Translations under genes and position numbers: made by a program | Part shown: positions 1 to 56,598 of the stretch, piece by piece | How positions within the stretch are numbered: position 1 is the first letter of the stretch | Layout of the letters: each line of letters opens with the position of its first letter | Assembly: GCA_964603485.1 (NCBI GenBank) | Contig: CAZRVE010000001.1 | Coordinates: 42,342 to 98,939 of the forward strand | Reading direction: 5' to 3' | DNA: 56,598 nt | DNA from: an uncultured Candidatus Saccharibacteria bacterium | Lineage (GTDB): Bacteria; Patescibacteriota; Minisyncoccia; Phycocordibacterales; Zambryskibacteraceae | Notes under the pieces: model-generated | The model's database searches: none | Seen by the model: only the letters and a program-made list of their open reading frames with translations | What the model was told of the DNA's origin: nothing

Positions 1-671
1 CTTCCACCAACGACGATCTGCGATGGTGTCGCAGAGAGTGTGATGGTGGGGCTTGGGATGGGATCAGGAACCTTCGCTACGATCACTACGACGCGACCAG
101 ACTTGGTTGTGTCAGCAGATGCTCGTGCGCGAACGCCCGTAGTGCCAGGAGAAACCCCCGTGATCTCACCCGTGTTAGACACGGTTGCGATCGTAGGAGT
201 CTCGCTCGTCCAAAGGACAGAGAGAGAAATCCCCGGTTCACCAGAGACAGCGGCCGAAGCGCGGGTCTTGTCACCCACGTACATTCGGACAGTATCAGGA
301 GCAACAACAATCGTAGTGGGGAGCTTTGCACGCTCTCGCACCACGACCTTTGCGGTGGCCTCTTTCGAGACCGTACCGTCGCAGCATGTCACCTTGACGG
401 TGACGTTGGTCTCGCCGACCGTAACACCAGTGATGACGCCGGAATTCGAAACCGTAGCAACTGACACCGCGCTCGACGTCCAGGTGACCGAGTTCACGCT
501 CGCATCGTTTGGCTGCCACGTGGCGGCCAAAGCCTTCGACTGACCCACATAAATGGTATCAGCCGATATCGAGACAGAAACGACGGGATCCGGACAGGGG
601 GCGGTGAGCTTTCTTGCGTCGCAGGCGACGAGCGCCAATGCTGACAAGAAAGGTACCAGAAACTTCCGCAT
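1..671 (-). CDS. Big_2 (bacterial Ig-like group 2) domain lipoprotein, N-terminal part; CDS runs off the window start
   Basis: Own translation of minus strand from ATG at 671: MRKFLVPFLSALALVACDARK... (signal peptide + lipobox L-V-A-C), then repeated Big_2-like segments (IYVGQSKALAATWQP...SVTWTSS..VATVSNSGVITGVTVGETNVTVKV). No stop before position 1. Strong SD AAGGAGG 7 nt upstream. Absent from the ORF track because it lacks an in-window stop. G+C-rich relative to the rest of the window. Confidence 0.7.
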   Translation of the reverse strand, partial: MRKFLVPFLSALALVACDARKLTAPCPDPVVSVSISADTIYVGQSKALAATWQPNDASVNSVTWTSSAVSVATVSNSGVITGVTVGETNVTVKVTCCDGTVSKEATAKVVVRERAKLPTTIVVAPDTVRMYVGDKTRASAAVSGEPGISLSVLWTSETPTIATVSNTGEITGVSPGTTGVRARASADTTKSGRVVVIVAKVPDPIPSPTITLSATPSQIVVGG

Positions 672-820
672 TGCATCCTCCTTAGGAATCGAGAAACGTA
701 ATAGTTCAGAATGACGAAGAGCGGTCTTTCCGCCCCCTACCCTGCCATAAAGAAATTCAAATGTCAATCCTATTATTCCCAATATAAATCATCATTTTTA
801 TTTTAAAAATACATAGTCTA

Positions 821-864
821 CTACCGAAACAATTTGTTGCGGTCGCAACAAATTGTTTCGGTAG
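821..864. repeat. Perfect 20-bp-stem hairpin, palindrome family 1 (loop GGTC within GCGGTCGC core), copy A
   Basis: ctaccgaaacaatttgttgc-ggtc-gcaacaaattgtttcggtag. Near-identical copy at 27396-27433 and related copy at 17831-17870. Confidence 0.8.
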
Positions 865-1008
865 TGTAGTGTTATAAATTTAAGGTTTTTGATTATTTCG
901 AAACCTTAAATATTTGGTATTCAAATACAATAATAAAAAACACCCTCGCATTGCGGGGTGTGTGGTTCGAGCTCTTGCGCCCGTGGTACGAGACCGGAGA
1001 TGGTGGTC

Positions 1009-1156
1009 TTACCCGGACGCGGCGCCGGTGAGCTTCTGGGCCTTCTGCGTCGTCTTCGCGGCGTGCCTGATGGCCATGTTCGTCGTCTGCACGATGATGG
1101 GGCTGTCCTGCATCGCAACGATGCGTTCGGTCTGTCGCCGGGCTTGTCGGGTCATG
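1009..1156 (-). CDS. Hypothetical small basic protein (~49 aa)
   Basis: ATG at 1156 preceded by GGAGAGAGA SD. Candidate promoter TTGCAA-N16-TATAGT on minus strand (~1210-1245). Followed by hairpin+T-run terminator near 930-960. Function unknown. Confidence 0.35.
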
Positions 1157-1310
1157 TCTCTCTCCGGTGTGGAGTGAAGGTGCGTGTCTCCCACTTGGGT
1201 GACTTATTTACTATAGCAATCAATAAAAACCTTGCAAGATGTCCGGACAAATCGCAAAAGAAAATAAAGAAAAAGAGCGTCCCTAAATTGGGACGCTCCA
1301 TGTCTTCTTC

Positions 1311-1733
1311 TTACGGACGATCAGTGATGTGGAATCCAGCTTCCGGAAGGAAACCATGCTCCCCAGCTTCGGTCTCCTCATTGAGGAGCTCCTCGATCAT
1401 GCCGTCGAGGCCATCTTCCTTAGAGAGCCTCGCAGCAGGATACTCGTCGGTCACGGTAGGTATCGCTTCGCGGTACCCGGGTGTGAGATCGAAATGAGCC
1501 TGCGAAACATCACCGGCGCTCCGTCGGTAGATAGTGGGCTGACCGACCTCGTCTGCCGAATCGGCAGATTCCACATCGGGAGACACCGATAGGCAGTGGA
1601 AGCTTGCCGAGTGCAAACCTCTGCCTACCAGTCCTTCCTTGTGGAGCTGCTCGATCTCAGCAACCGCGTCGACTCCGAGGTCAACAGGTTCGTCGAGCTC
1701 TTCCTGACGTGATGCAGGTCTGCGCCTTGCCAT
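1311..1733 (-). CDS. Hypothetical acidic protein (140 aa)
   Basis: ORF with strong SD (GGGGGAG) and extended -10 promoter (TGgTATAAT) upstream. Perfect hairpin gagcgtccc-taaatt-gggacgctc + T-rich tract immediately downstream on minus strand. G+C-rich codon usage unlike neighbours. Confidence 0.55.
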   Translation of the reverse strand: MARRRPASRQEELDEPVDLGVDAVAEIEQLHKEGLVGRGLHSASFHCLSVSPDVESADSADEVGQPTIYRRSAGDVSQAHFDLTPGYREAIPTVTDEYPAARLSKEDGLDGMIEELLNEETEAGEHGFLPEAGFHITDRP

Positions 1734-1795
1734 TCACTCCCCCTTTTCCAGCTGTGATAGGTGAACTGCCAAATTTCCGTTTTCAATTATACCAC

Positions 1796-2785
1796 TTAGA
1801 ACTGCCCACTGTCCATAGTCTTCAAATAGTTTTCCACAACCCCTTCTACCTCCCTGCTATCTTTTGCGTCCATAAGAGTTTTCCGCAAATCAGCCGCTCC
1901 ACCCCAACCCGTCACATATGCTTTGTAATGCTTCTTCATCAATGCAAAACTCTTAATATCACCAAGAAGTTCTTCAAAAAGTTTTGTGTGCTCGACGAGA
2001 ACACGAAGTCTCTCTTCTAGAGTCGGATTCTTTTCAGAGAAAAGCCATGGATTGCCAAAGATTGCTCGTCCAAGCATCACGCCGTCGCAACCAGTTTCTT
2101 CTACTTTTCTTTTTGCATCAGCAATATCTACCGCATCACCATTTCCAAGAATGTAAGTTTCACTCTTCATATCGTTACGTATAACGACAGATTCTCTGAC
2201 ATGCTCCCAACGCGCGGGGACTTTAGACATTTCTTTTCGTGTCCGCGCATGAATAGTAAGTGCTACTGGTTTTGTCTCAAGAATTTTCGGAACCCAGGTT
2301 TCAAGTTCTATTGTATTAAATCCCACCCGAGTTTTTACAGAAACAGGAAGATGAAGCGCTCCCTGCTTTGCTGCGTAGATAACTTCCTGAGCCAGAGCTG
2401 GATCCTTAATGAGAGCCGCACCTGCGCCTTGTCGCTCAATCGCTTTATCAGGGCATCCCATATTTATATCAATACCATCAAATCCAAGTTCACGAGCAAG
2501 AATAGCCGCTTGCTCCATCATCTCTGGCTTTGAGGCAAAAAACTGAGCGACAATTGGGCGTTCCTCTTCGGTATATTCAAGGTCTTTCAAAAGCTTCCTC
2601 TTCCCCTCCTCTGGTGCGCGAACAAGACCATCAGCAGAAACAAACTCTGTCCACATCACATCGGGTTTGCCGTATTTTGCAATCACGCGACGAAAAGAGG
2701 CGTCCGTGACATCTGCCATTGGTGCTAATACAAAAAAAGGTTTTTTGAGATTATCCCAAAAACTCATAGAAAGTGACGATACCAC
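1796..2785 (-). CDS. dus: tRNA-dihydrouridine synthase (Dus family, TIM-barrel FMN enzyme)
   Basis: 329-aa ORF. Typical Dus sequence features (VLAPMADVTD, GFDGIDINMGCP, catalytic Cys context). Confidence 0.85.
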   Translation of the reverse strand: MVSSLSMSFWDNLKKPFFVLAPMADVTDASFRRVIAKYGKPDVMWTEFVSADGLVRAPEEGKRKLLKDLEYTEEERPIVAQFFASKPEMMEQAAILARELGFDGIDINMGCPDKAIERQGAGAALIKDPALAQEVIYAAKQGALHLPVSVKTRVGFNTIELETWVPKILETKPVALTIHARTRKEMSKVPARWEHVRESVVIRNDMKSETYILGNGDAVDIADAKRKVEETGCDGVMLGRAIFGNPWLFSEKNPTLEERLRVLVEHTKLFEELLGDIKSFALMKKHYKAYVTGWGGAADLRKTLMDAKDSREVEGVVENYLKTMDSGQF

Positions 2786-2826
2786 ACGAAACGGCCTTCC
2801 TCAATTCATATTGCCATCAGAACAAT

Positions 2827-2860
2827 GTAATTATCTGTGCCGATCGGCACAGATAATTAC
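2827..2860. repeat. 34-bp perfect palindrome, family 2 (GATC centre)
   Basis: gtaattatctgtgcc-gatc-ggcacagataattac. Imperfect copy at 15625-15662. Confidence 0.8.
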
Positions 2861-2901
2861 GGGCCAACCCCTCTTATTCCCCTTAAAAAACTTTAGGATA
2901 A

Positions 2902-5280
2902 CTACACAGACTGAAGCTCTCGTTCGGTAAACTCAACCCTTGATCCATGTGTGAGTGCCCCAGAGATAATCTTATCCGCGATAATTTTCTCAACAGTATC
3001 TTGAATAGCTCGGTTTAAAGGGCGTGCACCAAACTTTGGATCAGTCCCCTTCTCCACTAGAAAGTCTACGAGAGTATCATTTACTACAAGAGTCATCCCT
3101 CTATCCTTCAAACGCCATGCGAGCCGGCCAAGAAGAACCTTTGCGATTTCTTGTAAGTGCTCTTTCTTTAATGCGTGGAACAACACCACTCCGTCAAAGC
3201 GATTCAGAAGTTCTGGACGGAATAATTGATTGTGAACAATTTCATCAACAATCTCATTCTTTTTTTCAAGAAGGTTTTCTCCTCGTTCTGTTGCTTCAAA
3301 TATTTTTTCGCTCCCTGCATTAGAAGTTGCGACGATAAGCATATTTCTTAGAGAGACCTTACGGCCCATTGCATCAGAGAATACTCCTTCATCAAGAATT
3401 TGAAGGAATAGGTCGAGGACTCGAGATTCGGTCTTCTCAAATTCATCCAGAAGAAGTACGCCGTACTGATGTTCTCGTGCTAAAGATGCAAGAACTCCAG
3501 GGGTTTCAGAGTCATATCCTCCAATTAAACGTGTGAGCGCATCAGGAGTGTCGTATTCAGACATATCTAGACGAACCATGTGAGATTCTTTATTAAAAAA
3601 TATTTCAGCAAGCGCTTTTGCGGTTTCAGTTTTCCCTACTCCCGTAGGACCGAGAAAAAGAAAAGAACCCATAGGTCGATTAGGGCTACTTATGCCAGAT
3701 CGCGCTCGGCGCAATGCGTCAGAAACCATACGAATCGCTTCGTTCTGACCAATCACCCGCTCATGAAGAAGTGTTTCCAGATTTGTAAGCTTTACCCGCT
3801 CGCTGTCAGTAACGTCTCCTGTGGGAACACCTGTGCGAGTACCAACTACAGAAAGAATATCTTCTTTTGTGATTAACGATCGTCCTAAGGAGCGAACGTG
3901 AGCGATTGCTTCTACTAAAATATTACCTGCAGTGTTATACAGAGGCTCCCCCACAAAATATCTCCCCGCAGAGTCAATCGCACTCTTCACTGCAGGATAG
4001 GTAAAGACCACTTCCTCGTCGGTTTCAAGTTCTATTACGTGCTCGAGAAGCATGGCGGAAACCTCCTCATGATTTGAGCCTTCTATAAATACAGTATCAA
4101 AGTGTTGTAGTAGCTCTTTATTTCCTTCGAGGGAAGTATGGAAACTTTGAGTTTCAGAGAGGGCCACTATATGAAGCGTTGGTGAAACAAGGTACGGAGA
4201 AAGAAGTGAGGAAAGATCTGAACCAAGTGTCCTTGCTTGCATGAGAAGCGCATCGATATCAGGTATCACAAGTATCAGATTCCCCGCCTTCACCATATCA
4301 TCCAAAATACCAACAAGAAGACGCTCAAACCCTCCCTTCGTATCTTCAAGAGAGATAATTGCATCAAGAGACAGAACACGAAGCACCATATCGGAAAGAT
4401 GTCGTGGAGCTTCTTTTCGGGAAAGTCTGCGTGCAAAACCTTCCACCACTTCCATTTTCCCCGAACCTTCCTCACCCACAATTAGCGCATTGGCGCTTGT
4501 TGATTTTGAAAGAATGACCTCAAGATTACTTGTCTCTTTTGGATGAAGCTCTTGGCGCTCTGACAAAGAGAAACGGAGTGGGGTACTAAAACGTTCAAGC
4601 TTATATGCAGTTCCGTATGACCAAGACCTCCCGATTGGCTCCACCTCTTGCAATCGTTCTCGTGACCACCACCTTTCATTGGACAGAGACTCTCTTACCA
4701 ACGAAGAAACCCACCGAAAAGACTCCTCGAGAGTTTTGGCTGTGACAGAATGCGCGAGAAGAAAGTTCTCAAAAGAAGCATCGGCGGAAATGAGCCCCTC
4801 TAGATAAGATGCAACGAGATTAGGTGTATCGGAAAAAGAAAAACTTGATCCTCTCGCGACAAGTTTACGTGAAGAAAGAAACTCTCTAAGTGAAGCCCTT
4901 TCGATTCCCACACGCAAAAGAGCTTCTTGTCCGTAAAGAGATTCGATGAATCCCCTCACCGGATCAGTCTCGGAAGAAGAGAAAACAACAGAAGCAAGTT
5001 CATACGAATAACTACGCTCACCTTCGCGCGCAAATACATGCGAGTAGAAAAAAGCGTCAAGCGCGATGGTGATGAGAAGGAGTGAGCCGACAATAAAGAA
5101 AAGTCCGGAAGTTCCAAGAGCTGACTCCCACAGTAAGTCATAGGCCACAATAAAAGATAGCGCCAAGAGAACCCAGAGAACCTTAATGCAGATTTTCCTA
5201 ATCTTATGCGGAAAGACATGTTCAAGGGCTGCAACTCCTCGCCAGAAACCTAGTTTTTGTTTTAGGTCTAAGAAGCTCAT
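2902..5280 (-). CDS. Membrane-anchored ClpB/ClpA-like AAA+ ATPase, degenerate NBD1, intact NBD2, no obvious M-domain or ClpP loop
   Basis: 792 aa. N-terminal hydrophobic helices instead of Clp N-domain. D1 Walker A reads GEEGSGKM (T->M) and Walker B region reads ILVIPDID (DE lost). D2 has canonical GPTGVGKTE and LLLDEFEK. ATGA overlap with upstream gene. Confidence 0.75.
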   Translation of the reverse strand: MSFLDLKQKLGFWRGVAALEHVFPHKIRKICIKVLWVLLALSFIVAYDLLWESALGTSGLFFIVGSLLLITIALDAFFYSHVFAREGERSYSYELASVVFSSSETDPVRGFIESLYGQEALLRVGIERASLREFLSSRKLVARGSSFSFSDTPNLVASYLEGLISADASFENFLLAHSVTAKTLEESFRWVSSLVRESLSNERWWSRERLQEVEPIGRSWSYGTAYKLERFSTPLRFSLSERQELHPKETSNLEVILSKSTSANALIVGEEGSGKMEVVEGFARRLSRKEAPRHLSDMVLRVLSLDAIISLEDTKGGFERLLVGILDDMVKAGNLILVIPDIDALLMQARTLGSDLSSLLSPYLVSPTLHIVALSETQSFHTSLEGNKELLQHFDTVFIEGSNHEEVSAMLLEHVIELETDEEVVFTYPAVKSAIDSAGRYFVGEPLYNTAGNILVEAIAHVRSLGRSLITKEDILSVVGTRTGVPTGDVTDSERVKLTNLETLLHERVIGQNEAIRMVSDALRRARSGISSPNRPMGSFLFLGPTGVGKTETAKALAEIFFNKESHMVRLDMSEYDTPDALTRLIGGYDSETPGVLASLAREHQYGVLLLDEFEKTESRVLDLFLQILDEGVFSDAMGRKVSLRNMLIVATSNAGSEKIFEATERGENLLEKKNEIVDEIVHNQLFRPELLNRFDGVVLFHALKKEHLQEIAKVLLGRLAWRLKDRGMTLVVNDTLVDFLVEKGTDPKFGARPLNRAIQDTVEKIIADKIISGALTHGSRVEFTERELQSV

Positions 5281-5705
5281 GAAAATATTTCAAAAATCCC
5301 AAGCGCAAACAAAAAAGCGATAATAAATGGAAGAAGTGCCCAAACCACGTAGATAAGCGCAACAGCAAGAAAAGCTAATGTGAGAACGATTGCTCCGAAG
5401 ATGAGAACCGCACTTCGGATTACAAAGCCTAGAGCGCGCGTAATTGCATTTACTACAAAAGTCGACAGGATATTTTCTGCATCCAATCCTTTCTCATACG
5501 TCTCGCCCAACCTCTTCCATGGAGAAAATAAAGTTCTCAAAAGAGATGAGAAGGAAAAAAATAAACCCACAAAAGAAATCAGGGCAACGCAGTTATCAGT
5601 CAAATCTTTCCACGCCCTACCGTAGTGCCACTTAAAATAATATGGAAGAACAAGAATCACATTCATATATATAAGTATACCTTGTGAGATACGTATGGAA
5701 AACAA
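5277..5705 (-). CDS. Hypothetical polytopic membrane protein, translationally coupled to the Clp-like ATPase
   Basis: 142-aa ORF with several hydrophobic helices. Stop overlaps start of downstream ATPase gene. Start codon uncertain (TTG at 5705 or internal ATG). Confidence 0.5.
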   Translation of the reverse strand: MFSIRISQGILIYMNVILVLPYYFKWHYGRAWKDLTDNCVALISFVGLFFSFSSLLRTLFSPWKRLGETYEKGLDAENILSTFVVNAITRALGFVIRSAVLIFGAIVLTLAFLAVALIYVVWALLPFIIAFLFALGIFEIFS

Positions 5706-5718
5706 ACTTTTACAATTC

Positions 5719-6534
5719 TTACTCTTCCCCCTTTCTCTTAAGAATTATCTTCTTCCCATACCGAAGATCGATAGATTCCACCTGCAGCTCCCCACCTTCT
5801 AAAATTGACAGTGTTGGGTCCCCTACGAGAGAAGTGAGATTTGCCAGAACGTCCGAAGGGTTATCTTCCAAAGAGAAAAGAATGTGTCCTCCCGCCACAG
5901 ACAAATCAAAAGAATCCGCCGATACCATATTTAATTCATTTGGAGAAAAACCAATATCCCGTACTTTACCCACAAAGTCTTTCACGAGGATAAACTTGGA
6001 TTCTTCAAGATAGAAAGAACCGATCGGAGAACCCTCCACTCCTCCACGGTAAATAAAATAGATTCCTGAAGAAAAGTCTCCTGCGTCATCAAAAATAAAT
6101 CCTTTCTCATCTAAAAAATAACATCCTCCACTTTCCCTATCTTGGCACCACAAGGATATTGGTTTTCTCAAAAAAAGCTCCACATGGAGAACTTTGTCTT
6201 TTTTCAAATCAAGATTCAAAGATTCAATTCTTCTAAAAGAATTCTTGAGTTCGTTTACAATTTCCTGCTTTGGATAAAAAAGAACACTTCGCTTTGGAAT
6301 GAAAAGCAAGAAATTTCCAGAAATCATATTTTCAATCGCGCCTTTTACATCTTCAGCATATACGCCCTCGGGGCTCTTTACTTCAACTCCTTTAATCTGA
6401 GAGAAAGGTGCGCGCAAAAGGAGAACTGGTGTCGCAAGAATAATGAGAGCAAAAATAGACCAGAGAGTAACCCGAAAAGCTACACGCCTTCGGCGCCTTA
6501 CCACAAGCTCTGGCCTACGGAGAGAACGTGGCAT
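5719..6534 (-). CDS. FtsQ/DivIB-like cell-division protein (Arg-rich cytoplasmic tail, one TM, POTRA-like region)
   Basis: 271 aa. N-terminal RRPELVVRRRRR, TM helix, then IKGVEV... pattern resembling FtsQ POTRA/beta domain. Confidence 0.5.
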   Translation of the reverse strand: MPRSLRRPELVVRRRRRVAFRVTLWSIFALIILATPVLLLRAPFSQIKGVEVKSPEGVYAEDVKGAIENMISGNFLLFIPKRSVLFYPKQEIVNELKNSFRRIESLNLDLKKDKVLHVELFLRKPISLWCQDRESGGCYFLDEKGFIFDDAGDFSSGIYFIYRGGVEGSPIGSFYLEESKFILVKDFVGKVRDIGFSPNELNMVSADSFDLSVAGGHILFSLEDNPSDVLANLTSLVGDPTLSILEGGELQVESIDLRYGKKIILKRKGEE

Positions 6535-6546
6535 AGAGAAAAAATG

Positions 6547-7821
6547 TTATGCCTTCCTGATAAACGTCTTTCCACCCATGTACTTTCGAAGTACTTCGGG
6601 AATAAGGATTGAACCGTCTTCTTGTTGATAATTTTCAACGAGAGAAATAAGGATTCTCGGAGTTGCGAGTGCGGTATTGTTGAGTGAGTGGGCAAATTGC
6701 ATCTTACCTTCCTCGTTCTTGTAACGAATATTAAGTCTTCTTGTCTGGAAATCGTGGAAATAAGAAGATGAGTGTGTTTCGCCGTATGAACCATGGCCAG
6801 GACGCCAAGATTCGATATCGTACTTCTTCACCTGACCAAGACCAAGATCTCCACCACAATTTACTACTACATGGTATGGAATCTTTAGAGCCTGAAGAAT
6901 TTCTTCGGCATTTTGAGTAAGCTCCTCATGATGCTTCACAGACTCTTCGTGACTTGCCTCACAAAGGACCACTTGCTCCAATTTGAAAAACTCATGCACA
7001 CGATAGAGACCTTTCACATCCTTTCCGTGACTTCCCGCTTCGCGTCTGAAGCAAGGAGAAAATGCAATGAACTTAAGCGGAAGACTTTCTTTTGGAATTA
7101 CTTCATCCATGAAATAACCCATAGTTCCCACCTCAGCAGTTCCTGCTAAGTATTCTCCATCTTGAGTCTTATATAAATCTTCTTCGCTTTGTGGAAGATA
7201 CCCAGTACCCATAAATGGTTCGCGACGCACAAGCGACGGAGCGAGGAGTGGAGTAAATCCTCCTTTTGTCATAAAAAAATCCATCACAAAATTCCACAAT
7301 GCAAAATTAAGGAGAACTCCATCACCTTTCAAGAAATACCCACGAAATCCTGAAACCTTTACCCCTCGCTCAAGCTCGATCAAGCCAAGATTTTCCATGA
7401 GCTCAATGTGATCTTTTGGTTTAAAGGAGAACTTCGGAATATCGCCCCAAACTTTAACCTCCTTATTGTCTGCGTCACTTTCTCCTTCTGGAACGGAGAT
7501 GTCTGGAACATTAGGGACCTGCACCATAAGAAGTTGCCAATCGTGCATTACCTTCTTAAGCTCCTCCTCATCTTTTTGAAGCTCTTCCTTCACCTTCTGC
7601 ATATTCTCAATATATTGAAGCTTCAATGTTGCGTTCTGCTCTTGAGAGATTTTTAGACTCATCTCATTTTGGGTAGCCCGAGCGGCCTCTACCCGAAGAA
7701 GAATTTCCTTCCTTTTATCATCGGCCTCTAGAAGATCCCCAACCTCAAATTTTATCCGCTTCTTTCGAGCAGCGTCTTTAATGAGGTCCTTATTTTCACG
7801 AATAAATTTTATATCAAGCAT
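6547..7821 (-). CDS. serS: Seryl-tRNA synthetase
   Basis: 424 aa. N-terminal coiled-coil arm then class II core. Classic SerS start MLDIKFIREN. Confidence 0.9.
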   Translation of the reverse strand: MLDIKFIRENKDLIKDAARKKRIKFEVGDLLEADDKRKEILLRVEAARATQNEMSLKISQEQNATLKLQYIENMQKVKEELQKDEEELKKVMHDWQLLMVQVPNVPDISVPEGESDADNKEVKVWGDIPKFSFKPKDHIELMENLGLIELERGVKVSGFRGYFLKGDGVLLNFALWNFVMDFFMTKGGFTPLLAPSLVRREPFMGTGYLPQSEEDLYKTQDGEYLAGTAEVGTMGYFMDEVIPKESLPLKFIAFSPCFRREAGSHGKDVKGLYRVHEFFKLEQVVLCEASHEESVKHHEELTQNAEEILQALKIPYHVVVNCGGDLGLGQVKKYDIESWRPGHGSYGETHSSSYFHDFQTRRLNIRYKNEEGKMQFAHSLNNTALATPRILISLVENYQQEDGSILIPEVLRKYMGGKTFIRKA

Positions 7822-7861
7822 GATTCCCTATGATAGCAAAAGTGTTAGAATATAGGAAAAT

Positions 7862-8713
7862 ATGGCGTACTCGATTCGCGAGCTTACCCATGCCGAATTT
7901 CCTGCCCTCCTTAAAGAAATCCCCGATCCTCCAGAAACTCTCTTCTGTGCCGGAACCCTTCCCTCAGAGGGGAGGTTACTTCTTGCGGTGGTCGGCGCCC
8001 GACAATATACCCAATATGGAAAAGAAGTATGCGAGAAGATTATCTCTGGCTTAAGTGGGCACCCCATTACTATTGTCTCTGGTCTTGCTCTTGGGATTGA
8101 TTCCATCGCTCACAAGACCGCACTTGAGTGTGGACTACCTACAATTGCAATACCCGGCTCGGGACTCGGGAAGGATGTGCTCTACCCAAGAACCCATCGA
8201 GAGCTTGCAGAAAGAATAGTTTCTTCAGATGGTGCGCTTATCTCAGAATTTGAAAATACTTTTAGGGCAACCCCCTGGAGCTTCCCTCGTCGAAACAGGA
8301 TCATGGCGGGCATGAGCCACGCGACTTTAGTAATTGAGGCTGAACAAAAATCTGGAACGCTCATCACCTCGAAGCTCGCCACAGAATACAATCGCGATGT
8401 CTTTACCGTACCCGGATCGATCTTTTCTCGTACATCAGAAGGTCCTCATATGCTTATACGTCTTGGAGCAATTCCAGTAACAAAAAGTGGGGATATTCTT
8501 GAGATATTTAACCTTGAAGAAAAAACTTCTCCAATGCATAGCGACCTCACAGAAGAAGAAAGATTTGTGGTAGAGCTCCTTACAAGTCCGATGACTCGTG
8601 ATGAACTGGTAAGAAAGAGCAAGCTTGAAACCTGGAAAATAAATTCAATTCTAAGTGCTATGGAAATCAAAGGATTAATTATTGAATCAATGGGGCAGAT
8701 ACGATTAACGTAA
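7862..8713 (+). CDS. dprA: DNA processing protein DprA/Smf
   Basis: 283 aa. Rossmann-like DprA core (VVGARQYTQYG...IVSGLALGIDSIAH). Confidence 0.85.
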   Translation: MAYSIRELTHAEFPALLKEIPDPPETLFCAGTLPSEGRLLLAVVGARQYTQYGKEVCEKIISGLSGHPITIVSGLALGIDSIAHKTALECGLPTIAIPGSGLGKDVLYPRTHRELAERIVSSDGALISEFENTFRATPWSFPRRNRIMAGMSHATLVIEAEQKSGTLITSKLATEYNRDVFTVPGSIFSRTSEGPHMLIRLGAIPVTKSGDILEIFNLEEKTSPMHSDLTEEERFVVELLTSPMTRDELVRKSKLETWKINSILSAMEIKGLIIESMGQIRLT

Positions 8714-8761
8714 AGAGTAAACTGTGATTAAATAGTTCGGGATTCTCACAAGGGGATATTT

Positions 8762-8947
8762 ATGTACTTTAGCGAAATCAAGGTGGGAGAGCGCTTCCTT
8801 CTTTTTGATAACCCGAACGTCATCTACGAGAGGCTTCCCGACGAACAAAACCGCGCAGCTGTGGGATTTGGAAAAGACGTTTCTACGGGAAAAACAAAGA
8901 CCATCGCAAAGATGGCGCGAGTCATCTCGAAGTCGTCTACACCTTGA
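8762..8947 (+). CDS. Hypothetical small protein (61 aa)
   Basis: SD AAGGGGA upstream. Followed by perfect bidirectional hairpin terminator. Confidence 0.4.
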   Translation: MYFSEIKVGERFLLFDNPNVIYERLPDEQNRAAVGFGKDVSTGKTKTIAKMARVISKSSTP

Positions 8948-8975
8948 AACTCGACACAATTGTGTCGAGTTTTTA
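8946..8975. terminator. Intrinsic (bidirectional) terminator hairpin
   Basis: aaactcgacacaa-ttgtgtcgagttttt between small ORF and topA. Confidence 0.6.
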
Positions 8976-9016
8976 TTTGCATTAAAAAAGTTTATGTAGT
9001 ACTAATTGATTCCAAT

Positions 9017-11182
9017 ATGAAACTACTTATTGTCGAGTCCCCCGCAAAGGCAAAGACAATTTCAAAATATCTTGATGGAGAGTATGAAGTCGTCGCTTCT
9101 GTCGGCCATGTTCGCGATTTACCAAAATCAAATAAGAAAGCAATTGATATTGAGGAAGGTTTTATTCCCCACTACGAAATATCGAAGGGCAAAGAAAAAG
9201 TTGTGAAGGAAATAAAAAGACTCGCAGCAGAAGCGGATGAAATTCTTCTTGCAACCGACCCCGACCGAGAAGGTGAAGCGATTGCATGGCATATTGCACA
9301 AGCCGTAGGAATTAAAAAGCCTAAGAGAGTCGTGTTCCACGAAATTACAAAAGATGCGGTGATTGACGCAGTGAAGCATCCTCGGGCAATAGATGAAAAT
9401 CTTAAGACGGCTCAGGAAGCTCGTCGCGTACTTGATCGCCTCGTGGGATACGATCTGTCCGGACTCATTTGGAAGAAGGTTCGTTACGGCCTCTCTGCAG
9501 GACGTGTTCAATCCCCCGCCCTCCGAATTATTATGGAGCGCGAAAGAGAAATTCGCCTCTTTAAAGGAGAAACTTTTTGGACAATATCCGCAGTGTTTCA
9601 TACAAAGAAAAAAGAAGAAATGACACTTGTGTGCGAAGAGGAACCCCGAGATAAGAAACAGGTCGATACTATACTTACAAAAGCAGAAAAGGGAGACTGG
9701 CTTGTTAGCTCTGTAAAAGAAAGTGAAGTAAAGCGCTCGCCTCGCCCGCCATTCATCACCTCAACCCTTCAGCAAGCAGCGAGTTCTCGCTTAGGATTTT
9801 CTCCATCACGAACCATGTCAGTAGCGCAAAGGCTTTATGAAGCCGGCCTTATCACCTATATGCGTACCGATAGTACCAACCTTTCGACCGTTGCGCTCAA
9901 ACAGATTGACACAGTGATAGAAAAAAACTTTGGAGAGGAGTACAAACAATCTCGCGTATTTGCTACTAAAAGTAAGAATGCTCAGGAAGCTCACGAAGCA
10001 ATACGCCCATCAGATGTATCCAAGAAAAGCGCGGGCCTTACTGAAGAGCAGAAACGCTTGTACTCTCTCATCTGGGAAAGAACCGTAGCCTCTCAGATGA
10101 AAGATGCAAAAGTTTTGAGAACAAAAGTTATTGCAAATATAAAAGATGAGTCGCTTCCTAACTTTTCTATAAACGGTTCCCGCGTGCTTTTTGACGGATG
10201 GCTTAAAGCTGACCCTCGTGCACGCCAAGACGATATTGAACTTCCTTTGCTCTCAAAAGGAGATCCTCTTTCTCTCCAAAAGATAGACAGTGAAGAAAAA
10301 GAAACTCAGCCGCCCGCACGCTATTCCGAAGCGGGACTTGTCAAAGAACTTGAGAAGCGAGGAATCGGACGTCCGTCAACTTATGCATCTATCATAAAAA
10401 CTATTGTTGACCGAGGTTACGTAATAAAACAAGACCGAGCGCTTTTCCCTACAGACACAGGAGATGTAGTGAGTTCATTCTTGGAAGATAATTTTACCGA
10501 CTACATCAGCGACTCCTTTACTGCAGAGATGGAGGACAAGCTAGACGATATTGCGCTCGGCAAAAGAGAATACGTAAAAACGCTCAGAGAATTTTACGGT
10601 CCATTCTTGAAGGACGTAAAAGCAAAAGAAAAAACAGAAAAAATCACCAACTTAGGAAAAGCTGACGACCAGTGGAAATGTCCAAAATGTGGAAAGGACA
10701 TGATCATAAAACTAGGACGCACCGGAAAGTTTCTCTCTTGTAGCACCTTCCCTGATTGCACAGGAGCGCGAACCATAGATGGAGAAGAGATGATGGGACC
10801 TAAGGACACAGGAGAGCTTTGTCCGCAGTGTGAGAAAGCAAATCTTGTGGAGCGCGATGGAAAGTATGGCAGATTTATTGCCTGTGGACGCTATCCAAAA
10901 TGTAAATTTGTAAAAGAAGATCCAGAAGCGAAAAAGAAACTCATGACAGGAGTGCCATGTCCTGTATGCTCTAAAGGAGAAATGATGGAGCGTCGTGGAA
11001 GATTTGGAATATTCTACTCGTGCAGCAATTACCCAGACTGCAAGAATGCGATTAAAGCAAAACCAACTGGAGCAATTTGCCCTATGTGCAACTCTCTCAT
11101 GATGGAAGGAACAAAAACTATTCCAGAAAGGTGTAGTAATAAAAACTGTCCAAATCACAATCCCCATAAGCTCATGAAGTAA
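9017..11182 (+). CDS. topA: DNA topoisomerase I with C-terminal zinc-ribbon repeats
   Basis: Toprim start MKLLIVESPAKAKTI. Active-site region. Four CxxC...CxxC ribbons at C-terminus. ORF-track start at 8960 judged an N-terminal over-extension. Confidence 0.9.
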   Translation: MKLLIVESPAKAKTISKYLDGEYEVVASVGHVRDLPKSNKKAIDIEEGFIPHYEISKGKEKVVKEIKRLAAEADEILLATDPDREGEAIAWHIAQAVGIKKPKRVVFHEITKDAVIDAVKHPRAIDENLKTAQEARRVLDRLVGYDLSGLIWKKVRYGLSAGRVQSPALRIIMEREREIRLFKGETFWTISAVFHTKKKEEMTLVCEEEPRDKKQVDTILTKAEKGDWLVSSVKESEVKRSPRPPFITSTLQQAASSRLGFSPSRTMSVAQRLYEAGLITYMRTDSTNLSTVALKQIDTVIEKNFGEEYKQSRVFATKSKNAQEAHEAIRPSDVSKKSAGLTEEQKRLYSLIWERTVASQMKDAKVLRTKVIANIKDESLPNFSINGSRVLFDGWLKADPRARQDDIELPLLSKGDPLSLQKIDSEEKETQPPARYSEAGLVKELEKRGIGRPSTYASIIKTIVDRGYVIKQDRALFPTDTGDVVSSFLEDNFTDYISDSFTAEMEDKLDDIALGKREYVKTLREFYGPFLKDVKAKEKTEKITNLGKADDQWKCPKCGKDMIIKLGRTGKFLSCSTFPDCTGARTIDGEEMMGPKDTGELCPQCEKANLVERDGKYGRFIACGRYPKCKFVKEDPEAKKKLMTGVPCPVCSKGEMMERRGRFGIFYSCSNYPDCKNAIKAKPTGAICPMCNSLMMEGTKTIPERCSNKNCPNHNPHKLMK

Positions 11183-11294
11183 TAGATTTGAAGCATGCAG
11201 ATGGCTTCATGTATTGCATCTTTATGAGCTTCACTTTTTTTAATTGCTGAGTATAGTAATTCACGGAACCAATACCGCACACCAGGAGAGATGT

Positions 11295-11501
11295 ATGCCG
11301 GGACAAAAGACCACTCAGGATCCAAAGGTAGCGGAGATCGTCACGAAAGTAAGAAGGGAGGAGTTCATAGACACCGAAGAACTTGAGCTTCTTCGGCAGT
11401 ACTACACAATTCCAGACGAACACATCTTCTACCCCCCAAGGGTCCGAAGACATCCCAAAGTCAAAATAGTCGGAGAGACCCTACGAAGATTGAAAAGGTA
11501 G
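11295..11501 (+). CDS. Hypothetical small protein (~68 aa)
   Basis: ATG with AGGAGA SD 6-7 nt upstream. No recognisable family. Confidence 0.35.
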   Translation: MPGQKTTQDPKVAEIVTKVRREEFIDTEELELLRQYYTIPDEHIFYPPRVRRHPKVKIVGETLRRLKR

Positions 11502-11585
11502 GTGTTGCCGGCTCGCACAAAAGTACTCTGAAAAATCAGGGTGCTTTTTTCTTTACTCTTTAGAGTTCTTGCATAGAATGAGGAC

Positions 11586-13103
11586 ATGGTAACCGTAGAA
11601 GAGATCATAGAGCTCGTCCCAGATCCAGACAAAAAAGATATTGAGCTTATAAAGAAAGCCTATCTTTTTGCGCAAGATGCACACAAGGACCACACTCGAC
11701 TCTCCGGAGAGCCTTACTTCGTGCACCTTGCTGAGACAGCCAAGATTCTTGCCTCATACGGAATGGGTGGGACAACCATTGCTGCTGGACTCCTTCACGA
11801 CACTCTCGAAGATGTGGAGGTGGGGCCAGAAAGACTTCTCAAAGAATTCGGAGGGGAAATTTTATTTCTAATCGAAGGAGTAACAAAGCTTGGAAAGCTT
11901 CGTTACCATGGAACCGATAGACACAATGAGAGCTTGAGGAAACTTTTTGTTGCTATGTCGGAGGATATCCGTGTGCTCATGATAAAGCTCGCAGACAGAC
12001 TCCACAACATGAGAACCCTTTCTCATATCCCTAAAGAAAAGCAAAATCGAATTGCAGCTGAAACTCTCGAAATCTATGCACCTATCGCATACAGACTTGG
12101 TATTCGAAAACTCTCCCGTGAGCTTGAAGATTTAGCCTTTCCCTATGTACTTCCAGATGAATACAAGAAACTGAAAGAAGTGAGTACAGAGCGTTATGAA
12201 GAAAATTTAGAGAGTCTTGAAAAGTTTTTAAAATCAATTAAAAAAGAGCTTGCAAAAGCCTTAGTCCCCTTCATCCGCACTGAATATCGGGTGAAAGGAT
12301 TGTATAGCTTGTACAAGAAGGTTCAAACGAAAAAGAAACACCCAGAAGAAGTTCACGACATCCTTGCGATACGTATTATCGTAAAAGAGATTCAAGATTG
12401 TTATCGCGCGCTTGGCATCATCCACGCGTCGTGGCGTCCACTTCCTGGTAGGATAAAGGATTACATCGCCTTTCCAAAACCTAACGGATACCAAGCCCTT
12501 CACACCACTGTATTTACTGGTGATGGAAATATTGTTGAAGTTCAGATAAAGACAGAGGAGATGTATCGAGACTCTGAATTCGGAATCGCCTCTCACATCG
12601 CATACAAATCTGGACAAAAAGGTAAAAAGATTCCTGAAAGCTTAGCGTGGATCGAACACTTAATGCCAAGAAGAAGTTACAGTCAGAGCACCACCCATAG
12701 TAAGGGAAGATACGAAGATGTTCCAAACTGGATCAGGCAACTCGTGGAACACCACACCGAAGAAAAGGATCATGAAATATTTAGAGAAGATCTTCGAAAG
12801 GATTTCTTCGAGCATCGAATTTTTGTCTTTTCTCCCGTAGGAGATGTTGTTGATCTACCCATTGAGTCAACGCCAGTAGATTTTGCGTATTCGATTCACT
12901 CGGACATCGGAAATCATATGTCAGGAGCAAAAGTGAACGGAAAGCTCGTCTCGCTAGATACAAAATTATCCAATGGAGACATTGTTGAGATTGTTACAAA
13001 AAATTCTGCAAAACCTTCAAGTAAATGGATTGAGTATGCAAAAACCGCAATGGCAAAACGTCACGTAAGATCTGCGATTCAGAAACAGAAAGGGATCAGA
13101 TAG
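11586..13103 (+). CDS. RelA/SpoT-family (p)ppGpp synthetase/hydrolase, short form (HD + synthetase + TGS)
   Basis: HD motif LLHDTLEDV. Synthetase region DYIAFPKPNGYQALHTTV. C-terminal TGS-like segment. Confidence 0.85.
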   Translation: MVTVEEIIELVPDPDKKDIELIKKAYLFAQDAHKDHTRLSGEPYFVHLAETAKILASYGMGGTTIAAGLLHDTLEDVEVGPERLLKEFGGEILFLIEGVTKLGKLRYHGTDRHNESLRKLFVAMSEDIRVLMIKLADRLHNMRTLSHIPKEKQNRIAAETLEIYAPIAYRLGIRKLSRELEDLAFPYVLPDEYKKLKEVSTERYEENLESLEKFLKSIKKELAKALVPFIRTEYRVKGLYSLYKKVQTKKKHPEEVHDILAIRIIVKEIQDCYRALGIIHASWRPLPGRIKDYIAFPKPNGYQALHTTVFTGDGNIVEVQIKTEEMYRDSEFGIASHIAYKSGQKGKKIPESLAWIEHLMPRRSYSQSTTHSKGRYEDVPNWIRQLVEHHTEEKDHEIFREDLRKDFFEHRIFVFSPVGDVVDLPIESTPVDFAYSIHSDIGNHMSGAKVNGKLVSLDTKLSNGDIVEIVTKNSAKPSSKWIEYAKTAMAKRHVRSAIQKQKGIR

Positions 13104-13107
13104 GAAG

Positions 13108-14148
13108 CTAAGGGTTAATAGAAACAAGTTCCAAGGTCGAAACGCATCTAAAATCCTCATCGTATTGGCAGTCTCTTTCTATAAAATTAGCCACCGTGAT
13201 GGTTGTTGGTGGTAAGTTATCGAGGTCACTTGGAAGCTCGGCCATGAGGACTTGAACTTCTGGCTGATCTGTATTTCTAAAATAAAGACACGAAAAATCG
13301 GAAGAGCGTTCTCCTTCAACTTTAATATTGTGGATGAGATTTGAACTAATTATAGGTAGTTTCTTCATCGTTTCCTCCCATGGAACAACGAAACACTCGG
13401 CCCCGCCAGCAGGGGAAGGCGATCGTCTTCCGCCACTAAGAGTCGTAGTGCCTGTCCACGCGACATTCCTAAAGCTCGGGAAAAAAGCATCAAATTCTCC
13501 AGAAACAAAAGTAAATCCTTTTTCTTGAAAACCTGGTTTGTGTGGGGCAGGAAGAAGATGTCTAGTAAATGTTATGGGCCCACTCCTACTTAAGACAGTC
13601 TCTGGATTGGTTCCATTCTCCTCTGAATAATCTCCTTCTCCTGTTTTTACTAATACAATACGATATTGCGCCGTTTCATCGCCAAAAAAGTCTGTAGTGT
13701 TAAGGCTGTGAATAGGTTTATCATAAAGTTGATAAGGCTGAACTTTAAGAATGAAGCTTCCTTCGTCGTCATCATAGAAATCTGAGAAATCTTCGCTAAG
13801 AAGCCGTGCCCTGTTCCAAAAATTGGTTTGCTTTGAAGAGACAGCCGAAAGCATTACCGCTTGCGCAAGATCATCATTTTTTACAATTCTAAAGCTATAG
13901 TAACTTCTTCTCATAACATCAACATCTTTAAAATCTTTCAAGACAAAGGTACCCGCAGGAACTCTGACAGTAACAGAAAACTCTTTTGTAAGATCAACAG
14001 TATCACTGTTATCAATGGATATTTTTATATTTTCCAATCCTATCTGATTAGGAGGATGATTAGATGACATAAAAAACCGATCAGCTAACATTAGAATTAC
14101 CAAAATAGATCCTGCTACTATCAGAATTTTTTTCTGGTTTACATTCAT
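13108..14148 (-). CDS. Hypothetical membrane-anchored extracytoplasmic protein (346 aa)
   Basis: N-terminal TM helix then large soluble domain. 4-nt overlap with parB start. Confidence 0.5.
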   Translation of the reverse strand: MNVNQKKILIVAGSILVILMLADRFFMSSNHPPNQIGLENIKISIDNSDTVDLTKEFSVTVRVPAGTFVLKDFKDVDVMRRSYYSFRIVKNDDLAQAVMLSAVSSKQTNFWNRARLLSEDFSDFYDDDEGSFILKVQPYQLYDKPIHSLNTTDFFGDETAQYRIVLVKTGEGDYSEENGTNPETVLSRSGPITFTRHLLPAPHKPGFQEKGFTFVSGEFDAFFPSFRNVAWTGTTTLSGGRRSPSPAGGAECFVVPWEETMKKLPIISSNLIHNIKVEGERSSDFSCLYFRNTDQPEVQVLMAELPSDLDNLPPTTITVANFIERDCQYDEDFRCVSTLELVSINP

Positions 14149-15140
14149 ATACTAAAATTCTTCACTGAGTAAATATCGTCCTCCTTTTCTTCTTTTGCGA
14201 TTTCAAGGGGGGCACGATCATCAGTAAGAGTCGTTGCTTCCTCAGGGGCCACAGGGATTTGCTCTGCATGAGTCTCGGCATATGCATGAAGTGAAGCGTT
14301 CGGATCCTTTACTATGTTAGTTTGAATAACCCCAAGGAGCGCCTTAAGGTCTTCGTTTGAGAAGAAATCAATCATCACCTTCCCCCCCACATCTTTCCTT
14401 TCGATTTGCACACGAGTACCAAGAGCTTCGCGCAATTTTTCTTCTAGATCAACAATTTCTGGATCGAATGCAAGTTCCTTCTTACGAACCTTGTCATATG
14501 CGATACGGCGAGCAATAGCTTCCGCCTCACGGACAGTAAGCTTCTTTAAAAGAATTTCTTTATACAAAACTGATTGCTCTTCTGGCCTGTCATTTAACAT
14601 CATCAGAGGCCTTGTATGCCCTTCAGAAATTTTTCCCTGAGAAAGTGCCTCAAGGATATCAGGAGGAAGCGAGAGAAGACGGAGAGTATTTGAAACATAC
14701 TCTCGGCTCTTTCCCACTTTTTGAGCAATCACATGGTGTTTAAAACCAAATTGATTTGCGAGACGCTCAAAGGCTCTAGCCCGATCAACCGGATTCAAAT
14801 CCTCACGTTGAATGTTTTCAATAATCGCAAGCTCGAGCTTCATTAAATCCGTATCATCTCCCGTCTTAATAAGACAAGGCACTTGCTGAAGACCCGCACG
14901 TTTGGAAGCGCGGAGACGACGTTCTCCGGCAATAAGTTCGTACTTTACGCCGATTCCACCATCAGGCTTTTCGTATTCTTTTCTGGTAACTACGAGAGCT
15001 TGGAGTACTCCGTATTGGCGTATGGAATCAGAAAGACTCTGGAGTTCAGGTTCACTAAACTCTCTGCGGGGCTGAAATGGATTTGGCTCAATTTTGTCAG
15101 TATCAATCCAGAAAATAGAGTCGTTATAAAACTGTGACAT
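14145..15140 (-). CDS. parB: Chromosome partitioning protein ParB/Spo0J
   Basis: ParB box IAGERRLRAS, HTH, GHTRPL motif. No parA adjacent. Confidence 0.85.
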   Translation of the reverse strand: MSQFYNDSIFWIDTDKIEPNPFQPRREFSEPELQSLSDSIRQYGVLQALVVTRKEYEKPDGGIGVKYELIAGERRLRASKRAGLQQVPCLIKTGDDTDLMKLELAIIENIQREDLNPVDRARAFERLANQFGFKHHVIAQKVGKSREYVSNTLRLLSLPPDILEALSQGKISEGHTRPLMMLNDRPEEQSVLYKEILLKKLTVREAEAIARRIAYDKVRKKELAFDPEIVDLEEKLREALGTRVQIERKDVGGKVMIDFFSNEDLKALLGVIQTNIVKDPNASLHAYAETHAEQIPVAPEEATTLTDDRAPLEIAKEEKEDDIYSVKNFSI

Positions 15141-15217
15141 GAGTGTATTTTAGCATAGACTTTTATATTCTAGGATTGAGAAGCATTTGATTTTGTAGTA
15201 CCTTGAAAAGCGTTCTT

Positions 15218-15259
15218 GCCGGGGTGGCGTAACCTGCCTGCCGGCAGGCAGGTGGTAGC
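15218..15259 (+). pseudogene. Duplicated 5' fragment of tRNA-Leu(CAA) (acceptor + D-arm) interrupted by a 20-bp perfect palindrome
   Basis: gccggggtggcgtaa[cctgcctgccggcaggcagg]tggtagc matches the first 25 nt of the intact tRNA at 15513. Upstream cttgcc also shared. Confidence 0.7.
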
Positions 15260-15275
15260 TCTCAAAAAAGGCTAT

Positions 15276-15527
15276 ATGATATACCACGTATATGCGATAA
15301 AAAGCCTGCATCGGAATATTATTTATGTAGGCATGAGTAATAATGTACCGAGAAGGTTGGCCGAACATAATCTGGGCAGGAACAGGTCTACAAAAGCATA
15401 TAAGCCGTTTTTCTTATTTTATTCCGAAAAATTTTTAAATAGACGAGAAGCAAGGATTCGTGAAAAATATTTAAAATCTGGAATTGGTAAAGAAAAATTG
15501 AAAAAGATACTTGCCGGGGTGGCGTAA
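15276..15527 (+). CDS. GIY-YIG nuclease-superfamily protein (YhbQ/UPF0213-like)
   Basis: GIY-like HVYAI and YIG-like IYVGMS motifs, RRLAEHN. 3' end overlaps the first bases of tRNA-Leu(CAA). Confidence 0.7.
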   Translation: MIYHVYAIKSLHRNIIYVGMSNNVPRRLAEHNLGRNRSTKAYKPFFLFYSEKFLNRREARIREKYLKSGIGKEKLKKILAGVA

Positions 15528-15593
15528 TGGTAGCCGCGCTCGACTCAAAATCGAGTCCCGTAAGGGGTGGAAGTTCGAGTCTTCTCCCCGGCA
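15513..15593 (+). tRNA. tRNA-Leu (anticodon CAA), long variable arm
   Basis: Hand-folded: acceptor gccgggg/ccccggc, anticodon loop ctCAAaa, T-loop TTCGAGT. Confidence 0.8.
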
Positions 15594-15624
15594 CAATTTT
15601 TTACTCAAAATAGAAGTAATCCAA

Positions 15625-15662
15625 CCGTAATTATCCGCGCCGATCGGCACAGATAATTACGG
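15625..15662. repeat. Imperfect copy of palindrome family 2 (GATC centre)
   Basis: ccgtaattatccgcgcc-gatc-ggcacagataattacgg. Confidence 0.7.
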
Positions 15663-15783
15663 TTGTTAACGTCAGGCTGTGGATTCTTTCGACTTTAGTA
15701 AATTATCCTACCTACTTGATTTTTTATCAAAGTATGATATAATACATATTAGAGCTGTATCACTCAAAACAGGAGGAACCCTT

Positions 15784-16206
15784 ATGCGACGAAGCTTCGC
15801 CTGCGTTGCATTGATTCTCACAAGCGATGGGCACATCCCTATCGTGCAGGACCCCAACCGGCCGGTCCCCCTTTGGAAATATCCCGGGGGTACCAACGAC
15901 GAAAATGAAACCCCAGAACAATGCGTTCGGAGAGAGGTGCTTGAGGAAACCGGAATCAATCTGGATATCCTTCACCCAGCGCCACTCTCGATCCACGCAG
16001 AAGAAAAACGGGATGGAGGGCATGTGTTCTTTGTCTTCCGTCTTGAACTTGAGGCAAAACACGCCGACATCGAGCTTCTCCGTCGAGGCAATGACGGAGA
16101 GCTTGTGAGATGGAGCGATGCTCAAGAGATTCTCACCATGAGAGAATTCCTCGAGGGTCAACGCGAGTTGACCCGGGACTTACTCCTCGAGATTCACTAC
16201 TCTTGA
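15784..16206 (+). CDS. NUDIX hydrolase
   Basis: NUDIX box RREVLEETGI. Good SD (CAGGAGGAA) before ATG at 15784. Track start 15679 judged an over-extension. Confidence 0.8.
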   Translation: MRRSFACVALILTSDGHIPIVQDPNRPVPLWKYPGGTNDENETPEQCVRREVLEETGINLDILHPAPLSIHAEEKRDGGHVFFVFRLELEAKHADIELLRRGNDGELVRWSDAQEILTMREFLEGQRELTRDLLLEIHYS

Positions 16207-16263
16207 AACCTAGACAAAGTCTAGGTTTCTTTTTTTATTTACGTTTTTATGTAAAGTATCGAT

Positions 16264-17169
16264 ATGAAACCCCGAGTTATTGCAATTGTAGGCCCCACCG
16301 CCACAGGAAAAAGTGGATTGGCGATTTTTCTTGCAAAAAAATACAACGGGGAGGTACTCTCTGCTGATTCACGACAAGTATACAAAGGTTTAAATCTCGG
16401 GACAGGGAAAGTCACAAAAAAGGAAATGCGTGGCGTCCCCCATCATCTCCTTGATATTGCAGATCCAAAAAAACAGTTTTCTGTCACAGAATGGAGAAAG
16501 AAAGCTCAGGTAGCCCTTGAACATGTTCTCGCGCAAGGAAAGCTCCCTATTATTTGCGGTGGAACAGGCTTTTATATTGATGCACTACTGCAAGGCACTG
16601 TCATACCCGAGGTTCCTCCAAATAAGACACTGCGAAAAAAGCTCGAGGGTAAAACACCAGGAGAACTTTTCAAAATTCTAAAACGCGTCGATCTCACGCG
16701 TGCCAATGCCATCGATAAAAATAACCCTGTACGACTAATCCGAGCTATTGAAATTGCAGAAGCCCTTGGAAAAGTTCCACCATTTAAAAAAGATCCTGTC
16801 CCTTACAAGGTGCTCTGGATTGGTATCGATTTACCTCAAGAGAAACTCAAACAAAAAATTAAGACTCGACTCGAAAAAAGAATGCGTCAAGGCATGCTCC
16901 GTGAAGCACAAAAACTCCTAGAACAAGGAGTGAGTATTAGGCGCATGAAGCAGTTAGGACTTGAGTACCGATCCCTTGCAGAGCTATTAGAAAAATCAAC
17001 TTCAAGAAAAGAGATGCTTCTCGAGCTTGAAAATGACATTATGCGATATGCAAAACGACAGAGAACCTGGTTTAGAGCCAATAAGTCCATACAATGGTAT
17101 GAAATGGATAATAAAAATACGAAAGAGATTATCCGAAAAGAAATAGGGTCATTTTTGACAAGAAAGTAA
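16264..17169 (+). CDS. miaA: tRNA dimethylallyltransferase
   Basis: P-loop VIAIVGPTATGKS, DSRQVYKGL motif. Confidence 0.9.
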   Translation: MKPRVIAIVGPTATGKSGLAIFLAKKYNGEVLSADSRQVYKGLNLGTGKVTKKEMRGVPHHLLDIADPKKQFSVTEWRKKAQVALEHVLAQGKLPIICGGTGFYIDALLQGTVIPEVPPNKTLRKKLEGKTPGELFKILKRVDLTRANAIDKNNPVRLIRAIEIAEALGKVPPFKKDPVPYKVLWIGIDLPQEKLKQKIKTRLEKRMRQGMLREAQKLLEQGVSIRRMKQLGLEYRSLAELLEKSTSRKEMLLELENDIMRYAKRQRTWFRANKSIQWYEMDNKNTKEIIRKEIGSFLTRK

Positions 17170-17215
17170 GGAAAGGTAATGATAAAAGAAGAGATCTTCA
17201 CCCAGGAGGAATATT

Positions 17216-17455
17216 GTGGAATTCCGAGCGATCGTGAAAGGCAGGCCTGTTGACCTGAAAGGTACGCTCTTCTACGTGTCAGGAATCCTCACTATTTGCC
17301 TCCTGGACCTTTCTGTCCTTGCGGGAGTAGTCTGGATCATGAGAAGGTACCCAATCCTTCAGATGATTGCTTGGAGTGTGCTCATCTTCCTCATCCTCAT
17401 TGGAGCAGGTGTCGGCCTGCTATTTAGGTGGGGCGGCAGAGACAATTCCGAATAA
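17216..17455 (+). CDS. Hypothetical small membrane protein (GTG start)
   Basis: 79 aa, two hydrophobic helices. AGGAGGA upstream. G+C-richer than flanks. Confidence 0.4.
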   Translation: MEFRAIVKGRPVDLKGTLFYVSGILTICLLDLSVLAGVVWIMRRYPILQMIAWSVLIFLILIGAGVGLLFRWGGRDNSE

Positions 17456-17477
17456 CCCTCAATCTCAAGGAGTCCAC

Positions 17478-17663
17478 GTGAGCACAAGTCCTGGTTTCCC
17501 CGAGATCATCTTCGGTGCCACCCTTGCGGGTATCGGTGATGGAGTAAGAGGCGCCGCGTCCCTCCTCGGAACTGTCTTGATTGCCATCGCCACACTCAGC
17601 ATCCTGGTAGGACTGGTACAGCTCCGCAAACGACCAGCACTCTATCGAGAGTCGAGCTGGTAG
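17478..17663 (+). CDS. Hypothetical small membrane protein (GTG start)
   Basis: ~61 aa, Gly-rich helices. AAGGAG SD. Followed by perfect hairpin terminator (atgtcccgca-tccaa-tgcgggacat + T-run). Confidence 0.35.
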   Translation: MSTSPGFPEIIFGATLAGIGDGVRGAASLLGTVLIAIATLSILVGLVQLRKRPALYRESSW

Positions 17664-17745
17664 TTAACGCGTAATGTCCCGCATCCAATGCGGGACATTT
17701 TCTTTGAAAGAAGCATCAAATTTGATAGGATGAGCGAGTTCCTGA

Positions 17746-17817
17746 GGGCCTATAGTTTCAATGGTAAAACATCGGTCTCCAAAACCGAGGTTCGAGGTTC
17801 GAGTCCTCGTGGGCCCG
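17746..17817 (+). tRNA. tRNA-Trp (anticodon CCA)
   Basis: Hand-folded: acceptor gggccta/tgggccc, anticodon loop ctCCAaa, T-loop TTCGAGT, discriminator G. Confidence 0.8.
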
Positions 17818-17830
17818 CAAGTAGTTTTAA

Positions 17831-17870
17831 TGCGTAACAAACTTAAGCGGTCGCTTAAATTTGTTACGCA
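17831..17870. repeat. Palindrome family 1, copy C (18-bp arms, loop GGTC), flanked by direct repeat tagtttta
   Basis: tgcgtaacaaacttaagc-ggtc-gcttaaatttgttacgca. Shares GCGGTCGC core and aacaaa.tt arm motif with copies A and B. Confidence 0.7.
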
Positions 17871-17921
17871 TTAGTTTTAGATTACCTCCAATACAAAAAT
17901 CCCCCTAAAGGGGGATTTTTG

Positions 17922-18077
17922 TTATTTCTTAGATTCCTTAAACGTGATGTGTTTGCGAAGTTTCTTTGAGTACTTTTTGAGCTCAATTTTTCGCTCCACC
18001 TTCTTCTTATTCTTACGCGTATAGTACACCTCGTCGGTGTCTTTATTACGCAACATAATGAGTTGATCTTGTGACAT
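17922..18077 (-). CDS. rpmG: 50S ribosomal protein L33
   Basis: Own translation: MSQDQLIMLRNKDTDEVYYTRKNKKKVERKIELKKYSKKLRKHITFKESKK. Matches L33 pattern (YTTTKNKR...KLELKKYDP..RKHV.YKE). Below ORF-track length cut-off. Confidence 0.8.
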   Translation of the reverse strand: MSQDQLIMLRNKDTDEVYYTRKNKKKVERKIELKKYSKKLRKHITFKESKK

Positions 18078-18158
18078 ATTTGTATTCTAGAGTGGTAGTT
18101 AAGATACCATAGTCTCTGGTTTTTGCAAACAAAAAGCCCAGGTTTAATCCCTGAGCCC

Positions 18159-18602
18159 CTATTCCTTCTTCTTTTCAAGACATGCGAGTGTCTGAGCATG
18201 ATCCTGCGCTGGAACCGAGACACGGAGGCCCTTGGTACGGCCTCCTCTGTCGAGCACAACCTCTGCAGTCGCCACCGTGAGGCTCTCGATTGCAATAAGG
18301 TTGATTTTCCTCAACGGAAGCAGGTATACGCTAGTTACCGCACTGTCTGCCCCTGCAGTATCGGAAAGCGCCATCAATACACCTCCTTTGTGCTCTGCAT
18401 TATCGAGAGCCGCAAAGTATTGCCCACATCGTCGCCTACCAAGAAGGCGCATTCCCGTACCCCATTTCCATCCACCTTTGTCTATCCGAACCAGCGGTAC
18501 TGGACTTAACGTAACTTCCGCGACCGCAGTGTCAGCACTCTGTCCTGATACCCTTGCAAGAGGTGTCACAAACAAAATGCAGATAAGTATTCCTCGATAC
18601 AT
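18159..18602 (-). CDS. Hypothetical secreted protein (signal peptide), G+C-rich
   Basis: 147 aa with N-terminal signal-like segment. Codon usage G+C-biased unlike neighbours. Confidence 0.45.
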   Translation of the reverse strand: MYRGILICILFVTPLARVSGQSADTAVAEVTLSPVPLVRIDKGGWKWGTGMRLLGRRRCGQYFAALDNAEHKGGVLMALSDTAGADSAVTSVYLLPLRKINLIAIESLTVATAEVVLDRGGRTKGLRVSVPAQDHAQTLACLEKKKE

Positions 18603-18702
18603 GTTTTCTCCTCAGGAAGAAGAATGAGCTGTCTAAGCCATTGATATCACGCTATTTAGTTTTTGGAAAGAAAAACCCCAGTAATACTCGCTGGGGGTTT
18701 TC

Positions 18703-18789
18703 GTTGGTGCGTAGGGAGGGATTTGAACCCCCGTAGGCATATAGCCGGTAGATTTACAGTCTACTGCGATTGACCACTCCGCCACCTAC
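18703..18789 (-). tRNA. tRNA-Tyr (anticodon GTA), long variable arm, encoded CCA
   Basis: Reverse complement folds: acceptor gcgtagg/cctacgc, anticodon loop ctGTAaa, T-loop TTCAAAT, CCA end. Confidence 0.8.
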
Positions 18790-19160
18790 GCAATTATATA
18801 TTTCTTATACTTCGGATGTTCGATGCTGATCTCATTACGACAATCAGTCTCATTCCATGGTATCAGATACTTTTCCTTTTTCTGTGTAAAAACAAACAGC
18901 AGATTAAATGCATCTGTCTTATATTTACGAGAATAATTAAAAGATTGATTTCCCCCAGTAATCCTCAAACCAACCTTACATTCCCCATCGCTATATAAGC
19001 CAGCGAATTTTACTTGAACCTTTTCTAAAAGTCCATTTTTCTCAACCACCAAATCGTAGTCGCGCTTACCACCAATAGGAAGTAAAACCTCATAACCACA
19101 AGATAAGAAATGGGCGATAGCTTGCCCAACGGCCAAGTCTCCTTTTTGCTTTGTTTTCAC
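18786..19160 (-). CDS. PD-(D/E)xK nuclease-fold-like small protein (YraN/Hjc-like pattern, acidic residues partly replaced by Gln)
   Basis: 124 aa. KGDLAVGQAIAHFLSCGYEVLLPIGGKRDYDLVVEKNGLLEKVQVK fits the G..aE..A..L...GY.v..rn....GEiDLV......VEVK scaffold from memory, but with Q in place of the two Glu. Stop overlaps tRNA-Tyr 5' end. Confidence 0.4.
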   Translation of the reverse strand: MKTKQKGDLAVGQAIAHFLSCGYEVLLPIGGKRDYDLVVEKNGLLEKVQVKFAGLYSDGECKVGLRITGGNQSFNYSRKYKTDAFNLLFVFTQKKEKYLIPWNETDCRNEISIEHPKYKKYIIA

Positions 19161-19205
19161 AGGCTACATTATAACAGACCAATAGTCTGCTGTAATACAG
19201 ATTTG

Positions 19206-21902
19206 TTACTTCTTAAGAGTCTGCTTTGAATCGAGCATGCTCTCAGTCCAAAGACTTCCCTTTCTTCCCTTCTTCACTTCGAAGGTAAATTCACCACTCT
19301 TTAAGCCCACAGTAATAGTACCTCCCTTAGAAACCCCTTTTGAAATCATGAGAGACGCCACTGGAGTGAGGATCTTATTTTGAATAAGGCGCTTAAGTGG
19401 TCGGGCACCATACTGAGGGTTGTATCCTTCTTGAGAAAGGCGCTCGAGCACTTGTGGAGTAATGTCGAGAGTAATTTCTTTCTGCGAAAGACGCTCTTTC
19501 ACAAGATCTACTTGAATCTTCACAATTTCCTTTACCGCTTCCGGAGAAAGAATATTGAAGAGGATGATATCATCGAGTCGGTTTAGGAATTCTGGTCGGA
19601 AATGCTCTTTTACCGCTTCCATTACTTTTTCTTTTGCGTCTTCATAACCACCCTGGGCCTGCTTATCTTGAGCAAATCCAATCTTCTCCATCTTGTCGAT
19701 ATATTGCGCTCCGATATTTGAAGTGAGGATGATGACAGAATTTTTAAAATTCACCACACGACCCTTTGCATCAGTAAGACGACCATTATCAAGAACCTGA
19801 AGAAGGATATTGAATACCTCAGGGTGAGCCTTTTCTATTTCATCAAAAAGGATTACTGCATATGGACGATGTCGGATGAGCTCGGTCAACTGACCTCCTT
19901 CATCATGTCCAACATAACCCGGTGGAGAGCCGATAAGCTTAGAAACTGAATGCTTTTCCATGAACTCAGACATGTCCACTCGAATAAGCGCTTTCTCATC
20001 ATCAAACATAAATCCAGCGAGAGCTTTTGTGAGCTCAGTTTTTCCTACGCCCGTTGGCCCGAGGAACATAAATGAACCAATCGGCCGATTCGGATCAGCG
20101 ATACCTGCGCGACTACGCTTAATGGTGTCTGAAATCTTCTGCACCGCCTCATCTTGGCCAATAATGCGACGAGTAAGAAATTCCTCCATACGAGAAAGCT
20201 TCTCTGCTTCTTCCTCAAGCATTCTGGAAACAGGAATACCTGTCCAACGAGACACGATGTCAGCAATGTCTTGCTCAACGATTTCTTCTTTCAAAATTCT
20301 GCGAGAACTTTGAAGTCGTTTTAATCTCTTCGACTTCTGATCAAGATCGCTCATAAGAGCAGGGATTTTTCCGTATCGGATCTCAGCAACGGTTGAAAGA
20401 TCGGACCGAGATTCTGCCGCTTCCGCTTCAAGGCGAAGGGTTTCGAGATCTTTTTTGATTTTCTTGAGATCACCTACTGTTTCTTTTTCATTTTTCCACT
20501 TAAGCTCTATTTCCTGAGTTTTTTCCCGAAAATCAGCAATCTCTTTTTCAATCTCTTTAATGCGTATCTTTGTCTTAGGATTCTTACTGTCAGCATGAAG
20601 CTCCTTCTTAAGTGCTTCTCGTTCAATCTCAAGCTTCATTACTTTCGCATTTGTCTCCTCTAGGATTGGTGGCATATTTTCAAGAGAAATCTTCAAATGA
20701 GAAGCCGCTTCATCAATCAAATCCACCGCTTTGTCTGGCAAGAAACGATCAGTAATGTAGCGAGAAGCAAGGTTTACTGCAGCAACAATTGCATCGTCAG
20801 TAATACGAACCCCATGATAGAGTTCATACTTTTCTTTAAGGCCTCGGAGGATTGTTACTGCATCTTCTTGAGATGGCTCGTTCACAAATACAGGCTGGAA
20901 GCGCCGTGTAAGAGCGGGATCTTTTTCAATATGCTTCTGATATTCCTTAAGAGTAGTTGCTCCAATAGCCCGAAGTTCCCCACGCGCAAGAGCTGGCTTC
21001 AACATATTTGAAGCATCAAGAGAGCCTTCCGCAGCTCCAGCACCCACAATCGTATGAATCTCGTCAATAAAGAGAATAATTTTCCCTTCTGAGCGTTCAA
21101 TTTCCTTCAAAATATTTTTAAGACGTTCTTCAAATTCCCCTCGATATTTTGTTCCCGCAATCAAAAGCCCGAGATCAAGAGATACAAGTTCTTTATCTCG
21201 AAGAGACTCTGGAACATTTCCAGAAGCCATACGAATTGCGAGCCCTTCAACAATTGCGGTCTTTCCGACGCCCGCCTCGCCAATGAGAATTGGATTATTT
21301 TTTGTTCGACGAGAAAGAATCTGGATGATGCGAGAAATTTCAAGCTCACGACCAATAACTGGATCCAACTTGTTTTGAGATGCCAGTTTTGTGAGGCTCC
21401 GGGTGTATTTGAGAAGAGATTTTAGCTTTTTTGGTTCTTTTTCTGCGTGAGTTTTTGCAGATCGTAATTCTTCAATCACGCGAAATACTGTCGCATGGTC
21501 AAGTTTGAAACGCATGAGAAGATCTTTTGCGGGACCAGGGACATCAATTGTTGAAAGAAAGAGGTGTTCAGTTGAAACAAACTCATCGCCAAGGCTTTGT
21601 GCGACTTTTGTACTTCCTTCAATAACTTGCGCAAGTTCTGGTGTAAGAAAAATCTGATAACTCGGAGTCATCGTCTGAGAGCCTTCCGTAGATTCAATTG
21701 ACTCTAGAAGAGAATCAGTAAGAAGAATGGTATCAACATCAAGCTTATCAAGAATTGATGCGACCATGCTTTCTTCCTGCATCATGAGTGCAGCAAGAAG
21801 ATGCATTGGATTCACATGATTTTGGCCCCGCTCAATGGCTAATTCATGAGCTTTTCTGATGGCCTCCTTTGCTTTTGTAGTGAATTGATTAAAGGGTGGC
21901 AT
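19206..21902 (-). CDS. clpB: Chaperone ClpB (two AAA+ modules with long coiled-coil M-domain)
   Basis: Both Walker A/B sets intact ([16 protein letters not shown]; [19 protein letters not shown]). Long coiled-coil between NBD1 and NBD2. Start at ATG 21902 with GGAG SD (track start 21920 is 6 codons longer). Confidence 0.9.
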
Positions 21903-21953
21903 GACGCTCCTAGGATACAATACTTGATTTGTTAAGTAAAGAAATCAGAAAAC

Positions 21954-22760
21954 CTACAAACCGACCTGCGAAAGAGCCTTCTGCACTAGAGAAACAGGCA
22001 AAAAACTCTGTCCTGAAGTAGCATCAAAAGATACTCTTATGCCGACAACCTCGCCAGAAAGATTCAAAAGAGGAGCGCCAATAACTAGCGGGGTTGCTTG
22101 AATATCTGTCTGAATTGAAACAATCTCCTTTGACTCCCCTTCTCCACGAGGAAGCGTAGTAATTCTGCCAATAGAAACACTATTCTTATCTCGTCCATCA
22201 AGGACGATTACAGATTGTCCTAGCTGGGCCTCCTTTGCGCCAAGCAACACTGGATTTGTTTTGAGAGGATTTTGAGCATCCTTTATGACCCTAAAGAAAG
22301 CGAACCGTCCGCTTTGATCCACTTGGACGAGCTTCATTTGATGATTCGATCCATCACCGAAAAGCGCAGAGTATGTGGTTGCTGCATTCACTCCTTCACG
22401 AACTGCTGAAACCACAAGTCCATCCTTTGAAACAAGAACACCCATCCCATAAAAAGAAGGGAGTCCGTCAGTAAGTGCAGTATCGGTTATGCGCACAATA
22501 CTATTTCCATTTTTTGCAATCGAATCAATAACTTGATCCTCCTCTTTTACCACGACAGTTACTTCTTTTATGGTTTCCTTACCGCCTGACTCTGTTGCAA
22601 CTTGCTCAATAGTTTTTTCTACCACGCGATTAATCACCTGAGTCACTCCCGGAGGAGCTTCTTGGAGAAGAGAGGTAGTGATAATTCCCGTTGCGATTGA
22701 AGTCACAAAAGAAACAAGAAGTGTCAGAAGAATAAGTTGATTTTTATTGAGATCGTCCAT
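21954..22760 (-). CDS. Membrane-anchored trypsin-like (HtrA/S1C-like) domain protein, probably catalytically inactive
   Basis: N-terminal TM. Region TDIQATPLVIGAPLLNLSGEVVGI aligns to HtrA [24 protein letters not shown] with the GNSGGP serine motif replaced. No clear His motif. Confidence 0.5.
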   Translation of the reverse strand: MDDLNKNQLILLTLLVSFVTSIATGIITTSLLQEAPPGVTQVINRVVEKTIEQVATESGGKETIKEVTVVVKEEDQVIDSIAKNGNSIVRITDTALTDGLPSFYGMGVLVSKDGLVVSAVREGVNAATTYSALFGDGSNHQMKLVQVDQSGRFAFFRVIKDAQNPLKTNPVLLGAKEAQLGQSVIVLDGRDKNSVSIGRITTLPRGEGESKEIVSIQTDIQATPLVIGAPLLNLSGEVVGIRVSFDATSGQSFLPVSLVQKALSQVGL

Positions 22761-22796
22761 GTGTATATAGTAAGAAAAAAAGCGAGTAAGAGCAAA

Positions 22797-23978
22797 TCAA
22801 AACATAATTTTTTTAAGCACGGAGACAGTAGCTTCAAGATCCTTTTTTGTAGTGCTTCTTCCTAAAGTAAATCGCACTGATGATTCCCCGCAACGAGAAT
22901 CCCCAAGTAAATCGACAACGTATGAACGAGTGTTTTCTGAAAGAGTCCTGCACGAACTCGATGCAGAAACCGCAATGCCTTTTGCATCAAAGCGCAACAC
23001 AAGCATTTCCCCCTCTTGGCCTGGAAAACAAATGTTTACATTATTTGGCAATCGATTTGAAAGTGAACCATTAAGAAGGGCCTTAGGATAAAGTTTTAAA
23101 ATTTTATTAATAAGAAAATCCCTCAGAGGAATAAGTCTTTTTGATTCTTTTAGAGCTTCTTGCTGTGCAATAAATAGAGCTTCTGCGAAAGCGTTTATCA
23201 AAGGAAGGTTTTCCGTCCCTGAACGCCTCCCATCTTCTTGACCACCACCAAGGATACGTGGAGAAATCTGAACTCCCCTTCTCACAAACAAAACCCCAAT
23301 TCCTTTTGGCCCATATATCTTAGAACCATCAAGTGTAAGTAGGTCTGCATGGAGATTCTCAACAGAAAGAGGCAGGTAGTTAGCCGCCTGACTTGCATCC
23401 ACGTGGAAATAAGGGAAATTTCCTAAGATCTTTTTTTGTTTTTTGAAAAAACGTATCGCCTTTGCAATCTCACGAATAGGTTGGATCGTGCCAATCTCAT
23501 TGTTCGCATACATGCAGGACACAAGTATTGTATTTTTTGTAAGCGCACTTGCCACATCCTCTACTCGAATAAAACCGTCTTGGTTTGGAATAAGGTAAGT
23601 TACTAATGCTCCCTGCCTCTCACACTCGCGGATAGCCTCAAGTACCGCAGGGTGCTCGAATGCAGAAGTAATAATGTGCGGTGTGCGAACCCCAAGAGAG
23701 AGTGCCGTTGCAAATGTTCCAAAAATCGCAAGATTGTCAGATTCTGTTCCGGTACCTGTAAACACAATTTCGTCCACATGAGCCTGAAGAGTCATTGCAA
23801 TCTTCTTTCGCGCTTCTTCAATCGCCTTCTGCACAAAAATACCCTCTTTATAAAGCGCAGACGGATTTGCAAATGTATGCACGAGAAAAGACGTGAGCTT
23901 TCTTAACACCCGCGGATCAATAGGAGTTGTACTTGCATGATCGAGAAAAATTCTCTTGCTCATTTTCAGTCTTTTCAT
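22797..23978 (-). CDS. Cysteine desulfurase (class V aminotransferase, IscS/NifS-like)
   Basis: PLP-lysine context DGSKIYGPKGIGVLFVR. Conserved C-terminal Cys region. Confidence 0.85.
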   Translation of the reverse strand: MKRLKMSKRIFLDHASTTPIDPRVLRKLTSFLVHTFANPSALYKEGIFVQKAIEEARKKIAMTLQAHVDEIVFTGTGTESDNLAIFGTFATALSLGVRTPHIITSAFEHPAVLEAIRECERQGALVTYLIPNQDGFIRVEDVASALTKNTILVSCMYANNEIGTIQPIREIAKAIRFFKKQKKILGNFPYFHVDASQAANYLPLSVENLHADLLTLDGSKIYGPKGIGVLFVRRGVQISPRILGGGQEDGRRSGTENLPLINAFAEALFIAQQEALKESKRLIPLRDFLINKILKLYPKALLNGSLSNRLPNNVNICFPGQEGEMLVLRFDAKGIAVSASSSCRTLSENTRSYVVDLLGDSRCGESSVRFTLGRSTTKKDLEATVSVLKKIMF

Positions 23979-24082
23979 ATCACATCAATACCATTACCAG
24001 GCGGTCCTGTAAATGGCCCCAATTGTCAATCCACTTTTTTCTTGTATAATGACAGCCTGTTTATAAGCCCTTTTCTTTCCAT

Positions 24083-24580
24083 ATGCCTTCCTTGCCTATT
24101 TTAAGCACGACGACAATGATTTACGTCCTTTTAGGACTTGTCCTCGTTTTAACAGTACTCATCATTCGGCTTGAAGCTCGACTCCGGAAACTTCTAAGGG
24201 GGCGGGATGCAAAAAGCCTTGAAGACACCATCGACGGGATTGCCAAGGAAGTTTCGCGTCTCAAAACCTTTCAGAGTGAATCCATTGAATATCTAAAAAA
24301 TATAGAGGCTCGACTCAAGCGAACTGTCCAGGCGGTAGAAACAGTTCGTTTTAACCCTTTTAAAGGAACGGGTGATGGTGGAAATCAAAGTTTTGCAACA
24401 GCGCTTTTGAACGAAAAAGGTGACGGCGTAGTCGTCTCAAGCCTCTACACTCGAGATCGTGTAAGTATATTTTCAAAACCTATAAAGAAACTCTCCTCTG
24501 AATTTGAGCTCACTCAGGAGGAGCGCCAAGCAATACAAAAAGCAAAAGAATCTCTTTCATACGAGACAAAGACCAAATGA
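24083..24580 (+). CDS. Membrane protein, DUF4446-like (recollection of RFNPF...GGNQSF signature)
   Basis: 165 aa, N-terminal TM, coiled segment, then VRFNPFKGTGDGGNQSF. 4-nt overlap with infB start. Confidence 0.45.
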   Translation: MPSLPILSTTTMIYVLLGLVLVLTVLIIRLEARLRKLLRGRDAKSLEDTIDGIAKEVSRLKTFQSESIEYLKNIEARLKRTVQAVETVRFNPFKGTGDGGNQSFATALLNEKGDGVVVSSLYTRDRVSIFSKPIKKLSSEFELTQEERQAIQKAKESLSYETKTK

Positions 24581-26079
24581 GTAACACGGATAATTCCAAA
24601 AAAATAGAACGCCCTCCAGTCATTGTGGTAATGGGCCATATTGACCACGGCAAATCAACTCTTCTCGACTACATTAGAAAATCAAACGTAGTTGCAGGGG
24701 AAGCAGGAGGTATCACTCAACACATCTCCGCATATGAAGTCACCCACGCAAAAGATGGACGTGACCATGCAATTACCTTTCTTGATACACCAGGGCACGA
24801 AGCCTTCAAAGCGATACGGAACCGGGGAGCGCGTGTTGCAGACATTGCGGTTCTTGTAGTGTCTGCAGAAGATGGAGTAAAACCTCAGACACTCGAAGCG
24901 CTCAAAGTAATTCTTGAAGCAAAAATGCCTTATGTGGTGGCCATTAACAAAATTGATAAACCCGGAGCAAATATTGATCGCACAAAACAAAACCTCGCAG
25001 AACATGATGTATTCCTTGAGGGATATGGCGGTGGAATACCGTGGACTGCAATCTCGGCAAAAGTCGGCACAGGAATTCCTGAACTTCTTGATCTTCTTAT
25101 CCTCGTATCAGAACTTGAAGAGCTCACCGCAGAAAAAGATGCGCCCGCAAGTGGTATTATTATCGAAAGTAACCTCGACACTAAAAAAGGCATATCCGCG
25201 AGTGTCATTGTAAAAAATGGAACACTAAACAAGGGTGATGTGGTGGTTTCTGGGACGAGCCTCGCACCGCTACGTATGCTAGAAAACTTTTTAGGTAAAC
25301 CCATTGAAAGCGCCACCTTCTCAAGTCCTGTACGTATTGTGGGATGGGATTCGCTCCCCGTCGTTGGCTCCCCTTTTGTTTCTGTTTCAAGCAAGAAGGA
25401 AGCACTTGCACTCATTGAAAAAGAAAAAGCATTAGGCACAAAAGAAGATAGCTCAGAGATATTCTCTGAAGATCTTACCGTGGTGCCAGTCATCGTTAAG
25501 GCAGACACCTCGGGAAGTCTCGATGCGGTTGTGTATGAAATTGGAAAGCTTCGAAACGATCGCATAGTTCCAAAAGTAGTTCTCTCTGGAATCGGACCGA
25601 TATCCGAAAATGATATTCGTGCTGCGAGCACAAATGAAAATGCGTTGATTATTGGCTTTCACACAAAGATAGACCCGAAAGCAGAGAGTCTTGCGTTAAG
25701 ATCTGGAATCACAATCTACTCGTTCGACATCATATACAAACTTACCGAGTGGCTCCTTGAAGCGCTCACAGAAAGAACTCCTTCAATCGAAGTCGAAGAA
25801 GTAATTGGCACAGCAAAAATACTCAAAATTTTTAGCAAAACCAAAGACAAGCAAATCCTCGGAGGGCGTGTCGAATCCGGAACTCTCTCGGTAAACGATT
25901 CAGTAAGAATATTTCGTCGCGACCTTGAAATCAGCCGTGGAAGAGTGCGCGAACTTCAACAGATGAAACAGAAGACCGGTTCCGTATCAGAAGGAAATGA
26001 ATTTGGGGCCATGATTGAAGCGAAATTTGAAATTGCACCAGGAGACAAAGTCACCGCGGTTACCTTAGTAAAAAAATAA
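24577..26079 (+). CDS. infB: Translation initiation factor IF-2 (short form, G-domain onward)
   Basis: [25 protein letters not shown] GTPase motifs. C-terminal beta-barrels. Confidence 0.9.
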
Positions 26080-26080
26080 G

Positions 26081-26404
26081 ATGCCGTACCGAAAAGAAAA
26101 ACTACCTGAGACTCTTCAACACCTTGCCGCAGAATGGATTGAGCGAGAATCAAACCGCACCTCGCTTGTAACGGTAACTGGCTCTCGTATTTCAGAGAGC
26201 CAAAAACATGTTACGATTCTCTTTACTGTCTTTCCTGATTCTCAGGAAGCGGCAGTACTCGACCTTCTTAAGAGACGGATGAGCGACTTCGTAGCCTTTG
26301 TTGAGAAACATGCACGAATTGGCAGAATGCCTGAGATAGAGTTCGCAATTGATCTTGGGGAGAAGAATAGACAGAGAATTGATTTCCTGTTAAAAAATGA
26401 GTAA
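26081..26404 (+). CDS. rbfA: Ribosome-binding factor A
   Basis: 107 aa. RbfA-like pattern (TSLVTVTGSRISESQKHVTILFTVF...RMPEIEFAIDL..RIDFLL). Confidence 0.75.
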   Translation: MPYRKEKLPETLQHLAAEWIERESNRTSLVTVTGSRISESQKHVTILFTVFPDSQEAAVLDLLKRRMSDFVAFVEKHARIGRMPEIEFAIDLGEKNRQRIDFLLKNE

Positions 26405-26410
26405 AATCTT

Positions 26411-26485
26411 GGCGTAGTGGCGAAGTGGTAACGCAGCGGTCTGCAAAACCGCGACGCAGGGGTTCGATTCCCCTCTACGCCTCCA
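26411..26485 (+). tRNA. tRNA-Cys (anticodon GCA), encoded CCA
   Basis: Acceptor ggcgtag/ctacgcc, anticodon loop ctGCAaa, T-loop TTCGATT, discriminator U. Confidence 0.85.
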
Positions 26486-26523
26486 TCTTAAACCGGTAAT
26501 TTCTTTTACTGGAAAAGACGAAC

Positions 26524-26608
26524 GCCCGGGTGGTGAAATGGTATACACGGAGGACTTAAAATCCTTTGCCCGTTAAAAGGCGTGTGAGTTCGAGTCTCAC
26601 CCCGGGCA
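26524..26608 (+). tRNA. tRNA-Leu (anticodon TAA), long variable arm
   Basis: Acceptor gcccggg/cccgggc, anticodon loop acTTAAaat, T-loop TTCGAGT. Confidence 0.8.
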
Positions 26609-26710
26609 CTTGGTTTTACGTTTTCAATTGTTAATATGCATCCGTAACTGTTTTGGTAGGTATACAGATCGCGTGGTAGAAATAAGGCGTAGTAGGTAAA
26701 ATTAAAATAT

Positions 26711-26783
26711 GCATCCATAGCTCAGCTGGTAGAGCAGATCCCTCTTAAGGATAAGGTCGCAGGTTCGAACCCTGCTGGGTGCA
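26711..26783 (+). tRNA. tRNA-Lys (anticodon CTT)
   Basis: Acceptor gcatcca/tgggtgc, D-arm agctcagctggtagagc, anticodon loop ctCTTaa, T-loop TTCGAAC. Partial 5' duplicate (atatgcatcc) ~60 bp upstream. Confidence 0.8.
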
Positions 26784-26869
26784 CAAGATAGAAAAATATA
26801 AACTACTTTATATTTTTCGATACTTGTGCAGGTCGGAAGCATGTCCTGCTAGAAAGCAGGACAGCTGAG

Positions 26870-27110
26870 ACAGGGTCGTGAGATTTTTCTTGTGACGACA
26901 AGAAAAATACTCCTGACCACAAGTCTTTTGTGCAGGGCGCAGTGATGTTTTTGTTTGAGCGTAGCTCAAGGCAAAAACCACGAGCCGGGGTCGCGAGATT
27001 TTTCCGTCAGGAAAAATACTTGTGACCACACATGGGGACCAAAGTCATGTTTTGTGACCACAAGACTTCTGCGCATGGTGCACTGATATGTTTATTTGAA
27101 TGTATTTTTT
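26870..27110. repeat. Two tandem ~110-120-bp units with conserved hairpins (compensatory changes) in ORF-free inter-tRNA spacer
   Basis: Unit 1 ...gggtcgtgagatttttcttgtgacgacaagaaaaatactcctgaccacaag...tgcagggcgcagtgatgtttttgtttga. Unit 2 ...ggggtcgcgagatttttccgtcaggaaaaatacttgtgaccacaag...tgcgcatggtgcactgatatgtttatttga. Stems atttttcttgt/acaagaaaaat versus atttttcc/ggaaaaat. Confidence 0.6.
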
Positions 27111-27141
27111 ATTTTTCTATATATGCTAAAGTTCTACCCAT

Positions 27142-27222
27142 GCTGGGGTGGTGAAATGGCAGACACGCTTGCCTTAGGAGCAAGTGCCGTAAGGCGTGGA
27201 GGTTCAAGTCCTCTCCCCAGCA
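27142..27222 (+). tRNA. tRNA-Leu (anticodon TAG)
   Basis: Acceptor gctgggg/ccccagc, anticodon loop ccTTAGga, variable arm, T-loop TTCAAGT. TTGAAT-N16-TATATA promoter upstream. Confidence 0.8.
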
Positions 27223-27337
27223 CACGTAGTGTGCTTGAGCAAAACAATTGATTGTTTTGCGTGAGAGGACTTGAAAACCTTGAGTATCTCGGCTTGCCGG
27301 GACGAAAGGTGTACCGCTCCCGTAGGGAGAAAGATTC

Positions 27338-27358
27338 CTCTCCCCAGCACACGTTAAA
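27338..27358 (+). repeat. Direct repeat of tRNA-Leu(TAG) 3' end (cctctccccagcacacgt), part of a degenerate pseudo-tRNA fragment (att-like scar)
   Basis: Identical 19-21 nt to 27206-27226. Preceding ~60 nt (ggcttgccggg...gggagaaagattcctctcc) is tRNA-like but does not fold. Confidence 0.6.
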
Positions 27359-27395
27359 GATGCGAATTCTTTGAACTCGCAAGTGGTCAAAAGAG

Positions 27396-27433
27396 CCGAA
27401 ACAATTTGTTGCGGTCGCAACAAATTGTTTCGG
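27396..27433. repeat. Palindrome family 1, copy B (17-bp stem, loop GGTC)
   Basis: ccgaaacaatttgttgc-ggtc-gcaacaaattgtttcgg. Core identical to copy A at 821-864. Confidence 0.8.
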
Positions 27434-27489
27434 TTTACTACTCTCGTATCTGTATTCAGAAGTATGTCTTTTTATAATATAGGTAACTT

Positions 27490-27520
27490 GACTTTTTGAT
27501 ATTTTGTGATAAAATAGTTG
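27490..27520 (+). promoter_or_regulatory. Candidate sigma70-type promoter for SPFH gene
   Basis: TTGACT-N16-TAAAAT. Confidence 0.4.
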
Positions 27521-27571
27521 CAGAGATCCTTTTCATCACTACTCCTCTCGTACTCCCTACCGGAGAACCTC

Positions 27572-28666
27572 ATGATTATCATCGACTGGGTTTTCATCAT
27601 CTTACTGATTGGGTTCCTCCTGATCAGTTGGAGTTCGACTGTCGCATTTGTTCTTTTCCTCTTTCTCGTAGCGGTCTCTTTTCGATGGCTGGCGAGAATG
27701 GGTCGCTTCTTCCTTGCGGTACCGGTAAACTCCTTTGCACTTCTCACAAGAATTGCAAACAAAGATACCGATGTCACAAAGGGTGGTGGCGATGTGTTCG
27801 ATATCGCTCACTCCGTCCCAGGGAAGATCATCAACAAGGGGTCCACACCCGAAGACTTGATGTCTTGGGAATTCAAGGATGGCGCAGAAGAACGAGACAT
27901 TCTCAACTTCATCCTACTTCGATACTTAGGTATCCAGTGGATCGGAGTCTTCTCGACAGCTCGACTCAATGACGTCAAAGACTTACGTCTACGACGGAAT
28001 CCTGAAGAAGACGTGTACGGGGTGAAGGATCGAACGAAGGAAACTCCCTTTGTCTTTTTCTCAGAAAACCCCGCCGTTGTCTTGAAGGGGATCGAAACTT
28101 CCGATGGACTCGGCATCGACCTGCGCTTCACCTTCATAGCTGAACGTACTCGTCCGCTTTTCTCCGTGGTCCGAGTCGCCGACGTCTATGCGGTGGTGAC
28201 AACGAAGGTTCAGGAAGCAGTCATCACCGTTACCGGAGACTACTCGGCACATGAAATCGTCAAAGGTAAGGACAGCAGCAAGATCAAGAAGAAAATTGTC
28301 GCTGTCCTTGAAGACCCCAATTTCATCGAAGAGGTTCTCCGAGCAACAGGCCTGACTCTCTCTGAAATCGACCTCAGCGATATCAATTTCGATGAGAAAA
28401 CCCGATTAATCATCGAGACGCAGGCTGCGGCAGAAGCGGAAGCTCAGCGTCTCAGGGTTGAAGCTGCTGGTAAAAGGGATGCAAAACTCTTGGCGGTTGA
28501 AGCCGATAAGGCAGAAATCGACCAGGTCATCCTCCCTCTCGCAAACCAGCCTGGTGCAGCGGCAATTATGGCTGCAAAAGCGTATCGTGACAACACAACA
28601 GTTACCACGTACGCGCCAGGAGGAAATGCCGGCCTCCTCATCAATCCAACAGAACCGAAAAAGTAG
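27572..28666 (+). CDS. SPFH/band-7 (stomatin/HflK-like) membrane protein
   Basis: N-terminal TM helices, SPFH-like core, then Ala/Glu-rich coiled-coil ETQAAAEAEAQRLRVEAAGKRDAKLLAVEADKAE. Start at ATG 27572 with GGAGA SD. Confidence 0.65.
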   Translation: MIIIDWVFIILLIGFLLISWSSTVAFVLFLFLVAVSFRWLARMGRFFLAVPVNSFALLTRIANKDTDVTKGGGDVFDIAHSVPGKIINKGSTPEDLMSWEFKDGAEERDILNFILLRYLGIQWIGVFSTARLNDVKDLRLRRNPEEDVYGVKDRTKETPFVFFSENPAVVLKGIETSDGLGIDLRFTFIAERTRPLFSVVRVADVYAVVTTKVQEAVITVTGDYSAHEIVKGKDSSKIKKKIVAVLEDPNFIEEVLRATGLTLSEIDLSDINFDEKTRLIIETQAAAEAEAQRLRVEAAGKRDAKLLAVEADKAEIDQVILPLANQPGAAAIMAAKAYRDNTTVTTYAPGGNAGLLINPTEPKK

Positions 28667-28796
28667 TGATGTTCCTCATAAGTCGACCCTCACAGGGGTC
28701 GACTTTTTCTTATAAGAGATATTGACAAAGCATTATAAAAAATGGTATAATACTATTAGAGATCTTTGACTGACTTACCTACTACAGGAGACTTCA

Positions 28797-30203
28797 GTGT
28801 CAACCACTCATCTTTGGCCGAAGGGGCTCAAGCGAACCCCACGGACAATCGTTGGGGCAACAGTCATCGTTGTTGCGATGATTGCATTCTTCAGACTCCT
28901 GTCCGGTGTCCCGAATGTATTCCGAAGCAATGGACAGAGTAGGGCGCAGGCTTGCCTCACGGCAGACCTCGCTGAAGCAGCCGGCACGCAAGACACCATC
29001 GCACAGACGCTTTGTGATTCTCCAGGTATTCCCTGGGGAACAATTGGGCTCGTTCTACTTGCGATCATCGCACTCTCCTCCCTCGTCTTCTTCATCCGCC
29101 GCAGAATCGGTAAAGAAAAGGCTGGTGAAGGAAAAACTGCTGAAGGAAAGATTGTGAGATGGATATCTTCCATTGTAACACTCGGGGGGGTTCTCAAGAT
29201 TACGATCCTCTACGGACTCCTCAACCTCTTGGCATTCATCCTGTGGCCCGATAAGTACGGGACATGGATGTATCAAATGTGGTTCTGGCAGATGCAAGGA
29301 GGTATTGTAATCGTTGCAATCCTTCTTGCGCTGATGTCAGATACGAAGACAAAGGTCATTGGATCTATTGGTGCGCTCATCTTAGGCATCTGGATCGTCT
29401 CAGTGGGATGGAAATGGGGGTCAGAAGAGTTCAAGAAGAGAACTTCTGGCACCACGACCACAGCTACACCAACCCCAACAACCGGAACTCCATCTGGAGC
29501 ATCTGCAAGTTGGGATTGGGCATCCATCAACGGCCCCGAAAAGGACACCGTGATGGCCGCCTTCCCAGGCGACACCGTCATGTGGAAGATTGCTGCAGCC
29601 GAGAGTGACTACACCCAGTTCAGGGTGGATAGCAACGGCGACAGTTCAATCGTCCAGAACAAGGATGGCTTCGATGCATACGGTATCTTCCAGATCAGAA
29701 AATCGGTCTGGGACAACTGGTGCAAAGAACGAGGCTTCGACATCATGAAGACTCATGGCAACATTGGGTGTGCCAAAGCAATCAAGGCTAAGTATCCGAA
29801 AGGAAACCCTTGGCTCGCAAGCGCGCATCTGTGGCGCGACAGCACTACCGTCGACCCATGCGCTCAGTATGCGCGATACGGTGGAGTAAGCATGCTCGAC
29901 TTTGTCCGTAAGGACACCGTCATCACAACGGGAGATGTCGATTTCACCCGAAGGATCATGACGGAAAATATGGTTGTCGATTGGGTTTCGGTAAACTTCC
30001 GCACGGACTACGTGGTACGGTACGGATACCTTGACCCAATTACCAATCAGATTGTCGTGGCAGAAGACACGATCGAAAAGGAGAAGTGCCCTGAAGACAA
30101 CCGTCTTCCGCGCTACCCTCTCTGGGTCGAGTTCAAATCCTTGGACGCTGATCCGATCATGATCGAGATCACGTTCTCAAAGGACAAGCGTACTCGGCAG
30201 TAG
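28797..30203 (+). CDS. Polytopic membrane protein (about 6 TM) with Thr/Pro linker and C-terminal lysozyme-like domain showing C-type (GH22-like) lysozyme signatures
   Basis: C-terminal region AAESDYTQFRV...DAYGIFQIRKSVWDNWC...GCAKAIKAKYPKGNPWLASAHLW parallels hen lysozyme FESNFNTQA...DYGILQINSRWWC...[23 protein letters not shown] (catalytic Glu and Asp positions conserved). Could alternatively be an SLT/GH23-like domain. Confidence 0.6.
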   Translation: MSTTHLWPKGLKRTPRTIVGATVIVVAMIAFFRLLSGVPNVFRSNGQSRAQACLTADLAEAAGTQDTIAQTLCDSPGIPWGTIGLVLLAIIALSSLVFFIRRRIGKEKAGEGKTAEGKIVRWISSIVTLGGVLKITILYGLLNLLAFILWPDKYGTWMYQMWFWQMQGGIVIVAILLALMSDTKTKVIGSIGALILGIWIVSVGWKWGSEEFKKRTSGTTTTATPTPTTGTPSGASASWDWASINGPEKDTVMAAFPGDTVMWKIAAAESDYTQFRVDSNGDSSIVQNKDGFDAYGIFQIRKSVWDNWCKERGFDIMKTHGNIGCAKAIKAKYPKGNPWLASAHLWRDSTTVDPCAQYARYGGVSMLDFVRKDTVITTGDVDFTRRIMTENMVVDWVSVNFRTDYVVRYGYLDPITNQIVVAEDTIEKEKCPEDNRLPRYPLWVEFKSLDADPIMIEITFSKDKRTRQ

Positions 30204-30250
30204 GAATTCACATGGGCGCCCGCAAAAGCGAGGCGCCCTTTTCATATACA

Positions 30251-30281
30251 AAAATCCCCCGACATGTGTCGGGGGATTTTT
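30251..30281. terminator. Bidirectional intrinsic terminator, family 3 (CCCCCGACATGTGTCGGGGG with A/T runs) between convergent genes
   Basis: aaaaatcccccgacatgtgtcgggggattttt. Near-identical element at 47902-47929. Degenerate at 38772-38810. Confidence 0.7.
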
Positions 30282-30287
30282 AAGAGA

Positions 30288-30557
30288 TTAGTTTAGCGGG
30301 TAGATATTAGTGTTAAGTCCAACTGAACTCAAAATAAGACGAATGAGTCCAAATGCCGTCACCATAATAAACATACCTACCAAACCCCATACCATCGCTT
30401 TCTTTCCTTCGGCCCGTGCCTTCTCGTCGGAAGCTCTTACAATAAATTGAAGACCACCGTAAAGAAAAACTAAGAGTGCAACAGAAAACAAAAGAATCAG
30501 AGCCGGATTCAAGATCACATCATTGATCTTGTTTAGAAATGGGACAATGGCTGGCAT
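30288..30557 (-). CDS. Small two-TM protein, paralog 1 of VirB2/TrbC-like family (no cleavable signal peptide)
   Basis: 89 aa. TM1 - ASDEKARAEGKK - TM2, same core motif as paralogs 2-6. Confidence 0.55.
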   Translation of the reverse strand: MPAIVPFLNKINDVILNPALILLFSVALLVFLYGGLQFIVRASDEKARAEGKKAMVWGLVGMFIMVTAFGLIRLILSSVGLNTNIYPLN

Positions 30558-30566
30558 ACAAACACA

Positions 30567-30923
30567 CTACTGAATTCGAGGAGTGTTGATTGTTCCACCA
30601 GTTGTATCAACTCCAAAGATTTCACCAATAAACTGGATAAGTCCCCATACTGCTGCCATCACGAAGAGTGCGACAACGCCCCAAATCATGATTCGCTTTC
30701 CTTCATCCTTTGCTGACTCATCACCTGCTGCAAGGATAAACTTTGCCAATCCCCAGAAAAAGAAGAGAAGGGCGAGCGCAGTAACAACTGGGATAAGAAG
30801 ATCCACAATGTTCTGTATATCTGTTACAGCCTGATTAAAATTACCAAGCTGGACACCCTGTCCTTGCGCAAAAGCTAAAACTGGAAGAGCGTAAAGCGCG
30901 ATTGTTCCTAATACTTTCTTCAT
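30567..30923 (-). CDS. Secreted two-TM small protein, VirB2/TrbC-like paralog 2
   Basis: Signal peptide ...LAFA|QGQ. Motif FFFWGLAKFILAAGDESAKDEGKRIMIWGV. Confidence 0.6.
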   Translation of the reverse strand: MKKVLGTIALYALPVLAFAQGQGVQLGNFNQAVTDIQNIVDLLIPVVTALALLFFFWGLAKFILAAGDESAKDEGKRIMIWGVVALFVMAAVWGLIQFIGEIFGVDTTGGTINTPRIQ

Positions 30924-31029
30924 TGTAATAACGTTATTCTATCAACTACTTATAAACTAAGACCATTTTGTAAGATACGCCTTTTATCGTACCAGAAAAA
31001 ACCAAGTTTTGGAATACTCTGGGGATAAA

Positions 31030-31371
31030 TTATGGATTTGGATTAAGAGGCAACCACTGTACAGGACTGCCTCCAAAACTTGCATCTTGTAGAAAAGAAA
31101 TTATTCCAACAAGAGAAGCCATTACAAAAAGCGCGATGACACTCCAGAACATAAATCTCCTCCCTTCAGCGATTGCTTTTTCATCACCCGCCGCACGAAT
31201 AAACTTTGCAATGCCCCAGAAAAATAAGAGAAGAGCAATTGAAGCAGTTAGGATAATAAGATCTGCCGCGATCCCTCCGAGCGCATAACTCCCAAAGAGT
31301 TGTTGAATACTTGCAATCTGTGCGTGAGCAAAAAAAGGAACGAAAAAGAATAGAGAAAGAATAATTTTCAT
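31030..31371 (-). CDS. Secreted two-TM small protein, VirB2/TrbC-like paralog 3
   Basis: Signal peptide ...FAHA|QIA. Motif LFFWGIAKFIRAAGDEKAIAEGRRFMFW. ATGA overlap with paralog 4. Confidence 0.6.
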   Translation of the reverse strand: MKIILSLFFFVPFFAHAQIASIQQLFGSYALGGIAADLIILTASIALLLFFWGIAKFIRAAGDEKAIAEGRRFMFWSVIALFVMASLVGIISFLQDASFGGSPVQWLPLNPNP

Positions 31372-31763
31372 GGTGTTGAAGTAGGAAGAAGTGGTAAACC
31401 AATTGGCCCTGGACCAAATAGTGAGTTAGAGAAAAATTGCAGAAATCCCCATATAGAAAACATTACGAAAAGAATGATAACTCCCCAAAAAAGAAACTTT
31501 TTTCCGTCTTGAACTTTCTTTTCGTCTCCTGCGGAATTAATAAACTTTGCAATACCCCAAAAGAAGACGAGAACCGCAACCGTACTCACAAAAGGAAGAA
31601 GGATGCCTATAAAGTTGGTCGCATGACATACAAAATCTTTAAAATCTGAGGGAGGCGCAGTCGGAGCGTTTAAATTACCAGGAATACACGCCGCATATGT
31701 AGTGATAGGTAAAAATGATGCAACAATGATCAGAAGTGTGAAAATGAATACAGAATATTTCAT
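31368..31763 (-). CDS. Secreted two-TM small protein, VirB2/TrbC-like paralog 4
   Basis: Start taken at MKYSVF (ATG 31763), not the 41-codon upstream extension in the ORF track. Motif VFFWGIAKFINSAGDEKKVQDGKKFLFWGV. Confidence 0.6.
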   Translation of the reverse strand: MKYSVFIFTLLIIVASFLPITTYAACIPGNLNAPTAPPSDFKDFVCHATNFIGILLPFVSTVAVLVFFWGIAKFINSAGDEKKVQDGKKFLFWGVIILFVMFSIWGFLQFFSNSLFGPGPIGLPLLPTSTP

Positions 31764-31764
31764 A

Positions 31765-32148
31765 TTAAGTAATCTGCTGAATAGTGCTCTCAATTGCAAG
31801 AGAAATCGCCCATGCACCGAGAAGAATCGCTGTACCAATTGCTGCATAAAGAAATGCCTTCTTAGCAGTTGCAAGCTTTGTTTCATTACCCCTTGAAGTC
31901 ACAAAGAGAAATCCAGAGTAAATAATAAAGATTACTGCAATCACTCCGCCCACTGGCAAAATTACATCTGTAATTACTAGATTAATAAATGCGTAGAGAG
32001 AGTTCGTTCCATTCTTGAGAGGGTTCGGAATATTTATTGGATAATTTATTGGTGGAGGTGGTGTTCCACCTCCAGCTTGAGCGAATGCGATCTGAGCGCG
32101 GACGAGAAGGAAGGTAATTGCGGTAAGTAAGTAGTTAAGATATCTCAT
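31765..32148 (-). CDS. Secreted two-TM small protein, VirB2/TrbC-like paralog 5 (divergent)
   Basis: Signal peptide ...IAFA|QAGGG, Pro-rich N-terminus, hydrophobic helix, SRGNETKLATAKK loop, second helix. Confidence 0.5.
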   Translation of the reverse strand: MRYLNYLLTAITFLLVRAQIAFAQAGGGTPPPPINYPINIPNPLKNGTNSLYAFINLVITDVILPVGGVIAVIFIIYSGFLFVTSRGNETKLATAKKAFLYAAIGTAILLGAWAISLAIESTIQQIT

Positions 32149-32169
32149 AGTATTTATTTTATCACGAGA

Positions 32170-32589
32170 TTATGGCCTTAAAATAAAGAGCCCCGGTTGA
32201 TTTGGATCAAGAAGCGCCACAATCACAGTATTTACAATTACCCATCCCGCAATTACAAAAATCAATCCGATGACTATCTTTGTAAGCATGCTTTTCGCCT
32301 GCTTTACCTTACCTTCATCACCCCCTGAAGACAGCATCAAAAATCCGGCATAGGCAATCCCTATCGCTGCAAGAGCAGTTGAAAGCACGATAAGAAAATT
32401 AATGATATTAACTCCAAGTCGAATAAGATCATCAAAATGGCAATCGTTTGTCGAACCAGTCCCTGGTGCTGGTGCCGGATCACACACAATAAGATAGCCA
32501 GGGGTCTGTGGTGTACTTGCCTGAGCAAATAAAGAAAGTGGTACCGTAAGCGCTACAAGGACGAGAGTGAATATAGTGATAAATCTCAT
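32170..32589 (-). CDS. Secreted two-TM small protein, VirB2/TrbC-like paralog 6
   Basis: Signal peptide ...SLFA|QAS. Motif AYAGFLMLSSGGDEGKVKQAKSMLTKIVIGL. Confidence 0.55.
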   Translation of the reverse strand: MRFITIFTLVLVALTVPLSLFAQASTPQTPGYLIVCDPAPAPGTGSTNDCHFDDLIRLGVNIINFLIVLSTALAAIGIAYAGFLMLSSGGDEGKVKQAKSMLTKIVIGLIFVIAGWVIVNTVIVALLDPNQPGLFILRP

Positions 32590-32593
32590 AGTA

Positions 32594-33895
32594 TTACTTT
32601 ACTGTAGGAAGAAGTTTTGTAATTTCATCTTGCGCTCGAGAAACAGCTTGTTCAGTGCGCACGCGACCTCCAGTGATTGACTCAATCATCTCCTTAAAGA
32701 TTGGCGCAGTCTTATCACGATCAGGGTCGAGCCACCCCTTAGACCAAATCGCACTTTGGAAAAAGAGGGACTGAAACGCGTCACTTCCTGGGGTTGCAAG
32801 CAAATCACGGCGTACAGGAGGAAGGCCTGTCGCGCCTGAAAATTCTTTTACCGCTTGCGTAGAAGATATTGCTGAAATGAGCTTGAAAGAAGTATTGAGA
32901 TTTTTCGTATTACGAGTCACTGCAAAGCCGGCAATCTCACCGAAAGTGATTACCTTATCGGCGGTTCGAGACTGTGGCATAGGAGCAACATCAAAGTTTA
33001 GGTTTGGATTCTTGAGACGCAAAGCCTTTGCTTCTGATGCAAAGCCAAAATACACCGCTAAGTCACCCGACAAAAACATTGTTTGAGATGCAGGAAGAGA
33101 GCGATTCCACGAGTAATGAGCCTTAGTTGGATTAGAAAATTCGGTGTAAAAATTAATTGCGGAATGCGCAGGATTTACATCGTATCCATAATTATCAGTA
33201 AGAGTAGCGAGATAGCCATCCCTTGTACGTTTTACAATATCCTTATTCCCTGCCTGAAAAATAAGAGTGGAAAGAATTTCTTTTGCATTAGTAATATTTT
33301 CATATTCACCAAGTGCAATAGTTGCTCGAGTAATGTTTAGGGAACCATCCTTTCGAGTAAGATCTTTTGAAAGAGTGTAAAACTCATCCCAATATTTCGG
33401 AGGTTGAGAAAGCGATGCTCCAGAGAAGATATCTCTATTCCAATACATCACCATTGGGTCAATCAAGAACGGAAGTGCGATAATTCCATTTGGTTCCAAG
33501 AATATCTCCCCTTCTTCGATAAAAGTATCTTTGAAAAGACGCTCAGAATAACTTTCAAAAGGAATAAGGAGTAGTTTATTTCGATGTCTCACAATTGCAT
33601 CCTGGGCAAGAATTACCACGTCAGGACCTACACCTGCAGCAAGGGCCTCTACAAAGTCGGCATCAAAATCTTCTTCTTTCTTATATATATATGAAATTCC
33701 TACAGTCTTATCCTTCGCAATAGGAAGATCTCCAATTTCTGCATTAAATACTGATTCAGGAAGAGAGCCCCACACAAGGATGGTCGTCTTCCCCTCTCCT
33801 CCACGACCCGCAATTGCAAAAGCGAACACGCCAGCCAATATGAAAAAGGCAAAAACGCCGGTAAGAATCAACTGAAATTTACTCATATTACTCAT
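32594..33895 (-). CDS. Membrane-anchored extracellular solute-binding protein (ABC-type, family-1/sugar-binding-like)
   Basis: 433 aa. N-terminal TM anchor then periplasmic-binding-protein-like fold pattern. 4 nt upstream of paralog 6. Confidence 0.6.
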   Translation of the reverse strand: MSNMSKFQLILTGVFAFFILAGVFAFAIAGRGGEGKTTILVWGSLPESVFNAEIGDLPIAKDKTVGISYIYKKEEDFDADFVEALAAGVGPDVVILAQDAIVRHRNKLLLIPFESYSERLFKDTFIEEGEIFLEPNGIIALPFLIDPMVMYWNRDIFSGASLSQPPKYWDEFYTLSKDLTRKDGSLNITRATIALGEYENITNAKEILSTLIFQAGNKDIVKRTRDGYLATLTDNYGYDVNPAHSAINFYTEFSNPTKAHYSWNRSLPASQTMFLSGDLAVYFGFASEAKALRLKNPNLNFDVAPMPQSRTADKVITFGEIAGFAVTRNTKNLNTSFKLISAISSTQAVKEFSGATGLPPVRRDLLATPGSDAFQSLFFQSAIWSKGWLDPDRDKTAPIFKEMIESITGGRVRTEQAVSRAQDEITKLLPTVK

Positions 33896-34419
33896 ACCTT
33901 TTTTCCTAGTATACCGTAGTGATGTGCTCCCGCATCAATCTCCTTTAAAACTTGAAAACCAGATTCTTGCGCTAACGATTCTGCATTGGCTTTTGGAAAC
34001 AAGGCATCACCCTGAGGCCCCATACCTCCAAAAGAATCGGCCCAATCAACAATAAGCAGCATTCCTCCCTTAGGAAGAATACGCGCTGCCTCTTTTATGA
34101 CAGGTGCCTTATCTTTAATTTGAAAAAGAATATTTGAAATTACTACCGCATCAATACTTCCGTCTTTCAAGTGAGTACCATGAGGCTTTTCCAGGTCACC
34201 ATGAATTACTTCAATATTCATGAGACCTTCGCCTCGAGCTTCATTTTTTAATTTAGCGAGAAGATCTTTTTGGATATCAATTGCATACACACGACCTGCA
34301 TCTCCCACCGCCCTTGCAAGTGCTTTTGCGTGATGTCCAGAACCTGATCCAAAGTCAGCAACAGAGGCACCCAGAGGGAGCGCCATTTGAGAAATATTTT
34401 TCTGAGGATCAGAGAACAT
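33892..34419 (-). CDS. Class I SAM-dependent methyltransferase
   Basis: Motif I VADFGSGSG, motif post-I AIDI. 4-nt overlap with SBP start. Confidence 0.75.
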   Translation of the reverse strand: MFSDPQKNISQMALPLGASVADFGSGSGHHAKALARAVGDAGRVYAIDIQKDLLAKLKNEARGEGLMNIEVIHGDLEKPHGTHLKDGSIDAVVISNILFQIKDKAPVIKEAARILPKGGMLLIVDWADSFGGMGPQGDALFPKANAESLAQESGFQVLKEIDAGAHHYGILGKKV

Positions 34420-34471
34420 ACTCGAAGTATGAAGCTAATAGTACCACACAATATTTCTATATTTCTAAAGG

Positions 34472-36943
34472 TTACAGGCAGATAACCGAAGCAAGTCCAT
34501 CACCATCGCGCAATTTCATAATACGCACACCCTGAGTCTGTCGTCCTAGCTCTGGAATTTCTTCAATTGAGGTACGAATGACTTGCCCCTTCTTAGACAT
34601 TGCGACAATTTCTTCTTCAAGTGGAGTGACCACGCCCGCTGCCATGAGTTGTCCGGTTTTTGGAGTAACGCTTGCGGTCTTTATACCACTTCCACCACGG
34701 TTTTGAATTTTATATTCTTCGATATCTGTCTTTTTGCCGTATCCATTTTGGGAAACCACGAGGAGCATAGGCTTTTCAGCACCCTTTGAGACAACGTGCG
34801 CTCCGATGATACTGTCACCCTTTGGAAGCTTCATTACTCGTACTCCGCCTGCGCTTCTTCCCATTTCTCGAACATCGCTTTCTTTAAAGCGTATTGATTG
34901 CCCTTTCGCAGATACCAAGATAATACTGTCACCCTTCTCAACAAGAGAAGCCGAGACAAGGAGATCGTCATCATCAAGACGAATTGCGATGATTCCGCTT
35001 GCACGCACATCAGCAAAGTTTTTGGCAGCCACTCTCTTTCCTACACCCTTTTTTGTTACAAGATTCAAAGAAAGTCCTTCTTTACCTTTTACATCTTTTG
35101 GCACGGGAAGGATTGAGGTGATTTTTTCTTCACTTCCGAGCGCAATAAAGTTCATTACCGACTTTCCTCGAGTAGCACGCTTACCCTCAGGGATGTCATA
35201 CATTTTTATTTGGTACGCCTTTCCTTTATCGGTAAAGAAAAGAAGGTCGCTATGAGTTGAGGCCGTCAAGAATTGTGTTACAAAATCTTCTTCCTTCGTA
35301 TCCAAATCAATTACACCTATTCCGCCTCGTTTTTGCTTTTTATATTCATCAGGATTCGTCCTCTTAATGTAGCCACCTTGAGTGAGCACGAGAGTATTTT
35401 CCTCATCGGCAATAAGATCTTCTACAGAGAAAACCTTGGCTCCTCCTTTTACAATTTTTGTCCGACGACTATCTCCATATTTCTCTTGGATATCAGCCAT
35501 CTCTTTCTTAATGATTGCCAGAACCTTCTTTACGCTCGCAAGAATACCCTTGAGCTCTTCGATGAGTGCCTGAACATCCTTAAGCTCGTCTTCAATCTTC
35601 TTACGCTCAAGGCCGGCGAGTTTCTGCAAACGCATTTCGAGAATTGCAGTTGCTTGTAGATCTGAAAACTTGAAAGCCTTCATGAGTCCCGCATGAGCTT
35701 CCTCAACTGTCTTTGAAGCACGGATGAGTTTAATAATCTCGTCGATGTGGTCGAGTGCTTTCTTGAGACCCAAGAGGATATGCTCACGTTCCTCAGCTTT
35801 TCTTAAATCAAATTCGGTACGACGTTTGATGACATCCTTTCGGTGAGCCACAAATTCCTCAAGAACATTCTTAAGTGAAAGGGTCTGAGGAATGCCATTT
35901 ACAAGTGCAACAATATTAAAATGAAATGTCTCTTCAAGTTGAGTATGCTTATAAAGAGAGTTAAGAACTTTCTGTGGCTGACTTCCGCTCTTGAGCTCAA
36001 TCACCACTCGAATATCTTTTGTAGATTCATCACGAAGCCCCTTAATGCCTTCTATTTTCTTATCACGAACCAATTCAGCAATTTTTTCAATCAAAGTTGC
36101 CTTGTTTACTCGAAATGGAATTTCAGTAATCACAATTTGAAATGCGCCTAATTTTGTTTCAGTAATTTCGGCAACTCCGCGCACCACCACACCACCTCTG
36201 CCAGTTGCGTATGCGTGGTGAATATCCTTTTCATTAAATGCAATACCGCCAGTTGGAAAGTCTGGTCCTTTTACAAAATCGAGAAGGTCTTCTGTGGTCG
36301 CCTCTGGGTTATCTACCAAAAAAGAGACCGCGTCACACACCTCATTCAAATTGTGAGGTGGAATGTTTGTTGCCATTCCCACTGCAATACCAAGAGTTCC
36401 GTTTAATAGAAGGTTTGGAGCCCCAGCTGGAAGCACTGTCGGCTCTTGCTTCGTTCCGTCATAGTTTGGGCGGAAAAGCACCGTCTCCTTCTCAATATCA
36501 CGAAGAAGTTCACTTGAGAGCTTACTCATTTTTGCCTCTGTGTATCGGTAGGCCGCAGCGTTATCTCCATCGATTGAACCAAAGTTTCCTTGACCCAATA
36601 CCAGTGGATAGCGAGTTGAGAAGTCCTGTGCGAGTTTTACCATTGCATCATAAACTGAGGCATCTCCGTGCGGGTGATAGCTTCCCAACACATCTCCAAC
36701 TACCGTAGCTGATTTACGAAACTTTGCAGAAGCTGAAAGCCCCATTGCATTCATCGCAAATAAAATTCTGCGATGCACCGGCTTTAAACCGTCGCGCACG
36801 TCAGGAAGTGCCCGGTCAGTAATCACGGACATTGCATAGTCAATGAACGACTCCTTCATTTCGGAGACGATTGAGCGCTCTACAACAGAGACTCTATTGC
36901 CTGAGATCTTTTCAGGACTCTCTTTTTTTTCTTCTTTTGCCAT
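34472..36943 (-). CDS. gyrA: DNA gyrase subunit A
   Basis: 823 aa. Active-site Tyr region, [11 protein letters not shown], GyrA-box-like C-terminal beta-pinwheel repeats. Confidence 0.9.
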
Positions 36944-36962
36944 TATCGGTAAATTTTAGACA

Positions 36963-37310
36963 CTACTCGTCCACTCTCGGTGGGGTAATATCTAATTCCC
37001 CGTTTTCAACCTGATTCTTCACACGCTCATACTCTGTCTCAAGATCAACATTTGAAATATCACCACTTTCAAACAAAGATTTTGTTGCTTCGTAGACACT
37101 TGCAACACCTGACCTTAGAGTTGAAATCGGAGTCTCTCCTTTTGGTTTAGTTGCCTCTTGCGCAACGTTTACGCTACGCATGTCTCCAGGAAGGATGACT
37201 GAAGCCCAGACCACAAAGATAAACGCGGTAAAAAATGCGGCCATACCAAAAGCATAGTGTCTTCGGTGATGTTCAGGCTTTTCTTTTAATCGGCTAATAA
37301 AATCGTTCAT
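36963..37310 (-). CDS. Hypothetical single-TM membrane protein
   Basis: 115 aa. One hydrophobic helix, acidic C-terminus. Confidence 0.4.
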   Translation of the reverse strand: MNDFISRLKEKPEHHRRHYAFGMAAFFTAFIFVVWASVILPGDMRSVNVAQEATKPKGETPISTLRSGVASVYEATKSLFESGDISNVDLETEYERVKNQVENGELDITPPRVDE

Positions 37311-37328
37311 ATAGTTACTATATCCTTA

Positions 37329-37970
37329 TTAGGAAGTTGCTTTCAATACCACAATATCCCCGTCTCGTCCTTCAAGGTCCTTCTTTTTAATGGTGAGCTT
37401 TTCTTCTGGTTTCGCCCCCTCTTCACCTCCTTCTTTAAGAAAAGCTTTGAGCGCAGTTTCAGAAATACCTTCCCCATAATGGAGAGGTATTACAATCTTT
37501 GGCTCTATCTTAAGAGAAGCCTTCACTGCCTCTGCTGGGGTTAACACACCTTCACTTCCTATTGGCACAAAAAGAATATCCACCTCGTCGAGGGCCTCTG
37601 CTGTTTCTGCATCGATCGCATCAAGAGAAGAAAGGGCTCCCAAGAAGCAAAGGTTCATATTCTCAAGATTCATAGAATATATAGTATTGATTTTTTCCTT
37701 TCCTCCATAAAGGGTTTTTGAAAGAAACCCTCGAATAAATACCCCGCCCACTTCATATTCACCAGGACCAGTGACCGCAAAAGGTTCTCTGTCACCGCGA
37801 GAAGCATTTTCAACGCCATTCATGTCGGGATGATTGGTAGATACGAGAGTGATATCAGCGCCATATTTTGACGACTTAAACTTTGAATCTTTTGAGACGG
37901 GGTTATAGGCAACAGTAATGTCGCCGAATTGAATCTTCACTGAATCAACACCCTGATACGAGATAATCAT
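37329..37970 (-). CDS. Metallo-beta-lactamase-fold hydrolase
   Basis: 213 aa with MBL-like His/Asp pattern (LVSTNHPDMNG...HYGE). Confidence 0.55.
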   Translation of the reverse strand: MIISYQGVDSVKIQFGDITVAYNPVSKDSKFKSSKYGADITLVSTNHPDMNGVENASRGDREPFAVTGPGEYEVGGVFIRGFLSKTLYGGKEKINTIYSMNLENMNLCFLGALSSLDAIDAETAEALDEVDILFVPIGSEGVLTPAEAVKASLKIEPKIVIPLHYGEGISETALKAFLKEGGEEGAKPEEKLTIKKKDLEGRDGDIVVLKATS

Positions 37971-38095
37971 TGTGCCTCAAGTATATCACTTTTTACCAAA
38001 TCGCATAGACCCGTAAAATCAAGCGAGACAATCAAATAAACCCTTATTTATAGCCATAAAATAAACCATCTTATAAAAAAACCTAGAAAATATAT

Positions 38096-38123
38096 TGACA
38101 AATATCTTGAACGTGATATAATA
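38096..38123 (+). promoter_or_regulatory. Near-consensus sigma70 promoter with extended -10
   Basis: TTGACA-N16-TGaTATAAT read directly. Divergent from the MBL-fold gene. Confidence 0.55.
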
Positions 38124-38129
38124 GTAAAA

Positions 38130-38810
38130 GATTGAATTTTGTAATTCTCTGTTGTCCTGCCTGAGGGAGCGTCCCTAGGCGGGAACGCTGCGGACGAGAT
38201 GTTGCCAATGTGCCTTCTCGCTCGCGAACTCGTCAACCAGACACCAGTTCCGACAAGGAGCGGACTTATGTGGAAACTCGTCGAACGTTGATTTCCCCTT
38301 TGCCTAACGGGTACTCGGGGACGTGTCAGAAAACCCGGTAGAGAAATGCCTCACGGCCGCACCCTATGGCCCACAAACTGTGGAGCCACGGAACGGTAGG
38401 GCCGTTCGCAAATCTCAAAGAGAGCTCGCGCTCTCTGGCGTTACGACACGAGCGCCACATCAGACGATTTCACACAAAGAGTTCACAGAAGCGCCCGCTG
38501 TACCCGTCGTACACCGAAGGCCCGCACATCGACGCGCGAGCCTTCGGTGACGACACCCTTCGTTCAGAACTCATCGGAAAGAAGGAGGTTTCATGCCGCC
38601 GTAGCGAGGATTCACTCCCGCCCACACGCGAACAACTCCGACGACAGCTCAATCCTTCTGATCCAACCATGGAGGCACGCAACGTGACCCCGTTCACGTA
38701 GGTACTGCACCATAGGCATGGGCCAACGAGCCTCAGACACAGAGATTTAATCCGGGAGCAAGACTCCCACAGACCCCTCCCCGACACGTCGGGCGGGGGT
38801 CTTATTTTTT
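38130..38810 (+). ncRNA. Candidate large structured non-coding RNA (~680 nt, G+C-rich, ORF-poor), unassigned family
   Basis: Between strong promoter (38096-38123) and imperfect hairpin + T-run terminator (38772-38810). Many local hairpins (ccacaaactgtgg, gaacggtagggccgttc, gagagctcgcgctctc). Only low-complexity ORFs of 111 aa or less without SD. G+C far above flanking genes. Confidence 0.3.
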
Positions 38811-38956
38811 ATAGACATTTCCATAATTTTTATGTAGAATCCTTTCCGTCTTTGCTTGATTGCAGAGATTTTTAATTACCACCCGAAGAGCTAACCTTGC
38901 CCCTGAGACGTGTCTTCCCGAAAAAGCATAGAGCAAACCTCTCCGTAAGTAATCAA

Positions 38957-40087
38957 ATGTCAGAAGAAAAAGGTGTACCTCAAGATAAAAATCTTGAGAG
39001 TGAAGAAAAAAGTGCGAAGAAAGATAGTGTAATGGGTCGTCTCGTAAATGAGACCGCTACCCCTCCGTCACTCGAAGATCTTATAGAAGGACGCGTGATC
39101 GCAATTGATAAAGGTGCGGTCTATATCGACTTGCCTCCTTTCGGAACCGGTATTATCTACGGCCGAGAATATATCAATGCTCGTGACATCATCAAGAAAG
39201 TAAACATTGGTGACACGGTTGCAGGAAAAGTTATTGCGCTCGACAACAAAGAAGGCTACATCGAAGTTTCTTTGAAGGAAGCTCGCCAAGCACTCATTTG
39301 GGGCGAAGCGGAAGATGCAATCCGAGATAAAAAGACTTTCGACCTTGTGGTTGCTGATGCAAACAAAGGTGGTCTTATTCTTGCATGGCAAGGAATCCAA
39401 GGATTTCTCCCTGCTTCTCAACTTAAGCCCGAGCACTACCCTCGCATCTCTGATGGAGATAAAGATAAAATCCTCGAGGAGCTCCGCAAGCTTGTAGGAC
39501 AGCGTCTAGGAGTGATGATCATTGCGGCAATTCCTAAAGAAGGAAAGCTCATCTTCTCTGAAAAAGGAGAGATCTCTAAAGAAAAAGGAGAAATGGTTGA
39601 CCGCTACACTCTAGGTGATGAACTCCCAGGTGAAATCACTGGCATTGTAGACTTCGGTGTCTTCGTAAAGCTTGAAGAAGGCCTTGAAGGTCTCGTGCAT
39701 ATCTCAGAAATGGATTGGGGTCTCGTTGAAAACCCACGAACAATGTACAAAGTTGGGGATAAAGTTCGAGTAAAGGTAATTGATATTAAGGATGGAAAAG
39801 TTTCCCTCTCTATCAAGGCCCTTAAAGAAAATCCTTGGGTTGAAGCAGCAAGTAAATACAAGAAGGATGATCAGGTAAAGGGTGTGATCATTAAATTCAA
39901 CAAGCATGGCGCACTCGCTTCTATTGAAGAAGGAGTTGCGGGCCTAGTCCACATTTCTGAATTCGGAAGTGAGGAGAAACTCCGTGAGAAGCTTGAACTC
40001 GGCAAGACGTACGACTTCAAGATATCCCTCTTTGATCCTAAGGAGCAAAAGATGGCACTCACCTACGCAGACGGAGCAAAGAAATAA
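38957..40087 (+). CDS. rpsA: 30S ribosomal protein S1 (four S1 domains)
   Basis: Repeated S1 RNA-binding domain pattern (GRVIAIDKGAVYIDL..., GEITGIVDFGVFVKL..., VKGVIIKFNKHGALASI...). Confidence 0.8.
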   Translation: MSEEKGVPQDKNLESEEKSAKKDSVMGRLVNETATPPSLEDLIEGRVIAIDKGAVYIDLPPFGTGIIYGREYINARDIIKKVNIGDTVAGKVIALDNKEGYIEVSLKEARQALIWGEAEDAIRDKKTFDLVVADANKGGLILAWQGIQGFLPASQLKPEHYPRISDGDKDKILEELRKLVGQRLGVMIIAAIPKEGKLIFSEKGEISKEKGEMVDRYTLGDELPGEITGIVDFGVFVKLEEGLEGLVHISEMDWGLVENPRTMYKVGDKVRVKVIDIKDGKVSLSIKALKENPWVEAASKYKKDDQVKGVIIKFNKHGALASIEEGVAGLVHISEFGSEEKLREKLELGKTYDFKISLFDPKEQKMALTYADGAKK

Positions 40088-40205
40088 TTTTTCTTTCTCC
40101 TCGCACAACAAAAAACTCTTCCACGGATTGGAGGAGTTTTTTGTTGCAAAAGGACCTAAAAAGAGTAGTCTCTAGAAAGAAATCAACCCACTGAGAGGAG
40201 GAGGT

Positions 40206-40700
40206 ATGGGTCAGTCCAAGGGCGCTATCCCAAGACCGGTCGATAAGGAGGGATCACACCTCCACACGACGGAGTGGCAACAAAAGGATTTCCTTCTTTT
40301 CCTCCTGCTCAACTGGAACATAGAGAGGGTGTCCCGCGCACGCCTACAGGAAATTTGGGGATTCTTTCTCTACGCACTAAAGAAGAAAGGTGTCGAAGTG
40401 GAAGGGTTCTATAGAGATATTGTGACAGGCCGGTACCGAGCTCTTGAGAATGCAATCGGCCTCCTCTTCCAGTTCGGACTCATGGAGTCTCGATCACTAA
40501 GCCCTGGATACTTCTTCTTCAACAGCACACCCAGGGTTAAGCACACCTTACGCGAAGCCGCCTCTGACAAGCTCCTGCGAGCTATCGACGAAGTAGGACC
40601 CATCGTCCTTCGGCTCTACAAGAACGAAGTGTCTCTGAGAGAGGGTCTCTCAATACTCCGATCTCTGCGAGAAAACACTTCAAATAATATCCCCACCTAA
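40206..40700 (+). CDS. Hypothetical protein
   Basis: 164-aa ORF, no recognisable motif. Start uncertain. Confidence 0.3.
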   Translation: MGQSKGAIPRPVDKEGSHLHTTEWQQKDFLLFLLLNWNIERVSRARLQEIWGFFLYALKKKGVEVEGFYRDIVTGRYRALENAIGLLFQFGLMESRSLSPGYFFFNSTPRVKHTLREAASDKLLRAIDEVGPIVLRLYKNEVSLREGLSILRSLRENTSNNIPT

Positions 40701-40718
40701 TGGGGATATTTTTATTTC

Positions 40719-41060
40719 TTATAGAATATCAAGCATTTCAAGCATATCTTCTTTTTCTTTAGAAGGAATATTTACATCAACGGTCGGATATTTCTGTTGC
40801 ATCTCTTGAGCGTGAGCAGCAGCTCTCTTTAGCTTGTTTTGCATTTTGTCAGACTCTTCTCTAGAAATTTCGCCCTCTTCTTCTGCCATCTCAAGGAAAG
40901 CACTCATTGCAGTAAGGCGAGAAATGACACAGTTTGGCCAGGTATTTTGAACTCCCCTATTAAATTCCTCGTCAACATATTGACGGTAATTATCCACTTC
41001 ATCTTGAAGAAGACTCTTAGCACTCTCATATTTTTCTGCTCCAAAATCTATTCCTTCCAT
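40719..41060 (-). CDS. Hypothetical acidic protein, immediately downstream of pth
   Basis: Start taken at MEGIDFG (1 nt after pth stop). Acidic, helical-looking. Confidence 0.4.
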   Translation of the reverse strand: MEGIDFGAEKYESAKSLLQDEVDNYRQYVDEEFNRGVQNTWPNCVISRLTAMSAFLEMAEEEGEISREESDKMQNKLKRAAAHAQEMQQKYPTVDVNIPSKEKEDMLEMLDIL

Positions 41061-41061
41061 A

Positions 41062-41655
41062 TTAGTTACCGTTATACTCACCCATTGCACTCTGGGCTCC
41101 ATACAAAATAATAGTCTCAAGTGCTCCTGTTACTTTTTTTGAAACCTTTTTAACCTCATCCAACTCACTTGCCTTAAATGGACCCACAATAAAACGATCC
41201 ACCGCGTCTTCTCCCTTTGGTTTTTTAAGTTTTCCCGAGGGAGTAGTAGGACTTACTCCAATACGGATACGAATAAATCCTTCAGTTTTTAAATTTTTTA
41301 CAATAGAAAGCACCCCTCGATGTCCCCCTGTGCCACGATTCCAAGAAATTTTTATTTTTCCAAGGGGTAGATCGAGGTCGTCGTGCACCACAATAAGTTG
41401 CTCTGCCTTTTTCTTACTTTTTACAATAGACGCCACGCTTACCCCCGACTTATTCATGAAAGTCTCTGGTAAAAAGATACCGACCTCCTGCTTGCCCAGC
41501 TTTCCTAAAGAGAAAAGAGCCTGATATTTCTTTACCAACACAGGCACATCAAAATCAAACGCTTTTACAAAGGATTGGAGCGCAATCCTGCCTGCATTGT
41601 GCCGAGTATTCTTATATTCTTCGCCTGGATTTCCAAGACCTACAATTGTCCACAT
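41062..41655 (-). CDS. pth: Peptidyl-tRNA hydrolase
   Basis: MWTIVGLGNPG start, HNAGR, VVHDDLDLPLGKIK motifs. Confidence 0.85.
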   Translation of the reverse strand: MWTIVGLGNPGEEYKNTRHNAGRIALQSFVKAFDFDVPVLVKKYQALFSLGKLGKQEVGIFLPETFMNKSGVSVASIVKSKKKAEQLIVVHDDLDLPLGKIKISWNRGTGGHRGVLSIVKNLKTEGFIRIRIGVSPTTPSGKLKKPKGEDAVDRFIVGPFKASELDEVKKVSKKVTGALETIILYGAQSAMGEYNGN

Positions 41656-41835
41656 AATAACTATTTTATCACGAACAAAATATCGAGCGAGGGTTCTCCT
41701 TCTCAAACCTCGCGCAGTTCCAATCACATTGGAACGAGCGGAGTAAATCTTTAGTAAAAGATTATACGTGTTTGAGAAGCAGAACCCGAGTGAGCCCTTG
41801 TGTCAAAGGGGAGCTCCATACTACAATCTACGCAA

Positions 41836-42459
41836 ATGAATGAAGAATTTTCTCCACACGTAAAAGAAAGTACTGAAAAAGAAAATCTCTCGCAAAAAAA
41901 TGAGAAGAAAGAAAAAAGTTTTTTGCGAGAACTCGCAGAGTTTGCAGTCATCGCTTTTATAGTCGTCATTCCTTTCCGAATGTATGTTGCACAGCCATTC
42001 GTAGTAAATGGCGCCTCTATGGATCCTACTTTTGAAAATGGAGAGTACCTTATCGTTGACCAACTCACCTATCACTTCAAGAAACCCCAACGTGGATCAA
42101 TCCTCATATTTAAATACCCAAACGACACCTCAAAATACTTCATCAAGAGAGTTATTGGACTCCCAGGAGAAACTGTCCGTGGAAAAGAGGGTGCGATCAC
42201 TATCATCAATAAAGAAAATCCAGAAGGAATCACTCTTGAAGAGCCGTATATAAAACTTCAAAAAATGGATTCGTTTGAAACAAAACTTGGAAATCGGGAA
42301 TACTTTGTGATGGGAGATAACCGTTTAGGAAGCGCGGATTCACGTATGTGGGGAGCGCTTCCTGAAGAAGATGTGGTGGGACGTCCCATCCTCCGCCTCT
42401 TCCCTTTCTCTCGAATTAACATACTGCCTGGGGATTTTGAACTTTCTTCACAAATATGA
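41836..42459 (+). CDS. lepB: Signal peptidase I (S26)
   Basis: VNGASMDPTF (Ser box), KRVIGLPGE (Lys box), GDNRLGSADSR. Start could be GTG 41800. Confidence 0.8.
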   Translation: MNEEFSPHVKESTEKENLSQKNEKKEKSFLRELAEFAVIAFIVVIPFRMYVAQPFVVNGASMDPTFENGEYLIVDQLTYHFKKPQRGSILIFKYPNDTSKYFIKRVIGLPGETVRGKEGAITIINKENPEGITLEEPYIKLQKMDSFETKLGNREYFVMGDNRLGSADSRMWGALPEEDVVGRPILRLFPFSRINILPGDFELSSQI

Positions 42460-43661
42460 AGCAAGAACCGAAAGTTTCCTCCTCTGTAAAAAAAGCTAAA
42501 AGTAACACTTCACCGAAAAGTGTAGATCGCCATACGCTTGTTGCAGTTCATTATGGATTCTCTCCTATCGAACCACCGAAAATTACAAAAGAAGACGTGG
42601 CTAAATGGAAAGGATTTAAAGACCCATTCATTGACCAGACGATATCTCATAAAGAAAGCCCGTTTGGATTTGATGTCGCAGAAAAGTCTGCCATTCTCCG
42701 CACATACCTTGAGGATAAGTGGGACGCCCTTCCCCACCCAATGGCGTTTTGTTTCAAAAAACCCCTTCCAGGAAGCGATTGGAAGCGTCCACAAGACTTT
42801 CTCCTAGGACTTGAAATACTTGGATTTGGAGGAAGTACCGCAGAAGCACTCATTTTAAGGACTGCGCTCTCAATGCTTGAAGATGAAGGCTTCTCTGACT
42901 TGGAAATATCATGGAATAGCATCGGAGATAAGGACTCGGTTCAAGACTATGAACGCATGCTCGGCAACTATATAAGAAAAAATAGCCAATTAATGCCGGC
43001 AGAATTAAGAAAAGAAATCAAAGAGAGTGTATTTAATATTGCGCGCACAAAAGACTCCACTTTCGAAAAGTGGCGGATGGAGGCGCCAAAATCTATGAGC
43101 TTTCTTGGGGAAACTTCTCGTTGTCATGTAAAGGAAGTGCTCGAATACATTGAATCATTTGATATTCCATACAGCATCAACCCCGCGCTCATTGGATGCC
43201 CAGAGTTTACCTCCCATATCGTATTTGAAATCAGAAGTGGAGGAGAAATTCTCGCAAAGGGATACCGTTATGGAAGGCTTTCAAAGCGTTTCGGATTCAA
43301 AAAAGAACTTCCTGCAATTGGCGCAACTATTTCATTCAAGAAAAAAGAGAAGGATGAGCCATTAAAAAATATCCCGAAACCAAAGTTCTATTTGGTTCAA
43401 CTCGGATTTGGTGCAAAAATTCAAACTCTCAAAACCCTGGAAGTGTTAAGAAAGGCAAAGGTTGCAGTGGGCCACTCTCTCACTAAGGACAAGATGCAGA
43501 GTCAAATGGGTACCGCAGAAAACATGAAAGTCCCATATATGCTCCTCGTGGGGCAAAAAGAGGCCTTTGAGAAGAGTGTGGTCGTTCGAGATATGAACAC
43601 CAGAGTTCAGGAAACAGTGAGTCTTACCGACCTACCCCAGTACATAAAAAAGCTTCCTTAA
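42456..43661 (+). CDS. Histidyl-tRNA synthetase-like protein (HisRS/HisZ paralog) with class-II anticodon-binding domain; core motifs degenerate
   Basis: C-terminal YLVQLG...YMLLVGQKEAFEKSVVVRDMNTRVQETV typical of HGTP anticodon-binding domain. Motif-2 region reads FCFKKPLPGSDWKRPQDFLLGLEILG instead of FRYERPQxGRxRQFxQ. Confidence 0.5.
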   Translation: MKQEPKVSSSVKKAKSNTSPKSVDRHTLVAVHYGFSPIEPPKITKEDVAKWKGFKDPFIDQTISHKESPFGFDVAEKSAILRTYLEDKWDALPHPMAFCFKKPLPGSDWKRPQDFLLGLEILGFGGSTAEALILRTALSMLEDEGFSDLEISWNSIGDKDSVQDYERMLGNYIRKNSQLMPAELRKEIKESVFNIARTKDSTFEKWRMEAPKSMSFLGETSRCHVKEVLEYIESFDIPYSINPALIGCPEFTSHIVFEIRSGGEILAKGYRYGRLSKRFGFKKELPAIGATISFKKKEKDEPLKNIPKPKFYLVQLGFGAKIQTLKTLEVLRKAKVAVGHSLTKDKMQSQMGTAENMKVPYMLLVGQKEAFEKSVVVRDMNTRVQETVSLTDLPQYIKKLP

Positions 43662-43725
43662 GGCCCTATTTTGAGAGGAAAGTGGGTCTTGCCCTCTCAA
43701 ATTTGCTGTGCTAGTATACGACCTC

Positions 43726-43968
43726 ATGATAAACGTTGAAGTATCCAGAGGAAACAACGAAAATAGCCTGTCGCTTTTGCGACGCTTTACTAAGCGCGTG
43801 CAAGGGTCAGGCGTTTTGCCACGTCTCCGTTCTATCCGTTACTCAGAAAGGACTCTTTCTCCAAACGTAAAGAAAAAGAAGGCTCTAAAGCGCCTTGGAC
43901 GATACAACGAGATCCAGAACCTTATCCGACTCGGAAAACCCCTTCCTGAACGCCGACGTCGACGCTAA
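43726..43968 (+). CDS. rpsU: 30S ribosomal protein S21
   Basis: INVEVSRGNNENSLSLLRRFTKRVQGSGVL...RYSER... resembles S21 (V.V...E..d.ALRRFKR....GVL.E.R.R.YEKP). Confidence 0.6.
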   Translation: MINVEVSRGNNENSLSLLRRFTKRVQGSGVLPRLRSIRYSERTLSPNVKKKKALKRLGRYNEIQNLIRLGKPLPERRRRR

Positions 43969-44351
43969 TGCAAGATTTGGTATCAATTCGTAACACCACA
44001 AAAGGCAAGCTACCGCGCTTGCCTTTTGTCGAAATAAAAAACGAAATCCTAGGAAAAAAATATGAGCTTTCTATTGTATTTTGCAGTAATGGGCTCTCAA
44101 AAAAACTTAACCGTATATATCGAGGAAAAGATAGGCCCACAAACGTACTCTCATTTTCTTTAGAGAAAACTTCTGGAGAAATTATTATCGATCTCAAGAA
44201 GGCGCAAAAAGAATCTGCTCTTTTTGGAGAAAAATTTCCAAATTTTGTTGGATATCTCTTTATCCACGGATTACTTCATTTGAAAGGATTGTCTCATGGG
44301 CGTACAATGGAAGCTAAAGAACAAAAGATTCGGAAGATGTTTGATATTTAA
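43968..44351 (+). CDS. ybeY: rRNA maturation endoribonuclease YbeY
   Basis: DRPTNVLSFS and HGLLHLKGLSH metal-binding motif. Confidence 0.8.
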   Translation: MQDLVSIRNTTKGKLPRLPFVEIKNEILGKKYELSIVFCSNGLSKKLNRIYRGKDRPTNVLSFSLEKTSGEIIIDLKKAQKESALFGEKFPNFVGYLFIHGLLHLKGLSHGRTMEAKEQKIRKMFDI

Positions 44352-44418
44352 TCTCCTCTTTTAAAAAAAGATTGAGGAGGAGTTTCTTCCGCGCTACTGT
44401 CTTTGAAACTCTATACTC

Positions 44419-45606
44419 ATGGCACGAAATATCGCTGTTGGAATTGATATCGGAACATACCAGATAAAAGTCGTCGTGGCTGAGCAACTTCGCGACGGAG
44501 ATCGGGTACACCCTCGTATACTCGGCACAGGCTTCACGGAATCAAAAGGTCTCAGGCACGGCTATATCGTGAATATCGGTGAGGTAACCCGCGGTATTCG
44601 CATGGCACTTGCCCAGGCAGAAAAAACATCCGGCATACAAATCCGCAGAGCATATGTCTCTGTGGGCGGAATTGGCCTCTCTAGCATCATGTCTTCAGGA
44701 TTTACAATGACTTCTCGCGGGGACTCTGAAATATCAGAGCTCGACGTGCAAAAGGCGCTTGATGTTGCACGCGAAGAAATACCAAAAGCTCTCTCGCAAA
44801 ACCGCCGCATCATATACGAGATACCAGTAAAATATAAAGTGGAAGGAAAAGATGTCTTGGGAAATAATCCGCTAGGAATGAAGGGGGTGAAGCTTGAAGT
44901 AAAAGCGCTTTTCATTACCTGTCTTGAACACCACCTCAAAGACCTCGTGGAAGCCGTAGAGGAAGCGGGTGTTGACGTAGTAGACATTGTTGCAGCTCCC
45001 ATTGCCGCAAGCTTCGTGACCCTTTCCAAAGCTCAGCGTATTGCAGGATGCGTGCTTGCAAATATTGGGTCCGAAACCGTCTCAATTGTGGTGTTTGAGG
45101 ACAATAACCCTGTATCCCTTGAAGTATTCCCTATCGGATCAACCGACATTACAAACGACATTGCACTTGGACTAAGAATTCCTCTCGAAGAGGCGGAGAG
45201 TATAAAGCTTGGAAGCATTACGGCAGGAACATATCCAAAAAAGAAACTCGACGAAATCATTTCCGCACGACTCTCGGACATGTTTGAGCTTATTGATGCG
45301 CATCTCAAGAAAATCGGAAAGAACGGACTTCTCCCTGCAGGCATCGTGATTACTGGAGGTGGGTCAAGCCTTGCGTCTATTGAAGACTTTGCGAAATCTT
45401 CTTTGAAACTCCCTTCAAAAGTCGCCCACATCAACTTCCCAGAAAAAGAAAAAGGGAAAGTAAAAGATGCATTCTTTGCGGTAGCCCTTGGTCTTTGTAT
45501 GTGGGGATGGAGTGAAGATGAAAACTCTGCAGGAAAAGTAGTAATGAGAACTCCCCTCCGCGTCCTCCAAACTGCAAAAGATTGGCTTCGTCCCTTTTTG
45601 CCATAA
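44419..45606 (+). CDS. ftsA: Cell division protein FtsA
   Basis: Actin-like fold motifs (VGIDIGTYQIKVVV..., GGGSSL). Confidence 0.85.
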   Translation: MARNIAVGIDIGTYQIKVVVAEQLRDGDRVHPRILGTGFTESKGLRHGYIVNIGEVTRGIRMALAQAEKTSGIQIRRAYVSVGGIGLSSIMSSGFTMTSRGDSEISELDVQKALDVAREEIPKALSQNRRIIYEIPVKYKVEGKDVLGNNPLGMKGVKLEVKALFITCLEHHLKDLVEAVEEAGVDVVDIVAAPIAASFVTLSKAQRIAGCVLANIGSETVSIVVFEDNNPVSLEVFPIGSTDITNDIALGLRIPLEEAESIKLGSITAGTYPKKKLDEIISARLSDMFELIDAHLKKIGKNGLLPAGIVITGGGSSLASIEDFAKSSLKLPSKVAHINFPEKEKGKVKDAFFAVALGLCMWGWSEDENSAGKVVMRTPLRVLQTAKDWLRPFLP

Positions 45607-45707
45607 AGTAAAATTAACAAATAATTAGTGAGCTTCGTCAAGATGCTTTTCTTTTTATCCGGCTCTGTTATTATGGCCTTACTTATTAGTCGCAACCCTC
45701 ATAACCA

Positions 45708-46892
45708 ATGCCACAAATAAAGCCAGAAGTTGAAGCATTCGCAAGAATAAAGGTGGTCGGAGTTGGTGGATCCGGCAAAAACGTGGTGAACCATATGGTT
45801 AATTCCAAGGTTCGCGGGGTTGATTTTATTGCGGTAAATACAGACGCCCAGGACCTTCACCACTCTCTCGCAAAAAAGAAAATTCACATTGGAAAAAACC
45901 TCACCCGAGGACTCGGCACAGGAATGAATCCAGACCTCGGTCGTCGAGCAGCTGAAGAGACCAAGGAAGAAATTCAAGAAGCTTTGAAGGGTGCTGACAT
46001 GGTCTTTATTGCATGCGGAATGGGAGGAGGAACAGGAACTGGAGCAGCTCCTGCAATCGCTCACACTGCAAAGGAAGCGGGTTGTCTTACCGTTGCGGTA
46101 GTGACTAAGCCTTTCTTTTTCGAAGGGCTCCAGCGTATGAGAATTGCAGAACAAGGTATCGATGAACTTCGACAATGTGTCGACGCGATTATCATCATTC
46201 CAAACGATAGGCTCCTTGCAACAATCGATAAGGACACCTCAGCAAAGAATGCCTTTGCAATGTGTGATGACATCTTGCGCCGTGCCGTTGAAGGAATTTC
46301 TGACCTAGTGACTACTCCAGGGCTTATCAATATCGACTTCGCTGATATTCGTGCAGTTATGGAAAATGCTGGTCCTGCACTCATGGGAATTGGATACGGA
46401 TCTGGTGAAAAACGCGCTGAAGAAGCTGCACGACTCGCAATCAACTCCCCTCTCCTCGAGGTTTCTATTTCTGGAGCAAAGGGTGTTCTCTTCTCTATTG
46501 CTGGGAACGACGACCTTACTATGTTTGAAATTCAGGATGCAGCAAAAATCATCACCGAATCAGTTGATCCAAATGCAAAGATTATCTTTGGAACTGTTCG
46601 CGATGAAAAACTTAAAAAAGGCGAAATCAAGATTACTGTGATTGCTTCTGGTTTTCCAGAAACTCTAGTAAAGAAATCCCTTTTCCAAGATAATCCTGGA
46701 GAAGAAAAAAAGGGTAAAATCTATAACTCCATCCCAAGTTTCTCCTCTGCTCCAAAAGAAGTGAAAGTAGAAGAAAAGAAACCTGAAATACCTACTCACA
46801 CTCCACCTACACAACAACCTCCAGTTGATGACAGTGACGACGATGACTGGGGTGCGGTGCCCGCATTTCTAAGGAGATCTAAATTGAAATAA
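45708..46892 (+). CDS. ftsZ: Cell division GTPase FtsZ
   Basis: GGGTGTG tubulin signature, NTDAQ. Acidic C-terminal tail DDSDDDDWGAVPAFLRR. Confidence 0.9.
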   Translation: MPQIKPEVEAFARIKVVGVGGSGKNVVNHMVNSKVRGVDFIAVNTDAQDLHHSLAKKKIHIGKNLTRGLGTGMNPDLGRRAAEETKEEIQEALKGADMVFIACGMGGGTGTGAAPAIAHTAKEAGCLTVAVVTKPFFFEGLQRMRIAEQGIDELRQCVDAIIIIPNDRLLATIDKDTSAKNAFAMCDDILRRAVEGISDLVTTPGLINIDFADIRAVMENAGPALMGIGYGSGEKRAEEAARLAINSPLLEVSISGAKGVLFSIAGNDDLTMFEIQDAAKIITESVDPNAKIIFGTVRDEKLKKGEIKITVIASGFPETLVKKSLFQDNPGEEKKGKIYNSIPSFSSAPKEVKVEEKKPEIPTHTPPTQQPPVDDSDDDDWGAVPAFLRRSKLK

Positions 46893-46979
46893 TTCCTCAC
46901 AAAACCCCGAAAAAGGGGTTTTGTTTTTAACCACCCGTTCTGATATCCTTTACCTACTTATTATTGATTTTTTACCCTG

Positions 46980-47900
46980 ATGTACGATCTTGCAATCCTT
47001 GGAGGCGGGCCGGCTGGTGTAGCGGCAGGAGTATATGCCTCTCGAAAAAGACTCAAAACTGTATTTATTACTGACTCTTGGGGCGGTCAATCTGTCGTAT
47101 CAGAAGGAATCGAAAACTGGATTGGAACAATAAAGATTCCCGGCACACAGCTTGCCGAAGATCTAAAAAATCACCTAAAAGCATATGCTGGAGATATTGT
47201 AGATATCCATGAAGGAGAACGCGTTACCACAATCACAAAGAAAGGTGAGTCATTTATGGTGAGAACTGATAAGGGAGAATACGAGGCGAAAACCGTCCTC
47301 GTTACAACAGGAAGCCATCGAAGAAAGCTCGAGATCCCTGGGGCAGAGCAATATGAAAATAAAGGAATCACCTACTGTGCGTCCTGCGACGGCCCGCTTT
47401 TCTCTGGTCAAGATGTAGTAGTAATCGGAGGAGGAAATGCCGGCTTTGAAACTGCAGCCCAGCTTCTTGCATATACAAAAAGCGTCACACTCCTCAATCG
47501 TGGAAATGAGTTTAAAGCAGACCCCGTAACTGTCTCAAAAGTGCTTTCTCATGCAAACATGAAATCCATCATGAATGCTGTTCCTGTTGAGATAAAAGGT
47601 GATTCGTTCGTAAAAAGCTTAGTGTACGAAGACGCAACCACCAAGGAACAACACACTATCGATACTACAGGTATTTTTGTAGAAATCGGACTTCTTCCAT
47701 CTACTGAATTTGTAAAAGACGTAGTAGAGCTTAACCAATACGGACAGATCGTTACCGATCCTCGCACCCAAGCGACTAAAACGCCCGGTATTTGGGCCGC
47801 AGGTGACGTTACTGACACTCTTTACCATCAGAACAATATTGCAGCCGGAGACGCGGTTCGGGCACTCGAAGACATCTATATCCACCTTCACGCAAAATAA
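46980..47900 (+). CDS. trxB: Thioredoxin-disulfide reductase
   Basis: GGGPAG FAD motif, redox CASCDG, NADPH GGGNAGFE. Confidence 0.85.
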   Translation: MYDLAILGGGPAGVAAGVYASRKRLKTVFITDSWGGQSVVSEGIENWIGTIKIPGTQLAEDLKNHLKAYAGDIVDIHEGERVTTITKKGESFMVRTDKGEYEAKTVLVTTGSHRRKLEIPGAEQYENKGITYCASCDGPLFSGQDVVVIGGGNAGFETAAQLLAYTKSVTLLNRGNEFKADPVTVSKVLSHANMKSIMNAVPVEIKGDSFVKSLVYEDATTKEQHTIDTTGIFVEIGLLPSTEFVKDVVELNQYGQIVTDPRTQATKTPGIWAAGDVTDTLYHQNNIAAGDAVRALEDIYIHLHAK

Positions 47901-47901
47901 C

Positions 47902-47929
47902 AAAAACCCCGACATGTGTCGGGGTTTTT
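47902..47929. terminator. Bidirectional intrinsic terminator, family 3
   Basis: aaaaaccccgacatgtgtcggggttttt between convergent trxB and CAP-domain gene. Confidence 0.7.
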
Positions 47930-47930
47930 G

Positions 47931-48983
47931 TTAGAGCACTACGACTTCTGGGAAGAGTACCACTCGAAATACGTACGCAAGAACGCAGATTAAAATAATG
48001 AGAAATATTCCAAATCCAATGTGTTTCGGATGCTGTTTCCTAAGCTCTATTCCAATCATAAGCGCCAATGCGAGAAGGACAAAAGCGCCCAAAATCAGGT
48101 ATACGGAACTCACTGCTTTCTTTGGACTTGCAAGCATCTCTAACGCAAAACTTTTTTCCTCTCCTTGGGACATCTGCCCTGATTCCGCACTCACAGAATT
48201 ACCTCCTTCAACATTTTCCGCCTCAATATAGGTCTCGGTTTCACCTAAGACACGAGTCGGCTTTGTGATAATCGGAGAAGTTGTTGGAGACGGAGTTGCA
48301 ACAGTAGGCTTCACGACAGATTTCACTTGAGCTTTTAGAGTCGTGGTGCTTGTGGTCGCGCGAGTCTGAGCATTTACTGGAGTCACTTTTAAAGCATTCT
48401 CCACCAAGCGCGTAGGAGTATTGCGCAAAGGCTTTCCAAACATCTGTACTACAAAAATAGTCTCTCGTCCGTTGTAATACCCCTTTGCGGTTGCAATACC
48501 AATCTCTGTAAATTTACTATTAAGAATATTGGCACGGTGTCCAGGAGAATTCATCCATGCACTATCAACATCAGTAGAATCCACGAAGTTAATCGCCAAG
48601 TTTTCTCCCGCATACTGAAAGTCATACTGAGCTTCTTTAAACCAATACCAAGGAGTCTTACCCTCAGGGCTTGTATGAGCAAAATACCCCTTGCTTGCCA
48701 TGTCATTTGCCTTCTTCTGGGCCGCCACCTCAAGGAGTGGGTTTGTAGTGAGAGAAGAAAGTTTATTGTTTACTCGGTTATTATTTGCAAGCTCCACAAG
48801 AGATCTTGGGATTACCGCAGAAAGAAGAGAGGTCTCTTGAATTACAGTTACATGAAGAATTCCAACAAAGAAAACAAGGAGGGCGATGAAGGAAAGAATT
48901 CCAACTGACGCCTTTCGCATAATATGGGGAACGTATTCATTCTCCTCGTTCGGAATAAAATATTTCTTCACAAAAGCTTTCAT
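47931..48983 (-). CDS. CAP/SCP/PR-1-like domain protein with N-terminal TM, Thr/Ser/Pro-rich linker and C-terminal hydrophobic tail
   Basis: GYFAHTSPEGK...GENLA...WMNSPGHRANIL CAP signatures. Confidence 0.7.
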   Translation of the reverse strand: MKAFVKKYFIPNEENEYVPHIMRKASVGILSFIALLVFFVGILHVTVIQETSLLSAVIPRSLVELANNNRVNNKLSSLTTNPLLEVAAQKKANDMASKGYFAHTSPEGKTPWYWFKEAQYDFQYAGENLAINFVDSTDVDSAWMNSPGHRANILNSKFTEIGIATAKGYYNGRETIFVVQMFGKPLRNTPTRLVENALKVTPVNAQTRATTSTTTLKAQVKSVVKPTVATPSPTTSPIITKPTRVLGETETYIEAENVEGGNSVSAESGQMSQGEEKSFALEMLASPKKAVSSVYLILGAFVLLALALMIGIELRKQHPKHIGFGIFLIILICVLAYVFRVVLFPEVVVL

Positions 48984-49026
48984 TAGCTATAATTATACCA
49001 CATCTAAAGAATTTAGACAATATGCC

Positions 49027-49632
49027 CTATTCGCGCACCCTTTCCGTAAACACCACCAAACGCTTATCGTAGGTCTTCGTCTTAGGGTCCCACGTACCAT
49101 CACATGTTATCAGATTAAGCATCTCGCCTGAAGCCTCTCCAAATATCTCCTCAAGGGGAGGGTTCTCATAATCCACGAGCCGTATTTCCCTTACCATAAA
49201 AGCCAGCCTCTCTCCCCCGTCCGTCTCAACATATACCTTGTCCCCAATCCTCAGTTGTTTAAGATTAAAAAATACAGCAGGCCTTCCTCCTCCATTATCG
49301 AGATGTCCCGCAAGAACCGCATTTCCAATTGCCCCAGGAATAGGTCCGTATCGATACCAGCCCACATCTTCATATTTAACCGGCACAGCCATATTCCCCG
49401 ACTTAGTCTTACCTACCGGAAGCACAGCACCTTCAATATTGGCGACAGGAATAGTAACCCTTATTGGCGTGGATGTTCCTACATCACCTGTAAATATTCC
49501 ACCCTCCGGAACCGGAACTGAGACAAGATTTCTTGCATTGTTTTTCTCTATCGCAACAAATATCAGACCCAACAAAATAAGAAATACCGCATTTGCAACA
49601 AGTATTTTTTTATAACGGGAAAAAAACATCAT
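49027..49632 (-). CDS. Sortase family transpeptidase
   Basis: N-terminal TM. Catalytic triad context AVLAGHLD (His), LNLITCDG (Cys), RLVVFT (Arg). Confidence 0.75.
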   Translation of the reverse strand: MMFFSRYKKILVANAVFLILLGLIFVAIEKNNARNLVSVPVPEGGIFTGDVGTSTPIRVTIPVANIEGAVLPVGKTKSGNMAVPVKYEDVGWYRYGPIPGAIGNAVLAGHLDNGGGRPAVFFNLKQLRIGDKVYVETDGGERLAFMVREIRLVDYENPPLEEIFGEASGEMLNLITCDGTWDPKTKTYDKRLVVFTERVRE

Positions 49633-50195
49633 AATTGTTCTGTCTCAAGTGTACGCAAAAGACTGAGGAGAAGATTAATGAGCTCAGTAAGAGCTTTAAT
49701 CTGGGATTGCTGATCTGCGTTAAAAGACGGAACATTATCTGTATTTGGTTTCGCAAAATAAGTGACCACATAGGAGGCGTTCCCCCCTTGATAGGATCCG
49801 TCCACAATAGAGATACCTATTTCTTTAAAATCGGGTCGTAAGATATTGGCCCGATGAGAAGCGGACCGCATCCAATCAGATATGATCTCTGATTCTGTTT
49901 TAAAGTTCACTGCGAGATTCTCTCCGGCATTGTCGTAAAGATATCCCGCATCTTCAATAAAAGACCATGGAACTCCTTCAAGGGACTGCGTATGTTTGAG
50001 CTCCCTTAAAAACGTGAGGGCCGTAGCCTTGTTAAGAGCTGCAAGACTCAGTTTGTTATTTTGAACCAAAGGCGCCAGTCCTGCAGAAATCCTCTCATCA
50101 TTTATCTCCTCAAGAATACGTTCTGTATTGAGAGCATAGGAAGGCAACGGGAGGAAAAGTACAATAAAGAGGAGAATTGTAAATCGCTTCATCAT
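49629..50195 (-). CDS. Secreted CAP/SCP/PR-1-like domain protein
   Basis: Signal peptide. GENLAVNF...WMRSASHRANIL. ATGA overlap with sortase gene. Confidence 0.7.
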   Translation of the reverse strand: MMKRFTILLFIVLFLPLPSYALNTERILEEINDERISAGLAPLVQNNKLSLAALNKATALTFLRELKHTQSLEGVPWSFIEDAGYLYDNAGENLAVNFKTESEIISDWMRSASHRANILRPDFKEIGISIVDGSYQGGNASYVVTYFAKPNTDNVPSFNADQQSQIKALTELINLLLSLLRTLETEQL

Positions 50196-50276
50196 CCTAT
50201 TATACAGCTCAAATACAAAAGAATCCCAAGCATACGCGAGGGATTCTTTTTGAACTTATTTCCTATCTGAGAGAGT

Positions 50277-53200
50277 CTATTTTTGAAGCTTAAGAACCCG
50301 GAATGAGATGTAATTAAGCGCGAGGAGAGCGATAATGCCAGAAAGGATAATCGCGACAGCATTTACTGCAGAAGTCTGAGGTTCTGCTATTGGAGCGTTA
50401 CCTGTATCTGGAAGACCAGGGAGCTCTGTGAAGGCGCCTGCTACCTCTGAGGAGCTAGGAACTAAACTTCCTCCTGAAGAGCCACCCCCGCTCCTACGAG
50501 ACTGTCCTGTGGTATTTGTTGAAGAACCACCTCCACCACCACCGTCACCACCGCAACCATCTGTACAATCGGAGACCCCAATGAAGTCATCGTTAGTGAC
50601 AGTACACGTCTTTGATTCCCCAGCGCCCATAGTGCCAGAACATTCGGTTGAGTAACTTACGTTATATCCTAGAGAATCATTCTCAGTAACAGAGTATGTT
50701 CCAGGGTCAAGAGTGATTGTGATTCCAGTTGAAGAACCCTGGACAGAACCTTGCGATGGATTTGTTCCAGCAATCGTGAAGGTGAAGTCCGTAGATGTAG
50801 CTGTTCCAACCAAGTTATCATTTATCACATTCTTAATGATAGTCAGAGTTCCTTTTGTAGGACCGCCATCACAATCGCTGTCACAGTCAACAGGAGGCTT
50901 TTCACACGTATCAGCATTCACGCTTAAGGTTGTTGACGCAGACTTATTAAGAGTTCCCTCTTGCCCATAAGAAGCAACCGCGTATGCAGTATTCTTCACA
51001 TCACAGACATTTGGCAATATATTGAGCGCCTCTACTGCATCAACGTCGTATCCGTCAGCCTCTTGCTCAAAGAGAGTCTTATTAGAATCCTCTGTAAGAC
51101 GAATCTTTGACGTAGTCGCAAGGGAACCAAGATCAACCGCCTGGTCTCGAGTAACTGTTCCCAAAATGGTCCAGCCAATTCCATTCCAAGCTTCTACCTT
51201 TACCTTCTCATCAGGATAAGTTGTTCCTCCGGTAATTTCATAAACTTTTACGTCATTACCAGGACCGTTAAATATTGTTCCTCCGAAGGTTACTACAATA
51301 CTTCCATTATCGAATCCGAGAGAGAAGAATGAGTTTGGCACAACCGTATCATATGGATTACCTGCGGACTGCGGTGCTCCAAACATCTTCGTTGGATCTG
51401 TTCGATCAGAAAGGATGTTTGTTCCGTTCTTCCTCTTTGCTTGATTATTTTGCTCAGAACCAGACGCCCACTTTAGATTTGCATTCCATGCATCAAGAGA
51501 GGCGATGAATGAAACACTTCCAGAAGATCCTGAAGTCTGTGCTCCTAAATTCCAGGTAACGGTACCAGGAGTGGTGAGGACTTCTCCACCAAGAGTCGCA
51601 GAAACAAACGAAAGTCCTGCAGGAATTGGATCCGTAATCACAAGATTTGAGACGTTGCCATTAGAAACCGCCCAGTCAATAGTGAAGGTAATTTCTCCCG
51701 TTGAAGTTGCGTAGCTTGCGGATTTTGAGAGATTGACAGTTGGAGCATCAGGACATTTTTCATTCCATACAATCACATAGACATTAGTATCTTGAACATT
51801 AATCATTACAGATGAAGAGGTTGCATTTCCTTCTGCATTTGCAAAGCTACTCCCCACACTGTAGCCATTAAGTCTAAATTTTCCAGGTTGACACTGTCCT
51901 CCGATTGGAATTACGAGCGCATCTGCTGGTTCTGTTGCATTTGTACGCTCTGCAACTTGTGCCGTACTTTGGAAATCAATGAGTTCTGGACTTTCCCATA
52001 CGAAGTTATTGCCAGAATTAAGAGTCGCATTACCGCTTCCTGCACTCGTTACATAGTCAATTCCAAATTGATTTCCTTCGCTCGACTGTGAATTTGCAGG
52101 CTCGCCGTTGATGTATTTCTTTACGATTACTCGGGAAGTCTCATCCTGAGGATCATCATTTCCGCAATCTTTTGCAGTCCAAGAAAGGTTGAACAAGAGA
52201 CCTCCAGGATTATTTTCCTTAGAAAGGTTTGGACGCGCGAGGTTCTTCACTCGAATTTCAAGGGTGTTTGATCCATCCACAAGAAGACTTGTTACATCCC
52301 ATGTGTCAGCCGAAGAGTGATTATCTTCAGAAGCATCTACCATAGGAGGAATGCCAGGTTGTCCGTTTACCCAAACCTCATACTCATTATCAGCAGCAAT
52401 CTTTAGAGATCCTGATTCTGGAGTACCGACAACATTAAACGTCCTTGTAAACGTTACCCATTTATCGACTGTCCAGTTTGCATCATATGGATCTTCTGAC
52501 CAAATCCATTTTGCATTCGCATCACCAACATTTGCTTCCCACACACTGCCACCAGGACCATCAAGGGCTTGGATTGCAGAAACAACGGAGACTGGTACAG
52601 AGTTGGTGTTTGGAGTTGAAGTAGCTCCATCAATATTTACAAGAGTGATTTTTGTATCTTCATCACTGACGACTGACCCCAAAGTAGGATTACAGTCTGG
52701 CGCACATTGCACACTCGCATTATCAAGAAATACCCCAAGAGAATTCGAGCTATTAAGCCCCGCATCAGCAAAAGCAACTCGGGTCATTGTGGAAGTTGCA
52801 GTAACCTTGACCACATAATCTTTCCAGATATTTGTAGTTTCAGAAGATCCGTCTCGAGAAATTGTCCCCGTAGCGGAAGTTCCTCCCCACAAAACACTGA
52901 GCATATTATCCTGAGTTCCTGTACCTGGCCTTGGTGCGAAAGCAAATTTCACAACATACTCTTTTCCAGGAACGGTTGGAATGTCTTGGTAAATTCGAGC
53001 TGATGCAGGCTCTCCACTCAATGCACTATCCGGGCCACCCCAATCTGTATCAAGCTCTGCATACTGAGCCCCTTCGTCCGCAAGCCATAGAGGATTTACT
53101 GATCCGCCTTTATGGAGTTCAAGATTTGCGGTGTCAGGAATAAAGACACTATTAAATTGAGTCGAAGATGGAAGAAGCCACTCTACGCCCCAACCAAGCT

Positions 53201-55202
53201 CCGTTGCTCCATTAGGATATATATTCCATCCTGCACTGTGAGTAACTACCGGTTTTTCAAAGCTTCCATTCGCAAGAAGCTCTACACCCGGCTCACATAC
53301 TAACTGCTTTGGAGTACAACGAACATCCACAATCTTTACCACAAGGTCATTGTAGTCCGGCTCAACTTCTTGACCCCAAGATCCTGAAAGAAGATCTTCG
53401 AACGCAACTACATACCTGTTATTTCCAGGGTTGTAGACAGCAACATGATCTTTTCCTCCATCATTTGTATTAAGTGCTTTTTCTGAGAAAAATACTTCAT
53501 CAGCTGAACCATTATCACTCACAATCGCAAACCCTACTGAACCATTTGAAGCAGGAATAGTTACTGGGATCGCTGGATCAGTTATAGAAAGTTCAGGGAG
53601 TGAATCATACGATCCGTTCAAAGGATCCCCTACGCGAAATATTCCAGTGAAGCTACCAGGTACGCCTTTCTTGTACCATCCAAAAACTTGATTGTTTGCC
53701 GCTTGCTTCCCAACAAGCTTCACCGCAAATTTTGCATCGGCTGCATTCGGATCAATATCCCACACCTGTGTATTCACCTGGTCGTTCTCTGGATCAATAC
53801 TCAAAACAGGTACAGATTCAGCAAATATTTGAGCAAGGTCTTTCTCTGCAAGTGGTGCCTCACCAAGGACAAACTCTTCATCGTCGCCAAGGTTATTTGG
53901 AATCATGCAAGAATTGTCTCGGTCTGGAGGAGGTGGAGTATCGTCGCAACGTGGACTGTTTACCTTTACCATATCAGAGTACGCATCTTTTGTAATGGAC
54001 TCTTCACCAAACATTGCATGTGCATGCGCTTTGTTTTTAGCAATTTCACAAGTCTTCTCTGTCCATAGCTCTACGCGAAAAGTAATAGTTCCCTGTGAAC
54101 CTTCTTCTTTTGCTCCAAGATTCCAAACAACTTCTCTATCTTGTGTTGGATTTGAAGGGTGGAAATTACGAGATCCTGGAAGAAGTGGTGGTGTTGTTGA
54201 CGGCACCATAGTATTCACCGCCAAATCTGTCCATGCAGGCAATGTGTCAGTAATGGTGAGATTGTCTACATCATTTTCTTTAACACTCCAATTAATTGTA
54301 TAAGTGACTCGGTGGTTCCCGTCATACTGAGCCGTCTTAGAAAGTTCTATTTCTGGCTCTGTCGGGTCATTCTCTCCACACCAAATATCACCATCTGGCT
54401 TAGTTGGCTGTTGATTCTGAGGGTTTACTGGACCATTATAGAGATAATCACCGTGACCCTCGTGGTCAGGTCCACCATCCCATGCACTTTCATTTATTCT
54501 AATCGCCTCCCAAGGATTATTTTCACTTGCGGTAAGGTGGCAGATATTTATTTTCTTAATTTCATCTCCCGAAACAACTACACCGTCTACTCGAAAATGT
54601 TCATCATCGGCACTTGATTGGTTACGAAAACGAAGACGAAAAGAGGTTTCATCTAAAGATTCTGGCAAATCGAAAAGTCCCTGATTCGTCCAAGTTGAAT
54701 CACTATTTAAGTTATGACTCTTTAATTGAGCCCAACCTCCTTCTTCGTTACACTCACCTTCTCCAGTATTGTATTCAACGATACCGTTATCTCCCTCTTC
54801 TTCAGCCTGAGCATCACCTCTCCAATAATAAGAGAGCTGTAATCCTGTTTTGTCTTGAGCATTAATTTGTCGACAAATCCAACCATCCTGAGAACCAGCA
54901 TCTCCACTATCTTCGGCAATTTTTGCAAAACGTCCTCCATTTGGACTTACTGTATCTTCGCCACTTTCAGTAGCTTTTTTTGCAATGGTTCCTTCCTCGT
55001 GTTCATCCCAATCAGGAATATTTGCTAAATCATTTCCATTTCCAAATGTCTCAGAAAAAACGTTCGTCGCTGCAATTACTTCCTGAATTGCAAAAAGTCC
55101 AGGACCAAAAGCCTGGAATACCAAAAGAAACGCAAGTAATGCGCTCGCAAGACGTCGGGAAACATTCTTCCAGCCCTTTTGCGAAGTGAAAAGTGTGCTC
55201 AT
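50277..55202 (-). CDS. Giant (1641 aa) cell-surface protein with signal peptide, DUF11-like repeats, Cna-B-like domain and C-terminal LPxTG sorting signal
   Basis: N-terminal signal peptide. Repeats TDTLPAWTDL.../ITDPIPAGLSFVSATLGGEV..TWNLG. DPGTYSVTENDSLGYNV. Gly/Ser low-complexity. C-terminus LPDTGN + hydrophobic helix + RVLKLQK. Confidence 0.8.
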   Translation of the reverse strand: MSTLFTSQKGWKNVSRRLASALLAFLLVFQAFGPGLFAIQEVIAATNVFSETFGNGNDLANIPDWDEHEEGTIAKKATESGEDTVSPNGGRFAKIAEDSGDAGSQDGWICRQINAQDKTGLQLSYYWRGDAQAEEEGDNGIVEYNTGEGECNEEGGWAQLKSHNLNSDSTWTNQGLFDLPESLDETSFRLRFRNQSSADDEHFRVDGVVVSGDEIKKINICHLTASENNPWEAIRINESAWDGGPDHEGHGDYLYNGPVNPQNQQPTKPDGDIWCGENDPTEPEIELSKTAQYDGNHRVTYTINWSVKENDVDNLTITDTLPAWTDLAVNTMVPSTTPPLLPGSRNFHPSNPTQDREVVWNLGAKEEGSQGTITFRVELWTEKTCEIAKNKAHAHAMFGEESITKDAYSDMVKVNSPRCDDTPPPPDRDNSCMIPNNLGDDEEFVLGEAPLAEKDLAQIFAESVPVLSIDPENDQVNTQVWDIDPNAADAKFAVKLVGKQAANNQVFGWYKKGVPGSFTGIFRVGDPLNGSYDSLPELSITDPAIPVTIPASNGSVGFAIVSDNGSADEVFFSEKALNTNDGGKDHVAVYNPGNNRYVVAFEDLLSGSWGQEVEPDYNDLVVKIVDVRCTPKQLVCEPGVELLANGSFEKPVVTHSAGWNIYPNGATELGWGVEWLLPSSTQFNSVFIPDTANLELHKGGSVNPLWLADEGAQYAELDTDWGGPDSALSGEPASARIYQDIPTVPGKEYVVKFAFAPRPGTGTQDNMLSVLWGGTSATGTISRDGSSETTNIWKDYVVKVTATSTMTRVAFADAGLNSSNSLGVFLDNASVQCAPDCNPTLGSVVSDEDTKITLVNIDGATSTPNTNSVPVSVVSAIQALDGPGGSVWEANVGDANAKWIWSEDPYDANWTVDKWVTFTRTFNVVGTPESGSLKIAADNEYEVWVNGQPGIPPMVDASEDNHSSADTWDVTSLLVDGSNTLEIRVKNLARPNLSKENNPGGLLFNLSWTAKDCGNDDPQDETSRVIVKKYINGEPANSQSSEGNQFGIDYVTSAGSGNATLNSGNNFVWESPELIDFQSTAQVAERTNATEPADALVIPIGGQCQPGKFRLNGYSVGSSFANAEGNATSSSVMINVQDTNVYVIVWNEKCPDAPTVNLSKSASYATSTGEITFTIDWAVSNGNVSNLVITDPIPAGLSFVSATLGGEVLTTPGTVTWNLGAQTSGSSGSVSFIASLDAWNANLKWASGSEQNNQAKRKNGTNILSDRTDPTKMFGAPQSAGNPYDTVVPNSFFSLGFDNGSIVVTFGGTIFNGPGNDVKVYEITGGTTYPDEKVKVEAWNGIGWTILGTVTRDQAVDLGSLATTSKIRLTEDSNKTLFEQEADGYDVDAVEALNILPNVCDVKNTAYAVASYGQEGTLNKSASTTLSVNADTCEKPPVDCDSDCDGGPTKGTLTIIKNVINDNLVGTATSTDFTFTIAGTNPSQGSVQGSSTGITITLDPGTYSVTENDSLGYNVSYSTECSGTMGAGESKTCTVTNDDFIGVSDCTDGCGGDGGGGGGSSTNTTGQSRRSGGGSSGGSLVPSSSEVAGAFTELPGLPDTGNAPIAEPQTSAVNAVAIILSGIIALLALNYISFRVLKLQK

Positions 55203-55436
55203 GTGTTTTGTCTACTACTAAATTTAAAAACAAAATAAATAAAAAACTTAAAAAACAGAGATCGAACGGAGAACGTACTGGAAAAAATTATATAGCAAAT
55301 AAAAAGACCAGTCAATAGAACGTGCCCACAAACAGCAAGGCCATACTATCTGAAAAAAGTATACCCTCTCCTTATAAGGGGTCAACAAAAATATAAAGAA
55401 AAAGGGGACAAGCTTTAGCAGCTTGTCCCCACTCTT

Positions 55437-56273
55437 TCACTTGCTCTTGCAAGCGAGACACTCGACGTTCCGTTGTCCCAACTCATGGCCGATATAACCA
55501 GCCACGATTCCCGTGAGAATCATCCCCGCCCAAAACTTCTTGGACTTGAATACACTTCTCTGGACCGGCACCGAAACGGTAACGGTGTCAGGCTTCACGG
55601 CCGGAGGCGGAACCCGAAGGTCGACGAATCGAAGGTGTCCGTACCTGGCCAGAGGAATCACCTGTCCATCCGTCAGTGAGCCAATCCCGTTTGCGACCAC
55701 AGCGGTCCCCACACTAAAACGCAGGGTGTCCGTTGCTGTCCGCTCGACGATCTTCTCGACAGGCTTGGGCGGAGTGGCAAGCTCTTCGCTTGTGCGATAG
55801 CCCTTCACCCCGTTCCAGCAGTCGATTGGAGCAATAGGCATACCCGAGGTCGAATTGTTGCGATTGTAGAGGCAAAGCTCATCTCGTCCGAAGGGTCGAC
55901 GATAGTTGTAGTCGATCACCCCCGCGGTATTTGGACCCTTTCGCAAGGTCGCTACTTGAGCGAGTCCTGCAGGGCACTTCGCCTCAGTCAGCTGTTCGAT
56001 GTACCCGAGAAGTTGCGAAACTTGGGTGAGGTTCGAAGACGGATCAACCGTCCTGAACATGTCAACCAGCTGCTGGCAGGAAACATTGAACATCTCCTTC
56101 CAGGCGGGTCCCGTGCAGGCACCAGGGGTCTTCAAGAGCGCGACCACCTCTGCTTTATGCAGAGGGCCGTCCTTCTTGGAGATCGGGTACCCACGGTCCT
56201 GAGCCATGGCCGGGACCGAAAAGCCCACGAACATGACCAGGGCATAGAAAGCCTCAAAAAACGCCTTTCGCAT
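55437..56273 (-). CDS. Hypothetical secreted protein (signal peptide), strongly G+C-biased codon usage
   Basis: 278 aa. MRKAFFEAFYALVMFVGFSVPAMA signal. Hairpin terminator ggggacaagct-ttagc-agcttgtcccc downstream on minus strand. Confidence 0.5.
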   Translation of the reverse strand: MRKAFFEAFYALVMFVGFSVPAMAQDRGYPISKKDGPLHKAEVVALLKTPGACTGPAWKEMFNVSCQQLVDMFRTVDPSSNLTQVSQLLGYIEQLTEAKCPAGLAQVATLRKGPNTAGVIDYNYRRPFGRDELCLYNRNNSTSGMPIAPIDCWNGVKGYRTSEELATPPKPVEKIVERTATDTLRFSVGTAVVANGIGSLTDGQVIPLARYGHLRFVDLRVPPPAVKPDTVTVSVPVQRSVFKSKKFWAGMILTGIVAGYIGHELGQRNVECLACKSK

Positions 56274-56408
56274 GCGACACTCCTATATCTGAGGTTGGTT
56301 TTGGCCGGAAAATCCGGAATGAAATAGATCAACTTCCTCGCGCACCCTACCACAAACTAAAGATTTTGTAAAGTGCCCTACTCATAACGTGTTTTCTACA
56401 GACTATTG

Positions 56409-56481
56409 TGGGCGGTAGAGGATTCGAACCTCTGACATCAACAACGTCAATGTTGCGCTCTACCAACTGAGCTAACCGCCC
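56409..56481 (-). tRNA. tRNA-Val (anticodon GAC)
   Basis: Reverse complement: gggcggttagctcagttggtagagc...ttGACgt...ggttcgaatcctctaccgccca. Confidence 0.85.
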
Positions 56482-56486
56482 TTATC

Positions 56487-56570
56487 TTTACATCAATTTG
56501 CATACCTACCGAAACAGCTAACTACCCTTTTACATCAATTTGCATACCTACCAAAAGCTAACCGGCCTCC
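56487..56570. repeat. Two tandem ~45-bp direct repeats in the tRNA-Val upstream leader, each ending in a copy of the tRNA 5' start (gctaac)
   Basis: ctttacatcaatttgcatacctaccgaaacagctaac / ttttacatcaatttgcatacctaccaaaagctaacc. Confidence 0.7.
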
Positions 56571-56598
56571 CCTCCATCAAAAAAATAAACCCCATACA

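Follow-up and report, generated by a model that had tools for sequence, protein, structure and literature searches.

Here we identify a previously unannotated RNA element in a Patescibacteria/Zambryskibacteria MAG (Paceibacteria, candidate phyla radiation) that is flanked by a divergent MBL-fold gene and by rpsA, the gene for ribosomal protein S1, and has the same orientation as rpsA. The element belongs to a real, new and lineage-restricted RNA gene family that matches no known RNA family. Positions are those of the 56.6-kb window, the whole stretch of DNA that was analysed, and all features described are on the forward strand. Its putative function is most likely that of an independent riboregulator that engages ribosomes, and our preferred, tentative reading of the sequence is that it would be a separate gene, confined to a Candidatus Zambryskibacteria sub-lineage, whose product is an abundant and highly structured regulatory RNA. 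It is not a conserved large RNA of the OLE/ROOL/GOLLD class but a narrowly distributed one, in which the demonstrably conserved part is only ~80 nt long and comprises a Shine-Dalgarno (SD) sequence, a mini-ORF and a hairpin. Hardly any work exists, to our knowledge, on the regulatory RNAs of Patescibacteria/CPR bacteria, and our literature search found no paper on this locus or on any structured ncRNA of Zambryskibacteria.

As read from its sequence, the element is an intergenic and apparently autonomous transcription unit with its own promoter and terminator. The sigma-70 promoter (38095..38122) matches the consensus at 12/12 positions, with TTGACA at 38095-38100, a 16-nt spacer and TATAAT at 38117-22, and it carries the TG of an extended -10 at 38114-15 (TTGACA-16 nt-TGaTATAAT), exactly as in the original prediction; only two 12/12 promoters, this one included, occur in the window. 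Transcription would start near 38129 and yield a G+C-rich, hairpin-rich, non-coding RNA of ~680 nt (38129..38810). The G+C-rich, hairpin-packed character claimed for this stretch was borne out by a G+C content of 56.9% (C211 G177 A164 T130), against ~43-44% in the flanks, and by a minimum free energy (MFE) of -269.6 kcal/mol, against -221.7 +/- 7.2 kcal/mol in dinucleotide shuffles (z -6.7; 0/20 shuffles as good). For units of relatives z was -10.7 in L001 and -5.9 in L106 unit 1. The predicted fold of the body is a string of short hairpins. A predicted 5' hairpin, CCUGCCU(GAGGGAGCGUCCCU)AGGCGGG (38156..38183), can be read from the sequence, appears in the predicted MFE structures and has counterparts of the form CCYGCC...GGCGGG in L086 and L001. 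Both MFE and centroid predictions suggest a long-range closing helix between 38142..38152 and 38739-38749, 11-nt strands that an inverted-repeat search gave as 91% complementary. The unit is closed by an intrinsic terminator (38771..38810), detected as an inverted repeat, in which an imperfect 15-bp stem (arms 38771-85 and 38788-802, 87% complementary; hairpin dG -22.9) is followed by UCUUAUUUUUU. The imperfect closing hairpin proposed at the outset is therefore present, but the T8 tract that was to follow it is not clean, the tail being TTATTTTTT, i.e. T2-A-T6; a simple terminator scan did not list this terminator.

Codon periodicity is absent from 38129-38810 (chi 5.2 against a shuffle mean of 6.0, p 0.54), in a test that returned p<0.002 for true CDSs, except for a 98-aa small-membrane ORF at 17367-17663 (p 0.13). 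The 111-, 105- and 75-aa ORFs of the element had no match in Pfam, and tblastx of the element against 88 loci found none, so that protein homology, which would have spoken against the original prediction, did not emerge. A protein gene in the 111-aa ORF is excluded by periodicity, Pfam and synteny, and an origin from a coding gene or pseudogene is rejected by tblastx, Pfam and codon periodicity. In keeping with the proposal of an unassigned RNA, none of 4227 Rfam families was matched when 37900-39000 was scanned with cmscan at E<=10; at the gathering threshold the whole window returned tRNAs only and 14 related loci zero Rfam matches. L106 gave nothing beyond terminator-driven noise. ARAGORN found 8 tRNAs and no tmRNA in the window, which agrees with the claim that no tmRNA is encoded here. 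TIGR arrays, retrons, CRISPR, type I/III toxin-antitoxin systems and IS-associated guide RNAs were considered and rejected, the element being without tandem short-period repeats, an RT/Tas/TnpB/toxin neighbour or an Rfam match.

The conserved module lies near the 5' end of the predicted transcript. An SD sequence, AAGGAG (38255..38260), stands 7 nt 5' of a seven-codon mini-ORF, AUG UGG AAA CUC GUC GAA CGU UGA (MWKLVER*; 38268..38291), which is followed at 38294..38321 by a two-tier hairpin with outer UCCCC/GGGGA and inner UGCCU/GGGUA stems and an AAC loop. The first reading of this DNA had described the ORFs of the element as SD-less, wrongly, and had missed this upstream ORF and its hairpin. 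Homologous mini-ORFs in relatives encode MRKLRKR (L081), MHRLVSS (L086/87), MWRLRHQ (L003), MWRLRHR (L105, L106/107) and MWKLQ (L010), and L001 has a different, 4-codon ORF located 17 nt from the hairpin. GGAG, AUG, the A-CU of codons 3-4 and UGA show no variation across the six lineages of alignment A6, and the codons vary among CUC/CUU/CUG for Leu and CGA/CGU/CGG/AGA for Arg. The distance from GGAG to AUG is 6-10 nt in every module member, and the hairpin begins 0-3 nt past the stop codon in most. Start, stop and seven-codon length are conserved in six lineages and, from only 8 distinct sequences in all, we infer that the mini-ORF is probably translated. The hairpin is supported by covariance models and compensatory changes: in an alignment that was fitted manually to the structure, 92.7% of cells are paired, both sides have changed at 7/10 pairs and 0/500 shuffles reach the score.

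Covariance models R1 and R2 matched only in the window, L001, L003, L010, L081, L083, L086/87, L102, L105 and L106/107, always on the sense strand and always inside the MBL-rpsA spacer. Across nine lineages, among them L010, which was not in the seed, module E-values lay between 1e-8 and 1e-18. The module is thus present in 9 of roughly 25 near lineages, and the covariance models did not find it in the equally close L004, L014, L002, L006, L008, L109, L111 and L103. A pattern scan for the hairpin motif gave 0 matches in viral contigs and 13 in metagenome contigs, all of which belong to an unrelated CCCCCTTTT..GGGGGA repeat that has neither an S1 nor an MBL gene in its vicinity.

A second strong SD, AAGGAGGU, precedes AUG CCG CCG UAG (MPP*) by 4 nt (38582..38604). 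The perfect AAGGAGG (38582-88) and the MPP ORF (ATG CCG CCG TAG, 38593-38604) of the original prediction both exist, with a spacer of 4 rather than 5 nt, but the peptide is not conserved: relatives have MPLAV, an ORF of 14 aa, a frameshifted one of 16 aa or no equivalent at all. What recurs is the strong SD-like motif. GGAGGUUUCAUG is common to the element and L109, AGGAGGUGAUG is present in L001, L086, L083 and L102, and across 19 units AGGAGG occurs 10 times on the sense strand, where 2 are expected, and 0 times on the antisense strand. Among the long ORFs of the window only 10/46 have an SD core of at least four nucleotides, and 2/46 a strong SD. Each unit holds 1-3 AGGAG/GGAGG sites; their modelled mean unpaired probability is mostly 0.0-0.4, and the predicted folds place most of the SD-like motifs in base pairs instead of exposing them.

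The MBL-rpsA synteny is common to 80 genomes, and the spacer of relatives holds G+C-rich promoter-to-terminator units of ~0.3-0.9 kb (about 290 to 860 nt). A promoter of the same type occupies the same relative place in L001, L004, L005, L008, L086, L106 and others, and a G+C-rich hairpin with a T-run closes the unit in every relative examined. An assembly artefact is excluded for the 3' two-thirds of the element and the rpsA junction, because L108, an independent Logan contig (SRR13723396), matches without a difference for 563 nt, from this part of the element into rpsA. The units can hardly be aligned: when the 682 nt were compared by nhmmer and blastn with the window and with 80 related loci, no homologue beyond self emerged, and MAFFT alignments of full-length units (including E-INS-i) were unreliable. 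Neutral sites are saturated, with an identity of 0.39 (39%) at 4-fold sites between genomes, which accounts for the missing matches, and the idea of hypervariability beyond neutral was accordingly dropped. The search for homologues thus recovered same-locus units with the same promoter and terminator layout, and no full-length homologue, only ~80 nt being kept. In the L083/L086/L102 trio 18/102 predicted pairs are retained via both-side changes, and past the nearest relatives the body has no demonstrable conservation.

The spacer differs greatly in content. It is empty in L012, L013 and L007, small membrane-protein genes are found in L005, L009, L014 and L002, secreted-protein genes in L034, L051, L070 and L075, and internal tandem duplications occur in L004, L014 and L002; the units found at this place may belong to more than one family. 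In some close relatives the spacer measures 209-375 nt, too little to accommodate a unit, and the RNA is therefore dispensable. A second complete unit with spacers lies between the homologous unit and rpsA in L105, L106 and L107, as does ~300 nt of other sequence in L003. The terminator directly adjoins a promoter-like site of rpsA itself (TAGACA, 17 nt, TAGAAT) that, with a conserved leader hairpin and a U/A-rich tail, lies outside the RNA (38812..38879), ahead of the S1 CDS start at 38957. This segment is kept in L001, L081, L083 and L086, and the rpsA promoter is conserved even in genomes without any unit. A pth gene near the element is probably there by coincidence. Other G+C-rich spots of the window (1-1815, 17200-17665, 40206-40700 and 55437-56273) are protein-coding, and paralogous RNAs at these spots were rejected for this reason.

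According to the model that we favour, ribosomes would load at the conserved SD and translate the seven-codon mini-ORF, and a ribosome arriving at the UGA would unwind the abutting hairpin. Since a ribosome at this stop codon must unwind the hairpin, its occupancy would change how the downstream body folds, how far it is exposed or how stable it is, in the manner of a switch. The G+C-rich body would most probably act through short pairing or sequestration segments, with no conserved catalytic or scaffold core, because it differs between lineages. The strong SD sites would be efficient competitors for the 16S anti-SD tail in a host whose genes rarely carry an SD. A further possibility, which we regard as unlikely, is that an abundant RNA beside the S1 gene captures ribosomes and reports on them through its super-strong SDs and stop-abutting hairpin, as an anti-SD/30S sponge or a sensor of translation status; if true, this would amount to global translation tuning and a new class of ribosome-directed riboregulator. 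If the element is expressed, it would be a lineage-specific RNA, probably of high abundance, in which a translated mini-ORF would act as a switch next to the S1 gene, and it would offer a handle on translation control in ultra-small, SD-poor bacteria. For genome scans it is a caution that a promoter-driven, well-folding G+C-rich island of 0.7 kb may turn out to be a local RNA that evolves fast and is conserved over a core of only ~80 nt, and no new OLE-like giant.

The position of the unit, always immediately 5' of rpsA and in the same orientation, raises the possibility of a cis-acting, ribosome-sensing attenuator, in which translation or stalling on the mini-ORF would open the hairpin, its G-rich strand would pair with the terminator 5' arm, and read-through from the very strong promoter into S1 would let translation capacity feed back on S1 synthesis. 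The abutment of terminator and rpsA promoter and the classical attenuator layout of SD, short ORF and hairpin are in line with this, as are complementarities between 38315-27 and 38772-90 (8-nt perfect and 13-nt 85%); in the window, L003 and L010, the 40-nt segment that forms the best duplex with the terminator 5' arm is the hairpin region (-16 to -21 kcal/mol). However, the hairpin region ranks only 8th to 45th in L001, L081, L086 and L106, so that terminator/antiterminator pairing, with the best partner in 3/7 members, receives no consistent support. Moreover, most of the pairing is trivial C-run/G-run complementarity, chance alone would give about six 8-nt inverted matches in 900 nt, 190-480 nt separate mini-ORF and terminator, rpsA has its own conserved promoter also where no unit exists, and in L105, L106 and L107 another full unit intervenes. 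We give cis attenuation a low probability. Production of tiny peptides seems still less probable: the RNA would encode a cationic heptapeptide (M-W/R/H-K/R-L-...) or be a minigene RNA whose short ORFs act on the ribosome, and the long structured 3' part would merely stabilise it. The constancy of start, stop and length in six lineages, the synonymous Leu and Arg variation and the K/R exchange at position 3 would suit a peptide product, as would the R-L-R or K-L-R of several members, which resembles the macrolide-dependent arrest motifs of erm/msr leader peptides, and the recurrence of start-stop and 2-5-codon ORFs after strong SDs in other units. Yet conservation is missing at positions 5-7, the ORFs of L001 and L010 have other lengths, and with 8 sequences a stop-free expectation test was not significant; second ORFs are frameshifted between close relatives, the unit-2 ORFs differ by non-synonymous changes only, and 500 nt of selected structure would be left unexplained.

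It is also conceivable, if improbable, that the element has little or no function and that the spacer is a variable hotspot of G+C-rich insertions, duplications and decaying fragments, with a fortuitous or relict promoter. Its highly variable content (nothing, membrane-protein genes, secreted-protein genes or G+C-rich ORF-less units), the internal tandem duplications and a G+C-rich, apparently acquired gene island elsewhere in the window are what such a hotspot would show, but promoter, terminator, compensated module and extreme foldability have been maintained despite saturated synonymous sites, and no coding periodicity or protein similarity marks a decayed gene. The remaining alternative is the large conserved functional RNA of the original prediction (an OLE/ROOL/GOLLD-like scaffold or a ribozyme) or else a very divergent RNase P, tmRNA, 6S or SRP RNA. 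Size, G+C content, dense structure and a strong promoter speak for it, but the Rfam and ARAGORN searches described above gave no such RNA, the element is missing from close relatives, and with ~80 nt conserved in 9 of roughly 25 near lineages and a 3-fold variation in length (~290-860 nt) this reading is largely refuted already and of very slight probability.

With leader-peptide attenuators (ermC/ermD, cat, cmlA and the trp/his/ilvB type) the riboregulator that we favour shares an ORF of very few codons (5-8) behind a canonical SD, a stable hairpin placed where a translating or terminating ribosome would have to melt it and, in some peptides, R-L-R or K-L-R. The SD-led short ORF of these systems is found here, whereas a downstream regulated gene on the same transcript is not: there is no regulated ORF in the transcript, the terminator is hundreds of nt off, rpsA has its own promoter and some relatives have an intervening unit. 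OLE, ROOL, GOLLD, raiA and HEARO are similar in size class, in a G+C content that is high for the genome and in the density of their secondary structure; unlike them, the element has no covariance model match and no broadly conserved core, is confined to one sub-lineage, varies in length and carries ribosome-binding sites and mini-ORFs. Minigenes (phage lambda bar, the 23S rRNA E-peptide) likewise place a strong SD and ORFs of 1-7 codons in abundant structured RNA, in unrelated context and sequence. The sponge RNAs CsrB/RsmZ and CrcZ titrate a translation factor and resemble the units in strong predicted transcription, fast evolution, multi-hairpin structure and SD-like GGA motifs. The units have 1-3 SD-like motifs each rather than 10-20, mostly in predicted stems, and not the many GGA motifs in hairpin loops of the Csr/Rsm type, and the titrated partner here, if any, would be the 16S anti-SD tail. 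Dual-function sRNAs (RNAIII, SR1, SgrS) are exemplified by Staphylococcus RNAIII, which is 514 nt long and encodes delta-haemolysin. The element differs from them in having no sequence or Rfam relationship, an ORF of only 7 codons and a host in the phylum Patescibacteria, and it shares with them its own promoter and terminator, a hairpin chain of ~0.3-0.7 kb, a small ORF within a regulatory RNA and a rapid turnover of sequence.

The spacer separating a minus-strand left flank, made up of gyrA, a small membrane protein gene and an MBL-fold Lactamase_B_3 gene (37329-37970), from the plus-strand gene rpsA, which encodes a four-domain S1 protein (38957-40087), harbours an unannotated element with the signals of an autonomous gene. 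S1 homologues assign the window to Patescibacteria/Paceibacteria, Candidatus Zambryskibacteria. As originally predicted, the element is headed on the plus strand by a sigma-70-type promoter with an extended -10 (TTGACA at 38095-38100, a 16-nt spacer, TG at 38114-15 and TATAAT at 38117-22), a 12/12 match. Scanning all 56.6 kb of the window gave only one other 12/12 promoter, at 28722; this site (TTGACA-18-TATAAT with TG) precedes a 468-aa ORF of 52% G+C (28722-30203), presumably a very highly expressed gene. The conspicuous G+C-richness that had been claimed was borne out, with 56.9% on the plus strand from ~38129 to 38810 compared with 43-44% in the adjacent genes. With an MFE of -269.6 kcal/mol, the plus strand is more stable than its dinucleotide shuffles (-221.7 +/- 7.2, z -6.7). 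Because the opposite strand is likewise well folded (z -9.4), foldability by itself does not assign the strand; the plus strand is indicated by the promoter, by the T-run downstream of the closing stem and by the SD motifs, which are strand-specific. The hairpin that closes the element, with arms at 38771-85 and 38788-802, is present as predicted and is followed by a T-run, although the tract reads TTATTTTTT rather than T8. A Logan contig (L108, run SRR13723396) matches the window without a difference for 563 nt that start at 38398 and extend into rpsA, and thus this portion and the rpsA junction are not an assembly artefact. Six metagenome and Logan contigs (L083, L084, L085, L088, L102 and L108) start within the element, often inside a hairpin, and the region seems difficult to assemble or differs among strains.

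The prediction that the ORFs of the element are not real proteins was upheld. Pfam gave no match for its 111-, 105- and 75-aa ORFs, tblastx against 88 related loci gave none, and three-base periodicity was absent from the 682 nt (chi 5.2, p 0.54; shuffles averaged 6.0), whereas all true CDSs tested in the window, G+C-rich ones included, gave p<0.002 with the sole exception of a 98-aa small-membrane ORF (17367-17663, p 0.13). Nor does the element belong to a known RNA family: Rfam 15 at gathering thresholds returned only eight tRNAs from the whole window, and zero matches at E<=10 on 37900-39000. ARAGORN found no tmRNA, Rfam matched none of 14 related loci, and a permissive Rfam scan of one related unit (a promoter-to-terminator G+C-rich stretch in the same spacer) gave terminator-driven noise only, all below threshold. 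Two other G+C-rich stretches of the window are protein-coding. Positions 17200-17665, upstream of tRNA-Trp, carry two SD-led small membrane-protein genes and no RNA, with just the tRNA and noise in Rfam at E<=1. The minus-strand island at 1-1815 (G+C 0.56-0.59, strong codon periodicity), which looks horizontally acquired, encodes three ORFs: an acidic one of ~140 aa preceded by a TGGACA-18-TGgTATAAT promoter at 1815, one of ~60 aa, and one with Ig-like repeats that continues past the window edge.

Synteny of the MBL-fold gene and rpsA is kept in 80 genomes (S1 identity 69-91%) with spacers of 88 nt to ~2.2 kb, and neither nhmmer nor blastn matched the 682 nt to these loci. The window and L001, the relative nearest to it (S1 91% identical), agree at just 39% of the four-fold degenerate sites of S1. 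Neutral sites are thus saturated, so that the non-alignability of the element is not hypervariability and selection is acting on whatever can still be recognised. Inspection of L001 shows TTGACA, 16 nt, TGcTATAAT, ~650 nt of G+C-rich sequence without an ORF (folding z-score -10.7), and a G+C hairpin with T-run followed by the rpsA promoter. The same layout, over lengths of ~290 to 860 nt, recurs in L081, L086/87, L004, L008, L014, L006, L002, L011, L003, L010, L105-107, L109, L111 and L103, with two units in tandem in L105-L107. No unit is present in L012, L013 and L007, and in further lineages small membrane- or secreted-protein genes occupy the spacer, which is therefore a variable hotspot. 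Both tandem units are complete from promoter to terminator (L106 1160-2290, likewise L105 and L107), each followed by a ~60-nt repeated spacer (taccaaggagtctccttggta...ggcctattcccc...), and the second has its own SD and 8-codon ORF (MVVRPHSG / MGIRLYSE) with non-synonymous differences only. Modules of 100-290 nt are tandemly duplicated inside units of L004 (3760-4955), L014 (486-1836), L002 (844-2406), L011 and L051; the motif pair UUCCCUAGGAAC..CAGGGCUCGC is common to L004 (twice) and L051, and AGGGUUCCGGAAAUCCGGACCCUGACAGGACAGC to L002 (twice) and L011, which suggests modular evolution.

Side-by-side reading of the units revealed a conserved module. In the window it comprises an SD (AAGGAG, 38255-60, 7 nt before the AUG), a seven-codon mini-ORF (38268-91, AUG UGG AAA CUC GUC GAA CGU UGA) and, directly downstream, a two-tier hairpin (38294-38321, UCCCC-UU-UGCCU-AAC-GGGUA-CUC-GGGGA); this SD-led frame had been overlooked when all ORFs were described as SD-less. 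Homologues read AUG CGG AAA CUC CGA AAG CGA UGA in L081, AUG CAU CGA CUC GUG AGU AGC UGA in L086 (codon 3 CGU in L087), AUG UGG AGA CUU CGA CAU CAG UGA in L003 (codon 7 CGA or CGG in L105 and L106) and AUG UGG AAA CUG CAG UAG in L010, while L001 has a different ORF of 4 codons. In a six-lineage alignment the invariant columns 5' of the hairpin are precisely GGAG, AUG, A-CU and UGA; the Leu codon varies (CUC, CUU, CUG), the third codon specifies K or R (AAA, AGA, CGA, CGU), and 0-3 nt separate the stop codon from the hairpin in 6/8 lineages. With sequences hand-aligned to the structure, which inflates the figures, 93.6% of hairpin cells pair among five sequences (4 pairs double-changed) and 92.7% among six (7/10 double-changed), and the six-sequence score of 0.61 was attained by 0/500 shuffles and compares with <=0.19 for slid registers. 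Two covariance models of the module, R1 and R2, matched the window, L003, L105, L106/107, L081, L086/87 and L010, the last not in their seed, at E 1e-8 to 1e-18, with partial matches in L001 and at the starts of L083 and L102, which are truncated. Every match is on the sense strand within the MBL-rpsA spacer, with no further match in the 0.88 Mb searched, and the module is absent from seven additional loci with S1 83-86% identity. The diverse metagenome contigs L089-L101 were rejected as carriers, an unrelated widespread repeat (CCCCCTTTTNAAAAGGGGGACTNAGGGGGATTTCAAAA) having fitted a degenerate pattern.

SD-like motifs are enriched in the units. In a set of 19 that are syntenic and G+C-rich, the sense strand carries 10 copies of AGGAGG (2.0 expected, z 5.5) and the antisense strand none, and GGAGGT was counted 10 times (1.6 expected). 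Stretches of 8-11 nt complementary to the 16S 3' tail are frequent (AAGGAGGUGAU in L001, AGGAGGUGAU in L086), and the majority of the motifs are predicted to be base-paired. Ordinary genes of the window rarely use an SD: with start-codon choice approximate, a 4-mer core precedes the first ATG in 10/46 long ORFs (4/46 at a control position) and a strong SD is found in 2/46. The MPP mini-ORF behind AAGGAGG is present, at a spacing of 4 nt and not 5, but its peptide does not recur in relatives, where strong motifs are followed by MPLAV*, 14-aa ORFs (L086, L102), a frameshifted 16-aa ORF (L083) or a start codon with a stop right after it (L014, L025), and in L006, L008, L016, L022 and L076 by no start codon. 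It is the motif that is conserved and not the peptide after it.

Outside the module, a short-form subgroup (L003, L105, L106, L010) aligns over additional blocks of conservation and over a terminator in which changes are compensatory; its long-range helix GUGCCC/GGGCAC is invariant and hence uninformative on covariation. For the trio closest to the long form of the window (L083, L086, L102), RNAalifold predicted 102 pairs, 18 kept through two-sided changes and ~25 broken in one sequence. These alignments established no multi-helix core common to the family; from them, the RNA body is predicted to be structured in every lineage, with local conservation among near relatives.

The best-supported reading of these sequences is that the element is an autonomous, putatively abundant riboregulator whose 5' module may act as a translation-coupled switch. 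A ribosome would initiate at the conserved SD and AUG and, on arriving at the UGA, would have to unwind the adjoining hairpin, remodelling the RNA downstream; the extra strong SD sites would let the RNA compete well for anti-SD tails. The sequences themselves show the signals of autonomy, the non-coding nature, the foldability and the conserved, covarying module, whereas translation, the switching and any action in trans are inferred.

Attenuation of rpsA in cis is an attractive alternative for the window, L003 and L010, in which the terminator 5' arm finds its best partner in the hairpin region. In four other members, however, it does not, and the tandem units of L105-L107 are hard to reconcile with attenuation, as is the conserved promoter-like site of rpsA itself (TAGACA, 17 nt, TAGAAT, 38812-40). 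This site and the leader that follows, a conserved hairpin and U/A-rich tract GTCTTTGCTTGATTGCAGAGATTTTTAATTACCAC (together 38812-38879), are the only spacer parts conserved with relatives by blastn. Both also occur in L001 (4851-4925), L081, L083 and L086; the hairpin scored terminator-like in a terminator scan, and the leader may be an S1 autoregulatory leader. It is also possible, at lower probability, that a peptide is the functional product, as the SD-led frame of the module might suggest, or that the element is junk in a hotspot, in keeping with the variability of the spacer.

No publication on structured RNAs in Zambryskibacteria, or about the MBL-rpsA locus, turned up in literature searches. 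The element is real, unannotated and mechanistically suggestive, yet narrowly distributed and dispensable. It is not of the OLE/ROOL/GOLLD class suggested initially, having neither an Rfam match nor an established multi-helix core, and it is a member of none of the classes compared, because every Rfam family fails and the coupling to a downstream gene that defines attenuators is lacking. In its working it would most resemble leader-peptide/hairpin switches, along with multi-hairpin dual-function sRNAs such as RNAIII.

Follow-up and report, generated by a model that had tools for sequence, protein, structure and literature searches.

The window, a stretch of 56,598 nucleotides from an uncultured Candidatus Saccharibacteria bacterium, carries four neighbouring genes on the minus strand, which encode a 1641-aa giant protein, a sortase and two CAP-domain proteins, named here CAP1 and CAP2. 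If these genes lie together, then we can ask: Do they form one surface apparatus, or is the sortase tied to only some of its neighbours? To answer this question we looked at the genes present, their motifs and domain folds, their conservation and their linkage. The sortase and its single local substrate are likely a dedicated class-F-type pair, with CAP1 as an accessory and CAP2 as an unrelated neighbour.

The sortase and its gene neighbourhood

An ORF check returned all four minus-strand reading frames exactly where the sequence-only reading of this DNA had placed them. The features of the locus are the following.

47898 to 47933, no strand assigned: terminator hairpin with a 16-bp stem, common to CAP2 and the convergent trxB gene
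47931 to 48983, minus strand: CAP2 gene, ORF of 350 aa
48992 to 49020, minus strand: promoter-like site TTGTCT-17-TG-TATAAT, ending 9 nt ahead of the CAP2 start codon (consensus scan and sequence)
49027 to 49632, minus strand: sortase gene, ORF of 201 aa
49629 to 50195, minus strand: CAP1 gene, ORF of 188 aa
50277 to 55202, minus strand: giant-protein gene, ORF of 1641 aa, predicted sortase substrate
55287 to 55315, minus strand: promoter-like site TTGACT-17-TATAAT, 11/12, located 5′ of the giant gene (consensus scan only)
55437 to 56273, minus strand: gene of a 278-aa protein (signal peptide, ectodomain with Cys, transmembrane helix at the C-terminus); separate transcription unit

The operon structure is read from consensus matches for promoters and terminators, and such matches are no more numerous here than in shuffled sequence. 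The giant stop codon lies 645 bp from the sortase start (650 bp in the earlier reading), and the overlap between the sortase start and the CAP1 gene, also seen there, is the 4-bp ATGA. A terminator-like hairpin is situated at 55404-55430, beside the gene of the 278-aa protein. This protein matched no Pfam or NCBIfam family; its homologues (alignment A6) were found by jackhmmer in L001, L004, L008, L010, L012 and L037, and weakly in L011, that is, in every cassette locus covered (all but L161 and L159/L160) that has sequence 5′ of the giant gene.

The 201-aa protein belongs to the Pfam Sortase family (PF04203; 77 bits, cut-off 26.6, profile positions 2-125 of 125) and has an N-terminal transmembrane anchor. 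The sequence-only reading had proposed a sortase with a His/Cys/Arg triad and held that lack of the catalytic Cys on alignment would speak against it. His110 (codon 49303-49305, minus strand), Cys177 (49102-49104, minus) and Arg191 (49060-49062, minus) are invariant in an alignment of 31 sortase sequences (A1) which includes named class F sortases, and Cys177 sits in NLITC, a TLxTC-like motif. It is the only sortase found in the window; over half of CPR genomes encode sortases (PMC6744442).

The earlier reading had left the sortase class to be assigned. NCBIfam class_F_sortase (NF033748) outscores every other class model by about 90 bits, with 125.2 bits against 33.8 for class E, 31.5 for SrtD, 28.9 for class C, 27.0 for class D and 26.5 for GN. 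Homologues at 36-56% identity carry the name class F in NCBI/UniRef, including relatives at 56% identity so named by NCBI. Among PDB sequences the only matches were to class C sortases, with E about 1e-4. Since the class F score is below the curated cut-off of 166, we label the protein, which by sequence appears closest to class F, as class-F-like rather than as a certified member. It shares the fold, the triad, the N-terminal anchor and an LPxTG-type substrate with class F sortases, whose biochemically studied example, the housekeeping sortase of Propionibacterium/Cutibacterium acnes, uses LPXTG (PMC8225981). It differs from them in its score (125 vs 166 bits), in its Patescibacteria origin, in its position directly after a CAP-domain gene, and in the extended PGLP(N/D)TG(N/R) context of the predicted substrate.

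Two CAP-domain genes beside one sortase

Both neighbours of the sortase gene encode a CAP domain (PF00188, cut-off 21.1), with 64.5 bits for CAP2 and 54.7 bits for CAP1. They resemble the SCP/YkwD-type proteins (PDB 4ifa from B. anthracis, BB0689 4d53, 4h0a) in having the same domain, with E 3.5e-15 to 4ifa, and an extracytoplasmic location. The matches to YkwD itself (TIGR02909; 105.8 and 79.4 bits, cut-off 171) and to DalA (NF052539; 46.4 bits for both, cut-off 200) are weak. No lipobox Cys was found in the signal or transmembrane region of CAP1 or CAP2, and neither is a lipoprotein.

Of the two, CAP1 alone has a specific tie to the sortase. This secreted protein has a signal peptide and, at its C-terminus, an amphipathic helix; its residues H68, E92, H114 and N117 are invariant in seven orthologues. 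The CAP1 gene lies directly 5′ of the sortase gene in 10 of the 11 assessable related loci, the two overlapping by no more than 11 bp or standing no more than 4 bp apart. Probably, the two genes are co-transcribed and translationally coupled, and CAP1 is a secreted accessory or partner of the sortase in one lineage.

Alternatively, CAP1 may have no functional link to the sortase, being a CAP-family paralogue which landed between the substrate and sortase genes and was kept there by narrow-clade ancestry. We regard this as possible but doubtful. CAP1 is confined to one lineage, in which sortases are at least 46% identical, and all of its carriers share wide synteny. None of the 75 other class-F-type sortase loci has a CAP neighbour, which agrees with the earlier remark that paired CAP domains are uncommon partners of sortase substrates. 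Locus L010 works with a sortase and substrate and without CAP1, and CAP1 is therefore not indispensable. However, the junction with the sortase has been kept in ten loci while CAP1 itself diverged down to 30-42% identity, and its invariant H68, E92 and H114 resemble a metal site. Moreover, CAP1 and the sortase stay paired in L037 and L161 despite rearrangement of the region downstream. The CAP1 orthologues also form a clade of their own in an NJ tree (no bootstrap) and are not recent copies of the adjoining CAP2. These observations argue for a link.

What, then, is the place of CAP2? The sequence-only reading had combined the four genes into a single host-attachment apparatus, with both CAP proteins among its functional parts. 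This we consider very unlikely. In 8 of 12 distinct related loci the genes stand in the order giant-CAP1-sortase-CAP2, and the conserved His/Glu/His residues are retained in both CAP domains, as one apparatus would lead us to expect. But all of these loci share a much longer syntenic block (S1-Pth-signal peptidase-HisRS-like-YbeY-FtsA-FtsZ-TrxB), so that common descent may be enough to account for the adjacency. CAP2 has its own promoter-like site and is missing from L037 and L161, both of which retain CAP1 and the sortase. It also occurs without a sortase in L087, beside trxB-ftsZ-ftsA, and in the other settings of L088 and L089. In 66 metagenome loci with a CAP2-type or other membrane CAP gene there was likewise no sortase within 6 kb. 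Being found without a sortase nearby, CAP2 is probably a neighbour rather than a component, and a widely conserved membrane protein of Patescibacteria.

The structure of CAP2 was only partly foreseen. The CAP domain and the S/T/P stretch of the earlier reading are there, but the protein is not simply secreted on such a stalk: it has one N-terminal and two C-terminal transmembrane helices. Its order is a conserved N-terminus KKYFIPNEENEYxPH on the cytoplasmic side, TM1, the CAP domain, an S/T/P linker, TM2, a QHPK loop and TM3 (alignment A3), and this three-helix topology separates it from DalA and from the SCP/YkwD types. The family is very large, with thousands of homologues; the 120 best-scoring are near full length, the 120th at E 3e-108. 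By description it can be likened to the CPR-wide family 3.6k.fam08817 of Meheust et al. (bioRxiv 10.1101/335083), which is widespread in CPR and has a CAP domain with at least one transmembrane helix.

At this locus CAP2 adjoins trxB-ftsZ-ftsA. DalA, a divisome lipoprotein of Rhodobacter, binds peptidoglycan and follows FtsZ (PMC10470522); the gene position of CAP2 recalls this, but adjacency to ftsZ is not general (L088, L089).

The giant protein as predicted substrate

The giant protein has a signal peptide, followed by modules of lectin-like and Ig-like type, a spacer rich in G and S, and a sorting signal at the C-terminus. Its segments, with Pfam matches to SpaA_2, DUF4114, DUF642 and DUF11, are listed from the N-terminus, all on the minus strand.

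54552 to 55100, minus strand: head domain, aa ~35-217, jelly-roll beta-sandwich, no Pfam family
53331 to 53546, minus strand: DUF4114 module, aa 553-624 (PF13448, 27.6-31.9 bits, cut-off 27)
52698 to 53306, minus strand: DUF642 / choice-of-anchor-C module, aa ~633-835 (PF04862, 26.4-32.8 bits, cut-off 27)
52113 to 52685, minus strand: galactose-binding-domain-like module, aa 840-1030 (phmmer mapping)
51465 to 51716, minus strand: DUF11-type Ig-like repeat, aa 1163-1246 (PF01345, 24.7 bits in the whole protein, 30.6 in the segment, cut-off 24.6)
50616 to 50852, minus strand: SpaA_2 prealbumin-like (CnaB-related) stalk domain, aa 1451-1529 (PF19403, 34.2-36.4 bits, cut-off 25)
50280 to 50414, minus strand: sorting signal, LPDTG (aa 1597-1601), 10-residue polar spacer, hydrophobic helix and RVLKLQK

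The C-terminus reads ...ELPGLPDTG-NAPIAEPQTS-AVNAVAIILSGIIALLALNYISF-RVLKLQK, where AVNAVAIILSGIIALLALNYISF is the hydrophobic helix. It thus has all three parts of the tripartite LPXTG rule: the pentapeptide, a hydrophobic segment and a basic extreme C-terminal tail. The claim of a complete sorting signal in the sequence-only reading stands as regards these parts and their conservation. On recognition by substrate predictors, which the same reading took as decisive, the outcome is divided: the Pfam Gram_pos_anchor and NCBIfam LPXTG-anchor HMMs matched neither the final 70 residues nor the final 40 at E <= 10, while the rule-based criteria and conservation point the opposite way.

It might be supposed that the motif is no working sorting signal, the giant being simply a surface protein anchored in the membrane at its C-terminus and the sortase acting on something else. 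The silence of the standard HMMs would fit, as would the spacer between LPDTG and the helix, which, read from the sequence, is longer than in classical Firmicutes signals. We nevertheless find this highly improbable. Giant orthologues keep (E/Q)VLGA-x-T-x-PGLPxTG followed by a transmembrane helix and a basic tail, even though the domains upstream are shuffled among them. In each of the related cassette loci, the large protein encoded 5′ of the sortase gene ends in a signal of this xPxTG type. Among 84 class-F-type loci, 55 have an xPxTG-signal protein within 2 kb of the sortase, in most cases on the same strand and under 100 bp upstream, so that a sortase-substrate pair is the standard layout of the family. 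Conservation in all related cassettes together with these 55 loci means that the arrangement is not due to chance. The giant is, furthermore, the only xPxTG-signal protein, and so the only candidate substrate, found in the window.

The adhesin-like architecture with DUF11-like and Cna-B-like modules, suggested earlier, was recovered by domain annotation, which added several lectin-like beta-sandwiches. The head domain, modelled by AF2 from a 26-sequence alignment (pLDDT 91.9), has its best Foldseek matches in the PDB to gingipain cleaved-adhesin K1-K3, MAM (meprin, neuropilin), the Eph ligand-binding domain and CBM4/16 (TM 0.5-0.6). It is common to many large surface proteins with other anchor types, mostly N-terminal and in a few internal. 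The DUF642 module also matches NCBIfam TIGR04362 (E 2.3e-12, under its cut-off), and the DUF11 repeat matches TIGR01451 (30.8 bits, cut-off 24).

The 840-1030 module, present in most of the orthologous sortase substrates examined by phmmer, has weak Pfam matches to Bac_rhamnosid_N and Glyco_hydro_2_N2. Foldseek relates its AF2 model (pLDDT 80.8) to alpha-L-rhamnosidase sugar-binding beta-sandwiches, GH2 enzymes and CBM35 at TM about 0.4-0.48; with the alpha-L-rhamnosidase 3w5n the rmsd is 2.6 over 118 columns (23% identity). Moderate as these matches of models are (TM 0.4-0.6), they would point to a general ligand-binding fold and to no particular ligand. The combination of a MAM/cleaved-adhesin-like head, DUF4114, DUF642, a rhamnosidase-N/CBM-like module, DUF11 and SpaA-type Ig fits a glycan-binding adhesin. 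Most likely, judging from family knowledge of ligand binding, the giant is a fast-evolving protein of this kind.

In the SpaA_2 domain K1457, E1507 and N1537 are kept in 77-83% of 30 copies, and C1521 and C1533 are invariant. Isopeptide bonds, a point left to annotation by the earlier reading, are suggested by the conserved K/E/N positions only. In this the giant differs from the LPXTG modular adhesins of Gram-positives (MSCRAMM/Cna-type, SpaA/DUF11), as it does in its MAM/cleaved-adhesin-like and CBM-like heads without a Pfam family and in the lack of a score with anchor HMMs. It is like them in the signal peptide, predicted ligand-binding head, Ig-like stalk, low-complexity wall-spanning spacer and final LPxTG, helix and basic tail. 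That it is a pilin polymerised by the sortase into a Gram-positive-type pilus is hardly credible: SpaA-type and DUF11 domains, a borderline match to the fimbrial isopeptide model TIGR04226 (31.9 bits, cut-off 30; no single stretch passed) and the two LPxTG proteins 5′ of the sortase in L037 and L161 could be cited for it, but the class C sortase model does not reach its cut-off of 160 (only 28.9 bits), the locus has one sortase and one substrate, and 1641 aa with many lectin-like modules are unlike pilin subunits.

A probable anchoring pathway

The pair is an ordinary sortase and substrate of an ultra-small bacterium of the Patescibacteria, by which a single giant protein of lectin-like type is probably attached to the cell wall. 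From knowledge of the families involved we infer the cleavage, the wall attachment, the ligand binding and any function of CAP1. The N-terminal signal peptide would direct export of the 1641-aa protein, and the C-terminal helix and basic tail would keep it in the membrane. The membrane-anchored sortase, with Cys177 as nucleophile and His110 and Arg191, would cleave LPDT|G and pass the giant to an amine of the peptidoglycan precursor. The result would be a long surface stalk, composed of the G/S spacer and the SpaA-like and DUF11 Ig domains, which carries several lectin-like beta-sandwiches, with the MAM/cleaved-adhesin-like head at its tip. A role of the locus in host attachment is plausible.

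The one unusual point is the small secreted CAP1 gene, set between substrate and sortase and translationally coupled to the latter in one lineage. Two bolder proposals, that CAP1 is an obligate extracytoplasmic partner and a new kind of sortase accessory factor, or that the CAP2 family are envelope or lipid-handling proteins, seem to us unlikely. If the first were true, CAP1 might bind the peptidoglycan precursor or the cell wall, or handle the extended PGLPxTG signal; if the second, the Patescibacteria-wide CAP2 family would be relevant to the host-dwelling of lipid-auxotrophic cells.

The locus and its surroundings

The four open reading frames that the sequence-only reading had assigned to a surface locus were confirmed, and a fifth gene lies just upstream of them:

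47931-48983, minus strand: CAP2, a 350-aa protein with three transmembrane segments (Pfam CAP, 64.5 bits, cut-off 21.1)
49027-49632, minus strand: sortase, 201 aa (Pfam Sortase, 77 bits, cut-off 26.6)
49629-50195, minus strand: CAP1, a secreted 188-aa protein (Pfam CAP, 54.7 bits, cut-off 21.1)
50277-55202, minus strand: giant protein, 1641 aa (Pfam SpaA_2, DUF4114, DUF642, DUF11)
55437-56273, minus strand: 278-aa protein of no known family

The CAP1 stop codon and the sortase start codon overlap as ATGA. The remainder of the window encodes housekeeping functions: ClpB-type ATPases, topoisomerase I, RelA/SpoT, IF-2, GyrA, S1, YbeY, FtsA, FtsZ, TrxB, and eight tRNAs. The named genomes nearest to the locus are MAGs that carry the labels Candidatus Zambryskibacteria, Paceibacteria, and Parcubacteria group, which places the source bacterium in the Paceibacteria/Parcubacteria group of the Patescibacteria (CPR). 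Elsewhere in the window, positions 1-2000 and 28001-30000 have a clearly higher GC content (0.51-0.52 vs about 0.43). A 468-aa open reading frame in the stretch at 28001-30000 (28797-30203) has no credible family and adjoins a Band_7/SPFH protein; a small T4SS_pilin-like frame nearby (31368-31886) scored 26.0 bits, under the cut-off of 26.6.

By consensus matching, a strong hairpin terminator lies 3′ of the 278-aa gene, the giant gene is preceded by an 11/12 promoter match, and a hairpin together with TGTATAAT lies upstream of CAP1. A bidirectional terminator with a 16-bp stem closes the locus against trxB. The CAP2 promoter-like site has a TG-extended -10 and ends 9 nt before the start codon (48984-49020, minus strand), and a similar TG-extended -10-like hexamer ends 5 nt before that of CAP1 (50196-50215, minus strand). 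If these promoters are real, both CAP mRNAs would be leaderless or nearly so. Such promoter-like and terminator-like sites are no more numerous than in shuffled sequence, and the predicted layout of four transcription units, namely the 278-aa gene, the giant gene, CAP1 with the sortase, and CAP2, is therefore suggestive only.

The 278-aa protein consists of a signal peptide, an ectodomain of about 130 aa with a conserved cysteine motif (PCP...E.C...CGN), and a TM helix at the C-terminal end that is followed by a short tail with Cys. Using jackhmmer, we found a homologue in each tested cassette locus, that is, each related locus (L-numbers) with a sortase and an upstream giant, mostly also with CAP1 and/or CAP2; the match in L011 was weak. 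The homologues include:

L001:4370-5119
L004:5095-6108
L008:2815-3687
L010:6536-7600
L012:464-1378
L037:9252-10406

In most cases the gene immediately precedes that of the giant, and in L037 it follows the sortase. Its product may also belong to the surface locus.

The sortase and its predicted giant substrate

The identity of the sortase and of its catalytic cysteine, both proposed earlier, is borne out by the Pfam match and by an alignment of 31 sequences (35-68% identity), including Firmicutes sortases named class F by NCBI, in which His110, Cys177 (of the NLITC motif), and Arg191 do not vary. Of the class models in NCBIfam, that for class F gave 125.2 bits and all others at most 34; we term the enzyme class-F-like, because 125 bits falls under the curated class F cut-off of 166. 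A PDB sequence search returned weak class C matches alone (E about 1e-4), with no class F structure among them. In L010 the longest sortase frame (9623-10492) carries a Lys/Arg/Pro-rich extension of about 90 residues before the TM helix; this N-terminus is predicted, the start being the first in-frame one called by the ORF script.

The giant protein ends ...ELPGLPDTG-NAPIAEPQTS-AVNAVAIILSGIIALLALNYISF-RVLKLQK, and cleavage of its sorting-signal peptide ELPGLPDTGNAP is predicted after Thr. The claim that this is a complete sorting signal stands as regards motif, hydrophobic helix, basic tail, and conservation, but not as regards recognition by substrate predictors: the Pfam Gram_pos_anchor and NCBIfam LPXTG-anchor models gave no match to the C-terminus even at E <= 10, an outcome that the earlier reading had counted as refuting. 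We weigh this miss as minor, since the models are short and were trained on classical Gram-positive signals, and since signal conservation and gene linkage are both strong. At every related cassette locus, the large protein encoded upstream has the conserved C-terminal signal (E/Q)VLGA-x-T-x-PGLP(N/D)TG(N/R), followed by a helix and a basic tail, with the signal varied to TPNTG in L010 and to LPYTG/LPATG in L161.

How general is this linkage? We sampled 80 loci around sortase relatives from species-representative genomes, plus several from metagenomes, and scanned them by rule for xPxTG in the last 60 residues, then an uncharged hydrophobic stretch, then a basic tail. In 55 of 84 loci a protein with such a signal lay no more than 2 kb from the sortase, mostly on the same strand and less than 100 bp upstream. 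A single substrate upstream of a dedicated sortase is thus the standard design of the family, and the window, with one sortase and one signal-bearing protein in 56.6 kb, conforms to it. A pilus reading was rejected, given this single sortase with its single substrate and a class C model score of 28.9 bits vs a cut-off of 160.

The giant is a mosaic of roughly ten modules. Giants beside orthologous sortases carry differing subsets and orders of modules and range from 585 to 1641 aa; such shuffling is typical of surface proteins under diversifying pressure. The N-terminal part carries this domain:

giant residues ~35-217, minus strand: head domain without a Pfam family, modelled as a jelly roll

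The AlphaFold2 model of this domain, built from a 26-sequence alignment, reached a pLDDT of 91.9. Its best PDB matches (TM 0.5-0.6) were the gingipain cleaved-adhesin, meprin/neuropilin MAM, and Eph receptor ligand-binding domains, and CBM4/16. The head is common to many large surface proteins, mostly at the N-terminus, which are anchored by C-termini containing PG_binding_1, by plain TM helices, or by LPxTG. Ten of these large surface proteins (P0247, P0248, P0250, P0253, P0254, P0256, P0257, P0260, P0263, and P0265) have the head and no LPxTG end. Most of them have PG_binding_1 (PF01471) and a conserved tail (...PWG...TG.VYKTT...IN...C...LP...), which by its sequence may attach them to the cell wall non-covalently, in place of anchoring by a sortase.

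A second module, residues 840-1030, is retained in most orthologues examined. Its model (pLDDT 80.8) is similar to the beta-sandwiches that bind sugars in alpha-L-rhamnosidases, GH2 enzymes, and CBM35, and weak Pfam matches to Bac_rhamnosid_N and Glyco_hydro_2_N2 are in line with this predicted likeness. The DUF11-like and Cna-B-like modules expected from the earlier reading were both recovered, as one Pfam DUF11 repeat and a SpaA_2 prealbumin-like domain; DUF4114 and DUF642 (choice-of-anchor C) are also present. Across 30 copies of SpaA_2, conservation of K1457, E1507, and N1537 is 77-83% and a pair of Cys residues never varies, a pattern compatible with a possible CnaB-type isopeptide. Ahead of the sorting signal lies a Gly/Ser-rich spacer. 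We detected no catalytic domain in the giant, which by its architecture is probably a wall-anchored, glycan-binding adhesin; its ligand and any role in host attachment we infer.

A short C/H-rich motif, KKINICHLTASENNPWEAIRINESAWDGGPDHEGHGDY (54420-54557, minus strand; giant residues ~216-260), recurs in orthologues of the giant, among them P0242-P0244 and those of L004 and L037. It has no Pfam family match at E <= 1 and, from its residues, is possibly metal-binding.

Two CAP genes with different associations

Paired CAP domains had been regarded as uncommon partners of sortase substrates. This holds in so far as no CAP neighbour was detected at 75 more distant class-F-type sortase loci (phmmer, E < 1e-3), but CAP1 alone is coupled to the sortase, while CAP2 is adjacent.

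CAP2 has, in order, a conserved cytoplasmic N-terminus (KKYFIPNEENEYKPHLLRK), TM1, the CAP domain, a variable S/T/P linker, TM2, a QHPK loop, and TM3. Residues 1-25 (48909-48983, minus strand) and the QHPK loop are among the best-conserved parts of the family; from this conservation, a CAP protein that is otherwise extracellular may have a partner in the cytoplasm. In a profile search its relatives numbered thousands, and the 120th best match was still near full length (E 3e-108, 41% identity). Three distant members were viewed in context. In L087 the gene adjoins trxB-ftsZ-ftsA-ybeY, with no sortase, CAP1, or giant there; in L088 and L089 it has other surroundings, again without a sortase. 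At 66 metagenome loci with CAP2-type or other membrane CAP proteins, no sortase was present within 6 kb. Meheust et al. (bioRxiv 10.1101/335083) have already noted a family that combines TM segments with a CAP domain and occurs across the CPR. From these sortase-free loci, the promoter-like site, and the CPR-wide family we conclude that CAP2 is a conserved Patescibacteria membrane protein lying next to the sortase, not the locus partner it had been taken for. The ftsZ/ftsA neighbours and a weak DalA match had prompted the idea of a DalA-like, divisome-linked protein, which we rejected because the score is far under the cut-off and because L088, L089, and most metagenome loci have no adjacent ftsZ.

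In CAP1 a signal peptide is followed by a CAP domain and, at the C-terminus, by a conserved amphipathic helix; H68, E92, H114, and N117 are invariant in seven aligned orthologues. CAP1 was found solely in the lineage with sortases that share 46% identity or more with that of the window; our metagenome scan used a single narrow pattern from a 4-sequence alignment and may have missed divergent CAP1 genes. Twelve distinct cassette loci were compared (the window, L001, L004, L008, L009, L010, L011, L012, L037, L159, L160, and L161). The region upstream of the sortase is available in 11 of them, and in 10 of these CAP1 immediately precedes the sortase gene, with an overlap of 1-11 bp or a gap of 1-4 bp, and the pairing is kept despite divergence of CAP1 to 30-42% identity. 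L010 has substrate, sortase, and CAP2 without CAP1; it is the sole cassette locus lacking CAP1 and the one with the extended sortase frame.

Could this conservation reflect common descent alone? A much longer syntenic block is common to all cassette loci, so descent explains part of it. Tight translational coupling argues for a real link, as do L037 and L161, which lack CAP2 and have other downstream genes but keep the CAP1-sortase pair intact. The CAP domains of the two proteins are 39% identical. A recent tandem duplication of CAP2 as the origin of CAP1 is unsupported: in a neighbor-joining tree without bootstrap values, CAP1 sequences group in a separate clade with long branches, outside that of CAP2.

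CAP1 is probably a secreted partner that is expressed together with the sortase. In bacteria, CAP/SCP proteins belong to the envelope, and their functions are mostly obscure. The Rhodobacter member DalA binds peptidoglycan (PMC10470522), and by analogy an accessory role of CAP1 in binding the cell wall or its precursors is a reasonable guess.

Proposed anchoring mechanism and significance

The likeliest mechanism, which we propose with good though not full confidence by analogy with known sortases, begins with export of the giant by Sec. The C-terminal helix would hold it in the membrane, where the membrane-anchored sortase would cleave LPDT|G through Cys177 and transfer the giant to a peptidoglycan precursor. 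The end product would be a stalk covalently anchored to the wall and bearing lectin-like heads. The cleavage and anchoring steps are proposed on the basis of established sortase knowledge; in P. acnes, LPXTG is the motif used by a class F sortase (PMC8225981).

More than half of CPR genomes encode sortases (PMC6744442), and CPR sortases, LPxTG proteins, and the membrane CAP family are all already known. As sortases and LPxTG proteins are common in CPR/Patescibacteria, the core finding is routine annotation. The CAP1-sortase coupling is a lineage-specific variant: in the literature on Patescibacteria sortases and LPXTG proteins and on class F sortases, of which our coverage is incomplete, we found no description of a CAP-sortase pairing.

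The locus places the substrate directly upstream of its enzyme as a general design of class-F-type sortase loci. It also allows two CAP genes to be told apart, one belonging to a CPR-wide membrane family and the other lineage-specific and translationally coupled to the sortase, a link that is open to simple biochemistry. For an uncultured Paceibacteria lineage, the giant provides a concrete, fast-evolving, lectin-rich candidate attachment factor.
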